Shown here: one piece after another, positions 1 through 64,000 of the stretch
Layout of the letters: the number at the start of each line of letters is the position of its first letter
Position numbering within the stretch: position 1 is the first letter of the stretch
Source of the DNA: Macrostomum lignano
Lineage: Eukaryota
DNA: 64,000 nt
Reading direction: 5' to 3'
Assembly: GCA_002269645.1 (NCBI GenBank)
Contig: NIVC01000013.1
Coordinates: 1,178,001 to 1,242,000, forward strand
Position numbers and translations under genes: made by a program
The notes under the pieces: model-generated
What the model was told of the DNA's origin: nothing
Databases searched by the model: none
Seen by the model: the letters and a program-made list of their open reading frames with translations, nothing else

Positions 1-1372
1 TCATCCGGTTAATACCAGACAAATAGACATTTTGTTATTTCTCCGGTTAAATTGATAATGCTAAAATATCTAGTTCATAAAAACCACAAGGGTAAATATT
101 CTTAGACTTCAAAGACTTCTTACTCGTATCTTGATTATTATATTGTTATACTAGTATGTGTCTTATACATCAAATTATGCCAAATTGAATACACTGTTTT
201 GCTTACACTCTAAGTCTAGTATAGGCCTATATATAAGAAAATATTAATCAGTATACGAGAAAAGGTCTTAAAAATCTAGAATATTCATCACGAAACAAAT
301 AAGATACTTGTGTTAGCAATTTTACTGGACAATTAGCAAAAAGGCTATTTGTCTGGTCACCGGACAAATAACAACTGTCAAAAAGAAATTGCACTCAATC
401 TGTCTAAGCTTTAAAATCTCACCCTGAAATTGGGCACAGCCCACAGGGTTCAATTTTGCACCTAATTTTTAACATGGCTTTAGCTACAAATTACATGTAT
501 ATTGTTAATATTGTTATATTAGGCCTATACTAAGATAGGCAGGCCCTAGACAGAAAACACTAAATTAATTGAAGATGACAATGACCTAAATCAAAATCAA
601 GATAAGGTAATAAATAGGGAATTTGTTCCTTATTATCTATTCTGTCACTTACTAAGCTTAAGGTTACTTAAAGTTATTATTTTCAACAAAAATAATTTAA
701 CATGCAAAACTACAGCCACAGGATTTCTGAGGAGGATTGCCCTTTTGAAATAATAAAATGGCAAATGACATAATGACTAAAAACAATTTATCTTATCTTG
801 TCAATCTATCAACCTTAGTAAATTCTTTGGAAATAAACTTTTTTGTCAAGTTTATTAAATAAACAACTGCCCATAAAATTACAAGAAAACAGTGTGAAAA
901 AAGTCGATCTCGCTAATAACGATCGACGAGGTAACGATAACGATATCGCTATATTTTTTGTAACGAAAAACAATGGGAAAATCATGATAAAAATCGAAAC
1001 TTCTTTGTTTTTATTCTATGTGTGCCTTTTTCAATAATATACTAACGATTAATTGCAAAGGAAAGATTTTTAAGCCGTACTTTTTGTTTTATTGTATTTA
1101 GCTGACATTTAAATTTATCGCGTGGAAGAAACGCGCGTGTCCTGTCTGAAATAATTTAAAACATCGATAGCGGAATTTCGCTGAGTTTGTTTTCTCATCA
1201 TAATAAAATTTTCTGCTAGAATTTTTTGACAGGAAATTTTGCAACATCCGTCAGCAGCCTTAAAATCCGCTTCGTGATGCTTCGAGTCGAACTGCCGTTA
1301 AAAAACTTGGTGAATTGAAGCTGCGGTGCTGGTCTTCCAAATTAACATGAAATTACGAAAGGATGCTTTTAT

Positions 1373-1414
1373 CAAGGACCACTGTATATAGATATATACA
1401 TGCAGTGGTCCTTG
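1373..1414. mobile_element. 42-bp palindromic micro-element (hAT-like, TIR CAAGGACCAC)
   Basis: caaggaccactg (1373-1384) and cagtggtccttg (1403-1414) are reverse complements. Flanks are gcttttat and tcttttat, a 7/8 match to an 8-bp TSD. Confidence 0.6.
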
Positions 1415-2633
1415 TCTTTTATATTCGCCTGTTCATGTGTACACTTTAGGCGTTTTGTGTTTTGTAAAATACATGATTTTCAAGACCAAATGCAAATGTT
1501 TGCAGGAAACTCGCGAACACAAAAGAAGCAGAGCTGGTCGTAACCCTAGAGTGAAAAGTTCCATATACATTATACAGTATATACTTGTGTACTGTACTAC
1601 ATGTGACTGTACAGACTGCTTACTATACACGTACGTTGTTGCTAATTGAATTCACACTGGGCGAGAGAAATTATGCATGAGCATTTCGGAACAGCTTTAA
1701 GATCAAAGCGATAAGTAAAATTGCAGTCCAGTCACACCTGCCCTTAATGATTGACTTGATTAAGGCAATTGACTTGAAATACCTATGCTAATTCCCACTG
1801 GTTTTATTTATTTTGGCCGTAAGCAGCCTGAGGATGCAAATATATGTATGCACATGTATCTTGGCCGAGGCAAAGCTTAATAAAAATATTTATTGGCCCG
1901 AGAACAAAAGCAGTTTTGTTTAAACGAAAAAAACATGCAGAAAACGTAAAATTGAGGTGAAGCAACAACAGCAGATAATTTTGTCATTTTGGAATTGCAG
2001 AACGCCACAGTTGCCTATATGCATTAGTAGAGGTGGCAGTAGCCGTTCCAACAGTAGTAGTGACAGCAGAGACCTAGCTCTAGTGGATCCTAAGTGAGCG
2101 ACAGAATCTCCACCAACCAGCTATTCGGCAACTATTACCGCCAGAGATGAGAACCAATTAGCACAAAAACAAAGCTGGTGGAGATTCATACAGTCAATTC
2201 TTATTCGTATTTTAATTTCTGGTGTCGCGCTTTATCCAAATTGCAAATTCAACTTAGAATTGTCTATCATCGCATGATGCCAACTCGAAAACTCTACATC
2301 CGGCGCTGTTTGTCGCCTTCAACCACTGCAGGAACAGGTTAACATTAAAATCCATCATGTACGGCAAAAGCTAGTTAAGTCAAAAAAGTCGTCAACTATA
2401 CTCATTTTATTTGGTTGAAGTCTCAAGAACGTCGCAGGATTTCGTCAAACTGTGTGATAAATTCAAGCGCGCGCATCCATCCCCACTGGTTTCATCTATG
2501 GCTGTAAGGGTTGCGTCAAAAAACGACTGAAGGAATAACATATACATCTGTGGCCTAAACTTGTCTATATAAGACTTGAGATGCAGGTTCTACGAGCGTA
2601 AAGAGGGAATAGCTAATATTTGAGAAAGCCGAT

Positions 2634-3681
2634 ATGATGCAATCAGTTAATGCCAATCGGCTTTGCTTTCTGCTCGCATGGTTGCTACTCGCTAGCGGAG
2701 AATTTCTCTTCACCGACGCGCTGAGCTGCCTCCAGTCCAACGATCTATTCAAGTTAAGTGAGCTTAACAACGTCATCGCTGGTAAAATGGCACCGAAAAA
2801 GTGCTCGACCTCCACTTCAACGAAGACATGCTCTGCTGCTTACTCTACGACAAAAACATTTGTGAGTTTTGAGGAATATTGTAACTGAAATGTTCTGATT
2901 GCTCACAGTTACTCTACATTAATTATACTATGTTTTTAGGCTGCAATTTACTTCTGCGGCAACTGCAATTCGCCAGTATTAAAAAACTGGACTATCAGAC
3001 ATAACAAGTGCAAGGAATGCACGGCTCAGGGAACGCCCGGATCAGAAAGCTGCATCCCTGATCTTCAGCTTCCAACTCTGCTGTCAAATTTGCCACAGTG
3101 CCCTTATTACAATGAAAATAAAACTAATGTAATCAATGCACTCGATGATTCAATGGTGGTGCACTGCAATGAAAGGAACCGGAAGTGCGCACGCTTGGAA
3201 TTTCAAAGCAAATCTTCCGCTGTGAGCGAAACTGGAAACATTCCACTTACCTTATACTGTACGCTCGTAGAAAAGACTTTGGTTTTACATGCATTATAAC
3301 CTTGCTATTAATGTATTTCTTTGTGTTACTATACATTTGCAGGGCCAGCAACGTGTATGGAGTAACTGCGAGGAGACTTGCGAATTCTATAGAAAGCAGT
3401 TCCTCGCTAAAAACTATAATAAGCTGTCGTCATGCATGATCTTCGAGCCGATACTCAGCGGGGGAAGCGGAAGCGATAGCAGAAACGGAAGCGGAAGCAG
3501 AAGCGGAAGCGGAATAGGAGGCATAGACATCGGTGAAAGCCTAAGAAAAGTGCGCAGACTCGTCTCAGTCAACGTTACGAGTTCAAACTCAGCCATAGGT
3601 CTACCACAAAAGCAGAGTTGGTGCCAAGTTGCATACAGCCTAGCTGCTGTTGCTGGCTTACTGGTTGCAGATCGAATTTAG
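2634..3681 (+). CDS. Secreted, probably GPI-anchored Cys-rich protein (Ly6/uPAR-like three-finger fold possible), about 282 aa
   Basis: Exons 2634-2861, 2940-3221 and 3343-3681 join in phase 0 via GT-AG introns. Signal peptide (RLCFLLAWLLLASG), multiple Cys, a Gly/Ser linker, small-residue omega region (SSNSA) and hydrophobic tail (VAYSLAAVAGLLVA). Confidence 0.75.
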
Positions 3682-4364
3682 TGTCTGACAATCGGAGATT
3701 ACAGAACGCTTACACCTTGTGGATTCAGTTGCATGGGCGTTCATTCGAACGTTGAACTACAATTTAACTTACTTTTTATATCGAGCGCAAAAAAGGCTTT
3801 AATATTTTTTTCAATTTTTTTCCTCGAAGCCTAGAATTTTATTTTGCTTCAGCTTTCTACCGTTCACAGCTTTGAAGTGTAGCTCGTAGTGGTGTCACTG
3901 CAGAGACTTAATTCTAGATAAGATGTACTTTAGAGAAAAATAAAAAGCACTGTCGTTTGTGCCAATATCTATCATAAATATTGACGCCGCTTTTGTGCTA
4001 ATTGAGTTTTCGAATAATCCAGAATCAATCATATAGATACATAAAAATGCCAACGCAATTCGTTTGGGGTAGTTGAGTTCTGACAATCTGGACCTTAGAA
4101 TAAAGGCGAATATTGCTATCAACTCAATATTGGCTGCAAGCAGCAAAAGCTTAACTGGACAATTTGGGGCTAAATTGGAATCTCGTCTTGACTCGGCATG
4201 CTCGTGCACTTAACACCCTAAGTTATAACCAATGCATCGATACATGTACTGACGACGAATCTGAAGTGAGCCTTCTCCGCAAATAATTACACTACAGAAA
4301 TTATGTCGCAACCACCTACCTAAAATGACTTCATTTTTGTCAGCTACATTATATCAAAAGTCCT

Positions 4365-4444
4365 ACGGTCGGACAGACAAGCGACACGGCAAATATAGTA
4401 TTGGTGAATAGCAATCTAGTGCCCCCCTTCGGGGCGCGCAATAA
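4365..4444 (+). mobile_element. Possible 3' end of a non-autonomous Helentron/HINE-like element
   Basis: cggacagacaa motif followed by hairpin gcccc-ccttc-ggggc (4421-4435) and aataa. Resemblance to Helentron ends is from recollection only. Confidence 0.3.
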
Positions 4445-4659
4445 GCAAGGAGCAAAAAGTATTCATAGAAAACAATTAAAAAAGCACCTTTTCTTAAGAA
4501 CCAATTTCTTCTTCAGTTTTATAAATCACCCTTATTCGAGTACAATTGTCACAGACAAAGATGTTTACAATGAATCTCTTTCTCTTTTTCTAAAATTAAC
4601 AAAAAGACAATAAGTTTTCACAAAGATAACAGACATTCCCCCTAAATAGAAAACATCCC

Positions 4660-5644
4660 CAAGACAGCAAGCATCCCCCCCAGATAGCAAGCATCCTGCA
4701 GATAGCAAGCATCCTGCAGATAGCAAGCATCCTGCAGATAGCAAGCATCCTGCAGATAGCAAGCATCCTGCAGATAGCAAGCATCCTGCAGATAGCAAGC
4801 ATCCATCCAGATAACAAGCATCCTGCAGACAGCAAGCATCATCCAGATAGCAAGAATCATCCAGATAGCAAGAATCATCCAGATAGCAAGCATCCCCCCA
4901 GATAGCAAGCATCCCCCCAGATAGCAAGCATCCCCCCAGATAGCAAGCATCCCCCAGATAGCAAGCATCCCCCAGATAGCAAGCATCCCCCCAGATAGTA
5001 AGCATCAACCAGATAGCAAGCATCCCCCAGATAGCAAGCATCCCCCCAGATAGTAAGCATCAACCAGATAGCAAGCATCCCCCAGATAGCAAGCATCCCC
5101 CCAGATAGCAAGCATCCCCCCAGATAGCAAGCATCCCCCAGATAGCAAGCATCCCCCCAGATAGCAAGCATCCCCCAGATAGCAAGCATCCCTCCAGATA
5201 GTAAGCATCAACCAGATAGCAAGCATCCCCCCAGATAGCAAGCATCCCCCAGATAGCAAGCATCCCCCCAGATAGCAAGCATCCCCCCAGATAGCAAGCA
5301 TCCCCCAGATAGCAAGCATCATCCAGATAGCAAGCATCCCCCAGATAGCAAGCATCCCCCAGATAGCAAGCATCCCCCAGATAGTAAGCATCAACCAGAT
5401 AGCAAGCATCCCCCCAGATAGCAAGCATCCCCCCAGATAGCAAGCATCCCCCCAGATAGCAAGCATCCCCCAGATAGCAAGCATCCCCCAGATAGCAAGC
5501 ATCATCCAGATAGCAAGCATCCCCCAGATAGCAAGCATCCCCCAGATAGCAAGCATCCCCCAGATAGCAAGCATCCCCCAGATAGCAAGCATCCCCCAGA
5601 TAGCAAGCATCCCCCAGATAGCAAGCATCCCCCAGATAGCAAGC
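4660..5644. repeat. Minisatellite, 18/19-bp unit (agatagcaagcatccccc)
   Basis: Directly visible tandem array. It explains the WGMLAI and GDACYL ORFs. Confidence 0.97.
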
Positions 5645-6441
5645 CTCAGCCTTTCGCAAGTAGACTGCGAATTAGATTAGATTAGATAAAATTATATTAG
5701 ATTAGATAGCGCTGAGCACTTTTTGACTTCTGGTTTCGCGTTGGAAATTTTAACATGTTGCTGAGTGTAAAACAACAAGGAGTCTAGACTCAAAACGAGA
5801 CGTGTTTTTAACAGCCTGATCATTCGGATTTTTACTCTGATCAGCGTGGCTATTTCAAAGGTTAACCCCAATATGCTCATTTGAGACAGCAAACCCAAAT
5901 GAAGGAAGCGAACCGTTAGTTGCAGAATTAAATTCAAGTGACACTGCGTAGACAAACTACTGTAACAAGTTTAGTTGCTCTATTTTTTTACAGCTTTAAT
6001 TGCCAGTGATATATCTGGCTTTTTTAGACTATCTCCTGGTGACCGTATATATAAGTGTAAAAAGGTAGATCGGAACACAAGGTACATGTAAAGAGTCAAT
6101 CGTCATTAAAATTTCGCACATGAAGATGTAATGAAGGGAATCAATGAAACGAATTAAAGAAAATTTGGCTGTCTCGAATGTTTCGAATGAGTATTGATAA
6201 TTATCAATTGCTATACATTACAGTATAAACCTCTATCGAAGTGATGCCTTCATAAAATATGTACAGTATGTGGAATAAAAAAGTCAGATATGGAAGAAAA
6301 AGCGTAAGAAAATATTATGGAAAAGTTATTCAATTCTGGCACTGCGTTAATATTGTAAAAATCAGGTACTGAAGATCATTCATAGTTATTAAAAATAGCG
6401 ATCATGTCCAGTACTCTATTGAAAAGTTCACTCAAATAACC

Positions 6442-8433
6442 CCAATCCCACACTGTCAAACACTCTAGTCAGCACCAATCCCACACTGTCAAACACTCTC
6501 TAGTCAGCACCAATCCCACACTGTCAAACACTCTCTAGTCAGCACCAATCCCACACTGTCAAACACTCTCTAGTCAGCACCGATCCCACACTGTCAAACA
6601 CTCTCTAGTCAGCACCGATCCCACACTGTCAAACACTCTCTAGTCAGCACCAATCCCACACTGTCAAACACTCTCTAGTCAGCACCAATCCCACACTGTC
6701 AAACACTCTCTAGTCAGCATCAATCCCACACTGTCAAACACTCTCTAGTCAGCACCAATCCCACACTGTCAAACACTCTCTAGTCAGCACCGATCCCACA
6801 CTGTCAAACACTCTCTAGTCAGCACCAATCCCACACTGTCAAACACTCTCTAGTCAGCACCAATCCCACACTGTCAAACACTCTCTAGTCAGCACCAATC
6901 CCACACTGTCAAACACTCTAGTCAGCACCAATCCCACACTGTCAAACACTCTCTAGTCAGCACCAATCCCATACTGTCAAACACTCTAGTCAGCACCAAT
7001 CCCACACTGTCAAACACTCTAGTCAGCACCAATCCCACACTGTCAAACACTCTAGTCAGCACCAATCCCACACTGTCAAACACTCTAGTCAGCACCAATC
7101 CCACACTGTCAAACACTCTAGTCAGCACCAATCCAACACTGTCAAACACTCTCTAGTCAGCACCAATCCCACACTGTCAAACACTATCTAGTCAGCATCA
7201 ATCCCACACTGTCAAACACTCTAATCAGTATCGATCCCATACTGTCAAACACTCTAGTCAGCCTCAATCCCGCACTGTCAAACACTCTCTAGTCAGCATC
7301 AATCCCACACTGTCAAACACTCTAATCAGTATCGATCCCATACTGTCAAACACTCTCTAGTCAGCACCAATCCCACACTGTCAAACACTCTCTAGTCAGC
7401 ACCAATCCCACACTGTCAAACACTCTAGTCAGCACCAATCCCACACTGTCAAACACTCTCTAGTCAGCACCAATCCCACACTGTCAAACACTCTCTAGTC
7501 AGCACCAATCCCACACTGCCAAACACTCTCTAGTCAGCACCAATCCCATACTGTCAAACACTCTAGTCAGCACCAATCCCACACTGTCAAACACTCTAGT
7601 CAGCATCAATCCCACACTGTCAAACACTCTAGTCAGCACCAATCCCACACTGTCAAACACTCTCTAGTCAGCACCAATCCCATACTGTCAAACACTCTAG
7701 TCAGCACCAATCCCACACTGTCAAACACTCTAGTCAGCACCAATCCCACACTGTCAAACACTCTAGTCAGCACCAATCCCACACTGTCAAACACTCTAGT
7801 CAGCACCAATCCCACACTGTCAAACACTCTAGTCAGCACCAATCCAACACTGTCAAACACTCTCTAGTCAGCACCAATCCCACACTGTCAAACACTCTAG
7901 TCAGCACCAATTCCACACTGTCAAACACTCTAGTCAGCACCAATCCCACACTGTCAAACACTCTAGTCAGCACCAATCCCACACTGTCAAACACTCTAGT
8001 CAGCACCAATCCCACACTGTCAAACACTCTAGTCAGCACCAATCCCACACTGTCAAACACTCTAGTCAGCACCAATCCCACACTGTCAAACACTCTAGTC
8101 AGCACCAATCCCACACTGTCAAACACTCTAGTCAGCACCAATCCCACACTGTCAAACACTCTCTAGTCAGCACCAATCCCATACTGTCAAACACTCTCTA
8201 GTCAGCACCAATCCCACACTGTCAAACACTCTAGTCAGCACCAATCCCACACTGTCAAACACTCTAGTCAGCACCAATCCTACACTGTCAAACACTCTAG
8301 TCAGCACCAATCCCACACTGTCAAACACTCTAGTCAGCACCAATCCCACACTGTCAAACACTCTAATCAGTATCGATCCCATACTGTCAAACACTCTCTA
8401 GTCAGCACCAATCCCACACTGTCAAACACTCTA
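6442..8433. repeat. Minisatellite, 33/35-bp unit (ccaatcccacactgtcaaacactct[ct]agtcagca)
   Basis: Tandem array of about 58 units that ends in the kinase stop codon. Confidence 0.97.
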
Positions 8434-9359
8434 GCAAGCCAGAAACCGGTGCCTCAGCAGCTCGCTCGCACTCGGTCTATCTCCGGGCTGCTGCTGAACG
8501 CACACCCGATAGAAGTCCCGCAGCGAGCTGGCCACAGATCCCGGCAGCTGCGGCATGGGCTTGCTGGAGATGAGTATCGCCAAGCGGAACATCTGCCTGA
8601 CGTCGGAATTCGGCGGACTGCCTGTGGCCATCTCGAACGCAGTGCAGCCGACAGCCCATACGTCGGTCTTGGCGGTGTACACGACAGCGTCCTCAGCTGT
8701 GAGGATCTCTGGCGCCATGAAGTGCGGAGTGCCGCACTGCTGGTGAGTCACCATCTGCGACGTGGCGATCTCGCGAGCGAATCCGAAGTCGATCAGCTTC
8801 ACCGTGCCAGAGTAGGTCAGCATCAGGTTGGACGACTTGATGTCGCGGTGGAGAATCGGGCGGGCCAGACCGTGCAAGTGGGACAGCGCTGAGCACGTCT
8901 GCAAACGTAGATTGAGACTGGCTCGAATGAGTTGCAATCAAGCATGAGCAATGCATCGGAATCGGCCTAATCAGCACAGAAACGCACCTGTCCGATGAAC
9001 TTGCGAATTCCGTCCTCATCGATGGGAGTTCCCCGACGCGTCATCAGTTGCTCGATGGTACAGCCGGAGAGCAGCTCGCAGAAGATGAAGTACTTGCCGG
9101 ACTGCTCCTCGGCTCTGAGGAAACGAACTACGTTTCTGTGTCGGACGGTGCTGAGCAGCTCCAGAGCTCGCCTCTCCATCTCGAAAATTTTCCGCTGCGC
9201 CTCCGGAGTCATCTGCATCAGCGGCTTGATGACCTTGACGGCTACAAACTGGTGCCGGTCAGTGATGGCCTGGAACACCTTGCCAAATCCGCCGGATCCG
9301 ATGACCTTCTTCTTGTTGTCCTCGAGAACAAAGTCCCAGGTGGTAAAACTGGCGTCCAT
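8431..9359 (-). CDS. Ser/Thr protein kinase, STE11/MAP3K-like, two exons (N-terminus uncertain)
   Basis: Exons 9359(ATG)-8988 and 8898-8431 with a phase-0 GT-AG intron. Motifs GSGGFGKV, VAVK, HRDIKSSN, DFG, GTPHFMAPE and DVWAVGC are all present. The frame is open upstream to 9476 with a Pro-rich stretch but no ATG. Confidence 0.9.
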
Positions 9360-9952
9360 TTCAGGTGCATCGTCGACCGGCGACTGCCGTGGTGACTGCT
9401 GTGGCGGTGGCGACGGCTGCCGCTGCGGCCTTCTTGGTGGATCGGGTGACACAGCCTCAGGTGCGGCCTTCACAGTTTAGTTTGTGAGTGACTTTTCGAC
9501 AACTGTTTGTGTTTTGGTATCTGGAAAAGCTACTGACTAGAGGCTTAAGCCGTCATCTAATAGCTACTCGAAAGCTGCAATTTCTGAGCCATGATAACAA
9601 GTTTTTTTCTGCTACTAAAAGAAATCTATAGCACAGTGAAAACGTCCTCACATCTGCATGCAGCCTCTTGAACGCCTCGATGAAGCACGCCAGCTCCGGA
9701 GTTCGCTGAGCAGCTTTGACGCCGGCTGCTGAAACTCGACCGCCGAGGTTTCTGTCCAGGCCCTTAATCGTTGTCGCGAATGGAAGGTCAAGTGAGGGCA
9801 GATATATATTCGATGCAGATGCAAATGAATAAACTGTTCGTTCAACGCTTCATTAACTCACTGATAAAGTGAGAATACCCACAGCGATTACCTTAGCTAG
9901 TAGTAGTTAGTCAAGCAAGTTTAATGAAAGCTTTACGCCTACAACTAACAAC

Positions 9953-11137
9953 CTATTGGCTAGAATCCTATACGAGCGTAACGAGAAAACTAGAAAAAAA
10001 CTGCCATGCATCAGCGGTCGGTCTGCAGTCGTCACTGACCTGCATCGAGCAATAATTTCGCAGCAGTCCGCCAGTTTTGCTGTTCGGCTGCGAGCTGGTG
10101 AACAGTTTAGCCAGGATGTCCAGAAACTGCTGCTCAATCAGCGGCCGGTTCTCGGCCAGGTGGCTCAGGGTGCACAGAATGTCCAACGCCGACACGACAT
10201 CGTCGTCCCGGTCGCCGGTGCACATCCTGCGCAGGACCGGAAGCAGCCTCAACTGCACAAAAAGCCGCTTGTTTGCATCGTTCAGTGCCAGACGATTCAA
10301 GCAGATGGTCAGCTCTGAGACATGGTAGCCTTCGGCTCTTCTTTTAACAGAATCCAAGGCCTCGCTGAGGCAGTTGACCAGAAACTCCATCGCTTCTCTG
10401 GCGCTTCCGAACATGCTCGCCTTGGTCTCATCCAGTGCGAATGCAATTAGCACCAGCGCCTGAGTTTGCACGTGCAGGATGGGGCTTTGTAGGTAGGGTA
10501 TCACCGGGGCAGCTACCATCAGGCCTGATAAGACCTTGTAGATTTCCGGATTGTTCCGATAAAGCATATTGTATGTGAATCCAATGGAAGCCGTCACAGC
10601 ATGACGACAGCCCTCGATTGAGTCATGCTTTTCGTACCAATTGGAAAGCATCGGCTTTACGAAATCATTGAACAGAAATTCAATTCGAGACAGTGCGAGA
10701 CAGAATTCAAGGCTGCTGTCGGATAAGTTGTGGAAATTTCCTGTCACAAAGTATAATAGATACGAGTGAACTTTGTTAACCGCTTCAAGCTGATGTTTGC
10801 AAAAGCAAGCATCCGCCTGCACTTTGTAGATCTCGACGCACAAGCGGCTGAGACCTTCCAGCAGCTTCGGGCGCTTGGCCATCAGCTGGCTGACCTGCTC
10901 GCGGTGCTTTGCGAGCTGAGGTTCGTTCAGCTGCAGGCTCTCCATATCCCCATAGTGATCATTCATTAGAACTTGGAGGGCGCGTATCACATCAATCATT
11001 TTGTCTTTGTCAGCGATTACTTTCTTGGCCTGTTCTGACGCAACCATTGATTCAAGTTTACTATAGAATTTTTCCAGTTCCCCCTTCTTCTCGGCCATGA
11101 AATTTCGAAAGTCTCTGTCGCTTCTGCCTTCGGCCAT
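9953..11137 (-). CDS. Armadillo/HEAT-repeat protein with N-terminal coiled coil, about 370 aa
   Basis: ORF 11137-10040, donor GTCAGT, short last exon 9967-9953 (DSSQ*). The segment EGYHVSELTICLNRLALNDANKRLFVQLRLLPVL...ALDILCTLS matches the ARM pattern I recall from invertebrate ARM-TIR proteins. Confidence 0.75.
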
Positions 11138-11377
11138 GTCTGAGTATCAGTATGCAGGCAAAGTACTTTTGACAGCTGAAAGGTTGAATGTTTGTACTAT
11201 AGCCAGTCTACATCATTGCGTATCGATTGAATTTCAGTATAGAAATTCATTTTCATATTAGTTGATCATGATCAAAATGTTGAGACACTCATAAAAAGTA
11301 AACTTTGCTGCAACTGATGCACAATGAAACAAATAGCCATTCAGATGATTATAGCTTATGCAAAATAACGAGTAGCT

Positions 11378-12850
11378 GTTATTATTATTAAGAAACCAGA
11401 GAGGAGACCCCTTACGCGCACGTGTTTGCAGAACAGGCAGGAGGGGCAGGCAGCAGCAGCCTGAGGGGTCAGTGCAAGCGCCTGCAAGTCAGCAATGAGG
11501 CAGTCCGTCAGAGTGGCAGTGCAGGTCTGGCCTCGGCGCAGTTGCTCGGTCGGCCAGGGTCAGAGGGACGGGCGCACCACGGTCCAGGGTCCGTAGGCAG
11601 TGGCCCAGCAGCATCTGGGGCGGAGCTCCAAGGCGGGTCATCAGAGCGGCAGGCGCTCCGGGTAATGCACGCCCACCGTGTAGCGCAGCAACGATCGGTA
11701 GAGCGCGTCCAGCGCTCGCTCTCGCATCTCCATGCCGTACAGGAGGATCGGCTCTACGGACGCGTGTAACAGGCGCACCATCAGATTGTCTTTGACAGCT
11801 GAATTAAAGACGTTCCTGAAGAGGTGCTTGGCGCGCCACAGGCCTGAGTCCTCCTGTCGGAGACAATGGCATAGCGGTTCATCACCAGGGTGCCTGGCAC
11901 ACCGCGATGCCGTCTCCATTGGCAGCGTGCGAGTTGGGGCGGTATTTGTGCCCACGTGCAGCGCCTCCGTCTTGCGAGCATTCACCAGCAGCCCAACACG
12001 GGGCGCCCACGTCGCGGCGCCCACGTCGCAGAGCCTTGTGAGAGCGCGCTATGTAGCAGCCGGAAAGTGCCTTGCGGAACTCGACAAAGACGATTGACAC
12101 GGAGCGCTGGCGGGTCTTGCAGGCCTCTATGACAGAGCGGATGGTGGTAACCTGCTCGATGGTGGACCTGTCAAGGCGGAAGCCCGCTTTGGAAGCTCAG
12201 CAGCAGCGGGTTAGGGCTGGGAAGGAGGCGGTTGCCAGAATCACGTTTAGCGGCTTCGGCGTTGTGCATTATAGCACGATGTCCCGCTGGCTTTCCAGGC
12301 TGATGGAGACAATCTTGGAGGTGCGCCATTGCTGAGGAGCTGAGGCGGTCTCGTTGCCTCCAAAGCTGCAGTGCTTGTTCAGCAGTCTGGTGGGGATTGG
12401 GGTGAGCTCAGGCAGCTTCAGGATCCCTTGGTGCGATGGCGTCCATCCCAGCGGCGGCATCAGCTTGCAGTACTCAGTGCTCAGCCAACCTCGCCTGCAG
12501 TGATGGATGAAACCGGTGTTGAAGGCGCCTGGCTGGGCTGAAGCAAAGTCTGGGATGGGCAGAAGAGGCGCAGTTGGAGCGGGCGCGTTGAGAACCTCGT
12601 GGGCCAGCTTTCTGCAGGCTTCGTGGAATCAGAATCAGTGCCGCGGGGGCCCTCAAGGCAGCACTATGGCGGCTGGCGGCTGTCGTTAGTGGCGAATTTG
12701 ATTTTGCTCACAGCCTCTTCGCAAAAGACTTCAGTCCGCTGAGCGTGGATGCGCTACAGCTCGTCCCTGGAAGCACTGGCCTTGGTCGCTGTCATGGCTG
12801 CCTTGCCTGGGAGATGATGACATCGCGGTCCCACGTCTGTGAGCTATCCC
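11378..12850 (-). mobile_element. Decayed, internally deleted RTE-like non-LTR retrotransposon
   Basis: Minus-strand RT fragments GFRLDRSTIEQV...IVFVEFRKA, LLVNARKTE, EPILLYGME and LLGHCLR, with frameshifts. (TAA)n 3' tail at about 11378-11391. Confidence 0.85.
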
Positions 12851-12876
12851 CACATGACACACCATAAACGTATAGT

Positions 12877-12933
12877 CAAGGACTACTTAAGAACACTTAA
12901 GGACTACAAATAAGTGTTCTTAAGTAGTCCTTG
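12877..12933. mobile_element. 57-bp palindromic micro-MITE (23-bp perfect TIR, 8-bp TSD)
   Basis: caaggactacttaagaacactta (12877-12899) and its exact reverse complement (12911-12933), flanked by direct repeat cgtatagt (12869-12876 and 12934-12941). Confidence 0.85.
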
Positions 12934-14165
12934 CGTATAGTATTGGCAAAGAAAATTTTGCAGCAGGAATTATTGTGTAAATGAAGCTGAATATTTTTAT
13001 GTCATGCGTGTTAGCTAATACTTAGAAGTCTATATACTTACATTAACTAAATTTGAGTAAATACAGCTCTAAATACTATTGGATGATATAGCGCCTAAAT
13101 GTCAAAATGCAAACTCGATTGAAGGCTAACTATGGCAAATAAGTCATAAAACAATCTGATAAACATATTAGCAGATTTCTTCTACTTTGAGCTCCTATTT
13201 TAAACACATAAATGCAGGTAAAATAGCAACAAGGAACTAAATATTAATTTATATCATAATATAAATCTTCGAATAAAATAATTCTTAAGTGTTTTTGTTT
13301 CAAAGCGCCAAAAATATGATCGAGACTGCGACTTTCTAAACTTTTGGACTATGTTTTGCAATAATTACTACCAATATAATTACTAGAAAGTCACGTACGT
13401 GTTCAATAGTATACCGGCGCAGATCATTAATTAAAATCTTCAAATTTTGAATTCGCGCCTTTAAGAGTTTTCGAAATTTTTGAGTTAACAATAGTTTGTG
13501 ACAGAATAGGATATTGAACAAGTTAAAATATCAACTAGCTCTTTTTTATCTTCAAAATAATTTTTAATAACTTCGCTAGCTAATGAAAGTGATCTATTGC
13601 ATAGCCCCTAGAAAGAAACAATACAATACAAGAAACAAAACAATACAAATATCCCCAAATAATAACACCTTAACGAATTTTAATAGCTCGCTCGTACCTC
13701 GTAGTATAGCTAGACAGGAGCCTCATGCGCTGACGCTCATACAGCATGTGTATGTGTTCGAGTGTCCGTAGGACCGTAGGCAATGTGGCAAATTTATGTG
13801 CCTAATAAAAAACCTTTTTGTCTATGTGACATGTTTCAGTGTGTCTTTTTGGAGGTACTACACTAGGCCTATATTGCCATTGGCTTGGAACAATGGATCA
13901 TTTATCAATAGTGAAGTGAATAGGCCTACGCTCTAGAGAATATCCTTGCTTTGTTGTAAGCCTAGATAGGCCTACTAGTCTAGGGCTAGGTTATTTATTA
14001 TAGGCTTGGCCTAGCTGGCTAGCTTGTGGTTTGGCAACAAGATCCATCTACTTTTAAATGTATAACATAGACACACAGTATATTTAATTATTATATGAAT
14101 AAATTCTTAGCTATAATTATATTATATATTACATTAATATAGTTGTATTGTATGCTAGTAACAGC

Positions 14166-14458
14166 AATGGCTAGAGTTCTGGCACTAGAACCCATTTTCT
14201 GCTAGAACCTATCTAGCAGTGGTATTCCAATAATAATGCAATTTATGGGTATATTATATTATAGCAGAAACATTTTAATTTTTTAACAAGTAGGCCTTAA
14301 TCTTAATATTGATACTTGATATTAAGATTTTATTTCTAATGTTCAAAGACTTTATTATTAATATTAGATAGGCTAACTGCTTGCAGAAGACTGTCAGATC
14401 TATCCATAGCCATTAGAAAACAAGTTCTGCCTATTCTAGTGCTAGAACTCTAGCCATT
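14166..14458. mobile_element. MITE-like inverted-repeat element
   Basis: 25-bp inverted repeat with one mismatch: aatggctagagttctggcactagaa (14166-14190) and ttctagtgctagaactctagccatt (14434-14458). No clear TSD. Confidence 0.45.
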
Positions 14459-15466
14459 ACCACTAGTAACCTAAGCTTGCTTAGGCCTATTTAGTGTGAC
14501 TTTTATTCTATATAGGCCACTGGCTACTAGTAAGTGGCCACTACAAAATAGACATAGGCCTAATATTAAAAATTAGGGGTTTTACTTTTTGTAAATATTT
14601 ATCTATCTTATCTTCTAATCTAATATATTATAAATGGTTTATTATTAGGTAGGTATCTATATACCTATGTGATCAATTAGCAGAAACCATTTTTCTTTAA
14701 ACTTGCATTATTCAATTTGAAATTTTTTATGATAATACATCTTAGCTAAAAAAATGTTCAATACTAAAACAATAGATTAAATATAAAAAAACATGTTTTT
14801 GCAAAGATCAATAAGACTTTTCAACTTGAAATGCATTATAAGAATGCTAGAAAAAAACTGACTAATTGAATTTTGATTCTTATAAAGATTTATTATACTA
14901 GGCTTTTTATATATTGTCTAAATGCTAGCTAAATTTTGACTTTGAATTCAATTGCTTCAAAGTGTTGAAAATGCAGTTTGAAAACATAGCATAAGACTTG
15001 ATTTATATTGTGCAACCATATAGCTAATTATAATTGAATTATAGGTGCTACAAATTCATTTATAAATTCAATTAGAGCTAGCCTAGATATGAACAAACTA
15101 GGCTGCTAATACTATGACAAATACCCCTATATTTGCATCAATGTTTTAATTGGTATTTTGTTTGTTTGGTTAGAAATCTTGTTGTTTAAAATTGAAAGTA
15201 TAAAATATATTAGTCTGGTATTAAAAAAATTAAAATAAAGCTTTTGTAGATTATATAGAACATGTACATATAGGGCCTAGCCAGGCTAAGAAAAGCTAGG
15301 CCTAAGACTAGTCTAGACTTTAAACAATTTAAGGGCAGTAAAGGTCTTGGACAGCTTATTTAACTAAACTAATAGATCAGAAGAGGCTATATATAGTATT
15401 GTAGGTGGCTGTGTTATAGCCTATTTATTTTCTATAAAAAGAAAGTAAGGCAGCAATTTTTCAAAG

Positions 15467-15710
15467 CAGAGGTTGGTAAACTTCAGTCTGCAGGCCACAT
15501 ATGGCCTAAAAAGCCTATCTGGTCTTTGGGTCCTTTTGCAACTTCAAACTAGCAACCTGGCCTGCTTAAGGTTTGTCTTTTCCCAGCCCTCTTCTCTAGC
15601 TCGTAATAATCTCCTCTCCTTCCTCTCCCTTCTCTCCTCTCTCCTCTCCTCTCTTTACTCGTATTCACTTTAAAAATAATAAATTTCTAAAGTATTTAAA
15701 CATCCCTTGG
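15467..15710 (-). mobile_element. Degenerate hAT-Charlie-like MITE with CT-rich core
   Basis: Starts cagaggttggtaaacttcagtctgcaggccac, resembling the MER58-type terminus, and has a CT-rich interior like the 60141 and 62209 copies in reverse orientation. Far end poorly defined. Confidence 0.45.
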
Positions 15711-15824
15711 GCCAGCCCCAAGGCACACATATACAGTGGAATGGATATAAATGCTTATTGGTAATATAATATTGTAGCTTGCATTGGTCAAAGCAATCAG
15801 TTTATTATTGGCTCTTAATTTCAG

Positions 15825-18800
15825 GCTGACACTGAAAAGCAGGAGCACAGTCGCAGCAGTGCTGGCAGCAGCGGCGGTGGCCGCAGCGCAGACACCAAAG
15901 ATAGAAAGCAGTCAAAGTCACGAAGGTCAAGGTCAAGGTCATCCTCGGGTTCAAGCTCGTCGGATCGTCGTGGGCGGCATTATCGACACGATCGACGTTC
16001 TAATCGGGATCGTGAGCGTCGAAGGAGGGACAGTCGCGAGCGACGGCCTGCGCGACGGCGAGAGCGAGATCGTTCGCGTTCGTCCTCTGATTCTTCTAGA
16101 GAGCGCCGGTCTGGTGTGAGTATTGGACTCAAGTCTTCGATCCCATTTCATAGATACCATCCCCAATCAGCTCTCCTTTTGCAGCCCGAACTCCTAATAC
16201 CAAAATTTATTTCCAAATATTGGTATATCCTTTGATCCTCAAATGCATTCCTGATCGATCCCTGATCCTCAAAATGTATTAGCGATCCCCAAATCGACCC
16301 CCCTGATCCTCAAAATGTATTTAAGATCCCCAAATCGATTCCTGATCCTCAAAATGCATTCGTGATCCCCAAATCGATCCCGGATCCTCAAAATGCATTC
16401 GTGATCCCCAATCGATCCCTGATCCTCAAAATGCATTCGTGATCTCCAAATCGATCCCTGATCCTCAAAATGCATTCGTAATCCTCAAGGCGGTCTCTTC
16501 TGATCCTCAAAATGCATTCCTGATCCTAAAAGAAGTCCCCGTAATCCCCAATGCACGTAGACTGATCCCAGTTCTATCCCAACTCTCTTCGAGTGTAATT
16601 AGTTCTCACTCGCCATTACCACCAACAGTACACCCGATCAAAGCAAGACTCGACCAGCTCTGCAGCGAAGCCTGTTCAAGCTAAACAGCCTCAGCCTTCA
16701 GCATCTGCCGCAGTCCCAGCCGCCAACCCGGCCGCCGCTCTGGCTGCCGCTAAGCTAGCCGCCGCCGCCGCAGCCGCCCAGATCAATGCTGTCGCCGCTG
16801 TACAAGATGAGAAACGCCGGCAGCTCTGGTCTCGTGCTGGCGAGAATCGCCAACGCACCGCGCCAGTCTGGGCCCAACAAGCCGGAGCCGTTGATGACGG
16901 CTACGGTAGGGAAGAGAAATTCCGGAAACTGATGGGTCTTGGCGGCGGCGCTGCCGGTGCGGCCGGCGCTTCTTCCGGCGGGTCTGATGGAGAAGGTGAA
17001 AATGCATGCCTCACCTGTCTTCTCCTCTGTCTACCTCTCTGTCTCCCCCTCTCCTGTCTTCCTTATTTATCTGCTCCTCTGTCTCCCCTCACCCCCACTC
17101 TGTCCCCCTCACCCCCACTCTGTCCCCCTCACCCCCACTCTGTCTCCCCTCAGCCCCACTCTGTCCCCCTCACCCCCACTCTGTCCCCCCTCACCCCCAC
17201 TCTGTCCCCCCTCACCCCCACTCTGTCCCCCCTCACCCCCACTCTGTCTCCCCTCAGCCCCACTCTGTCTCCCCTCAGCCCCACTCTGTCTCCCCTCACC
17301 CCCACTCTGTCTCCCCTCACCCCACTCTGTCCCCCTCACCCCCACTCTGTCCCCCCTCACCCCCACTCTGTCTCCCCTCAGCCCCACTCTGTCTCCCCTC
17401 ACCCCCACTCTGTCCCCCTCACCCCCACTCTGTCTCCCCTCAGCCCCACTCTGTCTCCCCTCACCCCCACTCTGTCTCCCCTCACCCCACTCTGTCCCCC
17501 CTCACCCCCACTCTGTCCCCCCTCACCCCCACTCTGTCTCCCCTCAGCCCCACTCTGTCTCCCCTCACCACCACTCTGTCCCCCCTCACCCCCACTCTGT
17601 CCCCCCTCACCCCCACTCTGTCTCCCCTCACCCCCACTCTGTCTCCCCTCACCCCCACTCTGTCCCCCTCACCCCCACTCTGTCCCCCCTCACCCCCACT
17701 CTGTCTCCCCTCACCCCCACTCTGTCTCCCCTCACCCTCACTCTGTCTCCCCTCACACCACTCTGTCTCCCCTCACCCCACTCTGTCTCCCCTCACCCTC
17801 ACTCTGTCTCCCCTCACCCCACTCTGTCTCCCCTCACCCCCACTGTCTCCCCTCACCCCCACTCTGTCTCCCCTCACCCCCACTCTGTCTCCCCTCACCC
17901 CCACTCTGTCTCCCCTCACCCTCACTCTGTCTCCCCTCACCCCACTCTGTCCCCCCTCACCCCACTCTGTCTCCCCTCACCCTCACTCTGTCTCCCCTCA
18001 CCCTCACTCTGTCTCCCCTCACCCTCACTCTGTCTCCCCTCACCCTCACTCTGTCTCCCCTCACCCCCACTGTCTCCCCTCACCCCACTGTCTCCCCTCA
18101 CCCCACTCTGTCTCCCCTCACCCACTGTCTCCCCTCACCCTCACTCTGTCCCCCCTCACCCCACTCTGTCTCCCCTCACCCTCACTCTGTCTCCCCTCAC
18201 CCTCACTCTGTCTCCCCTCACCCCACTCTGTCTCCCCTCACCCTCACTCTGTCTCCCCTCACCCCACTCTGTCCCCCCTCACCCCACTCTGTCTCCCCTC
18301 ACCCTCACTCTGTCTCCCCTCACCCTCACTCTGTCTCCCCTCACCCTCACTCTGTCTCCCCTCACCCCCACTGTCTTCCCTCACCCCACTGTCTCCCCTC
18401 ACCCCACTCTGTCTCCCCTCACCCACTGTCTCCCCTCACCCTCACTCTGTCCCCCCTCACCCCACTCTGTCTCCCCTCACCCTCACTCTGTCTCCCCTCA
18501 CCCTCACTCTGTCTCCCCTCACCCTCACTCTGTCTCCCCTCACCCTCACTCTGTCTCCCCTCACCCCACTGTCTCCCCTCACCCCACTGTCTCCCCTCAC
18601 CCCCACTGTCTCCCCTCACCCCACTGTCTCCCCTCACCCCACTCTGTCTCCCCTCACCCCACTCTGTCTCCCCTCACCCTCTGTCTCCCCTCACCCTCAC
18701 TCTGTCTCCCCTCACCCTCACTCTGTCTCCCCTCACCCTCACTCTGTCTCCCCTCACCCTCGCTATCTCTGACTCCACTATCTCATAACCTTCTCTACCT

Positions 18801-19075
18801 TATCCTCTGTCCCACCCTGTTGTGAGATTCAAGCAGTCTTATTATTTCTTAGAAAGCTATCCCATTCCCAATATAGACAATATTGTTTCATAATAAATCC
18901 TACAGACAGAGCTGCTGTCCAACCAGCCAAGGAGTCCAAGGATGGAACTGGCGAATTACCCGAAGTTGCTCGCCGAAGGCAGGACGCCATGTTTCACCGG
19001 CTTGAGGAGGACTATTCTCAGGCTCGGAGTGCTCATCGGGGCGCCGGTTTCGGCTATTCGTCTGGCCCGAGTTAA
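15825..19075 (+). CDS. RSRC2: Arginine/serine-rich coiled-coil protein 2-like (start exon not found)
   Basis: Exons 15825-16115 (RS/RD-rich), 16629-16995 (DEKRRQLWS...EKFRKLMG) and 18906-19075 (QDAMFHRLEEDYSQARS.HRGAGFGY*) join in frame. This matches the RSRC2/SMAP C-terminal pattern. Confidence 0.8.
16225..16545. repeat. Imperfect intronic tandem repeat (gatcctcaaaatgcattc core, about 38-40 bp)
   Basis: Visible repeats within an RSRC2 intron. Confidence 0.85.
17080..18760. repeat. C-rich intronic minisatellite, 18-22-bp unit (tctgtctcccctcacccccac)
   Basis: Tandem array filling an RSRC2 intron. Source of the 600-aa SPLTPTL ORFs. Confidence 0.97.
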
Positions 19076-19589
19076 TTCAAATTTGTTACATAATGAGATG
19101 CTCAGGTGTCAGAGACAGTGCTCAGGTGTCAATGTGGAATACGATCTGAAATTGCTTAGGAAAAGTATTTTATTCTCCTTAAGTTTGTTGACTGAATTAA
19201 GTAAATTTTTACCGTTTTTCAGTTTTAAAGTCGACTAGTGCTTTGCATTTTGTATATACATTACTAAGTTGCTGTTTAAAACAATCTGTTTAAAAGAAAT
19301 TTAATCCATGTCTGTTGTTTCTCGATCATTAAGTTTATGGTGTTACATTCTATCTTATTCAGCTCATTGCATTAAAATATTTAATTAATTATGACTAAAA
19401 CTAAAACGAAGATTATTGCTAGAGTCACCAACCCCACGTATTAATAAATGGGTGTAACATCGGACTTTGTCTTGTGTATTATTATTTGGAAATTTTGTAC
19501 CTATTATGGACCTAAGACTTATTATCCCTATTGTTCAAATCTGCTAGTCATAGAGGCAGGCTTAAGCTATCTCTCATATCTGCCATTCC

Positions 19590-21070
19590 AGTCCCTGACT
19601 CATCTACCAATCCCATCCTTGACCCATCTGTCATTCCCACCCTTGACCTATCTGCCATTCCCACACGACCCATCTGCCATTCCCATGCTTGACCCATCTG
19701 CCATTCCCATGCTTGACCCATCTGCGATTCCCACACTTGACCCATCTGCCATTCCCATGCTTGACCCATCTGCCATTCCCACCCTTGACCCATTTCCCAT
19801 TCCCACCCTTGACCCATTTCCCATTCCCACCCTTGACCCATCTGCCATTCCCAACCTTGACCCATTTCCCATTCCCACCCTTGACCCATTTCCCATTCCA
19901 ACCCTTGACCTATCTGCCATTCCCATGCTTGACCCATCTGCCATTCCCGTCCTTGACCCATCTGCTAGTCCTATGCTTGACCCATCTGCCATTCCCATGC
20001 TTGACCCATCTGCCATTTTTATGCTTGACCCATCTGCCATTCCCATGCTTGACCCATCTGCCCCTCCCATGCTTGACCCATCTGCCATTTTTATGCTTGA
20101 CCCATCTGCCATTCCCATGCTTGACCCATCTGTCATTCCCTTGCTTGACCCATCTGTCATTCCCATGCTTGACCCATCTGCCATTCCCACACTTGACCCA
20201 TCTGCCATTCCCATGCTTGACCCATCTGCCCCTCCCATGCTTGACCCATCTGCCCCTCCCATGCTTGACCCATCTGCCATTTTTATGCTTGACCCATCTG
20301 CCATTCCCATGCTTGACCCATCTGTCATTCCCATGCTTGACCCATCTGTCATTCCCATGCTTGACCCATCTGCCATTCCCACAATTGACCCATCTGCCAT
20401 TCCCATGCTTGACCCATCTGCCATTTTATGCTTGACCCATCTACCATTCCCATGCTTGACCCATCTGCCCCTCCCATGCTTGACCCATCTGCCATTTTTA
20501 TGCTTGACCCATCTGCCATTCCCATGCTTGACCCATCTGCCATTCCCATGCTTGACCCATCTGCCCCTCCCATGCTTGACCCATCTGCCATTTTTATGCT
20601 TGACCCATCTGCCATTCCCATGCTTGACCCATCTGTCATTCCCTTGCTTGACCCATCTGTCATTCCCATGCTTGACCCATCTGCCATTCCCACAATTGAC
20701 CCATCTGCCATTCCCATGCTTGACCCATCTGCCATTTTATGCTTGACCCATCTGCCATTCCCATGCTTGACCCATCTGCCCCTCCCATGCTTGACCCATC
20801 TGCCATTCCCATGCTTGACCCATCTGTCATTCCCTTGCTTGACCCATCTGCCATTCCCATGCTTGACCCATCTGTCATTCCCTTGCTTGACCCATCTGTC
20901 ATTCCCATGCTTGACCCATCTGCCATTCCCACACTTGACCCATCTGCCATTCCCATGCTTGACCCATCTGCCATTTAATGCTTGACCCATCTGCCATTCC
21001 CATGCTTGACCCATCTGCCCCTCCCATGCTTGACCCATCTGCCATTCCCATGCTTGAACCATCTCCAGTT
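19590..21070. repeat. Minisatellite, 24-bp unit (cttgacccatctgccattcccatg)
   Basis: Tandem array between RSRC2 and RTF2, with occasional 23-bp variants. Confidence 0.97.
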
Positions 21071-21281
21071 TTTTACCTTGACCCATCTACATGTACCACC
21101 CTCACCGACCTATCTGATCTCATACCGCTGACCCAGAACTCACTTCTGACCCATCGATCTTGTTACCTGTTTATAAGATTAACACGTCAAGTGAGTTTAC
21201 GAGTAATATAGCTATTTAATCCTGCCTCCTATACCTACGTGCATTTGCGTCTCATTTGCACCCGTGTGTACTTTCGCAGCC

Positions 21282-23967
21282 ATGGGCGGAGACGGAGGCA
21301 GCATACCGAAACGAATCGAACTGGTGCGCAGTCGCCAGAAACCCGAACAGGTGGCCAAGGAGGCTGAATTGGCCGCCAGATGGAGACACTGCCAGCTGTC
21401 TCAGGAGCTGCTCAACCGGCCAATAGTAGCCTGTCATCTTGGTCGGATGTACAACAAGACTGCCGCTCTGGAGTTCCTGCTCGACAGAGAGAAATACGGC
21501 ACTAGCGGCGCGTTCGAGCATATCCGCTCGTTGCGGGACTTGCGCGAGCTTAAACTGGCTGATAATCCGGAGGGACAGGTAATTCTGCGAGGTTTTTTAA
21601 TGAAAGGATATGAAGATTAATGAGGGGGGTTGTAGCCTAGTGTTTAGAGCGTCGGACTCGCGACTTGAAGGTCGGGGGTTCGATTCCCGATCCCACTGGA
21701 GACAGTTGTAGCCTAGTGTTTAGAGCGTCGGACTCGCGACTTAAGGTCGGGGGTTCGATTCCCGATCCCACTGGAGACAGTTGTAGCCTAGTGTTTAGAG
21801 CGTCGGACTCGCGACTTAAGGTCGGGGGTTCGATTCCCGATCCCACTGGAGACAGTTGTAGCCTAGTGTTTAGAGCGTCGGACTCGCAACTTAAGGTCGG
21901 GGGTTCGATTCCCGATCCCACTGGAGACAGTTGTAGCCTAGTGTTTAGAGCGTCGGACTCGCGACTTAAGGTCGGGGGTTCGATTCCCGATCCCACTGGA
22001 GACAGTTGTAGCCTAGTGTTTAGAGCTTAGGACTCACGACTTAAGGTCGGGGGTTCGATTCCCGATCCCACTGGAGACAGTTGTAGCCTAGTGTTTAGAG
22101 CTTCGGACTCACGACTTGAAGGTCGGGGGTTCGATTCCCGATCCAACTGGAGACAGTTGTAGCCTAGTGTTTAGAGCTTCGGACTCGCGACTTGAAGGTC
22201 GGGGGTTCGATTCCCTATCCCACTGGAACAATGTGTGTCCTTGAGCATGACACTTAACTCTGCATTGCTTCAGTTCACCCAGCTGTAAAATGGGTGCCAG
22301 CATTAGCTGGGGTAATTGAGGGTGTGTGTGGCGTAATATAGGTTGCAAGTCTTCCCATCGGGGCAAGTGTAATCAATTATTATTATTATGAAGATCACCA
22401 AGGCTGTGAGATTTTAAGATTCAGAGCGTTTTGCGGTTTAAATTTCACCCTCAAGAATGTCTAGAATTATGGGCTTTTAAGGGGAAACTGGGAATTATAG
22501 GATTTCAAGGGAATCAGAGAATTATGGGCTTCTAAGGGGAATCCAAGAATTATGGGATTTTAAGGGAAACAGACCATTATGGGCTTTTAAGGGGAATCTG
22601 AGAATTATGGGATTTTATGGGGAATCTGAGAACTATGGGATTTTATGGGGAATCTGAGAACTATCGGATTTTATGGGGAATCTGAGAACTATGGGATTTT
22701 ATGGGGAATCTGAGAATTATGGGGTTTTAAGGGGAATCTGAGAATTATAGGATTTTATGGGGAATCTGAGAACTATGGGATTTTATGGGGAATCTGAGAA
22801 CTATGGGATTTTATGGGGAATCTGAGAACTATGGGATTTTAAGGGGAATCTGAGAATTATGGGGTTTTATGGGGAATCTGAGAATTAAGGGATTTTATGG
22901 GGAATCTGAGAATTATGGGGTTTTATGGGGAATCTGAGAATTATGGGGTTTTATGGGGAATCTGAGAATTATGGGGTTTTTTTGGGGAATCTGAGAATTA
23001 TGGGGTTTTTTTGGGGAATCTGAGAATTATGGGGTTTTATGGGGAATCTGAGAATTATGGGGTTTTATGGGGAATCTGAGAACTATGGGGTTTTATGGGG
23101 AATCTGAGAATTATGGGATTTTATGGGGAATCTGAGAACTATGGGATTTTATGGGGAATCTGAGAATTATGGGATTTTATGGGGAATCTGAGAACTATGG
23201 GATTTTATGGGGAATCTGAGAATTATGGGATTTTATGGGGAATCTGAGAACTATGGGATTTATGGGGAATCTGAGAACTATGGGATTTTATGGGGAATCT
23301 GAGAATTATGGGATTTTAAGGGGAATCTGACATACTTGATTCGCAAGTTTAAAAAAGGAGTAACATTCTAAAATTCGCCTCCCCGCCTCCCAACAACCAG
23401 GAGAAAGCTGCTTCATCATCCGCCGCAGGCGCTGGTGCTGCCGCTGCTTCGGCCGCCAGCCCGTTCGCCTGCCCCCTGTCCGGCGTGGAGATGAACGGCC
23501 GGTTCCGTTTCGTGTTCCCCTGGTCCTGCGGCTGCGCGCTGGCCGAGAAAGCCGTTGACCAGCTGCTGAAGTCCGCACCAAATAGGCAGTCGCTGGCCTG
23601 CCCGTCCTGTCAGCAGCCTGACGCCATGTCAGATTTGATTGTTCTCAATCCTGCCACGGACGCTGAAGTTGCCGCCGCTAGCGAGGCTATGGTTGCTAGG
23701 AAACGCAAACTCAGGCAGGAATCAAAAAGTAATAAATCGTCCAAGTCTGCCGCTGCTGCTCCCGCTGCTGCAAAGCGAAAGCAGCAACCAGCAGAATCTG
23801 CTTCTGCTTCATCAACCGGTTCAAAGATTGCTCGTCCAAGTGGCAGCAGCATTCAAAACAACCCGAAGGCTTCGGCGGCACTGAAGTCCCTGTTAACCAG
23901 TTCGAAGGAGGCCAAGGCGCAGGATAAGGCGCACTGGGTCACCTTTAATCCTGGCTATTTTCGTTGA
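21282..23967 (+). CDS. RTF2: Replication termination factor 2 (Rtf2 RING-like family)
   Basis: Exons 21282-21578 and 23401-23967, phase 0. MGGDGGSIPKRIELV, LGRMYNK, CPLSGVEMNGRFRF, CGC, CPSC and the C-terminal AHWVTFNP are diagnostic. Confidence 0.93.
21625..22387 (+). mobile_element. tRNA-derived CORE-type SINE with 8 tandem 75/76-bp heads, in the RTF2 intron
   Basis: Each unit has an A-box-like tagcctagtg and a B box ggttcgattcc. The last unit continues into gtgtccttgagcatgacacttaactc...cagctgtaaaatggg (MIR/CORE-like) and an (ATT)n tail. tatgaagat occurs near both ends (21609 and 22387). Confidence 0.85.
22480..23330. repeat. Intronic minisatellite, 28-bp unit (ggggaatctgagaattatgggattttat)
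   Basis: Tandem array in the RTF2 intron. Confidence 0.96.
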
Positions 23968-24769
23968 ATCAACTGGAAACTGAATTCTGCTTTTAATAAT
24001 AACAAAAAAACGCTAACTATCCTACTGATTAATTGGTGTAAGTAGAATCTACCAAATTTTACTAATATTATTCTCAAAAAAAGTAAAAAATACTTTTGTA
24101 AATAAAATCCCGCTTTAAGTTACGCTTCGTTGTGACTATTGTGTTGTAAAATAAATAACTCGAAGCTATGAAATAAACCATACTTTGCGGCGTTAAATAA
24201 AAATTAAAAATTGGTAATTAACCATTAAAAGCTAATAGAAGAAGTGTTATACTTTCTAGAATTCTTAGAAAGATAAGGATTTCCTATTTTTCTTCTGGTG
24301 GAAACAAAAAACACTTATCTCTCTCTCCTTCTGGCTCTTCCGCAAGGTCAAAGAAACATTTTTCTCCATCATATTCTCTCCAACCTTCTACTGCACCCAC
24401 AAGCGGCGGCCCTGGATACTAACTCACCACTGTTCAACTTCTTGGATTCTTGCTTGCAGTCAGTCGATTGCACTAATTCTGCTAGCCCACTTGATAGGCA
24501 GCGAGTCTGCCACTGCCCTGCGTTTCCTTCTTCTGTGTTCTTCTGTTCCTTTTTTACCCTTCTGTTTCTGGATTATATTCTTTTTTCCTACCACCGCGGT
24601 AGGAAGCACCACTTATCTATGCATATCTATCCATATTTACGTATTTACTTGTGTTATTTTTATGTCTATAATACAATAAAGTACATTGTAGGAATTTCAT
24701 TTTTTCAACGGTACACAAATTTGAAACTGCAGACTTTCTAAACGACTGTTTTCTAGGGAAAGATCAAAA

Positions 24770-25800
24770 GAGGGAGTGGCAGTAGAGAAGGAGAGGACAG
24801 AGAAAGAGAGAGAGCAAAGAAGGAGAGGGTGGAGTCAGAGAGAGGGAGAGACAACAGGGAAGGAGAGGGTGGAGTAAGAGAGAGGGAGAGACAACATGGA
24901 AGGAGAGGGTGGAGTCAGAGAGAGGGAGAGACAACAGGGAAGGAGAGGGTGGAGTCAGAGAGAGGGAGAGACAACATGGAAGGAGAGGGTGGAGTCAGAG
25001 AGAGGGAGAGACAACAGGGAAGGAGAGGGTGGAGTCAGAGAGAGGGAGAGACAACATGGAAGGAGAGGGTGGAGTCAGAGAGAGGGAGAGACAACAGGGA
25101 AGGAGAGGGTGGAGTAAGAGAGAGGGAGAGACAACATGGAAGGAGAGGGTGGAGTCAGAGAGAGGGAGAGACAACAGGGAAGGAGAGGGTAGAGTCAGAG
25201 AGAGGGAGAAACAACAGGGAAGGAGAGGGTGGAGTCAGAGAGAGAGTGTGTACACGGAGAGGGTAGAGTCAGGGAAGGAGAGGGTGGAGTCAACAGGGAA
25301 GGAGAGGGTGGAGTCAACAGGGAAGGAGAGGGTGGAGTCAGAGAGAGGGAGAGACAACAGGGAAGGAGAGGGTAGAGTCAACAGAAGACAACAGGGAAGG
25401 AGAGGGTAGAGTCAACAGAAGACAACAGGGAAGGAGAGGGTAGAGTCAACAGAAGACAACAGGGAAGGAGAGGGTAGAGTCAGAGTCGGAGAGACAGCAA
25501 GGAAGGAGAGGGTGGAGTCAGAGAGAGAGTGTGTACACGGAGAGGGTAGAGTCAGGGAAGGAGAGGGTGGAGTCAAAGAGTCGGAGAGACAGCAGGAAAG
25601 GAGAGGGTGGAGTCAGAGACGGTAGAGAAGGAGAGGGTAGAGTCAGAGAGAGAGAGTCTGTACACGGAGAGGGTAGAGTCAGGGAAGGAGAGGGTGGAGT
25701 CAGAGACAGAAAGAGACAGTAGAGAATTGGAGAGGGTAGAGTCAGAGAGAGAGAGAGAGAGTCTGTACATGGAGAGGGTAGTCAGTGGGAGAGACAGTAG
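24770..25800. repeat. Purine-rich minisatellite, 40-bp unit (gaaggagagggtggagtcagagagagggagagacaacagg)
   Basis: Tandem array between RTF2 and the sulfotransferase, more degenerate towards the 3' side. Confidence 0.93.
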
Positions 25801-25966
25801 AGACTGAGCAGAGAAGGTAGAGTGCCGCTCTTGTGCCCGAGCTGGTGCATAAATATAGCTAAAAGCTGCTAAGATAGATAAGATAAAGTCAGCCCAGTTG
25901 TTCAACAGGTTAAAAATCTGTAAACCTTTGGTTTCTAACGGTCGTTAGCTCGCTCACTGCGAAGGC

Positions 25967-28279
25967 ATGTCTCTATATTGGCGGGACTGGCCGGTGCCTC
26001 TACACTCGTCGGCTGAAGTGCTGGCTGAACTTGCTGAAAATTTCCAATTCTACGATGACGACATTTTGGTGAACACTTTTCCCAAATGCGGAACCACCCT
26101 GGTGCAAGAGATCGTGTCCTGTCTGGTGTTGGGACCGGAGCGGACTCGAACTACGGACCTTAAATTGAGATCGCCATTTATAGATTTGAATTTGCCGCCG
26201 GAACTGCCGGTTCCAAGGCCGATTGATGGGGCTAAGAAGCTGGACAGGCCTCGGGTGTTGAAGACGCATCTGCCGCCTGCCTTTCATATGCGGCATCTGG
26301 TGAGAATAATGCCGCGGCTTCATTCGGGATCGAAGGGCGGGGCAGTTCGTTTAAATGGTAAAGTAAATGGTAGTGTCAAGCCATTATTGTAGGCATAGTC
26401 CAATTTAAATGCATACTAGTAGCTATCCTATATCTTTCTAAATAGTTAAATCCATATACTAAAACTTGTCTTTAAAAAGCTACAATCAGTTTTTAAGCCA
26501 AGGTCTAGCTTTTTAAGGCTAAGAGTATCTGTATGCAACAAAAAGGAATAACAGAGTTGAAAATGTTTTTTCTCCTATCCCCGCAGTGTATTTTTCCCAG
26601 GAAATTTGCCTTCTAAAAATTACACTTACAGTTTTACGACAGTGGTCCTTAAAAGTACAACATGTAAAAGTGCACCAGGACATAAAAGTACATCAATCTG
26701 TAAAAGTACGTCAATTTAAAAGTACATCAATCGGTAAAAGTACATCAATGTAAAAGTACAATAATGTTTAAAGTACAATAAAAGTACATCGGTGACCGAT
26801 GCCGCTCTGATTGATGTAGGTGGCGCCATCTGGTCCGCGCAACATCATAGTGATGCGCAATCCAAAAGACGCCATTGTGTCAACCTATCATCACATGACA
26901 TCTGCCAGGCGCGACGAGCTGTCGGGTGTGCCGCAGGAGTTCTCCCAGTTCTGGCGGATGATGCTAGGAATCCCCGGCGGTGCCGAGAATACCGAAATTG
27001 TTGTGCATGATTTTTTCGACTTCAATCTGTCCTGGTGGTCGATGCGAAGGCATTCCAGGGTGCTTATTTTGTTCTACGAAGATCTGATTGTGGACAAGAC
27101 TGCTGAGGTGAAATATCTGACTAACTATAGTTATGGTCCTGCAAAGTTTTTTAAGAGTCTTTTTAGAAGAATTGTTGATGCTGATGAGAATTTTCCCTAA
27201 AAATTGCCCCTAAGAATCGCCCCTAAAACGTACCTTAAAAATTGTCTTACAAATTGCCCTTAAAATTAGTTAACCTTAAAGATGGCCCTAAGAAACACTT
27301 CTAAAAATCGCCCCTAAGAATCGCCTCTAAAAATCGCCCCTAAGAATTGCCTCTAAAAATCGCCTCTGAGAATCGCCTCTAAAAATCGCCTCTGAGAATC
27401 GCCTCTAAAAATCACTCCTAAGAATGGCCTCTAAAAATCGCCCCTAAGAATCGCCTCTAAAAATCACCCCTAGGAATCACCTCTAAAAATCGCCTCTGAG
27501 AATCGCCTCTAAAAATCACTCCTAAGAATTACCACTAAAAATCGCCTCTAAAAATCGCCTCTAAAAATCGCCTCTAAAAATCGCCTCTAAAAATCACCCC
27601 TAAGAATCACCACTAAAAATCGCCTCTGAGAATCGCCTCTAAAAATCACCCCTAAGAATCACCACTAAAAATCGTCTCTAAAAATCACCCCTAAGAATCA
27701 CCACTAAAAATCGCCTCTGAGAATCGCCTCTAAAAATCACTTCTAAGAATTACCACTAAAAATCGCCTCTAAAAATCGCCTCTAAAAATCGCCTCTAAAA
27801 ATCGCCTCTAAAAATCACCCCTAAGAATCACCACTAAAAATCGCCTCTGAGAATCGCCTCTAAAAATCGCCTCTAAAAATCACCCCTAAGAATCACCACT
27901 AAAAATCGCCACTAAAAATCGCCTCTAAAAATCGCCTCTAAAAATCGCCTCTAAAAATCGCCACTAAAAATCGCCTCTAAAAATCGCCTACTACAACGAA
28001 ACGCAGGTGAAGCGGATGGCCGAATTCCTATCCACCCCGCTGACCGAAGCCCTGCTGCACTCGGTGCTACAGCAGACCAGCTTCTCCGCAATGCAGTCCA
28101 ACCCGATGGTGAACATCACGCTGACCGATCCCGAGCGCTGGCGTCCCGGCTCAAATTTTATTCGTCGCGGTGAAATCGGCGACTGGAAACGGCATTTCTC
28201 CGCTGAGGATGCCGAGCTGGTTGACGGAATTATTGAGGAGAAATTGGCCGGCTCGGGTTTGCAATTTCGCTACGAGTGA
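25967..28279 (+). CDS. Cytosolic sulfotransferase (SULT1-like), 297 aa
   Basis: Exons 25967-26299, 26820-27107 and 28007-28279, all phase 0. 5'-PSB motif TFPKCGTT, KTHLP, RNPKDAIVS, FYEDL and 3' PAPS motif RRGEIGDWK. Confidence 0.93.
27190..27990. repeat. Intronic minisatellite of 13-bp units (aaaaatcgcctct / aagaatcaccact)
   Basis: Tandem array running almost to the exon 3 acceptor. Confidence 0.95.
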
Positions 28280-28409
28280 ATGTGAACTCAATCTAATCTT
28301 TTAGGACTGCTTGATGGGCCGTTAAAAGTGCACATTGTGCTTTAATTATTAATGAGTCATCTATGAGTAGATGTATGTAACAGGTATTGTAATGTCTATG
28401 CATAGGAGT

Positions 28410-28930
28410 GTCTTGGGTGCAGTGAGACTGTCTGGGTGTGGGACTGTCTTGGGTGCAGTGAGACTGTCTGGGTGTGGGACTGTCTTGGGTGCAGTGAGAC
28501 TGTCTGGGTGTGGGACTTTATGGGTGTGAGACTGTCTGGGTGTGGGACTTTATGAGTGTGAGACTGTCTAGGTGTGGGACTGTCTTAGGTGTGGGACTGT
28601 CTTGGGTGCAGTGAGACTGTCTGGGTGTGGGACTGTATGGGTGTGGGGACTGTCTAGGTGTGAGACTGTCTAGTTGTGGGACTGTATGGGTATGGATTGT
28701 CTGGGTGTGGGACGGTATATGGTGTGGGACTGTCTGGGTGTGGGACTTTATGGGTGTGAGACTGTCTAGTTGTGGGACTGTATGGGTATGGGATTGTCTG
28801 GGTGTGGGACGGTATATGGTGTGGGACTGTCTGGGTGTGGGACTTTATGGGTGTGAGACTGTCTAGTTGTGGGACTGTATGGGTATGGGATTGTCTGGGT
28901 GTGGGACGGTATATGGTGTGGGATTGTCTG
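28410..28930. repeat. GT-rich minisatellite (gtgtgggactgtct core, about 16-17 bp)
   Basis: Visible tandem array downstream of the sulfotransferase. Confidence 0.92.
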
Positions 28931-29689
28931 GATATTGGACTGTATTTGTTATGATTAATTATTTTTCGATTTAGTGAATTCAAGATCGCTACAAAAGTTG
29001 CCATGTTTTCGTAAACTGCGTTTTTTTTATTTTTTTGCTATCATTTACTAAAAAATCTAATTTTAAATTATCTAATTTTACAATAATATTGCAAGAATAT
29101 ATTAATTATCAAACACGTAGGCTCGCTTTTTGTCAGCGTATTTGTTTTACGCTTTTAAAATTTTCGAAAGTTGAAAAGGAAAAGAGACAGTAGAATCCGA
29201 AAGAGGGAGAGGCAGTAGGGAAGGAGAGGGTACGAGCTCGTGGATTCAGATATTCCTAAAATGATAGCTATTGATAAATTACACTAGCCAAGCATCCAGT
29301 CAGGAACTGTGGTTTTCTTTCGTATTTGTGCATTTTCAACACACTGTGTGCCCTGTGTGCATTGCAGTATGTGCGAAAAATAAATTTTCTAATGCAACCC
29401 AAAGACGAATAGCTAAGATTTGCAATACGAACGGAATTATGGTGTTTGTTAAATCCGCTTCCCTCGTCCCTCTACAGTACTTTCTAGAATTTCGCGCGCC
29501 ATCAAGTAAACTTTGGGGAACTGCGATGACTGGCTTCCCTAACAGAACATGCGGATGCCCAATGATGGGGCAAGGCGATCTTCTATCTAGGTTAGGAAGA
29601 GTAAGCATTCTTGCTTTAATCCAGGTTGCTTCTGGAAAGATAAATTTTATTTTCTAGGAAGCATCGCATTTACATTTACTAGTTTCTGA

Positions 29690-30150
29690 AGTGTCTATTA
29701 TTTGTGGTGTGTCTATGGTTTGTTGAGTGTCTATGGTTTGTGGTGTGTCTATCGTTTGTGGAGTGTCTATCGTTTGTGGTGTGTCTATCGTTTGTGGAGT
29801 GTCTATGGTTTGTGGTGTGTCTATGGTTTGTGGAGTGTCTATGGTTTGTGGTGTGTCTATCGTTTGTGGAGTGTCTATGGTTTGTGAAGTGTCTATGGTT
29901 TGTGGTGTGTCTATGGTTTGTGAAGTGTCTATGGTTTCTGAGGTGTCTATGGTTTGTGGTGTGTCTATCGTTTGTGGAGTGTCTATGGTTTGTGGTGTGT
30001 CTATGGTTTGTGGTGTGTCTATGGTTTGTGGAGTGTCTATGGTTTGTGGTGTGTCTATGGTTTGTGGAGTGTCTATGGTTTGTGGTGTGTCTATGGTTTG
30101 TGGAGTGTCTATGATTTGTGAAGTATCTATCGTTCGTGGTGTGTCTATGG
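29690..30150. repeat. Minisatellite, 18-bp unit (ggtttgtggtgtgtctat)
   Basis: Visible tandem array. Confidence 0.95.
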
Positions 30151-30679
30151 TTGGAAAGTGTCTTTTGTTTATCTAGTGCTTTAACGCCTTCCCTGTGGCC
30201 AACTCTAACATAGCTAAATACTGCTATATTTATCTGCCAGTCTTGCTCAAAGCCCCTACATGTATAGCCATATTGAGTATAGTAAACCCCCAGTTAAAAG
30301 CTGTAAAATGATCTTTCCGATTTTACATCCGTGCGTGCATAAGAGTGGCAGGCGGCGAAGGCAGGAAGAAGGAAGTGCAAGGCAAGGGAGATTCCTCATC
30401 GCTTGTTGTAGTGAGAGAGACGAGAGGCATAAAATATAACTGCGTTCCATCCGTCCATCCATCAGTCATGCTTCCTATATAGACTTCCTATATGTTTTAC
30501 TTTACATATGCTAGTACTATACTAGTTATTTATCTTTAGTAAGTCCTCAACTTTTTGGTGTTTTATTATCTCTTTTCTCGGCTTTGTCTCTTATCTTCTA
30601 TTTAAGGCTCGCTAAATATTCAAAATTTTTATATGATTTAGCACTCAATGATGTGGCTATTCGAAGGCTTGGTAAGCGA

Positions 30680-31090
30680 AGTGTGTCACAGGGCGCTAGA
30701 GTGACCGTGTGTGCGTGTCAAAGGGCGTCAAAGTGACCTCGTGTGTGTGTCACAGTTCGCTAAAGTGACCGTGTGTGTGTCACAGGGCGTCAAAGTGACC
30801 GTGTGTGTGTCACAGTTCGCTAAAGTGACCGTGTGTGTGAGTCACAGGGCGCTAAAGTGACCGTGTGTGTGAGTCACAGGACGCTAAAGTGACCGTGTGT
30901 GTGAGTCACAGGGCGCTAAAGTGACCGTGTGTGTGAGTCACAGGGCGCTAAAGTGACCGTGTGTGTGAGTCACAGGGCGCTAAAGTGACCGTGTGTGTTT
31001 CACAGTTCGCTAAAGTGACCTTGTGTGTGAGTCACAGGGCGCTAAAATGACCGTGTGTGGGCCAAAGGGCGCTTAAGTGACTGAGTGTGA
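30680..31090. repeat. Minisatellite, about 32-bp unit (gtgaccgtgtgtgtgagtcacagggcgctaaa)
   Basis: Visible tandem array. Each unit contains a gtgac/gtcac inverted pair. Confidence 0.92.
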
Positions 31091-32004
31091 CATTGGTGCC
31101 AAAGTTACTGCGAGTGTCATTGGGCGCCAATGTCACAGTGTTCCAAATGTACGTTAGACTCTAATATAACTCATATGATAAAATAATTCGTAAAGCCCAT
31201 GCGCTGTTAAAAAATCGAGCCAAATAATGTCACGCTGCCTTCTCAACCTCGCATGTATCCGTCATTGGCTACATACTCGTAATTAAGCTTCTAAATAATC
31301 CCATAATCCCCGAGTACCAATGCTTCATCATTAATCTATGCCTTCAGCTGTGTCGCTATCGAATATATCCGATTTGCATAATTCTTATCAGAATACAGGA
31401 TTGTCTATAAATAGACTCAAGTGCTTTTGCAACATCCTCTTAATCCCCTTTAAGGCCCTCAAAAAGAAGTCTGAGAGCATTGAACCTCAGCAGTTCAATT
31501 GTTGGAAAATTTGTTTGAATAGAAAATCTGCATGCCTGTTTCTCATCTGCTTCAGAGTTTGAAGAGGGGGGGGGGTTGGTGGCGATGGAATGAATTGAGA
31601 GAGGACAGAGATGAGGCTGCATGTCGACGATGGGGAACGGGGGAGACTGCGCTGTGAGTGTGCACTTTTAACCCGCTTCCAGACGGAGCCGGAGAGGGAG
31701 GCTGGTGGACACTCGGGCAGAATTCCACTTTTTGCACCATTCAAACCCATAATTTGCATTTTTTGTACATAACAGTCTTGTCTGCGTTTGAATTTTATAT
31801 GAAGCTGTTTGACTTCTAATTCCCACTGATAAAATTTTACAGTACCCACACCAGTCAACCAGATGGGGTTTTATTATTTGCATGCACATGCATTTAGCTC
31901 GTACATGTATTCGAAAAAATTGGTATTATGTGCAATAAAACAAAGGCAAACCTCTAAAACGCAACCCCCATTAAAGGAATTCTTTGAGGCCCTAGATCAC
32001 GACA

Positions 32005-34850
32005 GGCCACAAAACACAACAGCCCCATCCAAAACACAACAGCAACCTCCAAAACACAACAGCCCCCTCCAAAACACAACAGCCCCCTCCAAAACACAAC
32101 AGCCCCCTCAAAAACATAACAGCCCCCTCCAAGACACAACAGCCCCCTCCAAAACACAACAGCCCCCTCCAAAACACAACAGCCCCCTCCAAAACACAAC
32201 AGCCCCCTCCAAAACACAACAGCACCCTCCAAAACACAACAGCCCCATCCAAAACACAACAGCCCCCTCCAAAACACAACAGCCCCCTCCAAAACACAAC
32301 AGCCCCATCCAAAACACAACAGCCCCCTCCAAAACACAACAGCCCCCTCCAAAACACAACAGCACCTCCAAAACACAACAGCCCCCTCCAAAACACAACA
32401 GCACTTCGAAAACACAACAGCCCCCCCCCAAACACAACAGCCCCCTCCAAAACACAACAGCACCTCCAAAACACAACAGCCCCCTCCAAAACACAACAGC
32501 ACCTCCAAAACACAACAACCCCCCCCAAACACAACAGCCCCCTCCAAAACACAACAGCCCCATCCAAAACACAACAGCCCCCTCCAAAACACAACAGCCC
32601 CCTCCAAAACACAACAGCACTTCGAAAACACAACAGCCCCCCCCAAACACAACAGCCCCCTCCAAAACACAACAGCCCCCTCCAAAACACAACAGCCCCC
32701 TCCAAAACACAACAGCCCCATCCAAAACACAACAGCACCCCCAAAACACAACAGCCCCTCCAAAACACAACAGCCCCCTCCAAAACACAACAGCCCCCTC
32801 CAAAACACAACAGCACCCCCAAAACACAACAGCCCCCTCCAAAACACAACAGCCCCCTCCAAAACACAACAGCCCCATCCAAAACACAACAGCGCCCTCC
32901 AAAACACAACAGCCCCCTCCAAAACACAACAGCCCCCTCCAAAACACAACAGCACCCCCAAAACACAACAGCCCCCTCCAAAACACAACAGCCCCCTCCA
33001 AAACACAACAGCCCCCTCCAAAACACAACAGCCCCCCCCTCCAAACACAACAGCCCCCCAAAAACACAACAGCCCCCTCCAAAACACAACAGCCCCATCC
33101 AAAACACAACAGCGCCCTCCAAAACACAACAGCACCCTCCAAAACACAACAGCACCTCCAAAACACAACAGCCCCCTCCAAAACACAACAGCCCCATCCA
33201 AAACACAACAGCCCCCTCCAAAACACAACAGCCCCCTCCAAAACACAACAGCACTTCGAAAACACAACAGCCCCCCCCAAACACAACAGCCCCCTCCAAA
33301 ACACAACAGCCCCATCCAAAACACAACAGCGCCCTCCAAAACACAACAGCCCCCTCCAAAACACAACAGCCCCATCCAAAACACAACAGCGCCCTCCAAA
33401 ACACAACAGCCCCCTCCAAAACACAACAGCCCCATCCAAAACACAACAGCCCCCTCCAAAACACAACAGCCCCATCCAAAACACAACAGCCCCCTCCAAA
33501 ACACAACAGCCCCCTCCAAAACACAACAGCACTTCGAAAACACAACAGCCCCCCCCAAACACAACAGCCCCCTCCAAAACACAACAGCACCTCCAAAACA
33601 CAACAGCCCCCTCCAAAACACAACAGCACCTCCAAAACACAACAGCCCCCCCCAAACACAACAGCCCCCTCCAAAACACAACAGCCCCATCCAAAACACA
33701 ACAGCGCCCTCCAAAACACAACAGCCCCCTCCAAAACACAACAGCCCCCTCCAAAACACAACAGCCCCCTCCAAAACACAACAGCACCCCCAAAACACAA
33801 CAGCCCCCTCCAAAACACAACAGCCCCCTCCAAAACACAACAGCCCCCTCCAAAACACAACAGCCCCCCCCCCTCCAAACACAACAGCCCCCCAAAAACA
33901 CAACAGCCCCCTCCAAAACACAACAGCCCCATCCAAAACACAACAGCGCCCTCCAAAACACAACAGCACCCTCCAAAACACAACAGCACCTCCAAAACAC
34001 AACAGCCCCCTCCAAAAAACAACAGCCCCATCCAAAACACAACAGCCCCCTCCAAAACAGAACAGCCCCCTCCAAAACACAACAGCCCCTCCAAAACACA
34101 ACAGCCCCCTCCAAAACACAACAGCCCCCTCCAAAACACAACAGCCCCCTCCAAAACACAACAGCACCCCCAAAACACAACAGCCCCCTCCAAAACACAA
34201 CAGCCCCTTCCAAAACACAACAGCCCCCTCCAAAACACAACAGCCCCCTCCAAAACACAACAGCCCCCCCCTCCAAACACAACAGCCCCCCCAAAAACAC
34301 AACAGCCCCCTCCAAAACACAACAGCCCCATCCAAAACACAACAGCGCCCTCCAAAACACAACAGCACCCTCCAAAACACAACAGCACCTCCAAAACACA
34401 ACAGCCCTCACCCAAACACAACAACCCCCACCCAAACACAACAGCAACCTCCAAAACACAACAGCGCCCTCCAAAACACAATAGCAACCTCCAAAACACA
34501 ACAGCCCCCTCCAAAACACAACAGCCCCCTCCAAAACACAACAGCACCCCCAAAACACAACAGCCCCCTCCAAAACACAACAGCCCCATCCAAAGCACAA
34601 CAGCGCCCTCCAAAACACAACAGCCCCCTCCAAAACACAACAGCCCCCCCAAACACAACAGCCCCCTCCAAAACACAACAGCCCCCTCCAAAACACAACA
34701 GCCCCCCCCAAACACAACAGCCCCCCCCCCAAACACAACAGCCCCCTCCAAAACACAACAGCCCCCCCCCCAAAACACAACAGCACCTCCAAAACACAAT
34801 AGCGCCCCCCAAAACACGATAGAGCCGCCAAAAACACGATAGCCCCACTA
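32005..34850. repeat. Minisatellite, 20-bp unit (ccaaaacacaacagccccct)
   Basis: Array of about 2.8 kb with 19-22 bp variants. Source of the 800-940-aa ORFs. Confidence 0.98.
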
Positions 34851-35769
34851 ATAAACAATCACAACAAACCTCCTAACGACTATTCCAAATCTTAACATCC
34901 ACAGTCTTAAAACTTCATGACAACATCCAAGCACGGCAAGTACAAGAATCGTTCTTCATCTTTTTCTCGCGTCCCTCTCTGAGGCTGTTTTGCACTTTTA
35001 CGATCAAGTGTTTGGCAGACACTGCGCGGGAAACTGTCTCGGGGACTGGACAGAGGGGAGATTGCTTCTGCCTAGCAACTAGGCTATCAGCAGCAGCAGC
35101 AGCTTTTAGAATTTCACGCCGCAATATGCCAGCAACACAGTTTGTTTCTATGCACCAATCCAACACTAACCCGGGTTGACAGCTTCTAGAAACAAAACAT
35201 CCATCTATCTATCCTACATCCAAGAATATTCTAGTATACAACTCCAGGGCTTAAATAGTTAGGCCACACAGACGCGGCTATTGCCTATATAATCCCTGTC
35301 CTCCCCCGCCGATTTCGCTTCGCTCTTCCGCTCAACTGTTCCCAATAGCAGCGCTTCGGGGGCCAGATGAGCTGGAGAGAGAGAGAGAGCGAGAGGTGGG
35401 TAAGGAGAAGTATTCGATTTCCAATCGGAACTGCCTCAGTGATTCCGTCAGTCTCTCCTTAACCCGTTCGAGAGCTCAAACTCACTTTGGTCGGGAAAGA
35501 GTGAGCGCTTTGAGCACAGAAAATTGGGGACTTAAGGCGGCCATGCGATATAAAATATATATACACGTAATATAGGGGGGGGGATTATACACACCTACCG
35601 CAGACTGGCGGCCCTGTCCGACCGACTTAGCAGCGACCTCCATGGTTGTCCAATTTGAGTTTATGCGATTGAGAACCTTGATTGCATATAGAGCTATAGA
35701 AATCGGGATGGAGATGGATATGAAGATAGCTGGGTTCCATGAAGCATTAAAGAGAATGTTTTACAGCGA

Positions 35770-36640
35770 CAGCATTACAGCTACAGCATTACAGCTACAG
35801 CATTACAGCTACAGCATTCAGCTACAGCATTACAGCTACAGCATTACAGCTACAGCATTACAGCTACAGCATTGCAGCTACAGCATTGCAGCTACAGCAT
35901 TACAGCTACAGCATTACAGCTACAGCATTACAGCTACAGCATTACAGATACAGCATTACAGATACAGCTTTACAGCTACAGCATTACAGCTACTGCATTA
36001 CAGCTACAGCATTACAGCTACAGCATTACAGCTACAGCTTAACAGCTACAGATTTACAGCTACAGCATTACAGCTACAGATTTACAGCTACAGCATTACA
36101 GATACAGCTTTACAGCTACAGCTTTACAGCTACAGCATTACAGCTACAGATTTACAGCTACAGCATTACAGCTACAGCATTACAGCTACAGATTTACAGC
36201 TACAGCATTACAGATACAGCTTTACAGCTACAGCTTTACAGCTACAGCATTACAGCTACAGATTTACAGCTACAGATTTACAGCTACAGCATTACAGCTA
36301 CAGATTTACACCTACAGCATTACAGCTACAGATTTACAGCTACAGATTTACAGCTACAGCATTACAGCTACAGATTTACACCTACAGCATTACAGCTACA
36401 GCATTACAGCTACAGCTTTACAGCTACAGCATTACAGCTACAGATTTACAGCTACAGCTTTACAGCTACAGCATTACAGCTACAGATTTACAGCTACAGA
36501 TTTACAGCTACAGATTTACAGCTACAGATTTACAGCTACAGCATTACAGCTACAGATTTACAGCTACAGCTTTACAGCTACAGCATTACAGCTACAGCTT
36601 TACAGCTAGAGCTTTACAGCTACAGCATTACAGCTACAGC
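35770..36640. repeat. Composite micro/minisatellite of gctaca and gcattaca/gatttaca subunits
   Basis: Visible tandem array. Confidence 0.96.
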
Positions 36641-36914
36641 AAGACCCAATGGAGCAGGCCTGATAGTCTAAAATTCTCCACCATCTCAGCAGCAGCAGCA
36701 GCCTGCACCCTATACTTGAGCAAAAGTGCTGGAAGCCATTCCGAGTCGACAACACTCGAAACTGTTTGCTTTAAATCAGCCAGGAGTACCATCTGCAGTT
36801 CCTTGAAGTGACACGTCAGTCTCAGGCACGTTGAATAATAATGACATTGTGATATTGCGTATCAAATGCAGTATCGCCTCGTGGTTCCGAATTGCTGTTG
36901 ATGCATGTGGACAG

Positions 36915-37030
36915 GTCCAGCGCGTCGCTTTGAAGTACCAGCGGCCCAGGCTCGATTCCAAGTGCAGACACATTAAATTTGGGGGCTAAACTGGAATCTC
37001 GGCCAGGCTCTGCTCGTGCAATTAACGGCC
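36915..37030 (+). mobile_element. Degenerate tRNA-headed SINE-like sequence (second family)
   Basis: B-box-like ggctcgattcc near 36952, followed by about 50 bp homologous to 4161-4214. Confidence 0.4.
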
Positions 37031-37824
37031 TTGAAGGCCAACCCCAAGGCACAGTGAAGTGTACATGCCTAACGATAAATAGTGTTAGGGCCGCTGCACA
37101 CCCCTCTTATGACTGCGTACGTATCCTGCTTGGGGCGGTGGGCGGAATGGGCAGCAATGCCTCTCTCCGATTGTGTGACAATGTCGCTTAAAGTGCGCCA
37201 GGTTGTACACAGCCTCTAGGAGAATCTTTTTAGCTGTATGCTTTCCATACTGATTTTTCCTAACCATGTCTATGGTAAAACCCACAGAGAGAGTATAATG
37301 CCTATCTAAGCCAAGATGTACATGCAATCTATAACGAAAAAGAATCAGTCAGCCTGCAAATATCGCATTCAACTGACTGGATTTTTCTAGTTGCGGACGC
37401 AGTGTTCTAACCTAACCTAGCCCCTGCATAGATGGGTGGATTAGCCCTGCACGGCTGTGGGGGCTGGGTAATGAATAATAAATGCAAAGGGGGAGGAATC
37501 TCCCTCACTGTCCTCACTGCAGTGGCTATAGACTTAAAACCTGTCTTGCTATGCCTATCGGTTTTTTTTAATCTTGTGGGGAAGCTATGCGTGTGGCCAA
37601 GCGCGTGTACGCTTGCAAGCACGCCTGGCTGTTTGGATCGTAGCCTAAAAAAGTTGTTTTAGCGATTCAGAAAGTCATATCCTGCACTCATGATAAATTT
37701 GAATAGAATTTATCAACGAATCCTGCTTGCCTTTGGCAGCAATGGCTCATCGAATGTGCACCGAATCAGACCGCGAGCTACTTGGAAAAACAACTTGTTG
37801 GTGACCCCGAAACTCTTCAGCTTC

Positions 37825-38995
37825 CTGCTCCTGACACTCCTGATGCTTCTGACGCTCCTGACACTCCTGATGCTCCTGACACTCCTGACACTCCTGATGC
37901 TCCTGACACTCCTGATGCTCCTGACACTCCTGATGCTTCTGACACTCCTGATGCTCCTGACACTCCTGATGCTTCTGACACTCCTGATGCTCCTGACACT
38001 CCTGATGCTTCTGACACTCCTGATGCTCCTGACACTCCTGACACTCCTGACACTCCTGAAACTCCTGACACTCCTGACACTCCTGATGCTCCTGACACTC
38101 CTGACACTCCTGACACTCCTGAAACTCCTGACACTCCTGACACTCCTGATGCTCCTGACACTCCTAACACTCCTGACACTCCTGAAACTCCTGATGCTCC
38201 TGACACTCCTGACACTCCTGAAACTCCTGACACTCCTGACACTCCTGATGCTCCTGACACTTCTAATGCTTCTGACACTCCTGACACTCCTGATGCTCCT
38301 GACACTTCTAATGCTTCTGACACTCCTGACACTCCTGACACTCCTGATGCTCCTGACACTCCTGACACTCCTGACACTCCTGAAACTCCTGACACTTCTG
38401 ACACTCCTGATGCTCCTGACACTTCTAATGCTTCTGACACTCCTGACACTCCTGACACTCCTGATGCTCCTGACACTCCTGACACTCCTGACACTCCTGA
38501 CACTCCTGATGCTCCTGACACTCCTGACACTCCTGACACTCCTGATGCTCCTGACACTCCTGATGCTCCTGACACTCCTGACACTCCTGACACTCCTGAT
38601 GCTCCTGACACTACTGATGCTTCTGATGCTCCTGACACTCCTGATACTCCTGACACTCCTGACACTCCTGATGCTCCTGATGCTCCTGACACTCCTGACA
38701 CTCCTGATGCTCCTGACACTCCTGACACTCCTGATGCTCCTGATGCTCCTGACACTCCTGACACTCCTGATGCTCCTGATGCTTCTGACACTCCTGATAC
38801 TCCTAATGCTTCTGACACTCTTGATACTCCTGACACTCCTGACACTCCTGACACTCCTGACACTCCTGATGCTCCTGATGCTCCTGACACTCCTGACACT
38901 CCTGATGCTCCTGACACTCCTGACACTCCTGACACTCCTGATGCTCCTGACACTCCTGACGCTTCGGACACTCCTAAGTTTGACACTCCCGACAA
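37825..38995. repeat. 9-bp tandem array (ctcctgaca / ctcctgatg), about 130 units, period apparently unbroken
   Basis: Visible array. Three ORF-track frames run through it without a frameshift. Confidence 0.97.
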
Positions 38996-39554
38996 CCTCG
39001 CTTTGCGCCCGACGTTCGCCGGGACGAAAAACCTGCCTGACAGATTTTTAGCCCAAAACTTGAGCAGATAGACCAGCGTGCAGTGAAATCCACTTTAATA
39101 ATTCATAATTCAATTTGCTCATGAATGACAGACAGTTGCCACCCTCTCACTGCTTGCTGCATCCCTATATAGTATTACTGAGGGTGAGTGTTTTTTTAGA
39201 GGAATAATACTGCCATAAATCCTATTTCAGCTGCTCAATGCGTCACAAAATAATATTTTCTAATATTAAATTTTCTCCCAAATCCTTACGGAATATGCAA
39301 GGCAGACTTCCCAAGCTTGGTAAGTAGATTTATGATGTGGATAACGATCTTCCATCCAGATTATTGAGTTTAGGGACTCGGGCGAGGGTATGGGGAGACA
39401 CCTCGTTAATCAGATCATGAGCTCTCCGTCTCCTAACCTCTGATTCGAAACCTGCCCGACGAGAGGGCTGCTCTTTGACAGCCCTGGCTTAGAGATATGA
39501 CCAAGTTTATATCCCTTTTTGGGGTATAGTTGCAGAGTTGCCGGATATCCCTAT

Positions 39555-40260
39555 CATCCTCTTCACTCTCACGCCCTTCATTCGCACCCTCTTCACTCTC
39601 ACGCCCTTTACTCGCACCCTCTTCACTCTCACGCCCTTTACTCTCACCCTCTTCACTCTCACGCCCTTTACTCTCACCCTCTTCACTCTCACGCCCTTTA
39701 CTCTCACCCTCTTCACTCTCACGCCCTTTACTCTCACCCTCTTCACTCTCACGCCCTTCACTCTCACCCTCTTCACTCTCACACCCTTTACTCTCACCCT
39801 CTTCACTCTCACCCTCTTCACTCTCACGCCCTTTACTCTCACCCTCTTCACTCTCACGCCCTTCACTCTCACCCTGTTCACTCTCACGCCCTTTACTCTC
39901 ACCCTCTTCACTCTCACACCCTTTACTCTCACCCTCTTCACTCTCACACCCTTTACTCTCACCCTCTTCACTCTCACACCCTTCGCTCTCACCCTCTTTA
40001 CTCTCACCCTGTTCACTCTCAGCCTCTTCACTCTCACTCTCTTCACTCTCAGTGTCGTCACTTTCAGCCCTTCACCCTCAGCCTCTTCACTTTCATCTCC
40101 TTCACTCCCACCCTCATCACTCTCACCCACTTCACTCCCACCCTCATCACTCTCACCCACTTCACTCTCAGCCTCTTCACTCTCACCCACTTCACTCTCA
40201 GCCTCTTCACTCTCACCCACTTCACTCTCAGCCACTTCACTCTCACCCACTTCACTCTCG
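39555..40260. repeat. Pyrimidine-rich minisatellite, 15/30-bp unit (ctctcaccctcttcactctcacgcccttta)
   Basis: Visible tandem array. Confidence 0.95.
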
Positions 40261-40714
40261 TACGGTCAACAAGAAAATAATTAGAAGCTATTTCAGAGGT
40301 GCCAATTTTCTTCTCCAAAAACCGCAGCTTATCAACATCATCATGAAACGAAGAGAATCGAGCGGTTGAGTGAGTGGTTGGTGTCGGGCTGAGAGCGCAC
40401 CGGGTCTCTCGAGAGGACATTTCATCAATCAAAGCTGAAGTCGCCATGCTGCGTACATACTTCAGACTCGAAAAAATAATTTCATTCATTTTTTCTGGCC
40501 AAAATGGCCGCAGGATTGCAACATTAAGTCTCTTCCAATCTGAGTCCAATGCTGGTGCATTAATTCAGCTAACAGGTACGTTGCTTGGAGCTTTCTGTAC
40601 CTTCATTAAGAAGTGGTTACCGCTTAACTCCTTTCGCTCCATCTTCAGCCAATTTACGACAGTAATGGGGACGCTTTGTACTTCCCCAGTTGCAATTACG
40701 CTTGTATCAAGGTA

Positions 40715-41445
40715 AAGGAGACATCATGCCCTTCTCCGAATTATCAAGGTCACAGATCAAGACATCATGTTACCCCCGACCCGGATTCTCAAGGTCAAAG
40801 AGATGTCATGCTCCCATCGCATTTTCAAGGTCAAATAGAGATCATGCTCCAGCCGAATTGTAAGGCCACAAAGACATGCTTCTCAGGATTCTCAATGTCA
40901 AAGAGACATCATGCTACCTCCCGGATTCTCAAGACCACAGAGAAATAATGTTACCCCCTTGATTCTCAAGGCCACAGAGATATCATGCTCCCCCGGATTC
41001 TCAAGGCCACAGAGATATAATGCTGATTCTCAAGGCCACAGAGACATCATGCTACCCCCGGGATTCTCAAGGTCAAAGAGACATCATGCTATCCCCGGAT
41101 TCTCAAGGCCACAGAGATATCATGCTCTCCCGGATTCTCAAGGCCACAGAGATATCATGCTACCCTCGGTTTCTCAAGGTCAAAGAGACATCATGCTACC
41201 CCATGGACTCTCAAGGTCAAAGAGACATCATGCTACCCCCCGGTTTCTCAAGGTCAAAGAGACATCATGCTACCCCCCCGGATTCTCAAGGTCACAGAGA
41301 TATCATGCTCCCCCGGATTCTCAATGTCAAAGACATAAAGGCATCATGCTACCTCCGGATTTTCAAGGTCAAAGAGACATCATGATATCCCCAGATTCTC
41401 AAGGTCACAGAGATATAATGCTACCTCTTGATTCTCAAGGCCAGG
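40715..41445. repeat. Imperfect minisatellite, about 37-40-bp unit (ggattctcaaggtcacagagatatcatgctcccc)
   Basis: Visible tandem array. Confidence 0.92.
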
Positions 41446-41800
41446 GAATAATATTTTAATAATAAAAGTTATGTGGTTAGTTGAAGGCATAATGAGGTTA
41501 TTATATAAGTACGAGTATGGTAGAATGTCCAATTGTGTTTGGGTGAATTTATTTTAGAATGGGCTTACCTTGTTTATCGACGGAATAGCGACATATTTAG
41601 CTGTACAAATTTCGATCAAAATGAAAACCTTCAAATTGAAATCTATATAGGTCAATGATATCGCAGATGACATTTCTAGTAAGCTCAAGATTGGCCAGCT
41701 AGTGTTATTCAATGTTATCGAGAATTATTTTTTTCGCAAACATTAATAGTCTCGTGATACGAGCTAATACGTCGTAATTAAATGTGTCAAAAAATCTCCG

Positions 41801-43384
41801 TCAAATTTTGCAGCCAACCCACTCCGCCTGAGCAATGAGTATGACGTCATCGACTAGATCTTTACTGTACTCTTCGATGTCGCTGGCACTGGGCGCCGAA
41901 GGTTCAGGGGCTGAAGGCGCGGAAGCGGCAGCAGATTCAGCTGTGTTGAGTTTCGCTCCATCCGCGTCTGCGGCAACGGAGGTGTCAGGATCGGCGGATG
42001 CGACGGCACCTTCTTCATCCTCGGGCTGCCAGCCACGCAGGGCGCGAGTCCAGGCCGCAAGTTTGGCCACCGCCGAGGCTGTCGGGTCGCAGAAATTCCT
42101 GACGAACTCCTCGCCTAACGGCTGCATCTCGGCGTTGGCCACTGGCCGGCGACGGCACTCGGCGAAAGCTCGGTAGCCGTCAAAGTCGACGAAGCAGAGC
42201 CGGAGCGTGAGCTCGTCGTCGGGCCGGTCGAAGGTGCCGGAGCAGGGCAGCAGGGCGATGCCCAGCTCAGCCAGGAGCCGCTCGCACAGCTGCTCGCCAG
42301 TTGTCAGGCCCTCCTTGGCCAGGTGCTCGCGAACTGGCTCGAAATCTACTAGCAGACTGTAGCCGGCTTGCGGCTCGGTTGCTAGGAGACCCGCCGAGCG
42401 CAGCTTCTTGCAGGCGTAGGCGGCCACGGCCGCTAGCACGCGCCTGCAGTGCCGCATGTAGGCGTTGGCCGAGTGCAGGTCGCGCAACAGTCGAACTACG
42501 GCGAACTGCGCCGGGGTTGGCGCGCAAGCGAACGTGTGCGAGGCGGCGCTGACCACCGCCAGCCGGAGCTCGGCCAGCTCCTCCGGGAACAGAGCGTAGC
42601 CCAGACGCCAGCCGCCCAGACTGGCCCACTTGGACAGGCCGCTAACCACCACTGTGCCCTCCGGGTAATAGCTGGCCAACGAATAGAACTCGTCACCGAA
42701 GTGCAGCCTGGCGTACACTTCGTCGCACGCTACAATATAGGAGTTGCTGCGCAGATACGCGGCCAAGGACTCGAGCTCTTTGCGGCCGTAGGACAGACCG
42801 GTCGGATTGTCCGGATTGCACATGATCAGCAGCTTCGGCTGGCGCGGATCTGACCCGGCTGAGCGAGCCGCTCGATCCAGAGCGTCGCAGTTGAGCTTCC
42901 AGTCGGTATCGGCGGACAGAGGCACCGGCCAGTGTCGCCGGCTGCCGCTGAGAGCGGCCTGTGCGGCATAGGCGGGCCACGCCGGTGTGGGTACGAGCAC
43001 GGGACCGTCAAACACCAGGCTGACAAGGAAGGTCAGCTGCCTCGCGCCCGGACCGACAACAACGTCGCGCGAATTGAACTGCTCGAAACTGTCGTAGTGT
43101 TCGTGGAATTCCACCAGCATCTGGCGGAGCTCCTCCAGCCCGGGCGTCGGCAGATAGTGGCTGGCCTCGGCGAACTGGCGCAGCGCTCGAACGCCAGTCT
43201 CCAGCGGCGGGAACGGCGACTGACCAAACGCCAGATTGACAATCGGCTCGCCTGTCTCCTGACGCCGTCGCAGCTCCAAGCTGGTGGACAGTTTAGCAGC
43301 CGGACTGCTCAGTTGAGACAGCGGCACTGACAGCGGAGTTGGCAGCTGCTGATCGTGGCCGTCTGATGAAGATGAGGAAGACAT
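41801..43384 (-). CDS. PLP-dependent class I/II aminotransferase (aspartate aminotransferase-like), 527 aa, no coding introns
   Basis: NLAFGQSPFP, PAWPAY, CNPDNPTG, DEVY and the PLP-lysine motif SGLSKWASLGGWRLGY. Confidence 0.93.
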   Translation of the reverse strand: MSSSSSSDGHDQQLPTPLSVPLSQLSSPAAKLSTSLELRRRQETGEPIVNLAFGQSPFPPLETGVRALRQFAEASHYLPTPGLEELRQMLVEFHEHYDSFEQFNSRDVVVGPGARQLTFLVSLVFDGPVLVPTPAWPAYAAQAALSGSRRHWPVPLSADTDWKLNCDALDRAARSAGSDPRQPKLLIMCNPDNPTGLSYGRKELESLAAYLRSNSYIVACDEVYARLHFGDEFYSLASYYPEGTVVVSGLSKWASLGGWRLGYALFPEELAELRLAVVSAASHTFACAPTPAQFAVVRLLRDLHSANAYMRHCRRVLAAVAAYACKKLRSAGLLATEPQAGYSLLVDFEPVREHLAKEGLTTGEQLCERLLAELGIALLPCSGTFDRPDDELTLRLCFVDFDGYRAFAECRRRPVANAEMQPLGEEFVRNFCDPTASAVAKLAAWTRALRGWQPEDEEGAVASADPDTSVAADADGAKLNTAESAAASAPSAPEPSAPSASDIEEYSKDLVDDVILIAQAEWVGCKI

Positions 43385-43429
43385 CTCTGTTTGGGGCGGG
43401 AGGGGGTTAAGGGGTTTGCATGTGTGCTA

Positions 43430-44275
43430 ATGTGGATTCACCTGAAATGTTTGGGCAATGGGGTAGATTCCACCTGAAATGTTTGGGGAATAGGGTAGAT
43501 TCCACCTGAAATGTTTTGGGAGTGGGGTAGATTCCACCTGAAATGTTTGGGCAATGGGGTAGATTCCACCTGAAATGTTTGGGGAATGGGGTAGATTCCA
43601 CCTGAAATGTTTTGGGAGTGGGGTAGATTCCACCTGAAATGTTTGGGGAATGGGGTAGATTCCACTTGAAATGTTTGGGGAATGGGGTAGATTCCACCTG
43701 AAATGTTTTGGGAGTGGGGTAGATTCCACCTGAAATGTTTGGGGAATGGGGTAGATTCCACCTCAAATGTTTGGGGAATGGGGTAGATTCCACCTGAAAT
43801 GTTTGGGGAATGGGGTAGATTCCACCTGAAATGTTTGGGGAATGGGGTAGATTCCACCTGAAATGTTTGGGGAATGGGGTAGATTCCACCTGAAATGTTT
43901 TGGGAGTGGGGTAGATTCCACCTGAAATGTTTTGGGAGTGGGGTAGATTCCACCTGAAATGTTTGGGGAATGGGGTAGATTCCACTTGAAATGTTTGGGG
44001 AATGGGGTAGATTCCACCTGAAATGTTTTGGGAGTGGGGTAGATTCCACCTGAAATGTTTGGGGAATGGGGTAGATTCCACCTCAAATGTTTGGGGAATG
44101 GGGTAGATTCCACCTGAAATGTTTGGGGAATGGGGTAGATTCCACCTGAAATGTTTGGGGAATGGGGTAGATTCCACCTGAAATGTTTGGGGAATGGGGT
44201 AGATTTCACCTGAAATGTTTTGGGAGTGGGGTAGATTCCACCTGAAATGTTTGGGGAATGGGGGTAGATTCCATC
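43430..44275. repeat. G-rich minisatellite, 32-bp unit (ggggtagattccacctgaaatgtttggggaat)
   Basis: Array just upstream of the aminotransferase ATG. It may lie in a 5'-UTR intron, since a minus-strand donor TTG|gtgagt occurs near 44389. Confidence 0.97.
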
Positions 44276-44744
44276 ATAAAGTTTTTTTCAAAGCAGCCGA
44301 GAAAGTGAAGTTGAGTTTTCAGTGACTCACATGCTGGAATTTATTGAAAAGTACAAATTTGTTGTAGTACGAGTATCCTTTCTAACTCACCAAGTATCGC
44401 CTAAAACGTGGACTCAGTTAAAAATTCCGTTCTTTAATTACCGATCTGCATATCAGGCAAGACAGGGGGCACTGAAGCAGGGTGTCCGGGAAACAGAGGC
44501 AAATTAGCATTTAAGCTGCATTTTAAAAGCAAGCACACGGTGCACATCCTATCGCTAGGTTTGCGCTGGTTGGATAGATTTGGGTCGGCCAATAGATAGG
44601 GGTGGGCTTGCCACGGGCTTTAATGACTGTTTAAATTCACCAATGGACACACAGCTGCAGCCTTGCAGACAGGGGCTTTTATTGGCGGGAGGGGGAGGGC
44701 GCCGGTGGAGTGCTGGCGCCAGCACCAAGGGGCGCCAGCACTTG

Positions 44745-45340
44745 CAGTGTGTTTATCCAGTAATAGTTTTCCCTGAGCGAACTGCAGTTTGTGTTTATCC
44801 AGTAATAGTTTTCCCTGAAGGAACTGCAGTTTGTGTTTATCCAGTCCTATTTTTCCCTGAAGGAACTGCAGTTTGTGTTTATCCAGTCCTATTTTTCCCT
44901 GAAGGAACTGCAGTTTGTGTTTATCCAGTCCTAGTTTTCCCTGAAGGAACTGCAGTTTGTGTTTATCCAGTCCTAGTTTTCCCTGAAGGAACTGCAGTTT
45001 GTGTTTATCCAGTCCTAGTTTTCCCTGAAGGAACTGCAGTTTGTGTTTATCCAGTCCTATTTTTCCCTGAAGAAACTGCAGTTTGTGTTTATCCAGTCCT
45101 ATTTTTCCCTGAAGGAACTGCAGTTTGTGTTTATCCAGTCCTATTTTTCCCTGAAGGAACTGCAGTTTGTGTTTATCCAGTCCTATTTTTCCCTGAAGGA
45201 ACTGCAGTTTGTGTTTATCCAGTCCTAGTTTTCCCTGAAGGAACTGCAGTTTGTGTTTATCCAGTCCTATTTTTCCCTGAAGGAACTGCAGTTTGTGTTT
45301 ATCCAGTCCTAGTTTTCCCTGAAGGAACTGCAGTTTGTTT
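44745..45340. repeat. Minisatellite, 42-bp unit (ctgcagtttgtgtttatccagtcctatttttccctgaaggaa)
   Basis: Visible tandem array of about 14 units. Confidence 0.96.
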
Positions 45341-45799
45341 ATCCAGATTATTGCTTAAAATGGAAATAAAAAATTAACAAATCTAATTCAAATAATTTTA
45401 TCCATTGGTAGCAATTGGTTACTAAGATTTCCAAAGTGAAAATATTTATTCATAACTTTATCAATTTCATGGCAAAGGCAATTTATTTAACTTTTTCTCA
45501 ACACCGGTCACGACAATGTTTGAAGCAAGAATTTGCCTGTTTAAGTTAATAAGCAGTTGCCTATTTTGCTGAATACGTGTGTAATTAGAAAAACAATATT
45601 AGAGGGTCAGGAGCATGCTTAGCAGAATTCACAGGGCTGAATAGTTGAATATTAGCAACAGTAAAATATAAAAATTTTGGACTTCAAAGCATTTATACTC
45701 GTACAACAAGAAATGTTTAGATTGATTATAGATGCTTATTCAAAACAAATTGTTTCGGCTTTTATAAGCTGAAGTTGGAACACATATAAGATGGCAAAG

Positions 45800-46175
45800 C
45801 CCTCAGATCCTCAGTGAACCCTCAGAGCTCCTCAGTGACTCTTCAGATCCTCAGTGACTCTTCAGATCCTCAGTGACTCTTCAGATCCTCAGTGAACCCT
45901 CAAAGATCCTCAGTGAACCCTCAAAGATCCTCAGTGAACCCTCAGAGATCCTCAGTGAACCCTCAAAGATCCTCAGTGAACCCTCAGAGCTCCTCAGTGA
46001 ACCCTCAGAGCTCCTCAGTGAACCCTCAGAGATCCTCAGTGAACCCTCAGAGCTCCTCAGTGAACCCTTAGAGATCCTCAGTGAACCCTCAGAGCTCCTC
46101 AGTGAACCCTCAGAGATCCTCAGTGAACCCTCAGAGCTCCTCAGTGAACCCTTAGAGATCCTCAGTGACACCTAA
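45800..46175. repeat. Minisatellite, 21-bp unit (cctcagtgaaccctcagagat)
   Basis: Visible tandem array. Confidence 0.95.
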
Positions 46176-46407
46176 AAGATCTTCAGCAACCTCTGAGATC
46201 TTCAACAGTGACCCATCACAATGACTCCACAGATCCACTAGATTCTAATGCTAATTATTTTTAATAAGCATTTATATCTTAGATTTTGAAATAACGCTCC
46301 ATGAAATACTCGGTGGTCCAACTAATGCTTGATCCATCATCCTGGATAAGAAAATTCAGTCAATCAAACATTAGCAAGCAGTATTTTTGTCTCAAAAAGT
46401 CCTGCAT

Positions 46408-49165
46408 TCAAAACGGCGACTCGCCCTTAGCCAAAGCCACAATGCTAAAGTTGAGATCGTCGCTCTGTCTAGCCATGAACTTCTGCACAACAGTAGCGGA
46501 ATCGGCGAGAAAGTTCGACTCGTTGGTGTCGCCGTGACTAACTGGGCCATCGCGCCGGCCGTCAAATTCTAGAATTTTGCCGCCCCGATTCAGCAGAGCG
46601 ATGTAGTGAAGATTCGTGCGCGACTCCCGGTCAGGAGCGGAGGTTTGGCCTTCGGTGGCTGCCGACTCGTGGGCGGTGTTCAAGCCCTGCGTGCGGGTGC
46701 CGATATGTATCGATTAGAATTTATGTAGGCTAAGTCATTTGCAACTGTTAATGATTAGTAGTATAGTTAGTACGTATACAAATCATAAGTCTGAGATCCT
46801 TAAAGCATGTTCTGCTTATCTGTAGATTTTATAAAGTCGATATGTATCGATTTTTAATAAAGCCGATATGTATCGATTTTTAATAAAGCCGATATGTATC
46901 GATTTTTAATAAAGCCGATATGTATCGATTTTTATAAAACCGATATGTATCGATTTATAATAAAGCCGATATGTATCGATTTTTAATAAAGCCGATATGT
47001 ATCGATTTTTATAAAACCGATATGTATCGATTTTCAATGAAGCCGATATGTATCGATTTATAATAAAGCCAATATGTATCGATTTTAATAAAACCGATAT
47101 GTATCCATTTTCAATGAAGCCGATATGTATCATTTTTTAACAAATCCGATATGTATCGATTTTCAATAAAGCCGATATGTATCGATTTTTAACAAAGCCG
47201 ATATGTATCGATTTTTAATGAAGCCGATATGTATCAATTTTTAACAAATCCGATATGTATCGATTTTTAATAAAGCCGATATGTATCGATTATCAATAAA
47301 ACAAATATGAATTGATATTAATAAAACCGATATGTAACGATTCTAGAGATCGATATGCATCGATGTTTATATACATCGATATGTATCAATTATTTATATA
47401 CGTTTTGGATAATTATATTGGAAAAAATATTCAACTCTGACATTGACATGTACATCTATGAATCATCGTGATGTAAAGTGAACGTACTTAATCTCAACCA
47501 CACCGCCCACAACTAAACGAAACGAAGAAAGTACATTTAATAAACCTGCGCTACTATTCTAGGAAAAACACTGTAATGTTTACATGTACATTCTTTTGTT
47601 TCGCACCGTTGCGTCCCTCCTTCTCGCACCGCCAACACCACCACTAACAGAGCCAGAGGCACCCGACGATAAAAGCTTGGCGATAAACTTCAAACGCGAC
47701 TGTACCTCGTCAGTTTCCATTATTTTGGCCCGCTCCTCCGGCGTTGAGTCCTTGGTTTTGGCGAAGAACTTGTCCAATGTAGAGTCCTCTGCAAGGTTGA
47801 TTAACAAAACTTGTTTAAGAATTTGTTCTCTTGTAAGACGGCGGGGGATTCTTAAGTGGTGATTATCAAGTGAGTTTAAGGAGTGATGGATTCTAGGAAG
47901 ACAGTGGGTGATTCTCAAGTGAGTTTAAGGAGTGATGGATTCTAGGAAGACGGCGGGTGATTCTCAAGTGAGTTTAAGGAGTGATGGATTCTAGGAAGAC
48001 GGCGGGTGATTCTCAAGTGAGTTTAAGGAGTGATGGATTCTAGGAAGACGGCGGGTGATTCTCAAGTGAGTTTAAGGAGTGATGGATTCTAGGAAGACGG
48101 CGGGTGATTCTCAAGTGAGTTTAAGGAGTGATGGATTCTAGGAAGACAGCGGGTGATTCTCAAGTGAGTTTAAGGAGTGATGGATTCTAGGAAGACAGTG
48201 GGTGATTCTCAAGTGAGTTTAAGGAGTGATGGATTCTAGGAAGACAGTGGGTGATTCTCAAGTGAGTTTAAGGAGTGGTGGATTCTAGGAAGACAGTGGG
48301 TGATTCTCAAGTGAGTTTAAGGAGTGATGGATTCTAGGAAGATGACGGGTGATTCTCAAGTGAGTTTAAGGAGTGATGGATTCTAGGAAGATGACGGGTG
48401 ATTCTCAAGTGAGTTTAAGGAGTGATGGATTCTAGGAAGACAGTGGGTGATTCTCAAGTGAGTTTAAGGAGTGATGGATTCTAGGAAGACGGCGGGTGAT
48501 TCTCAAGTGAGTTTAAGGAGTGATGGATTCTAGGAAGACAGTGGGTGATTCTCAAGTGAGTTTAAGGAGTGATGGATTCTAGGAAGACGGCGGGTGATTC
48601 TCAAGTGAGTTTAAGGAGTGATGGATTCTAGGAAGACAGTGGGTGATTCTCAAGTGAGTTTAAGGAGTGATGGATTCTAGGAAGACAGCGGGTGATTCTC
48701 AAGTGAGTTTAAGGAGTGATGGATTCTAGGAAGACAGCGGGTGATTCTCAACTGAGTTTAAGGAGTGCTGGATTCTAGGAAGACAGCGGGTGATTCTCGA
48801 GTGAGTTTAAGGAGTGATGAATTCTAAAAAGACAGTGGTTGATAGCTTGATTTTGTGCTTATTTCAAATAGAAACGACTCACTCTCAATCTGCAGCTGAT
48901 CTCTTTTATTGGCAATAGCATGCAGCAAAGCAACAGTGCCGCACGCATTCGACACTGTCTGCTTCATAAAATAAACCCCTTCAGTGCTTGCTGGCAGCTT
49001 TTCGCCAATAGGAGCCGCCTCAGACTTGTCAGTGATGGGGTAGATGAATAGTAGACAGGCTACTGGCTTTGGCAGCATGTCTAGGAGCTCCTTGTCCAAT
49101 GAGAACACATCCATAAAGTTCCATTGAGTAGACAGACCAAGACTATGGGCATACTTGTTTAGCAC
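46408..49165 (-). CDS. UCHL3: Ubiquitin C-terminal hydrolase, peptidase C12 (UCHL1/UCHL3 family); first exon not found
   Basis: Exons 49165-48883, 47788-47706 and 46686-46408 join in frame. Catalytic motifs QTVSNACGT, LHYIAL and EFDGR are present. The symbol marks the family; L1 versus L3 is not resolved. Confidence 0.9.
46830..47340. repeat. Intronic minisatellite, about 26-bp unit (aaagccgatatgtatcgatttttaat)
   Basis: Array in the last UCH intron. The core also occurs singly at about 46699 beside the acceptor. Confidence 0.94.
47865..48830. repeat. Intronic minisatellite, 49-bp unit (ctcaagtgagtttaaggagtgatggattctaggaagacggcgggtgatt)
   Basis: About 19-20 near-identical units filling a UCH intron. 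Confidence 0.97.
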
Positions 49166-50059
49166 CTGTTTGAAAAAATGCAAAGGAAAAAAGAATAAAA
49201 AAGTATGGACCTTGGCTTTTTAATTGTTAGAATTGCAGTGATATTTGGGATAGGCTACTTTCATCTAAGTTTAGGATGCTAAATTGAAATTTTATATGCC
49301 ATAGCATGGCCTTTAGGTATAAAAATCTATTTGGTAGAAAAAAGTTCAACATTTGATTGATAGATTTTAACTTTTGATAGATTTTATAGCAAAACAGCCA
49401 AATTTTTTATTATTTAGTAGGCCTAGCAAAGGATTTAATTGATTTTGAAAATAGATCTAGTCAATATATGTTCAATTTTGTTTTAAAATTATAATGCTAT
49501 AACTTTTATAAGGACATTTGTTAAAATTTGTTTAAATTAAAAGAACTTTTTGGTAAAAGTCAATGTGGTTCAAATAAGGAAACACTATTTTAATATTTAT
49601 TAAAAATCTAGAGCCTAGTCCTGATAATACTAAACTTATGCTACAAGAAAATTTCTACTTTTATCTGTGAATATATGCAAGTGTATAATTTTTACCTACC
49701 AAACATGAAAGTTTCTTAAAAAATATGGCATTCTTTAAAGAGCCTTCTTATATTATTATTTTTTATTTGAATTTGATATATATATATATATATATAATAT
49801 AGTCTATATAGGCAGTCCAATGCAGGCAATGCAAGCTACAAAATACTTGTACAAACTGAATTTTGTATAACAGCTCCGAAAAAAACAGAAAAATACAGAG
49901 AGCTGTGCCTGTGGTAAGAAATTCAAGGTAATAATTCTTGCATGCAATTAAGGCATTTTAATAAAGTATGCTTGCATGCTTAAACAGAAAATAAATTCAT
50001 CCTATTAAGCTTGCTTCTTTGTTTGTGACCTGTGGCCCATGGTCTTGAACTGAAAACCT

Positions 50060-50097
50060 CATCTGGCCCTCAAGTGGAAAAAGGTTGCCAACTCCTG
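50060..50097 (-). mobile_element. Solitary hAT-Charlie-like terminus
   Basis: atctggccctcaagtggaaaaaggttgccaactcctg is the reverse complement of the terminus type seen at 60141 and 62209. Confidence 0.5.
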
Positions 50098-50793
50098 CGA
50101 CCTGCTCTAAAGCTTTGTATGAAATCTGAAAAAAAACTTTATTCAAAGTTTTGTTCCTTTTAAGGCCCTATGGGCCACACCATTAGCAAAAACACAACTT
50201 TATTTTCAGGGAGATTGTAAAGCACACATGTTTATGATGTCTTTGTAGTTTATTCATCTGTCTTTGGTTTTTTCCGCATTCTCTGCTTGTCAGCTGTTGT
50301 TTGAGGCTCGTTGGCGAGAAGTTCCAGAAAGTACTTTTTTGTCTTGTGCCGAATAGTCTAAGACATTTCGAAAAATTTTAATTTCACTTTGAAGAAAAGT
50401 AATTCAGAGGTTAATGCGATTTTTCTTAATTTCAATTCACTAGTGACAAGATAGTTACTAAAAGAGAAGAGCAGACTAGGTCGCGGGAGCTTTGAGAGCA
50501 TGGTGGTGGGGGGGGCAGGGCAGTGGGGGAGCAGGGATTGGGGTAGAGAAAAAGAGGGGGTCTCAGTAGGTCGAAGTGGCTTGAACTGAGAAATTCTACA
50601 GAGCAATGGCTGTGCAAAGCTGTATACGAGGGTGAGACATATCCGGCATATCTTGTACAGATGAGTATATTTTATACTTCTTTTTAACTATTATAATTCA
50701 CTCATCCATGTGTCATGAACCATAACTCAACCCCTTAAGCCAACCATTTACAAAATCGCAAAGGGCGGCGCTGCTTTGCTGTAAGTCAGCAAA

Positions 50794-51358
50794 ATGGACC
50801 ATGACCATAGGACAATGATGGACTTTGCCTTGGCAGTCGAAATGCAAAGGGCGATCAATTTTAATGGTCACGAGACGACAGAAAGAGCTTGTGCTGCTGG
50901 CTGTCCAACATCTCTAATGGACGACATGCTCAGCTTTGAAAAAGTTTTTCTATGGTGGTTTCAAGGTGAGACAATAGTTTTGTGATATATTGCAACTGAA
51001 ACTGCATGCAAGCTACTAAAAGTAGTCACTTGAAAACAATGCTGTCATGATTTAACTTGCATAAATTTAAAATGCATCTATTCCAGATGCTATGAACACC
51101 ATCTACGGGGACTTTACCCTCCAGCCACAGCTGAGACCAGCCCACATTCCATCAACAGTAGAAGTGCAGAAAACGTGTATGAATATGCTGAAGCATGCCA
51201 CTGACTGCGTGACACCTCGATCTCACAAGAAGACATCAACAGCCACATACAGCCAGCAGCAAATGCCAGGGCAACAGCAACAGCAGCAGGAAGTGCTTGA
51301 GCAGCAGCAAATGCTGGGGCAGCAGCAGCAACGCAGCGGATCTGCCCCTGCTGCCTAG
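50794..51358 (+). CDS. Orphan two-exon ORF (147 aa) with Gln-rich C-terminus; function unknown
   Basis: Exons 50794-50965 and 51087-51358 join in phase 1 with canonical G|gtgaga and ttccag| sites. No recognised domain. Confidence 0.35.
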
Positions 51359-54300
51359 TATCCATCATGCAAGAAGAGCCCCTTTTGGCAGTTTGAAGCA
51401 CTGGCAGACCTCGAACCTTGGGCCAAGAACAGGAAGACCTTAGAGAAGAAGAGTGCATACTGCATCAGCTTGAGCAAAGACTCACGAATGGAATTTCTAA
51501 CTGATGATGACATTGACAGCGATTTTGACTATTGACAAATCAATGCAATTGTTCAATTGCTCACTTGATCACTTATTTACCATGATAGTTTTATGCATAA
51601 GTTCGGCTTATAAAATGTAGGGTTACTAATGTGAAAATTTTAGGGAACAAATTAAAGTATATTCAAAAAGCAAGGGCAGCTATGAGAAATGACAAATATA
51701 TGAAAAACTACAAATGACCTGTTAATATTAACAGCAAAAAAATTACTGCATGCTTATTATTACTAAAATATTATATGCTTATAGGAAAATGAGCTGAAGC
51801 TACAAATATTTTTGTTTAAACAAAATAGCCATTATATATGTAAAAATTTTTATAATACTAATATTACAACATTGTACATGACACTCTAGGCCTAAATTCA
51901 ATCAAATCAAAGCTATAAATGTTTAACTTTTTTTTCTAAAAGCTAGGCTTATTATCCTAAAATGAATTTAATGTGAAATTAAAAACAATATATAAAGTTT
52001 TATTTGTTTTTAAATTAAAATCCATATGAAATCCAAAATATAAAATCTGTTACTATGGTGCAAGACCAAGATGGCCACACACCAAGATGGCCACAGCCAC
52101 AACATTAAATCTCTATTATATCTGCTTTCTCTCTAATAATAATTAGCAACTTAATCCTGTTGAACTTTTCACCAAGAATTTTTTCCGGAATTTTGTGATC
52201 CGGGCCTGATTTTTAATTGATTTCTGGATAAAGGCCCGGATCAGCTTTTTTGGCCCAGAACAGCCCTTTTATCTAGAAAAAGATCTGGAAGTATGATCTG
52301 GTAAAATTTTGGGAAAAGGAAAGCTGTTCTGGTTGGATTTTCCGGAATTTTTCACCTGAAACACTATGGAATTCTGGGATCAGCTGCTCCCTTGACCTGA
52401 ATTTCAGCCAAGTTCTGGGCGAAGCTGATCCGGGAAAACTTCCGGGAAGTTTCGGGAAAATGATTCCGGGAAAATGATCCGGAAAATTCACCGAGATCAG
52501 CTCCCTTGACCCGAATTTCAGCCAAGTTCCAGGCAAAGCTGATCCAGGAAAATTTTGGGACTTGAGTTGAAATCAATCAGGCATCCATTACAAGTTTACC
52601 ATGGGGATTTTGAGAAGAAGCCTCCAATGGAAAACTGCTGAATACAGACCCTAGCAAATGGTTATCCCATCAGGCAATCCCTGGTATCTGTTTGGTCAGC
52701 GGTGCTAATTCCTCTTGGAAAGCGAGGGTTAATAAAGCCTTGCTTTTGTTGCGACAACTTATCTGCTTTACGTTAATACTGTAGTGTCCATAATGTGAGG
52801 CTGAGCTCATCCTTTATACAGGTGACAATTGATCAAAAAATTGTTGCGCCCTGTTTGTGTGCAAGAGGTTTGACTTCCACTGGCATGTAGTCTATCACAG
52901 CTGCTTAGTGTGTCAACAGGCTAAATGATTCTATTGTCATATTTGATGCTTAGAAGCATGAGTCAGCCAACCATATTGTTTGGCATAGCTAGGTGTCTAG
53001 ACGGAGACTGTAGCATAGTTCCAAATAGCTCTAACTGGCCCAATATGCAAAGCAGCTTCACTATTAAGATAGATGCTAATACAATTTATTTTGGTACATG
53101 CTCCAATGGTTTGTCTAAGGCGTTTGCAGTTGCACTAGCCATGAGCAGATCAAGTCTAGAGTAGTCTATATGGCCTACTAGGGTCAATAACCATATCACG
53201 TGGCTCAAGGCAGCTGCTAAGCTGACATGCGATGGATAATCAATCCTTGCTTCTGTTGTGACTCAAGGCAGCTGCTAAGCTGACCTGCAATGGATAATCA
53301 TTTTTGCTTCTGTTGTGGCTCAAGGCAGCTGCTAAGCTGACATGCAATTTGAAAATACAAATGAATTATACACTTCAGTATTGGCGCACTGACTTTTTTC
53401 TTTCTTATTTCCATTTTCGAAACTTTTGGGTAGTATGTGTGCCCTAAGCGACAACCTTATAATCTAGACTTGAGTATCTTCTCGTTTCTGCTTTGTTCTT
53501 CGCTTTCTTGACAGATTGTGCAAGATATGCCAAGATGGTCTTCTAGCACAATGAATTGCTTTAGTGTCTTGACAGGTCTTTTCAAGACCTTACAAAAGGG
53601 GGAAGCAAAATGTCGAGATTGAACAGTTTAAAATTTTATACGCGACTGCAAAGGCATATTTACTGTAAATTATAATGCTGGCGTGTGAAATAGCTTATTT
53701 AGGCTGATATTGCTATGCGCACAATTTCTAAGATGGTTGATCTTAACAGATCATACAAGTTCTTACAATTTCTTAATCAAGTTGAATAGCATATGCTCCA
53801 CATCAATATATAAGTTTAAGAGTCCTTCCAAAACTTGGCTTATTTTAATTATTATTATAATGTTCACCTTGGGAATGGCCAGAGACCAATGACACCAAAA
53901 CATATATTAATTAAATGCGCATTAAATTTTAACTAAATAGGGAAATAGCAAATGCACCAAACTAAAGCAATTATTGTAACAGCAATGCAACCTATTTAGA
54001 TCAATATATTGTGCGGGGAACTCTACAGCACGCAGGAATCAAATTTTAAATTTTTTTTATGGGTTTTATAATGAGTGTTTGCATTTCAAACAAATATATG
54101 ACGCAGCGATTAAAATAGGCAGTAAATGCAAAGCAGACAAACACAATAAAAATTTGCAAGGTGTTTATTATTTTTAAAATTATTATGAATTTTATATTCC
54201 TATTGTATGAAAACGTATTTCAAAATTTGTTGCGCTCACCAAGTTAGTTATGCAGCTTGGTGCTCAATATCTTGTATACATTTAATATATTGCTGATTTA

Positions 54301-55129
54301 ATCACCCATTATTATAATTAGATACTCACTTTACTATATATTTATTTAATTTTTTATCACAGAATAAAATCATAATCGCGTCAGGCTCAGGCGCAATGAG
54401 TGCACTGAAGTGCACAGGTGTACAGCCACTCTCTGTCAGCCAACTGGAAAAGATTAAGAGCACCTATAGGGTGCTGTGGTATAACAGCACTCAGACATTT
54501 TCCGAAGTTCTGCAGCTTTCCAGCAGCCACTTTAAATCATATATGCCAATAATAAGGCTAGGATGGAAAACGGTTTAAGCAGTTTTAAGTGTGATAAACT
54601 ATGATCTGCATAGGGCCATAGCTAATGTTAATTTTCACTGTGCTTTTCACTAATATTATGTATCATAATAACGTCTATATTTATTGTGACTATGTTGAAT
54701 TATTATATATAATACAGTAGTGGCTATAAGTGAAACCCCAATTGATAATCACAATAATTTCATTTTTATCTAAAAAAAACCTAAGGCTTCACTTAGCACT
54801 GCTGTCACAGTGTCATTGCAGGAACAAACACAACACAAATTAACGTGTGTGCAATAGAGAAATCCCCAAAAATCTAATATCCTTTTGTAGGGGATAGCAA
54901 AAAGGGGATTTATTGAATTTTGTTGTAAATCAATGCTTGCTATAGCAATAATATTATCCAAAAAATATATATGCTTTAAGCTGCAGCTGATATGTTCAAT
55001 TGGAGATTTGGGGTGAAAGAAACAGAGTTGATGAAGGATTTGGAAAATTAGGAAGGGATTTTCTGAAAATTTTGTCAAAATTTTATACACATTTTTGTCT
55101 CAATTTAGTGAAAAAAATTACAAAATAGC

Positions 55130-55600
55130 CATAGTCAGGAAGGTGGCCTTTACGCCGGAATTTTCCAGCATAATTTTGCACTTGCTGACAATCTTGGCGT
55201 ACATTTGGCATATAGAATTTTCAGGTTCAACATGAAGTGTAAACAACCGGTGTACAAGAAATAGAAAAGTTCAGGGCTGTTGCAATTGTGTAGTTAAATA
55301 TCAATCAAATAAAGCTGTTCTGAAAATAAACGGTTAAATAAAATAGAAAATATTAACACAATTTACGAGAAAAACAAAATTCAAAAAAACAAACTTACAA
55401 AGAATATCAGTTTTTAGAAACATTTAGCCGTTTCAAAGTTAAATAAAATTGTTACATTTTTAAAAACACAAATTCTTTAAAAACTTGGCATATAAACAAC
55501 TTTAGGCTTGGCATGAAAAAAAGTTAAACTTTACGCCAGCGTAAAATTAAAAAGACACAAATTTTTGTTCCGGCATACGCCTGCCATGATCCAGACTATG
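55130..55600. mobile_element. 470-bp MITE nested in the inner element
   Basis: Imperfect TIR of about 35 bp (catagtcaggaaggtggc...gccggaa versus ttccggc...gccatgatccagactatg), with GC on both flanks. Confidence 0.5.
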
Positions 55601-56698
55601 GCAAAACAGTAAGCAATTTTTTCTTCCAAATATAATCTAGCTAATTGTTGTATAGAATAACACTAGCATCATATTTTTATATCTAGTACATAGTAAAAAG
55701 TCTCCATTTATAAAAAGGCAATAATATGCACTTGGCAATTGCAGGAAAAATCTTTTTTTCAATTCCAATTGTGCTAGATTTTTTTCTAGTGATGAATATT
55801 AGCTACTCTATTTAACTATCTATCTATTGCTTTATGCAGTTTTCATGAAAACTTTTCACTTTTATTGAATTTTTATCTGTAAACACCGGTATCAATTAAT
55901 GAAAAATTGTGTTAAAACATTTTTTAACAAAATAATTTGTACTGAAAAATGTTATATTTTTTTAACATAGCTCCTTTTGCCTATATTTGCTAGATAAATA
56001 CAACTTTGTATGAATTTTAGGCTACACTATGTTTTTTTGCACTACATTATATGTGATTGTAGCTATATGCATAACTTTTTATTAATTTATAGCAAGGCTA
56101 TTTCTTCCAATTTTTTCAAGCATATAAATGTTATAGATTTTCTGTAAAGTTTAACTATAAAGTTTTTAGCTTGATTGAAATTCAAATTATTAGATTTTAA
56201 TAAATCAAATATTAGGCTAATGTTTTGTTTATTATTTCAATATGAAAAATAATACACTATGAGTTTTTATATACTGTCAAAGTATATGCATACATAGTAT
56301 ACCATTAAAGTATTTCAGCTTATTTATTCATTGTCTTGTCACAAATTTGCATCATATTTTAATCATGTTAAATTGTTTGCATAATAAGATTAAGTTATAT
56401 GCTAAGTAAGCATCAAATCAGTTAATTTGGAACAATAATATAATTAGATTTAATGAGGTAAGGTTATTTTAAATGTTGTTTAGTTAGTGAACAAATTTTG
56501 CAATCCACAAATGTTATGCAGTCAAAGTAGGTCAAATATCAATCTTTCAACTGTAAACTTGAATTAATTTAATATACAATTTGTCTGTTTGGTATAACAG
56601 TTTATCTTATTCTTTAAACCATTACTAGGGTTCTACAATCTTCATTCACGAAAAAGGCCAAAAGCACATGGCTATTGTTCTATGCCTCGGGGACCTAA

Positions 56699-57037
56699 TC
56701 TGCCCGCCGAGGCGAGTCTGTCAGCTACATGTGCAAGTTTGCTTCTGGCGCAACAATTGGTTTGCAGTTTGGCAAGATTTTGGGCTTCGACCTGGTGGCT
56801 CAACAGGTGCGCATTGCCGTGTTTTAGCATGTGGCACCTTTGCAAACGCATTTTTTCCCTGACTTTATGGAGCTTTCCGATGTGAACACATTCGTCACCA
56901 GGGCTGCCAACAAATCAGACCTACCGACTGCGCAAGTAGCCCTTACAGACATTCGCTGCAAATGCTTCTTCATTCCCATCCCAGCATCTGACCATTTTGC
57001 CATGATTCCCATCACCACCGCCTTCGAGCACAATTAG
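56699..57037 (+). pseudogene. C-terminal remnant of an animal EnSpm-type transposase
   Basis: SYMCKF...LQFGKILGF, an in-frame TAG at 56825, then ...VALTDIRCKCFFIP...FAMIPITTAFEHN*. The pattern matches CMC transposase C-termini as I recall them; not searched. Confidence 0.55.
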
Positions 57038-57981
57038 CGCGTATCCATTGCATTATGTCTTATGTCTCGCCAATTTTGTCTTCACTGTCCACCCCATTGT
57101 CTCAAAGTTCATCGTTAATCATTCTTATCACTCATCTTCAGTGCTTGTCACCCTATACTGTTAACTTATTGCTCATCTTTATTGTTCCATTGCTCGTACC
57201 CCCATTGCTCATTCTTATTTCCCTTTTGCTCACAGCTCCAATTATTGTCCTATTGCTTATCCCTACTGCTCATCATTGTTTGTCTGTCTGTCTGCCCCGT
57301 CATGTCTGTTGCGCTTTTTTATACAATGCACTTACCCAGCATTTTAAAGTGTAAGAATTGGAGTTCATGAGATATATAGTCAGCGCTATAAATAAAATTG
57401 GGCCTTATTGATTTCTTATCCACATAATGGCAAATATGAATTAATTGTTTGTCTTTTTCAGCTGAGCAAGAGCTTGGGAGCAGGACCTGTGACCGCGCGT
57501 TACAGTCCAGAAGTGCGGGTTAAAGTAATAATACTGCATACATATCTTACAAGATCTGTTTTTAACTTGCGATTCTGGCAATGATCTTGGCACGTTTCTT
57601 AACAGATCGTAGCAGATCGACCAAGATCCATGAAAATATTTCTCAAGATCTTGCAGGAACTTATAAGAAAAAGGTTGTATAAGAATTTTCAAGTTAACTT
57701 AAGGCTTGTCGATTAGGGTGATCATTGTTATGTATTGAAGGTAACCTCGTAAACTGTTGAGTATTAGGTGCAGCAGAAATTTTAAAACTGTTCACTAAAA
57801 GTGCAGCTAGAACCCAAAGTTGATTGAATGATATATTTTTTGCATCAGTATAAACATATGTGCAGTAAGGAAAAATGATACCTTGATAGCATCAAAGTAG
57901 CCATTAATACCCTGGTTACGTCCTATACAGTTCAAACTGACTGCTATTTATAGAAGTGAATATCACATCCCTTTCAGCACA

Positions 57982-59655
57982 ATGGATTGCAACGAATTCT
58001 CTGTGCTGTCCAATGAAAAGAAACAGAAAATAGTTGATGTGCTAGCTACTCTCTGGGCCTTCCTGCTGTACCTCACACATTGGTGCCGTCCAGCACCTTG
58101 GGTGTGCATCGAGTCTATATTGACATTGTACCGACGGCTATTAGGTGCTGAAATTCCTCTTGTTGACCTTGGATGTAACAGTGTTGGAAAACTTGTATAT
58201 CAGTATAGCCAGAGAATCGCCACAGACAGCGTGTGGCTTTGGCTCATGGATCCCATGCCCAGATTTGCCGTAAATAGATAGCCCAATTTGCCAGGCAGGG
58301 CCAATCCCAGCACCACGGCACAACCAAAAGTGGTCAAAGTTGGCGTACATAGTCGATCATGTTTGCCAGGCAGGGCCAATCCTGGTGTCGCGGCACAACC
58401 AACAGTGGCTGAAGTTGGCGTACATAGTGGGCCAAATTTGCCAGGCAGGGCCAATCCCGGCATTGCGGCACAACCGACAGTGGCCGAAGTCGGCTGGTTG
58501 CTCACGCCAGACGCTAATGTCAACGCCATCCTGAAGCACTGGCAGTGGTACATAACATGCTTGCATGAATTGCCACTAAAAAAGCCACTGCATCAGTCGC
58601 CTGTCAACTCTGGACTGGAACAATGCATCACTGCAAAGCCATCAAAACACTCTGCTACGCAGTTGGCTGTTGAAAACAATAAGCACAAGGTGGCAGCTTC
58701 CAGCCGCAATGCCATCATCACTCTGCAGAAATGGCCCCTGCCAATGCTTTGCGACGTCATGGGTCTCCTCATGACTGCCATAGAAAGCCCAATGGACATT
58801 TATACGGGCTTTCTATGGCAGGACGAACAGGACAGAGAGGAGGACGGAGAGGAGGTCGAGGATGCAGAGGATGACTTGTGCAACTTCAGCATGGTACCTG
58901 CTGCTGACTTGTGCAACGTCAGAATGGCACTTGCTGCTATGCTAGAGCGGCTGGTTGTCATCCAAGTCGGCTTACGAGATATGATTAGGTGTGGCTATGG
59001 CCTTAACTTTAACTGCTGCTTCCACCTGCTCAGATCTTGGGCTCGGCAGCTAGGCATGGGCCTGCATTTGCCACAAAAAGCAGGAATAGAAAAACCCACC
59101 ACTATGGGCACGTAGCCCTTGGCCAACCGAGCCGACGCTCTGCTAGTGCTACTCCATCAGGAGGCAGGCAGATTTGATGTGGCCTATCAATGCAGAAAAG
59201 GCTGGAGAGATCTCATTGGCTTCCTGCTACAAATGCTGATGAAGGAGGGCATCCCCTGTTGCTGTTGCTATTGCACAACAGATAATGTCGCTGTGGCCAT
59301 TGTGGGTGTAGAGGCAAGGTACTGCAGCTTTGATGCACCAGTAGTGCTCTCAATCTGCCATGAGATGGCACAATTAATGGTCCGCTACCCAGCACTACTG
59401 GCATTGCCTAGCTCAGGCCTTACCTCGCAAGGGCTTCTTTTTGACCCTGATGAGCCAATTCCCACCACTGTGGCCAGTGTTGCGAGCAGTATGGCCAGCG
59501 TTGAACTGCCGCCGGATTCCAGCACGGTTCCGCCAACAGCAGCCACTACTTCCGCCACCGTGGCCGGCATTGTAGACAACGAGTATTATCTACGCTCTCG
59601 TTACCATAGATATAGCTTGGGTATAGGCAGCCAGCATAATAAAATGTTAAAGTGA
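57982..59655 (+). pseudogene. 557-codon frame with N-terminal LOTUS/OST-HTH-like domain and two in-frame TAG stops
   Basis: Track ORFs 57982-58281, 58288-59115 and 59119-59655 share one frame. Acceptor ctttcag lies 4 nt before the ATG. WVCIESILTLYRRLLGAEIPLVDLGCNSVGKLV fits the LOTUS consensus. Confidence 0.6.
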
Positions 59656-60140
59656 AGAAAGTTTTAACAGTGCTACTACTATCCTAACGCTGACATCCAG
59701 TTTCTGACAAATTAATCTGGGGTGAATCTTATTGATGCTACTAGTTTCATACAGGGTTAATTGGGCTTATGGGACTAATTAGTCTTACTAATCTTACTAA
59801 TTTATTAATAAATGTCACGCAGGATTTGAGAATTTCTTTGAATTGGGGAACACCATGCGAGCAAGGATAGCAAAGGCAGAATTCCTTAAAATGAGGAACT
59901 GTAACTTAGTTTTTTTTTAGCAGAGATGCTCAACAGATGCCAAGTACTCACTAACTCAACTCAATAGGTTCTTCCCATGTATTTTTCCTATACTTATGAG
60001 TCCAGACCCATTTATACCTACCTTTATATGAGTCTTCCACTTATCTGGTGCATTTACCTTTTTCATGTGTACCACTTTTGTGTGACTAATACCCTATTCA
60101 TGCCTTATTCATGTCGTACGAATTTATAAACACTTTAGAT

Positions 60141-60435
60141 CAGATGTCGGCAAACTTTATTACCTCAAGGGCCAGATAAGGGATCTAGCTTATGGCTGCG
60201 GGCCAGGTGAGAGAGACAGTAAGATGCAGTAGAAAATGAAAAATGAGAGGGCAGAGGATGGGATGAGAAAAGAAATGAGATAAGATAAGAAGAGAGTGGG
60301 GATAGAGGGACAAGATGAGCAGAGAATAGGGAATAAAGGAGAGGGGAGAGGATACAAGAGAGGAGACAAGAGAAAGAGAGCTGAGAAGACAAACCCTGAG
60401 CAGGCTGGATTGCAATGGTGAAGTGCCAACCCCTG
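60141..60435 (+). mobile_element. hAT-Charlie-like MITE with GA-rich core, nested in the outer CACTA element
   Basis: Ends cagatgtcggcaaacttt...aagggccagat and ...tgccaacccctg. Flanks ctttagat and gtttaaat match 6/8 as an 8-bp TSD. Confidence 0.7.
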
Positions 60436-61046
60436 GTTTAAATGACAATGGGTAACATTCTTTTGTGGTGTCCTTATCTTTTATTCTCCATGTCGTTCCA
60501 CCTTTCTGGTGCATTTACTGTTTTTGTCTTGTGTACCTCTTTTGCGTGACGTCAAATATACGTAACAACTTGCTACTCTATTTGAGGCAGAATTACACCT
60601 CCCCTTTTTCAGTAAATCTATACTTTCTTGCCATTTGCTTGGACTTGTGTGCCGATCCAGTTCACTCGCCCGGAATTTAGCCCAGATTTGTGTGCTTATC
60701 TGGTTCACTCCCCCAGAATTATGTGCTGATCCGGTTCATTTGCCTGGAATTTAGCCTGGATTTGTGTGCTGATCAAGTTCAGTTGCACGGAATTCACCTA
60801 GAGCTGTCACCAGAATTTTTTTAGAGATCCGGGTCTATTTTCCAGAATTTTTCTTTTTGATCTAGAAATTTTGCCCGGATTCTATAAACTTTTGTTACAG
60901 ATCTAGAATTTCCACTGGGATCTAATTGTATTACTGGAATAGGGAAAAACTCCAGATGAATGCAAAAAATTCGGGCAAAATTCCAGGTGAAAAGTTCAAT
61001 GGGATAGCTATTGTTTTATTATCGTACACTATTTTGTTTTAATCAA

Positions 61047-61700
61047 TCTCTAACTATAAAAATCAAAACTCTGTCTGTCTGTCTGTGGACAAATTACTTC
61101 GCTATGGACTCCCAAACCGCTCAACCAAATTACACCAAACTTTACACCCACCCTAAACTTACTACGGAGAATGTCTTAGGCTACCTTTAAATTTCCTAGA
61201 CTCAAGTCTTCCTACCTAAAAGTACAAAAAACTGCTCAAAATGCGCGATTTTTTCACTTAATCCTCCATAGCGCCGCTCCACTTCTACCGATTCTCTTCA
61301 AATTTGACACAGATAATCTTTAACTATTTTGGCACAATCATGTAAAATTTCGAGTCTCAAAGTTAATCCTGAGCGGTGCTGTGCACTTTTAAAGTTAGGC
61401 TGTTTTTTTCAGCGTAGCAACCACCCCAACCTCCGCCCGCCTGCCTCTCTTTCCCGATACCGATCTGGGCCCAGATGTGTAAAAGGGTTTCAAAATTGAC
61501 TAACTTTCAACTGTCATAAGTTTGCTCCACGTAAAGCGATTGACTTCAAACTTGACACAATTCTTCATTGACCCATTCTCTATCTAAATGTAAAGTTTCA
61601 ACTCTGTAACTCAACCGAAAAAGAAACTGTAAGCATGTGAAGTTTGTCTGCTTTTTCTGTTGTTTGTGCCACTCACTCACTCATTCCCCCAGAGCCAGAC
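61047..61700 (+). mobile_element. Possible non-autonomous Helitron/Helentron-like fragment
   Basis: tc...ctataaaaatcaaaactctgtctgtctgtctgt start and repeated caaatttgacac-like motifs. 3' end not identified. Confidence 0.35.
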
Positions 61701-62208
61701 GAAGGGTCAGGCGATAGGGCTCAATGTACATAGCGAATGTACAGTGTTTTGGAATAACTTTTTAATAGCCTTCTCTGTACCCCCGCGAGTGGAGAGGCTA
61801 CGTTTAGCCATAACAGTTTAGTGAGAAATTCTAACCACTGCTCTCCCCTCTGTATAGGCAAACTCTGCAGCAGTTTAACAGTGGATGGCAATTGGCAAAT
61901 CGAGGCAATCCAGCATGGTTTGTAAAAGCGAAATATTTATGAAAAGGCGATGCGATGCAATGAAATACAACCCTACTAAATTAGGCACACCATGGAAATT
62001 TTAAGTTTCTCTTAAAGTTTCTCTTAAACTTTGAAATTTAAATGGCCTAAGAAATGCGTATTTCCTTGGTTGTTAGACTGATGCAGACTGCAGTGGAGCT
62101 GAAGATACACAAATTCCTTTCAGGGCTGCAAATTGGCAAGAAAGATGACGTGATCAAAGCATGAGAACAACCATGAGAGTACTACGTCCCACAAACTGGC
62201 TTTCCAAG

Positions 62209-62632
62209 CAGGGATGGGCAGACTTTTACCTCAAAGGCCAGATAAAGAATCCAGCTCATAGCTGATGGCAGATGAAAGTGGAAAGAAGAAGGAATAGACG
62301 ATTCGAAGAGAGGAGAAGCGACAGAGGGGATAAAAGAAAAGATAAAAGATAATAGGAGAGATGAGGGAGAGAGGACTATGAGAGGAGAGAGTAGAGAGGA
62401 GCAAGTAAAGAGGAGAGAGTAGAAGAGCGAGTAAAGAGGAGAGAGTAGAGGAGCGAGTAGAGAGGAGAGAGCAGAGATGAGATAGGAGAGTAGAGAGAAC
62501 AGAAGAGAGGTTACAGAGACGAGAGGAGAGAGGAGAGACAAAGGTAGAGAAGTGAGTGAGGAGAAAGGAGAGGAAAGAGGAGAATTGAGAGGGGAGAGAG
62601 TAGAGAGAGGAGGAGAGATAAGAGAGAAAGAC

Positions 62633-62683
<51 letters not shown>

Positions 62684-63430
62684 CAGAGCAGAGAGAAAGC
62701 GCAGAGCAGAGAGAAACGAGAAGAGATAAGAGAGAAAAGATAAAAGAAGAGAAAGGAGAGATGAAAGAGCGGACGAGAGAGAAGAGAGGTGAGGGAAGAG
62801 ACGAGCGACGAGGGGAGAGAGAAGAGATAAAACAAGAAAAGATCGATGAGAGGAAAGAGAGAGAGGAAAGAGGTGAGGGAAGAGATGAGAGAAGAGGGGA
62901 GAGAGGAGAGAGAGGAAAGAGTAGAGAGGAGAGATGAGAGAGTAGAGGAGAGAGTTAGGAGAAGAGAGAAAAGAATAGAGAGGACAAGGAAGAGACGAGA
63001 GAAGAGGGGGAGAGAGGAGAGAGGAGAGGAGGGAGAAAACGAAAAAGTAGAGAGGAGAGGAGAGAGAAAAGAAGAGGGAAGAGATGAGATAAGAGATATG
63101 AAAGAGAATAAAGATGAGGTAATATACGAAAGAAGATGGGAGAGAGAAGAGAGGAGAGGGGAGAGAAAACGAAAGAGTAGATAGGAGAGAGGAGAGCAGA
63201 GAGAAAACGAAAAGTAGAAAGGAGAGAGGAGAGGAGAGAGAAAAGAATAGGGAAGAAATGAGATAAGAGAGATGAAAGAGAAGAGAGATGAGGGAAGATA
63301 CGAGAGAAGAGAAGAGAGAGGAGAGACGAGGGATGAGAGAGAAAAAAGGAAACAGAGAGACGATAGAAATTTCAAAGGATCCAAGGGACGTAGGGAGAGT
63401 CAGGGAGAGGCCAGAGTTTGCCAATACATG
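62209..63430 (+). mobile_element. hAT-Charlie-like MITE with a 1.1-kb expanded GA core
   Basis: Head cagggatgggcagacttttacctcaaaggccagataa is homologous to 60141. Tail ggccagagtttgccaatacatg. Flanks tttccaag and ttttagag match 5/8. Confidence 0.65.
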
Positions 63431-64000
63431 TTTTAGAGTCAGACAGACATTGCCTGGCATTCTGTGGAGTACCCCAGCAAACAATATCAACGTTTGCCTC
63501 AAACCCTAATTTTACACGAATGTGCTCCATTTTATTTCTACCTCTATCCTACTAACATTAATTTGTTTGTGTATGGCCTTAGATTTCAGAATACATGCAA
63601 AAGTAGTTCCAGGTATTGGAATTCCCCGGGTTCAAAATCCGCGGGTTTCAACAGCTTGTCATATTTATAAATATTGATACAATAATAGATTTAAAATGAA
63701 TTATTCATAATATAAAAATTTTAATCTTTTAGTGTTTCTGCCAATTTATTACCATAAGGCTATATATATCAAATATATCACTATTAGTTTATTAGGAAAC
63801 CATTGCTAATAATAATACTATGCAAAAATGGGATAAATATGCAACAAGGTATTTATTATATGCTTGGCTACTTGCTTTATTTAGTAAATAAATATCTATA
63901 GGTCAAGCTACAATAAAAGCTAGGCCTAAAGCCCTAAAACAAAGGGAATGATTATAATGTAATATAATTCCATTTTAGCATCTATCTTCCGAATTATTAC

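Follow-up and report, generated by a model that had tools for sequence, protein, structure and literature searches.

A tRNA-derived SINE in the RTF2 intron of Macrostomum lignano whose head has probably become a minisatellite in place

Introduction

How did a single SINE in an intron of the flatworm Macrostomum lignano come to carry eight tRNA-like heads in a row, and does this array serve the gene in which it lies? The locus is part of a 64-kb stretch of scaffold NIVC01000013.1, hereafter called the window, and it was compared with two further copies of the same locus on separately assembled scaffolds (L001 and L003; the window is L002). Tandem repeats account for 13.1% of the M. lignano genome, which has been described as an unusually high fraction, and all SINEs together amount to 0.39% of the assembly Mlig_3_7 (PMC5730564). 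The array varies in copy number like the minisatellites that surround it; most likely, it thus arose as an unremarkable side effect of a genome prone to repeats and was not built as a device with multiple promoters.

Results

One SINE body with eight heads in the only intron of RTF2

The host gene of the element is RTF2 (Pfam Rtf2, E = 3.9e-69). Based on the splice between the exons and the Pfam match, exon 1 (21282-21578, + strand) extends from the ATG to a CAG/GT donor site, and exon 2 (23401-23967, +) runs up to and including the stop codon. The spliced product of 287 amino acids is the same as the NCBI protein PAA94234.1 (P0013), with no differences. The sole intron of the gene, which is 1822 bp long and bounded by GT and AG (21579-23400, +; from the sequence and the gene call), consists to about 90% of the SINE (769 bp) and a 28-bp minisatellite (868 bp). 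Moreover, the reading frame of RTF2 is uninterrupted in all three locus copies, regardless of the number of head units.

The sequence of the whole SINE (21618-22386, +) reads, from 5' to 3', TAATGA, a G-run, eight heads, a body and a tail. The element lies between two target-site duplications (TSDs) TATGAAGAT, which match each other exactly over 9 bp (21609-21617 and 22387-22395, both +), enclose the entire element including the array and are also found in L001 and L003. The tail is (ATT)n (22376-22386, +; read from the sequence) and continues into the right TSD. The only body (22232-22375), for which a body probe matches once in the window, is composed of a CORE-like central domain (22234-22298, +), recognised by a MIR alignment and the likeness to a metagenomic element described below, and of a 3' part (22299-22375, +; delimited on the sequence), which is presumed to be LINE-related. 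The element, which lies in sense orientation in the RTF2 intron, belongs to the tRNA-derived SINEs, as shown by a tRNA-related 5' head with A and B boxes, a simple-repeat tail, (ATT)n, and flanking 9-bp TSDs, and its body is CORE-like.

The array itself (21629-22231, +; Tandem Repeats Finder and unit list) consists of eight tandem head units, each with an A-box-like motif TAGCCTAGTGT and a B box GGTTCGATTCC. Tandem Repeats Finder placed it at 21629-22227, with a period of 75, 7.9 copies, 97% matches and a score of 1108. In the phase of GTTGTAGCC, the units start at positions 21629, 21705, 21780, 21855, 21930, 22005, 22080 and 22156 and are 76, 75, 75, 75, 75, 75, 76 and 76 bp long, respectively. 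A 23-nt probe covering the B box to the unit end matched eight times, compared with 0.00 matches expected from shuffled sequences. The A-box-like motif, which is present in all eight units, agrees with the consensus TRGCNNAGTGG at 10 of 11 positions; the B box, likewise present in 8/8 units, is a perfect match (11/11) to the consensus GGTTCGANNCC, and the distance from A-box start to B-box start is 43-44 bp. The initial annotation had described eight tandem units of 75/76 bp with A-box- and B-box-like motifs, one CORE-like body followed by an (ATT)n tail, and a sense orientation within the RTF2 intron; all of this was confirmed by the unit list and the probe matches, the box consensus comparison, the single body match together with the MIR alignment and the tail, and the gene structure with its identity to the deposited protein.

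The junctions between the units are informative about how the array arose. All seven internal junctions are alike, with CCCACTGGAGACA passing directly into GTTGTAGCC, and they lack the GGGG that opens unit 1. In units 2-8, the tRNA-like sequence thus begins only with its base 5, and GACA takes the place of the GGGG of the acceptor stem; as opposed to a true multimer, not every monomer is a complete head unit. The absence of the four opening tRNA-like bases from the junction indicates that the duplication involved an internal stretch of DNA, and neither an entire head nor an entire transcript.

tRNA likeness, folds and terminators

Unit 1 with its 5' G-run (21626-21695, +) scored 30.9 bits with the Rfam tRNA model RF00005, for which the gathering score is 29, and it is the sole unit that reaches this threshold. 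Units 7 and 8 remained below it (23.5 and 19.4 bits, respectively), units 2-6 gave no match at E <= 10, and no tRNA gene was predicted by ARAGORN. In the minimum-free-energy fold of unit 1, GGGGUUG pairs with CGAUCCC, which closes a 7-bp acceptor stem, whereas the predicted folds of units 2-8 lack a fully closed acceptor stem of the kind found in substrates of RNase P/Z. The earlier proposal that only unit 1 has kept the acceptor stem is therefore borne out by both scores and folds.

A scan for T-runs detected no T4 run, i.e. no Pol III terminator, between 21599 and 22411; the first T4 run 3' of the heads, and hence the nearest possible terminator, is located at 22412-22415 (+). It follows that discrete 75-nt Pol III products cannot arise by termination. 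Taken together with the sub-threshold scores and open acceptor stems of units 2-8, the lack of terminators between the units makes discrete 75-nt products unlikely. Since the 769-bp element contains no T4 terminator, a single Pol III transcript starting from head 1 would be possible.

CORE affinity and search for relatives

The head and core of the element aligned with a working version of the MIR consensus with a local score of 69, while shuffled sequences reached 17 +/- 1.9 and at most 22. Furthermore, the CORE domain is identical at 55 of 65 positions to that of another SINE-like element, unrelated and with a single head, which lies on a metagenome contig (L004), although 24 of these 55 identical positions were fixed in advance by the search pattern. 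For comparison, CORE membership has been accepted at 65-70% identity (PMC4758252). The central domain that defines CORE-SINEs is thus recognisable, given the alignment to this version of the MIR consensus and the domain in L004. A Nin-DC or MetaSINE body had been the first suspicion, which was dropped because the MIR alignment favours CORE.

No further copy of the SINE was detected in the 64-kb window, L001 or L003 by low-stringency blastn with the monomer, and a pattern spanning the B box to the junction had 0 matches in the metagenome scan. A full-text literature search with the CORE string returned mammalian primer sequences only. An 85-aa minus-strand ORF over the body and head yielded no candidate in a protein search, and exact look-ups of a 121-aa ORF inside the array and of the older gene models P0003 and P0004 gave no record. 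What may be said about the normal number of heads in this SINE family would therefore come from a single locus, seen in the window and in two locus copies.

The window also contains a degraded LINE fragment at about 11.4-12.65 kb, which ends in (TAA)n and for which a protein search retrieved four short metagenome contigs and nothing else. It was considered as a partner of the SINE and rejected, because it ends in (TAA)n and not (ATT)n and has no sequence in common with the element.

Variation of the array among three locus copies

L001, L002 and L003 have the insertion, its flanks, the TSDs and the terminal unit in common, and the SINE sits at the same site in each. The number of head units is six in L001 and eight in both L002 and L003 (5.9, 7.9 and 7.9 copies, respectively). 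The array of L003 is identical to that of the window, whereas L001 shows another order of variants, namely ref-like, ref, two T.A.A-del units, one T..A-like unit and the terminal unit. Conversely, four successive units of the window belong to a recombinant type that combines ref bases with the 1-bp deletion; L001 has no such run. Copy number and variant order have thus shifted in place. As a second scaffold carries the identical eight units and a third carries six, the count of eight is no one-off assembly slip.

Divergence among the units is 2.8-5.6%, compared with 0.3-1.8% in the unique flanks of the locus copies (1.2-1.8% for L001). The higher divergence of the units indicates that the first duplications predate the split of the copies, and that turnover went on afterwards. 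SNPs that tell the six-unit and eight-unit RTF2 copies apart lie at 23462 and in the flanks. L002 and L003 differ by about 0.3% overall and by nothing over the 769-bp element. A polishing artefact or gene conversion behind the identity of their arrays was considered and dropped, as zero differences in 769 bp are unremarkable at such a low overall divergence.

Among the 14 distinct units, 11 columns are variable, all of them outside the 22 columns that make up the two boxes. Each of the 22 units in the three copies has a perfect B box together with a near-consensus A box. The naive probability of such box-free variation is P = 0.011; calculated by hand with CpG columns kept apart from the others, it is about 0.04. 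On the aligned units, this pattern could hint at constraint on the A and B boxes.

A surrounding rich in minisatellites

Tandem repeats with a period of at least 7 cover 35.7% of the window in 38 arrays. One of these is the 28-bp minisatellite in the same intron (22463-23330, +; 31 copies according to the repeat coordinates), the sequence of which is unrelated to the SINE. All four neighbouring minisatellites that were compared across the locus copies vary in copy number. For instance, L001, L002 and L003 have 36, 83 and 127 copies in a 21-bp array, 41, 62 and 38 copies in a 24-bp array, and 38, 31 and 31 copies in the 28-bp array, respectively. Between L002 and L003, the head array is constant while the 21-bp and 24-bp arrays differ. 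Where units are long and the array is short, such constancy is to be expected, but it also fits some stability. The head array agrees with the published definition of SINE-derived tandem repeats, as portions of a SINE are arranged head to tail and the end unit leads into the remaining SINE (PMC10702118). Moreover, the number and the variants of the units vary at a fixed locus.

Discussion

Origin of the array

In our judgement, the array probably goes back to one SINE insertion, and slippage or unequal exchange later made a minisatellite of its head; a selected function is probably absent. A single tRNA-derived CORE-type SINE would have entered the intron of RTF2 by retrotransposition, 39 bp 3' of the donor site, before the three assembled locus copies of M. 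lignano diverged. After the insertion, a 76-bp internal DNA segment, which starts at the fifth base of the tRNA-like sequence and ends 8 bp beyond it, would have been duplicated in tandem. The resulting pair of units may then have been expanded and contracted by replication slippage or unequal exchange to the present 8, 8 and 6 units, presumably by the same process that filled the region with minisatellites. The array would be a passive part of the RTF2 pre-mRNA that is spliced out with the intron, and if the heads do have Pol III or TFIIIC activity, this would be incidental. It is the mechanism of slippage or unequal exchange and the lack of a selected function that we infer here.

The strongest competing explanation, which we nevertheless consider unlikely, is a SINE family or subfamily that is multimeric by nature, in which a multi-head master was transcribed from its first head and retrotransposed as a whole, with only fine-tuning in place. 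It would account for the TSDs that surround the whole element including the array, and for the presence of at least six units in all three locus copies, the divergence of which exceeds that of the flanks; Pol III could also produce a single transcript that starts from head 1, and multimeric SINEs are known (PMC4758252; PMC10702118). However, the junction lacking the first four tRNA-like bases does not resemble the joining of whole SINE or tRNA units, the copy number and variant order demonstrably vary in place, and the one relative found with the same central domain, on L004, is single-headed. An error of the assembly, by which a single-headed SINE would appear as multi-headed, is far less probable still. 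Mlig_3_7 was assembled with Canu from early PacBio reads and polished with short reads (PMC5730564), and it is redundant and partly chimeric (PMC10733133), so that exact unit counts in arrays can err. However, the array was found in three of three separately assembled scaffolds, its units bear distinct variants in a defined order, L001 with its diverged flanks differs in both number and order, and an array of 600 bp is much shorter than PacBio reads. The chance that a cluster of tRNA genes or pseudogenes merely lies beside a SINE-like sequence is negligible. Unit 1 barely exceeds the Rfam tRNA threshold, whereas the other seven units stay under it and ARAGORN recognised none; their T stem is shortened, and none of the predicted folds is a cloverleaf. 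The recognised tRNAs, cloverleaf folds, spacers and terminators expected of such a cluster were not found: the units are contiguous, and the last one passes directly into the CORE-type body and the tail inside one pair of TSDs.

A function of the array is very unlikely in our view. The initial annotation had proposed a multimerised TFIIIC platform or a source of RNAs of about 75 nt that could affect RTF2, an idea that gained no positive support from the sequence, while several results speak for neutral dynamics of tandem repeats. TFIIIC-bound B boxes and tRNA-type SINEs are able to act as boundaries. The eight B boxes might recruit TFIIIC or Pol III and act as an insulator or interfere with Pol II in RTF2, or the array might be a source of small RNAs. 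Similarly, there is a slim chance that the heads are kept as a dense landing pad for TFIIIC or Pol III, i.e. as a SINE-born insulator or interference element of variable copy number, the invariance of the boxes being its footprint in the sequence. The consensus B box known from TFIIIC insulators and ETC sites is indeed found as GGTTCGATTCC in 8/8 units, and the intact boxes of all 22 units, free of variable columns, agree with such a role. However, the variation is mostly located in a CpG-rich stretch, and intact boxes are largely expected in young units that are 97% alike. The number of units is not constant across the locus copies, discrete 75-nt products are unlikely in view of the terminators, the gathering score and the folds, and the region turns any sequence into minisatellites. 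With a period of 75 bp, the TFIIIB site would overlap the B-box end of the preceding unit, and neighbouring units would thus hardly both hold full complexes. Moreover, the RTF2 frame is intact in all copies irrespective of the unit number.

The head turned into a minisatellite would be a clean and small case of a piece of a transposable element becoming a minisatellite while the element ends and TSDs are still intact, with three genome copies recording stages of expansion and contraction. CORE-SINEs outside vertebrates have been listed for amphioxus, sea squirt, sea urchin, octopus, gastropods and bivalves, and no flatworm is named in this host list from 2016 (PMC4758252); both CORE-type SINEs and SINE-derived tandem arrays now appear to be extended to a flatworm. 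For annotators, it is of relevance that long ORFs and tRNA-like matches in introns of M. lignano can be repeat artefacts. If the B-box array did bind TFIIIC and influence RTF2, the locus would be of greater importance, but nothing here points to that.

Comparison with known systems

With tDNA and B-box (TFIIIC/ETC) insulators and SINE boundary elements, the array has only the motif in common, namely consensus B boxes, of which there are eight within 600 bp; the number of boxes is not conserved across the locus copies. The element as a whole follows the plan of CORE-SINEs such as MIR, with a tRNA-related head, a CORE central domain, a 3' region and a simple-repeat tail. Several Pol III-type heads in a row are also found in dimeric, trimeric and multimeric SINEs, such as the colugo t-SINEs, Alu and the jerboa Dip/B1 elements (PMC4758252; PMC10702118), and the latter form multimers of up to eight (PMC10702118). 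However, multimeric SINEs consist of complete units that are retrotransposed as multimers or built by repeated insertion, whereas the units described here lack the 5' end of the head, have one common junction and shift in number at a fixed locus.

The array also resembles minisatellites and satellites that originate from transposable elements, in which an internal piece of the element reportedly seeds an array that then undergoes unequal exchange (PMC3389668, PMC9659126). The limpet satellite PcH-Sat, which derives from a Nin-SINE, is likewise an array seeded by a transposable element; it is reported to be a true high-copy satellite, in contrast to the eight units in an intron of M. lignano (PMC11121367). 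A satellite proper would have several loci, long arrays and a link to heterochromatin or subtelomeres. Squamate reptiles offer a comparison with the SINE-derived satellites sSat1-3, the units of which may cover the head or tRNA-related part or the box B (Vassetzky, Kosushkin & Ryskov 2023, PMC10702118). Low-copy SINE-derived loci in squamates have 2-8 monomers, and their end unit leads into the rest of the SINE (PMC10702118). As in sSat1-3, the tandem unit in M. lignano is a portion of a tRNA-derived SINE and the end unit extends into the remainder of the SINE; moreover, the units within a locus are similar while orthologous loci are variable (PMC10702118). Unlike sSat1-3, the array of M. lignano belongs to a flatworm and is known from one locus in three genome copies, where it lies within the intron of a gene, its unit corresponds almost exactly to the head, and both ends of the SINE and the TSDs are intact.

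The multi-headed SINE of the RTF2 intron

The coding sequence of RTF2 is formed by 21282-21578 joined to 23401-23967 across a GT..AG intron. Its 287-aa product matches Pfam Rtf2 (E = 3.9e-69) and has the same sequence as Macrostomum lignano PAA94234.1, and the gene stretch is an exact match to scaffold NIVC01000013.1 of Mlig_3_7. The sole intron holds, 39 bp downstream of its donor, a sense-oriented SINE of 769 bp (21618-22386, plus strand), which is bounded by exact 9-bp target-site duplications, TATGAAGAT, at 21609-21617 and 22387-22395. The element contains a tandem array of tRNA-like heads at 21629-22231 (75-bp unit, 7.9 copies, 97% matches), which resolves into eight units of 76, 75, 75, 75, 75, 75, 76 and 76 bp when phased on GTTGTAGCC. 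A 23-nt probe that starts at the B box and covers the rest of the unit has eight matches in the window, and none are expected in shuffled sequence. Every unit carries the A-box-like motif TAGCCTAGTGT, fitting the consensus TRGCNNAGTGG at 10 of 11 positions, and the B box GGTTCGATTCC, which fits the consensus GGTTCGANNCC perfectly; the two boxes start 43-44 bp apart. The last unit is continuous with a body that is single-copy in the window (22232-22375, plus strand) and is directly followed at its 3' end by an (ATT)n tail. With one head instead of eight, the element would measure ~245 bp, which is a normal size for a SINE. The array is confirmed, and the initial annotation was right in describing eight heads with A-box- and B-box-like motifs, one CORE-like body and an (ATT)n tail, in sense orientation within the RTF2 intron.

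Together with a 28-bp minisatellite of 31 copies (22463-23330), whose sequence is unrelated to it, the SINE makes up 90% of the 1822-bp intron. The older MetaClust gene model P0002 (307 aa; window 21480-21578 and 23356-23400) splices from a donor within exon 1 to an acceptor 45 bp upstream of that given above; 22 residues are replaced by SNILKFASPPPNNQ, a 5' extension is present and SINE sequence is absent from the model. The splice difference is due either to alternative splicing or to faulty annotation. Directly downstream of RTF2 lies a sulfotransferase gene (Pfam Sulfotransfer_1, 25967-28279), the introns of which are likewise filled with minisatellites.

Similarity to tRNAs and CORE-SINEs

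Unit 1 with its 5' G-run scores 30.9 bits on the Rfam tRNA model and is the sole unit reaching the gathering score of 29. Unit 7 follows with 23.5 bits and unit 8 with 19.4 bits; the five 75-bp units have no match to this model at E <= 10, and ARAGORN called no tRNA. Units 2-8 have GACA in place of GGGG as the first four acceptor bases. In the predicted minimum-free-energy folds, the full 7-bp acceptor stem is closed by unit 1 only; unit 7, aided by its own substitution, forms a shorter 6-bp terminal stem, and none of the eight folds is a cloverleaf. The earlier description, according to which only unit 1 keeps a pairable acceptor stem, is accurate because this unit alone reaches the threshold and closes the 7-bp stem.

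The hallmark of a SINE superfamily is that the central domain alone is held in common. Alignment of head and body with the consensus of the mammalian CORE-SINE MIR gave a score of 69 (shuffles: 17 +/- 1.9, maximum 22), which is a lead rather than a database result. A metagenome scan retrieved one eukaryotic contig (MOXG01000745.1), which bears a SINE-like element (~100-250, minus strand) with the same central domain, identical at 55 of 65 positions, of which 24 were fixed by the search pattern. This element has a single head without a tRNA-model match at E <= 1, and its head and 3' end differ from those of the M. lignano SINE; it gives independent support for the CORE-like body. Matetovici et al. 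took 65-70% identity to CORE as sufficient for membership, and no flatworm is named in their list of non-vertebrate CORE-SINE hosts (PMC4758252). The label "CORE-like" stands.

Copies of the locus and minisatellite surroundings

Two further copies of the RTF2 locus, L001 (NIVC01000991.1) and L003 (NIVC01000014.1), were reached in the same assembly through the RTF2 protein cluster; the window itself is L002. In all three, the SINE is inserted at one shared position, its duplications are the same and its array closes with the same terminal unit. Around the gene, ~0.3% of L003 sites differ from the window, and the eight-unit array of L003 is identical to that of the window, whereas L001 has diverged by 1.2-1.8% in the unique flanks and has six units with the variant types in a different order. 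A recombinant unit type with four copies in the window is absent from L001. Since the units differ from each other by 2.8-5.6%, which exceeds the difference between the locus copies, the first duplications predate the separation of these copies, and turnover went on later. The three copies fit the three subgenomes (S, L1, L2) that have been described in M. lignano, where paralog pairs have SNP rates of 1.9-2.4% and long insertions lift the overall divergence to 32-36% (PMC10733133). L003 and the window cease to match ~750 bp downstream of RTF2 (L003 9400-14673 against window 24700-30000), and no sulfotransferase gene was called in L003 beyond this point; the break points either to rearrangement of one copy relative to the other or to a chimeric scaffold.

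Tandem repeats with a period of 7 or more cover 35.7% of the window in 38 arrays (for instance, 4637-5644, 6442-8434, 17077-18759, 19578-21064 and 32010-34817). This share is nearly three times the genome-wide 13.1% of M. lignano, whose repeat load has been called unusually high and includes 0.39% SINEs (PMC5730564). Among arrays lying upstream and downstream of RTF2, copy number varies between L001, L002 and L003 for all four compared: 36, 83 and 127 for a 21-bp array, 41, 62 and 38 for a 24-bp array, 38, 31 and 31 for the 28-bp array, and 5.9, 7.9 and 7.9 for the head array. The head array acts like one further minisatellite.

Several window arrays can be read through without a stop codon, giving ORFs of up to 628 aa that are repeat artefacts. 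The window has a G+C content of 44.7% and a CpG observed/expected ratio of 0.56. It also contains a degraded, frameshifted LINE reverse-transcriptase fragment with a (TAA)n end (~11384-12650, minus strand), which was missed by Pfam and matches four RVT_1-bearing proteins, all on short metagenome contigs. The fragment shares no sequence similarity with the SINE, whose tail motif is a different one.

Putative function and origin of the array

It had been proposed that the array could act on RTF2 as a TFIIIC platform or as a source of ~75-nt small RNAs. The plus strand of 21599-22411 contains no T4 run, so termination cannot yield 75-nt products, and transcription starting at head 1 is predicted to give an RNA of ~800 nt. 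Units 2-8 are also poor tRNA mimics, the unit number varies between locus copies, RTF2 is intact in all three, and at a 75-bp period the upstream TFIIIB site of one unit would probably run into the 3' end of the unit before it. These results count against the proposal, which is unsupported by the sequence. It receives weak support from the unit variants: all 11 columns that vary among 14 distinct units (window 21629-22231 and L001 6342-6795) lie outside the 22 box columns (naive P = 0.011; ~0.04 by hand calculation with CpG and non-CpG columns separated). Seven of the 11 lie at CpG sites, mostly in the anticodon-arm stretch, and several unit differences are CpG-to-TpG or CpG-to-CpA changes. 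Given the clustering of the variation in a CpG-rich region and the non-independence of the units, the invariance is only a hint of possible constraint on the A and B boxes.

Every internal junction joins CCCACTGGAGACA to GTTGTAGCC, and the repeated segment begins at base 5 of the tRNA-like unit and ends 8 bp beyond it. This junction would fit the duplication of an internal segment; it would not arise by joining entire heads or entire transcripts. A single tandem duplication of internal DNA probably created the junction, and unequal exchange or slippage would then have altered the unit number, the exchange being suggested by the variant map. A multi-headed master copy of the SINE is an improbable source, and an assembly artefact is very unlikely given the ordered unit variants on three scaffolds.

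The array is best described as a SINE head turned into a minisatellite within a minisatellite-prone genome. A direct precedent is provided by the SINE-derived satellites of squamates, in which some units span box B or the tRNA portion, and loci of low copy number have 2-8 monomers with the end unit reaching into the SINE (PMC10702118). The M. lignano head array is a fresh example of this known phenomenon and of modest interest.

What the first reader, a model, noticed from the sequence alone, without database searches (positions are those of the whole stretch)
57982..59655. CACTA-like transposon carrying a LOTUS/OST-HTH-domain gene: candidate transposon-encoded mimic of piRNA-pathway factors
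Seen: a 557-codon frame lies inside the TIRs of the outer element (52156-61003) but outside the inner transposase-bearing element. Its residues 16-79 (about 58027-58218) read WVxIxxIxxLYxxLLGxxIPxxxLGxxSVxxLV. Established: LOTUS domains occur in the germline factors Oskar, TDRD5/Tejas, TDRD7/Tapas and MARF1, and extended LOTUS domains bind Vasa. Inference: this is either a TnpA-like accessory gene or captured cargo that could decoy Vasa/piRNA silencing, analogous to plant VANDAL anti-silencing proteins. I do not recognise the C-terminal 300 aa (RKGWRDLIGFLLQ...TTDNVAV...RYCSFDAPVVL).
Basis: partly seen in the sequence, partly recalled or inferred. Interest (0 to 1): 0.85.

Follow-up and report, generated by a model that had tools for sequence, protein, structure and literature searches.

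The report
Dead orphan gene inside flatworm transposon
The long reading frame is a decayed, no longer working gene with no known relatives, inside an old DNA-transposon remnant in the flatworm Macrostomum lignano; it only faintly resembles a LOTUS domain, and nothing shows that it interferes with piRNA silencing.

Summary
The window is Macrostomum lignano, assembly GCA_002269645.1, contig NIVC01000013.1. The frame 57982-59655 (+) is a real coding relic, but two in-frame TAG stops (58279, 59113) break it.

- **Paralogues:** Two paralogous loci from the same genome carry the same ORF in the same place. They read CAA and GAG where the window has TAG. They have their own lesions: a TGA at codon 51, and indels of -1, -34, +11 and -5 nt.
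- **Selection:** Substitutions between copies fit neutral decay (68 synonymous observed, 65.2 +/- 6.5 expected). CpG sites decay about eight times faster than other sites. The nearby UCH gene differs almost only at third codon positions.
- **Homologues:** None in 5.8 billion protein clusters, 1.84 billion representatives, PDB, metagenome contigs or viral contigs.
- **LOTUS:** OST-HTH is the only Pfam hit but falls below threshold (15.8 bits, cut-off 23.8, E=0.013). Structure models were unusable.
- **Transposon:** The outer inverted repeats are real but not CACTA. The inner 4277-bp insertion is real, shown by empty sites in both paralogues. No transposase domain was found in the sequence scanned, 52560-61010.

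Verdict: an ordinary pseudogene inside a transposon remnant. The piRNA or Vasa decoy idea is unsupported.

The parts
57982..59655 (+). Single-exon ORF relic: 557 codons plus TGA, interrupted by two TAG stops. No homologues outside its own paralogous loci.
   Evidence: stop statistics; no homologues; paralogue comparison, neutral substitution pattern.
58279..58281 (+). Premature stop 1 (TAG, codon 100). The paralogues L007 and L008 read CAA here.
59113..59115 (+). Premature stop 2 (TAG, codon 378). The paralogues L007 and L008 read GAG here.
58015..58212 (+). LOTUS/OST-HTH-like stretch (residues 12-77), below threshold.
   Evidence: Pfam PF12872 E=0.013, 15.8 bits, cut-off 23.8. Paralogue copy E=0.047. 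hhalign against TDRD7 LOTUS1 fragments: 26 columns, E=0.029. Shuffle test P about 0.002. AlphaFold2 pLDDT 51, unusable.
58265..58494 (+). Three in-frame tandem copies of a 75-nt (25-aa) unit, ..LPGRANPG.AAQPTVAEVGVHS.., inside the ORF.
57970..57977 (+). Splice or trans-splice acceptor-like cctttcag, ending 4 nt before the ATG. Inferred from sequence only.
   Evidence: Conserved in the paralogues.
59807..59812 (+). AATAAA polyadenylation-signal-like hexamer about 150 nt after the stop; another lies at 59638-59643. Inferred from sequence only.
52154..52194 (+). Left terminal inverted repeat of the outer element (ATCCTGTTGAACTTTTCACC...).
   Evidence: In L007 and L008 it reads ATCCCATTGAACTTTTCACC, which matches the window's right end 20 of 20.
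60965..61005 (-). Right terminal inverted repeat of the outer element.
52195..52560 (.). Left subterminal repeat region (CCGGAATTTT and GATCCGG motifs; a 56-nt unit twice).
60640..60964 (.). Right subterminal repeat region. A 74-nt unit occurs twice here and in more copies in L007 and L008.
53442..57718 (.). Younger nested insertion of 4277 bp, with TIRs CCCTAAGCGACAA / CCCTAATCGACAA and a 2-bp TG duplication. It is absent from both paralogous loci and has no recognisable protein domain.
   Evidence: empty sites; no Pfam hit in six frames.

Best explanation
The frame is a pseudogene. It is the decayed remnant of the single protein-coding gene inside an old TIR-bounded DNA element, about 4.5 kb long before a later 4.3-kb insertion, in the Macrostomum lignano genome. 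The element, with an intact ORF, was already at this site next to a UCH gene when the host segment was duplicated. Since then every copy has drifted without selection, with fast CpG loss that suggests cytosine methylation of the locus. The window copy picked up two nonsense mutations. The other two copies picked up a nonsense mutation and frameshifts. No working protein is made today.

Shown: the coding origin, the lesions, the neutral pattern, the synteny, the TIRs and the nested insertion. Inferred: the ancestral protein of at least 557 aa had an N-terminal LOTUS-like winged-helix-type domain, a 25-aa repeat linker, an acidic patch and a Cys-rich C-terminal part. Also inferred, weakly, is that the ORF belonged to the element, as its own protein or as cargo, rather than to the host. 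Neutral decay in every copy starting from an intact ancestor is what transposon genes typically show.
For: - **Coding relic:** 2 internal stops against 11-32 in the other frames; shuffles gave at least 11.
- **Host and locus:** L006 is 100% identical to window 36408-59135 and comes from M. lignano NIVC01000013.1.
- **Paralogues:** L007 and L008 are collinear with window 49.8-60.8 kb and contain the ORF.
- **No shared lesions:** the window's TAGs are CAA and GAG in the paralogues. The paralogues have TGA at codon 51 and indels of -1, -34 and +11 nt, and L008 also has -5 nt. The common ancestor was therefore intact.
- **Neutrality:** differences by codon position are 69/58/76. There are 68 synonymous changes against 65.2 +/- 6.5 in a simulation that preserves the mutation spectrum (P=0.36), and 3 stop-related changes against 6.2 expected.
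- **Control:** UCH exons are 97-99.7% identical, with 11 of 16 differences at third codon positions.
- **Rate:** the ORF is no better conserved than its flanks (87% against 92-93% identity).
- **CpG loss:** about 42% and 35% per lineage, against 9% pairwise divergence at other sites. CpG observed/expected is 0.50 in the ORF and 1.05 in the neighbouring genes. M. lignano has DNMT1, DNMT3 and low-level 5mC (PMC11292947).
- **Element:** TIRs and subterminal repeats.
- **LOTUS-like N-terminus:**
Against: - No copy outside the syntenic paralogues was found, so mobility of the ORF-bearing element is not shown.
- The right TIR could not be recovered in L007 or L008, and no empty site for the outer element is available.
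- No clear target-site duplication exists; at most there is a 2-bp AT.
- The LOTUS match is below threshold, and it did not improve in a CpG-polarised older state (13.8 bits).
- The protein databases hold the annotated M. lignano proteins but not unannotated ORFs, so other copies, even intact ones, may exist in the genome.
- Divergence between the window and L007/L008 rises from 0.9% to 11% across 20 kb. That points to a mosaic history I have not resolved.
Confidence: 0.6

Rival explanations
1. It was a lineage-specific host gene, not transposon-borne. It became redundant or dispensable and decayed in all paralogous copies after polyploidisation. The flanking inverted repeats are unrelated transposon debris.
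For: The only homologues are syntenic paralogues next to the same UCH gene. The ORF has an acceptor-like site just before the ATG and AATAAA signals, like an ordinary single-exon gene. No transposase was found in the sequence scanned, 52560-61010. About 85% of this genome exists in three paralogous copies (PMC10733133).
Against: The two TIR copies pair only with each other in the window. Ancestrally they matched 20 of 20, and inverted subterminal repeat arrays back them. All three copies decay neutrally with no sign of past constraint; a host gene would usually keep one constrained copy. The CpG depletion resembles that of the surrounding transposon sequence, not the neighbouring genes. No annotated M. 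lignano protein resembles it.
Confidence: 0.22
2. The ORF is the element's own transposase, from a family not yet described. Its N-terminal helix-turn-helix would be a DNA-binding domain for the subterminal repeats, and the LOTUS resemblance only reflects a generic winged helix.
For: The architecture fits a small autonomous DNA transposon: TIRs, subterminal repeats, and one central intronless ORF of about 560-640 aa, in an element of about 4.5 kb once the nested insertion is removed. No other coding capacity was found in the sequence scanned, 52560-61010.
Against: There is no similarity to any transposase in Pfam, in 1.84 billion protein representatives or in PDB. Eukaryotic DDE transposases are usually detectable. 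No DDE/RNase H signature could be examined, because the structure model has pLDDT 36.
Confidence: 0.1
3. It is a living gene whose two TAG codons are read through or recoded. It makes a LOTUS-domain protein that could interfere with Vasa or piRNA silencing.
For: Both internal stops are TAG followed by CCC, and the frame has no frameshift across 1.67 kb. The LOTUS-like hit is the only Pfam match. The host is an animal, and its literature covers the piRNA pathway (paper list).
Against: The paralogues have ordinary sense codons (CAA, GAG) at both positions, so the TAGs are recent substitutions. The substitution pattern is neutral. The paralogues are broken in other ways. The intact aminotransferase (527 codons, no in-frame TAG, ends in TAA) argues for the standard genetic code. 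The NCBI record annotates no gene here.
Confidence: 0.03
4. It is not a gene at all: an accidental open frame in G+C-rich repeat DNA.
For: It contains a 75-nt tandem repeat and a repeat-prone tail, and it has no homologues.
Against: Two stops in 558 codons, against at least 11 in 2000 shuffles. First codon positions are G-rich. All lesions are lineage-specific, which implies an intact ancestral ORF of at least 557 codons.
Confidence: 0.02

Closest known systems
LOTUS / OST-HTH domain proteins (TDRD5, TDRD7, Oskar, MARF1; Pfam PF12872)
   Same: Residues 12-77 align to positions 4-57 of the 71-position Pfam model. The core Y-R-x-L-x-G-x-x-I-P-x-x-x-L-G-x-x-S/T-V/L lines up with vertebrate TDRD7 LOTUS1. 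It is the only Pfam hit in two copies.
   Different: The score is below the family threshold. No partner domain (Tudor, NYN, RRM) is present. No fold was obtained. The protein is otherwise without relatives, and the gene is dead. Vasa binding needs an extended LOTUS helix that cannot be judged here.
TIR DNA transposons with subterminal repeats that carry an accessory or captured ORF (for example CACTA/En-Spm with TnpA, or VANDAL Mutator elements with the VANC anti-silencing protein)
   Same: Terminal inverted repeats, arrays of short subterminal repeats in inverted orientation, one internal ORF, and a later nested insertion.
   Different: The termini are not CACTA/CACTG. There is no 3-bp (CACTA) or 9-bp (Mutator) duplication, no transposase of any known family, no similarity to TnpA or VANC, and no second copy that would show mobility.
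Pseudogenes and transposon relics duplicated by the recent polyploidisation of Macrostomum lignano
   Same: Three paralogous copies, as for about 85% of this genome (PMC10733133). Each copy carries independent inactivating lesions and shows neutral substitutions.
   Different: The window copy is about 12% diverged from the other two, far above the genome-wide 2.2% and above the 0.9% seen 15 kb away in the same block.

Membership tests
LOTUS / OST-HTH (PF12872) | Score at or above the Pfam gathering threshold (23.8 bits) | tested here: not met
   15.8 bits, E=0.013; 15.9 bits for residues 11-90; the paralogue scores 14.0 bits; the CpG-polarised older state scores 13.8 bits. The full-length query gave no hit.
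LOTUS / OST-HTH (PF12872) | Conserved core motif of helices 2-3, in register with known LOTUS domains | tested here: inconclusive
   hhalign against 9 TDRD7 LOTUS1 fragments: 26 columns, 31% identity, E=0.029. A local HMM scored 4.0 bits, exceeded by 44 of 20000 shuffles (P about 0.002). BLASTP against one LOTUS fragment gave nothing.
LOTUS / OST-HTH (PF12872) | Winged-helix fold | tested here: inconclusive
   Single-sequence AlphaFold2 gave pLDDT 51 (residues 1-99) and 36.5 (full length). Both models are all-helical, low-confidence and not usable for a fold search.
LOTUS / OST-HTH (PF12872) | Binding of Vasa/DDX4 through an extended LOTUS domain | not testable with these tools
   This needs a pull-down or a confident complex model. 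The gene is also broken.
CACTA / En-Spm (CMC) transposons | Termini 5'-CACTA/CACTG ... TAGTG-3' | tested here: not met
   The termini read ATCC(T/C)(G/A)TTGAACTTTTCACC, or CCC...GGG if the flanking AT is taken as a duplication.
CACTA / En-Spm (CMC) transposons | 3-bp target-site duplication | tested here: not met
   The left flank ends ...AACTTA(AT) and the right flank starts (AT)AGCTATT. No 3-bp repeat exists; a 2-bp AT is possible.
CACTA / En-Spm (CMC) transposons | En/Spm-type transposase (Transposase_21/24 or another DDE domain) | tested here: not met
   Six-frame Pfam scans of 52560-57990 and 59600-61010, plus the ORF itself, found no transposase domain at E<=1. The left terminal 52154-52559 was not scanned.
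CACTA / En-Spm (CMC) transposons | Subterminal repeat arrays | tested here: met
   Repeats at 52195-52560 and 60640-60964 are related in inverted orientation. This feature is shared by many TIR superfamilies.
Mobile element in general (the outer element) | Presence/absence polymorphism or multiple copies with target duplications | tested here: inconclusive
   All three paralogous loci carry it. The left TIR and its flank are collinear. The right end was not recovered in L007 or L008. There are no other copies in the window, the fetched loci or metagenome contigs. The complete genome could not be searched.
Mobile element in general (the inner insertion 53442-57718) | Empty site in a paralogue, TIRs and a target duplication | tested here: met
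   L007 and L008 read gtagtatgtaTGatcattg where the window has ...gtgTG[CCCTAAGCGACAA...TTGTCGATTAGGG]TGatcattg.
Functional protein-coding gene | Uninterrupted frame and purifying selection | tested here: not met
   The window copy has two TAG stops. The paralogues have TGA and frameshifts. There are 68 synonymous changes against 65.2 +/- 6.5 expected under neutrality.

The most novel reading that the evidence does not exclude
The three dead copies would be fossils of a Macrostomum DNA-transposon family whose own protein starts with a true LOTUS domain. Intact members elsewhere in M. lignano or its sister species would still make a protein that docks on Vasa or germ-granule components. That would be a transposon-encoded LOTUS protein acting on the host's piRNA machinery.
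Probability: 0.04. Interest if true: 0.75.

Novelty: new member of a known kind. Interest (0 to 1): 0.2.

Why it matters
As it stands, very little: this is one more decayed ORF in a transposon remnant of a repeat-rich, recently polyploid genome. The case has two small values. First, paralogous copies in a neopolyploid genome can settle gene-versus-relic questions quickly. Second, it leaves a cheap lead: a tblastn search of Macrostomum genomes would show whether a transposon family with a LOTUS-like protein exists. A living transposon-encoded LOTUS protein would be a new kind of transposon counter-defence in animals. Nothing here shows that one exists.

Tried and rejected
- **Homologue searches, all empty for the ORF:**
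  - word-indexed search of 5.8 billion clusters
  - full phmmer against 1.84 billion representatives
  - PDB sequences, N-terminal and C-terminal parts at E<=10
  - metagenome contigs by back-translated peptides
  - viral contigs
  - exact-product look-ups of the ORF pieces
- **TIR 20-mer in metagenome contigs:** 5 hits. That is about what I estimated for chance, and none extends beyond 20-25 nt.
- **Structure prediction:** residues 1-99 and the full length both came out at low confidence, so I ran no fold search.
- **TAG reassignment or readthrough:** rejected. The paralogues read CAA and GAG at those positions, and an intact neighbouring gene uses the standard code.
- **Tiny introns that could remove the stops:** rejected by reading the sequence; the only GT..AG spans are 12 and 4 nt.
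- **Processed pseudogene of a host LOTUS gene:** no parent gene was found in databases that include the M. lignano proteomes.
- **CpG-polarised older state of the N-terminus:** it did not raise the LOTUS score.
- **Other copies of the ORF or element within the window:** none.
- **Literature:** a full-text search for transposon-encoded LOTUS proteins found nothing relevant.

Full report
**1. What is in the sequence**

The frame 57982-59655 on the + strand has 557 sense positions and ends in TGA. It is not open. In-frame TAG codons sit at 58279-58281 (codon 100) and 59113-59115 (codon 378), so the ORF list shows three pieces of 99, 275 and 178 aa in one frame.

The frame is still clearly of coding origin.
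- It has 2 internal stops, while the other five frames have 11 to 32.
- None of 2000 shuffles gave fewer than 11 in its best frame.
- First codon positions are G-rich.
- The stretch is a 49-53% G+C island in 30-35% surroundings.

Inside the ORF are three in-frame tandem copies of a 75-nt unit (58265-58494). A cctttcag acceptor-like site ends 4 nt before the ATG, and AATAAA hexamers lie at 59638 and 59807. I take these as gene-like signals by inference only.

**2. Where the window comes from**

Exons of a ubiquitin C-terminal hydrolase (Peptidase_C12) lie on the minus strand at about 46.4-49.2 kb. Their closest relatives are Macrostomum lignano proteins. The locus fetched for one of them, L006, is 100% identical to window 36408-59135. 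It comes from GCA_002269645.1, contig NIVC01000013.1, and record position = window position + 1,178,000.

The host is therefore a free-living flatworm. Only the UCH gene is annotated across that 22.7-kb stretch; the focal ORF is not.

**3. No relatives anywhere else**

The full-length product, with X at the two stops, found nothing in any of these searches:
- the word-indexed search of 5.8 billion protein clusters
- phmmer against 1.84 billion cluster representatives
- PDB sequences
- metagenome contigs
- viral contigs

The first collection does contain M. lignano proteins from both NCBI and UniRef. No annotated M. lignano protein is therefore a parent or paralogue. Unannotated copies in the genome could not be searched.

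**4. The decisive comparison: paralogous loci**

The 90% cluster of the window's UCH protein holds two more M. lignano proteins, on other contigs. Their loci, L007 (NIVC01000014.1) and L008 (NIVC01000991.1), are collinear with window 49.8-60.8 kb and contain the ORF. This fits the published finding that about 85% of this genome exists in three paralogous copies (PMC10733133).

The three-way alignment and translations show the following.

| Feature | Window | L007 and L008 |
|---|---|---|
| Codon 100 | TAG | CAA |
| Codon 378 | TAG | GAG |
| Codon 51 | CGA | TGA |
| Frameshifting indels | none | -1 nt, -34 nt, +11 nt; L008 also -5 nt |

L007 and L008 also carry several in-frame indels and a 237-nt in-frame repeat expansion near the 3' end.

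No lesion is shared between the window and the other two copies. By parsimony their common ancestor had an intact ORF of at least 557 codons. All present copies are broken.

**5. Selection**

Between the window and L007 there are 203 substitutions, 173 of them transitions. They are spread 69/58/76 over codon positions 1, 2 and 3. I re-placed the same substitution types, with CpG context kept, at random sites in the ORF. That simulation expects 65.2 +/- 6.5 synonymous changes; 68 are observed (P=0.36). Stop-related changes number 3, against 6.2 expected. The crude Nei-Gojobori ratio of 0.55 is therefore an artefact of the strong transition bias.

As a control, the neighbouring UCH exons are 97-99.7% identical, and 11 of their 16 differences are at third codon positions. 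The aminotransferase at 41.8-43.4 kb differs at 1 of 1560 nt. The ORF (87% identity) is less conserved than its non-coding flanks (92-93%).

CpG sites tell the same story. Only 20 CpGs are shared; 30 survive only in the window and 36 only in L007. Each lineage has thus lost about 35-42% of its CpGs, against 9% pairwise divergence at other sites. CpG observed/expected is 0.50 in the ORF and 0.36-0.59 in the rest of the element, but 1.05 in the two neighbouring genes. M. lignano has DNMT1, DNMT3 and low-level 5mC (PMC11292947). Methylation of this locus is a reasonable inference.

The conclusion is that the ORF has been free of constraint since the copies separated.

**6. The LOTUS question**

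For residues 1-99, Pfam returns one family, OST-HTH (PF12872). The hit has E=0.013 and 15.8 bits against a gathering threshold of 23.8, with residues 12-77 aligned to model positions 4-57 of 71.

| Query | Result |
|---|---|
| Full-length product | no Pfam hit |
| L007 copy, N-terminus | same single hit, same register, E=0.047 |
| N-terminus with CpG decay reversed, chosen blind to LOTUS | E=0.053, no improvement |

I then made a profile of nine vertebrate TDRD7 LOTUS1 fragments. It aligns 26 columns around YRRLLGAEIPLVDLG at E=0.029. A local HMM of the same alignment scores the real sequence above all but 44 of 20000 shuffles. Single-sequence AlphaFold2 models have pLDDT 51 and 36.5 and cannot test the fold.

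The resemblance is real enough to keep as a lead, and it sits in the right register. It fails the family's own threshold, and the fold is untested. The remaining 450 residues match nothing.

**7. The transposon context**

The arms 52154-52194 and 60965-61005 are 41 nt long and 80% complementary. The 14-nt core occurs without mismatch only at these two places in the window. In L007 and L008 the left arm reads ATCCCATTGAACTTTTCACC, identical at 20 of 20 positions to the window's right arm, so the ancestral pair was better matched. Both ends carry arrays of related short repeats in inverted orientation. This is a credible TIR element.

It is not CACTA. The termini are not CACTA/CACTG, there is no 3-bp duplication (at most a 2-bp AT), and there is no En/Spm transposase.

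The inner element is real. Window 53442-57718 (4277 bp) is missing from both paralogues at a clean empty site. It has 13-nt TIRs (CCCTAAGCGACAA / CCCTAATCGACAA) and a 2-bp TG duplication. Six-frame Pfam scans of 52560-57990 and 59600-61010 found no transposase or any other credible domain. The left terminal 52154-52559, which is subterminal repeat, was not scanned.

Without the nested insertion, the outer element would be about 4.5 kb with one central ORF, the layout of a small autonomous DNA transposon. Its mobility cannot be shown. All three loci carry it, its right end was not within reach in L007 or L008, and no other copy was found in the sequence available.

**8. Interpretation**

The best reading is a dead gene inside an old TIR element. 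The element was duplicated with its host segment, and the gene has decayed neutrally in every copy since, probably under methylation. Neutral decay of all copies from an intact ancestor is typical of transposon-borne genes. That is why I rank transposon ownership above a host-gene origin, but the margin is modest because no non-syntenic copy is known.

Readthrough of the TAGs, a reassigned code and a chance ORF are each rejected on direct evidence. The proposed Vasa/piRNA decoy function has no support beyond the sub-threshold domain resemblance, and it cannot apply to this copy.

**9. Verdict**

The novelty is low: an unclassified TIR element with a decayed ORF that has no known relatives. The one lead worth a cheap follow-up is a whole-genome search for intact copies in Macrostomum species.

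Noticed in passing
window 41801-43384 (-); L007 17273-18832; L008 16756-18315: An intact, intronless 527-aa class I/II aminotransferase with 64% G+C. Its best PDB matches are bacterial-type aspartate aminotransferases. It is 100% and 99.2% identical at protein level in the two paralogous loci, yet the NCBI record does not annotate it. It is a candidate horizontally acquired gene, or simply a missed gene.
   Followed up: partly
window 53442-57718: A young 4277-bp non-coding TIR insertion, absent from both paralogous loci, with TIRs CCCTAAGCGACAA / CCCTAATCGACAA and a 2-bp TG duplication. Like the outer element it has CCC...GGG termini flanked by a 2-bp direct repeat (AT for the outer one), so both may belong to one unclassified superfamily.
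   Followed up: yes
window 37900-60800 compared with L007 and L008: Divergence between paralogues climbs from 0.9% (37.9-45.3 kb) through 3.8% (UCH) and 6.4% (49.8-51.8 kb) to 9-11% inside the element. The nearest-copy relationship also switches: for the aminotransferase the window is closest to L007, but for the ORF L007 is closest to L008. This suggests gene conversion, recombination between subgenomes, or assembly mosaicism.
   Followed up: partly
window 57982-59652, 52154-53441, 59656-61005 versus 41801-43384 and 46408-49183: CpG observed/expected is 0.36-0.59 in the element and ORF but about 1.05 in the two neighbouring genes. CpG sites in the ORF mutated about 8 times faster than other sites. 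This looks like locus-specific germline cytosine methylation in a flatworm reported to have only low-level 5mC.
   Followed up: partly
window 46408-49183 (-): A UCH-L3-like ubiquitin hydrolase gene with introns. One intron holds a long tandem array with a period of about 49 nt (about 47858-48843), and another array lies at 46825-47400.
   Followed up: partly
window 59510; L007 and L008 ORF tail: The Ser/Thr/Ala/Pro-rich tail of the ORF carries a 237-nt in-frame repeat expansion in L007 and L008 relative to the window.
   Followed up: partly
window 60160-60400 and 62226-63400: Purine-rich (AG) low-complexity arrays share a 44-nt head sequence (60160-60203 vs 62226-62269, 82%). The copy inside the element is flanked by 52-55-nt direct repeats (60035-60086 and 60496-60550). 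This is probably another repeat family nested in the element, and it is also present in L007 and L008.
   Followed up: no
window 21626-21695 (+): An Rfam tRNA hit just above threshold (30.9 bits, gathering 29) that ARAGORN does not call. It may be a tRNA-derived repeat.
   Followed up: no
window 43400-45400 and 16900-21000, 31800-34900: Several kilobase-scale tandem or low-complexity arrays are open in multiple frames on both strands. They produce spurious long ORFs and spurious Pfam repeat hits (Cornifin, PKD-like).
   Followed up: no
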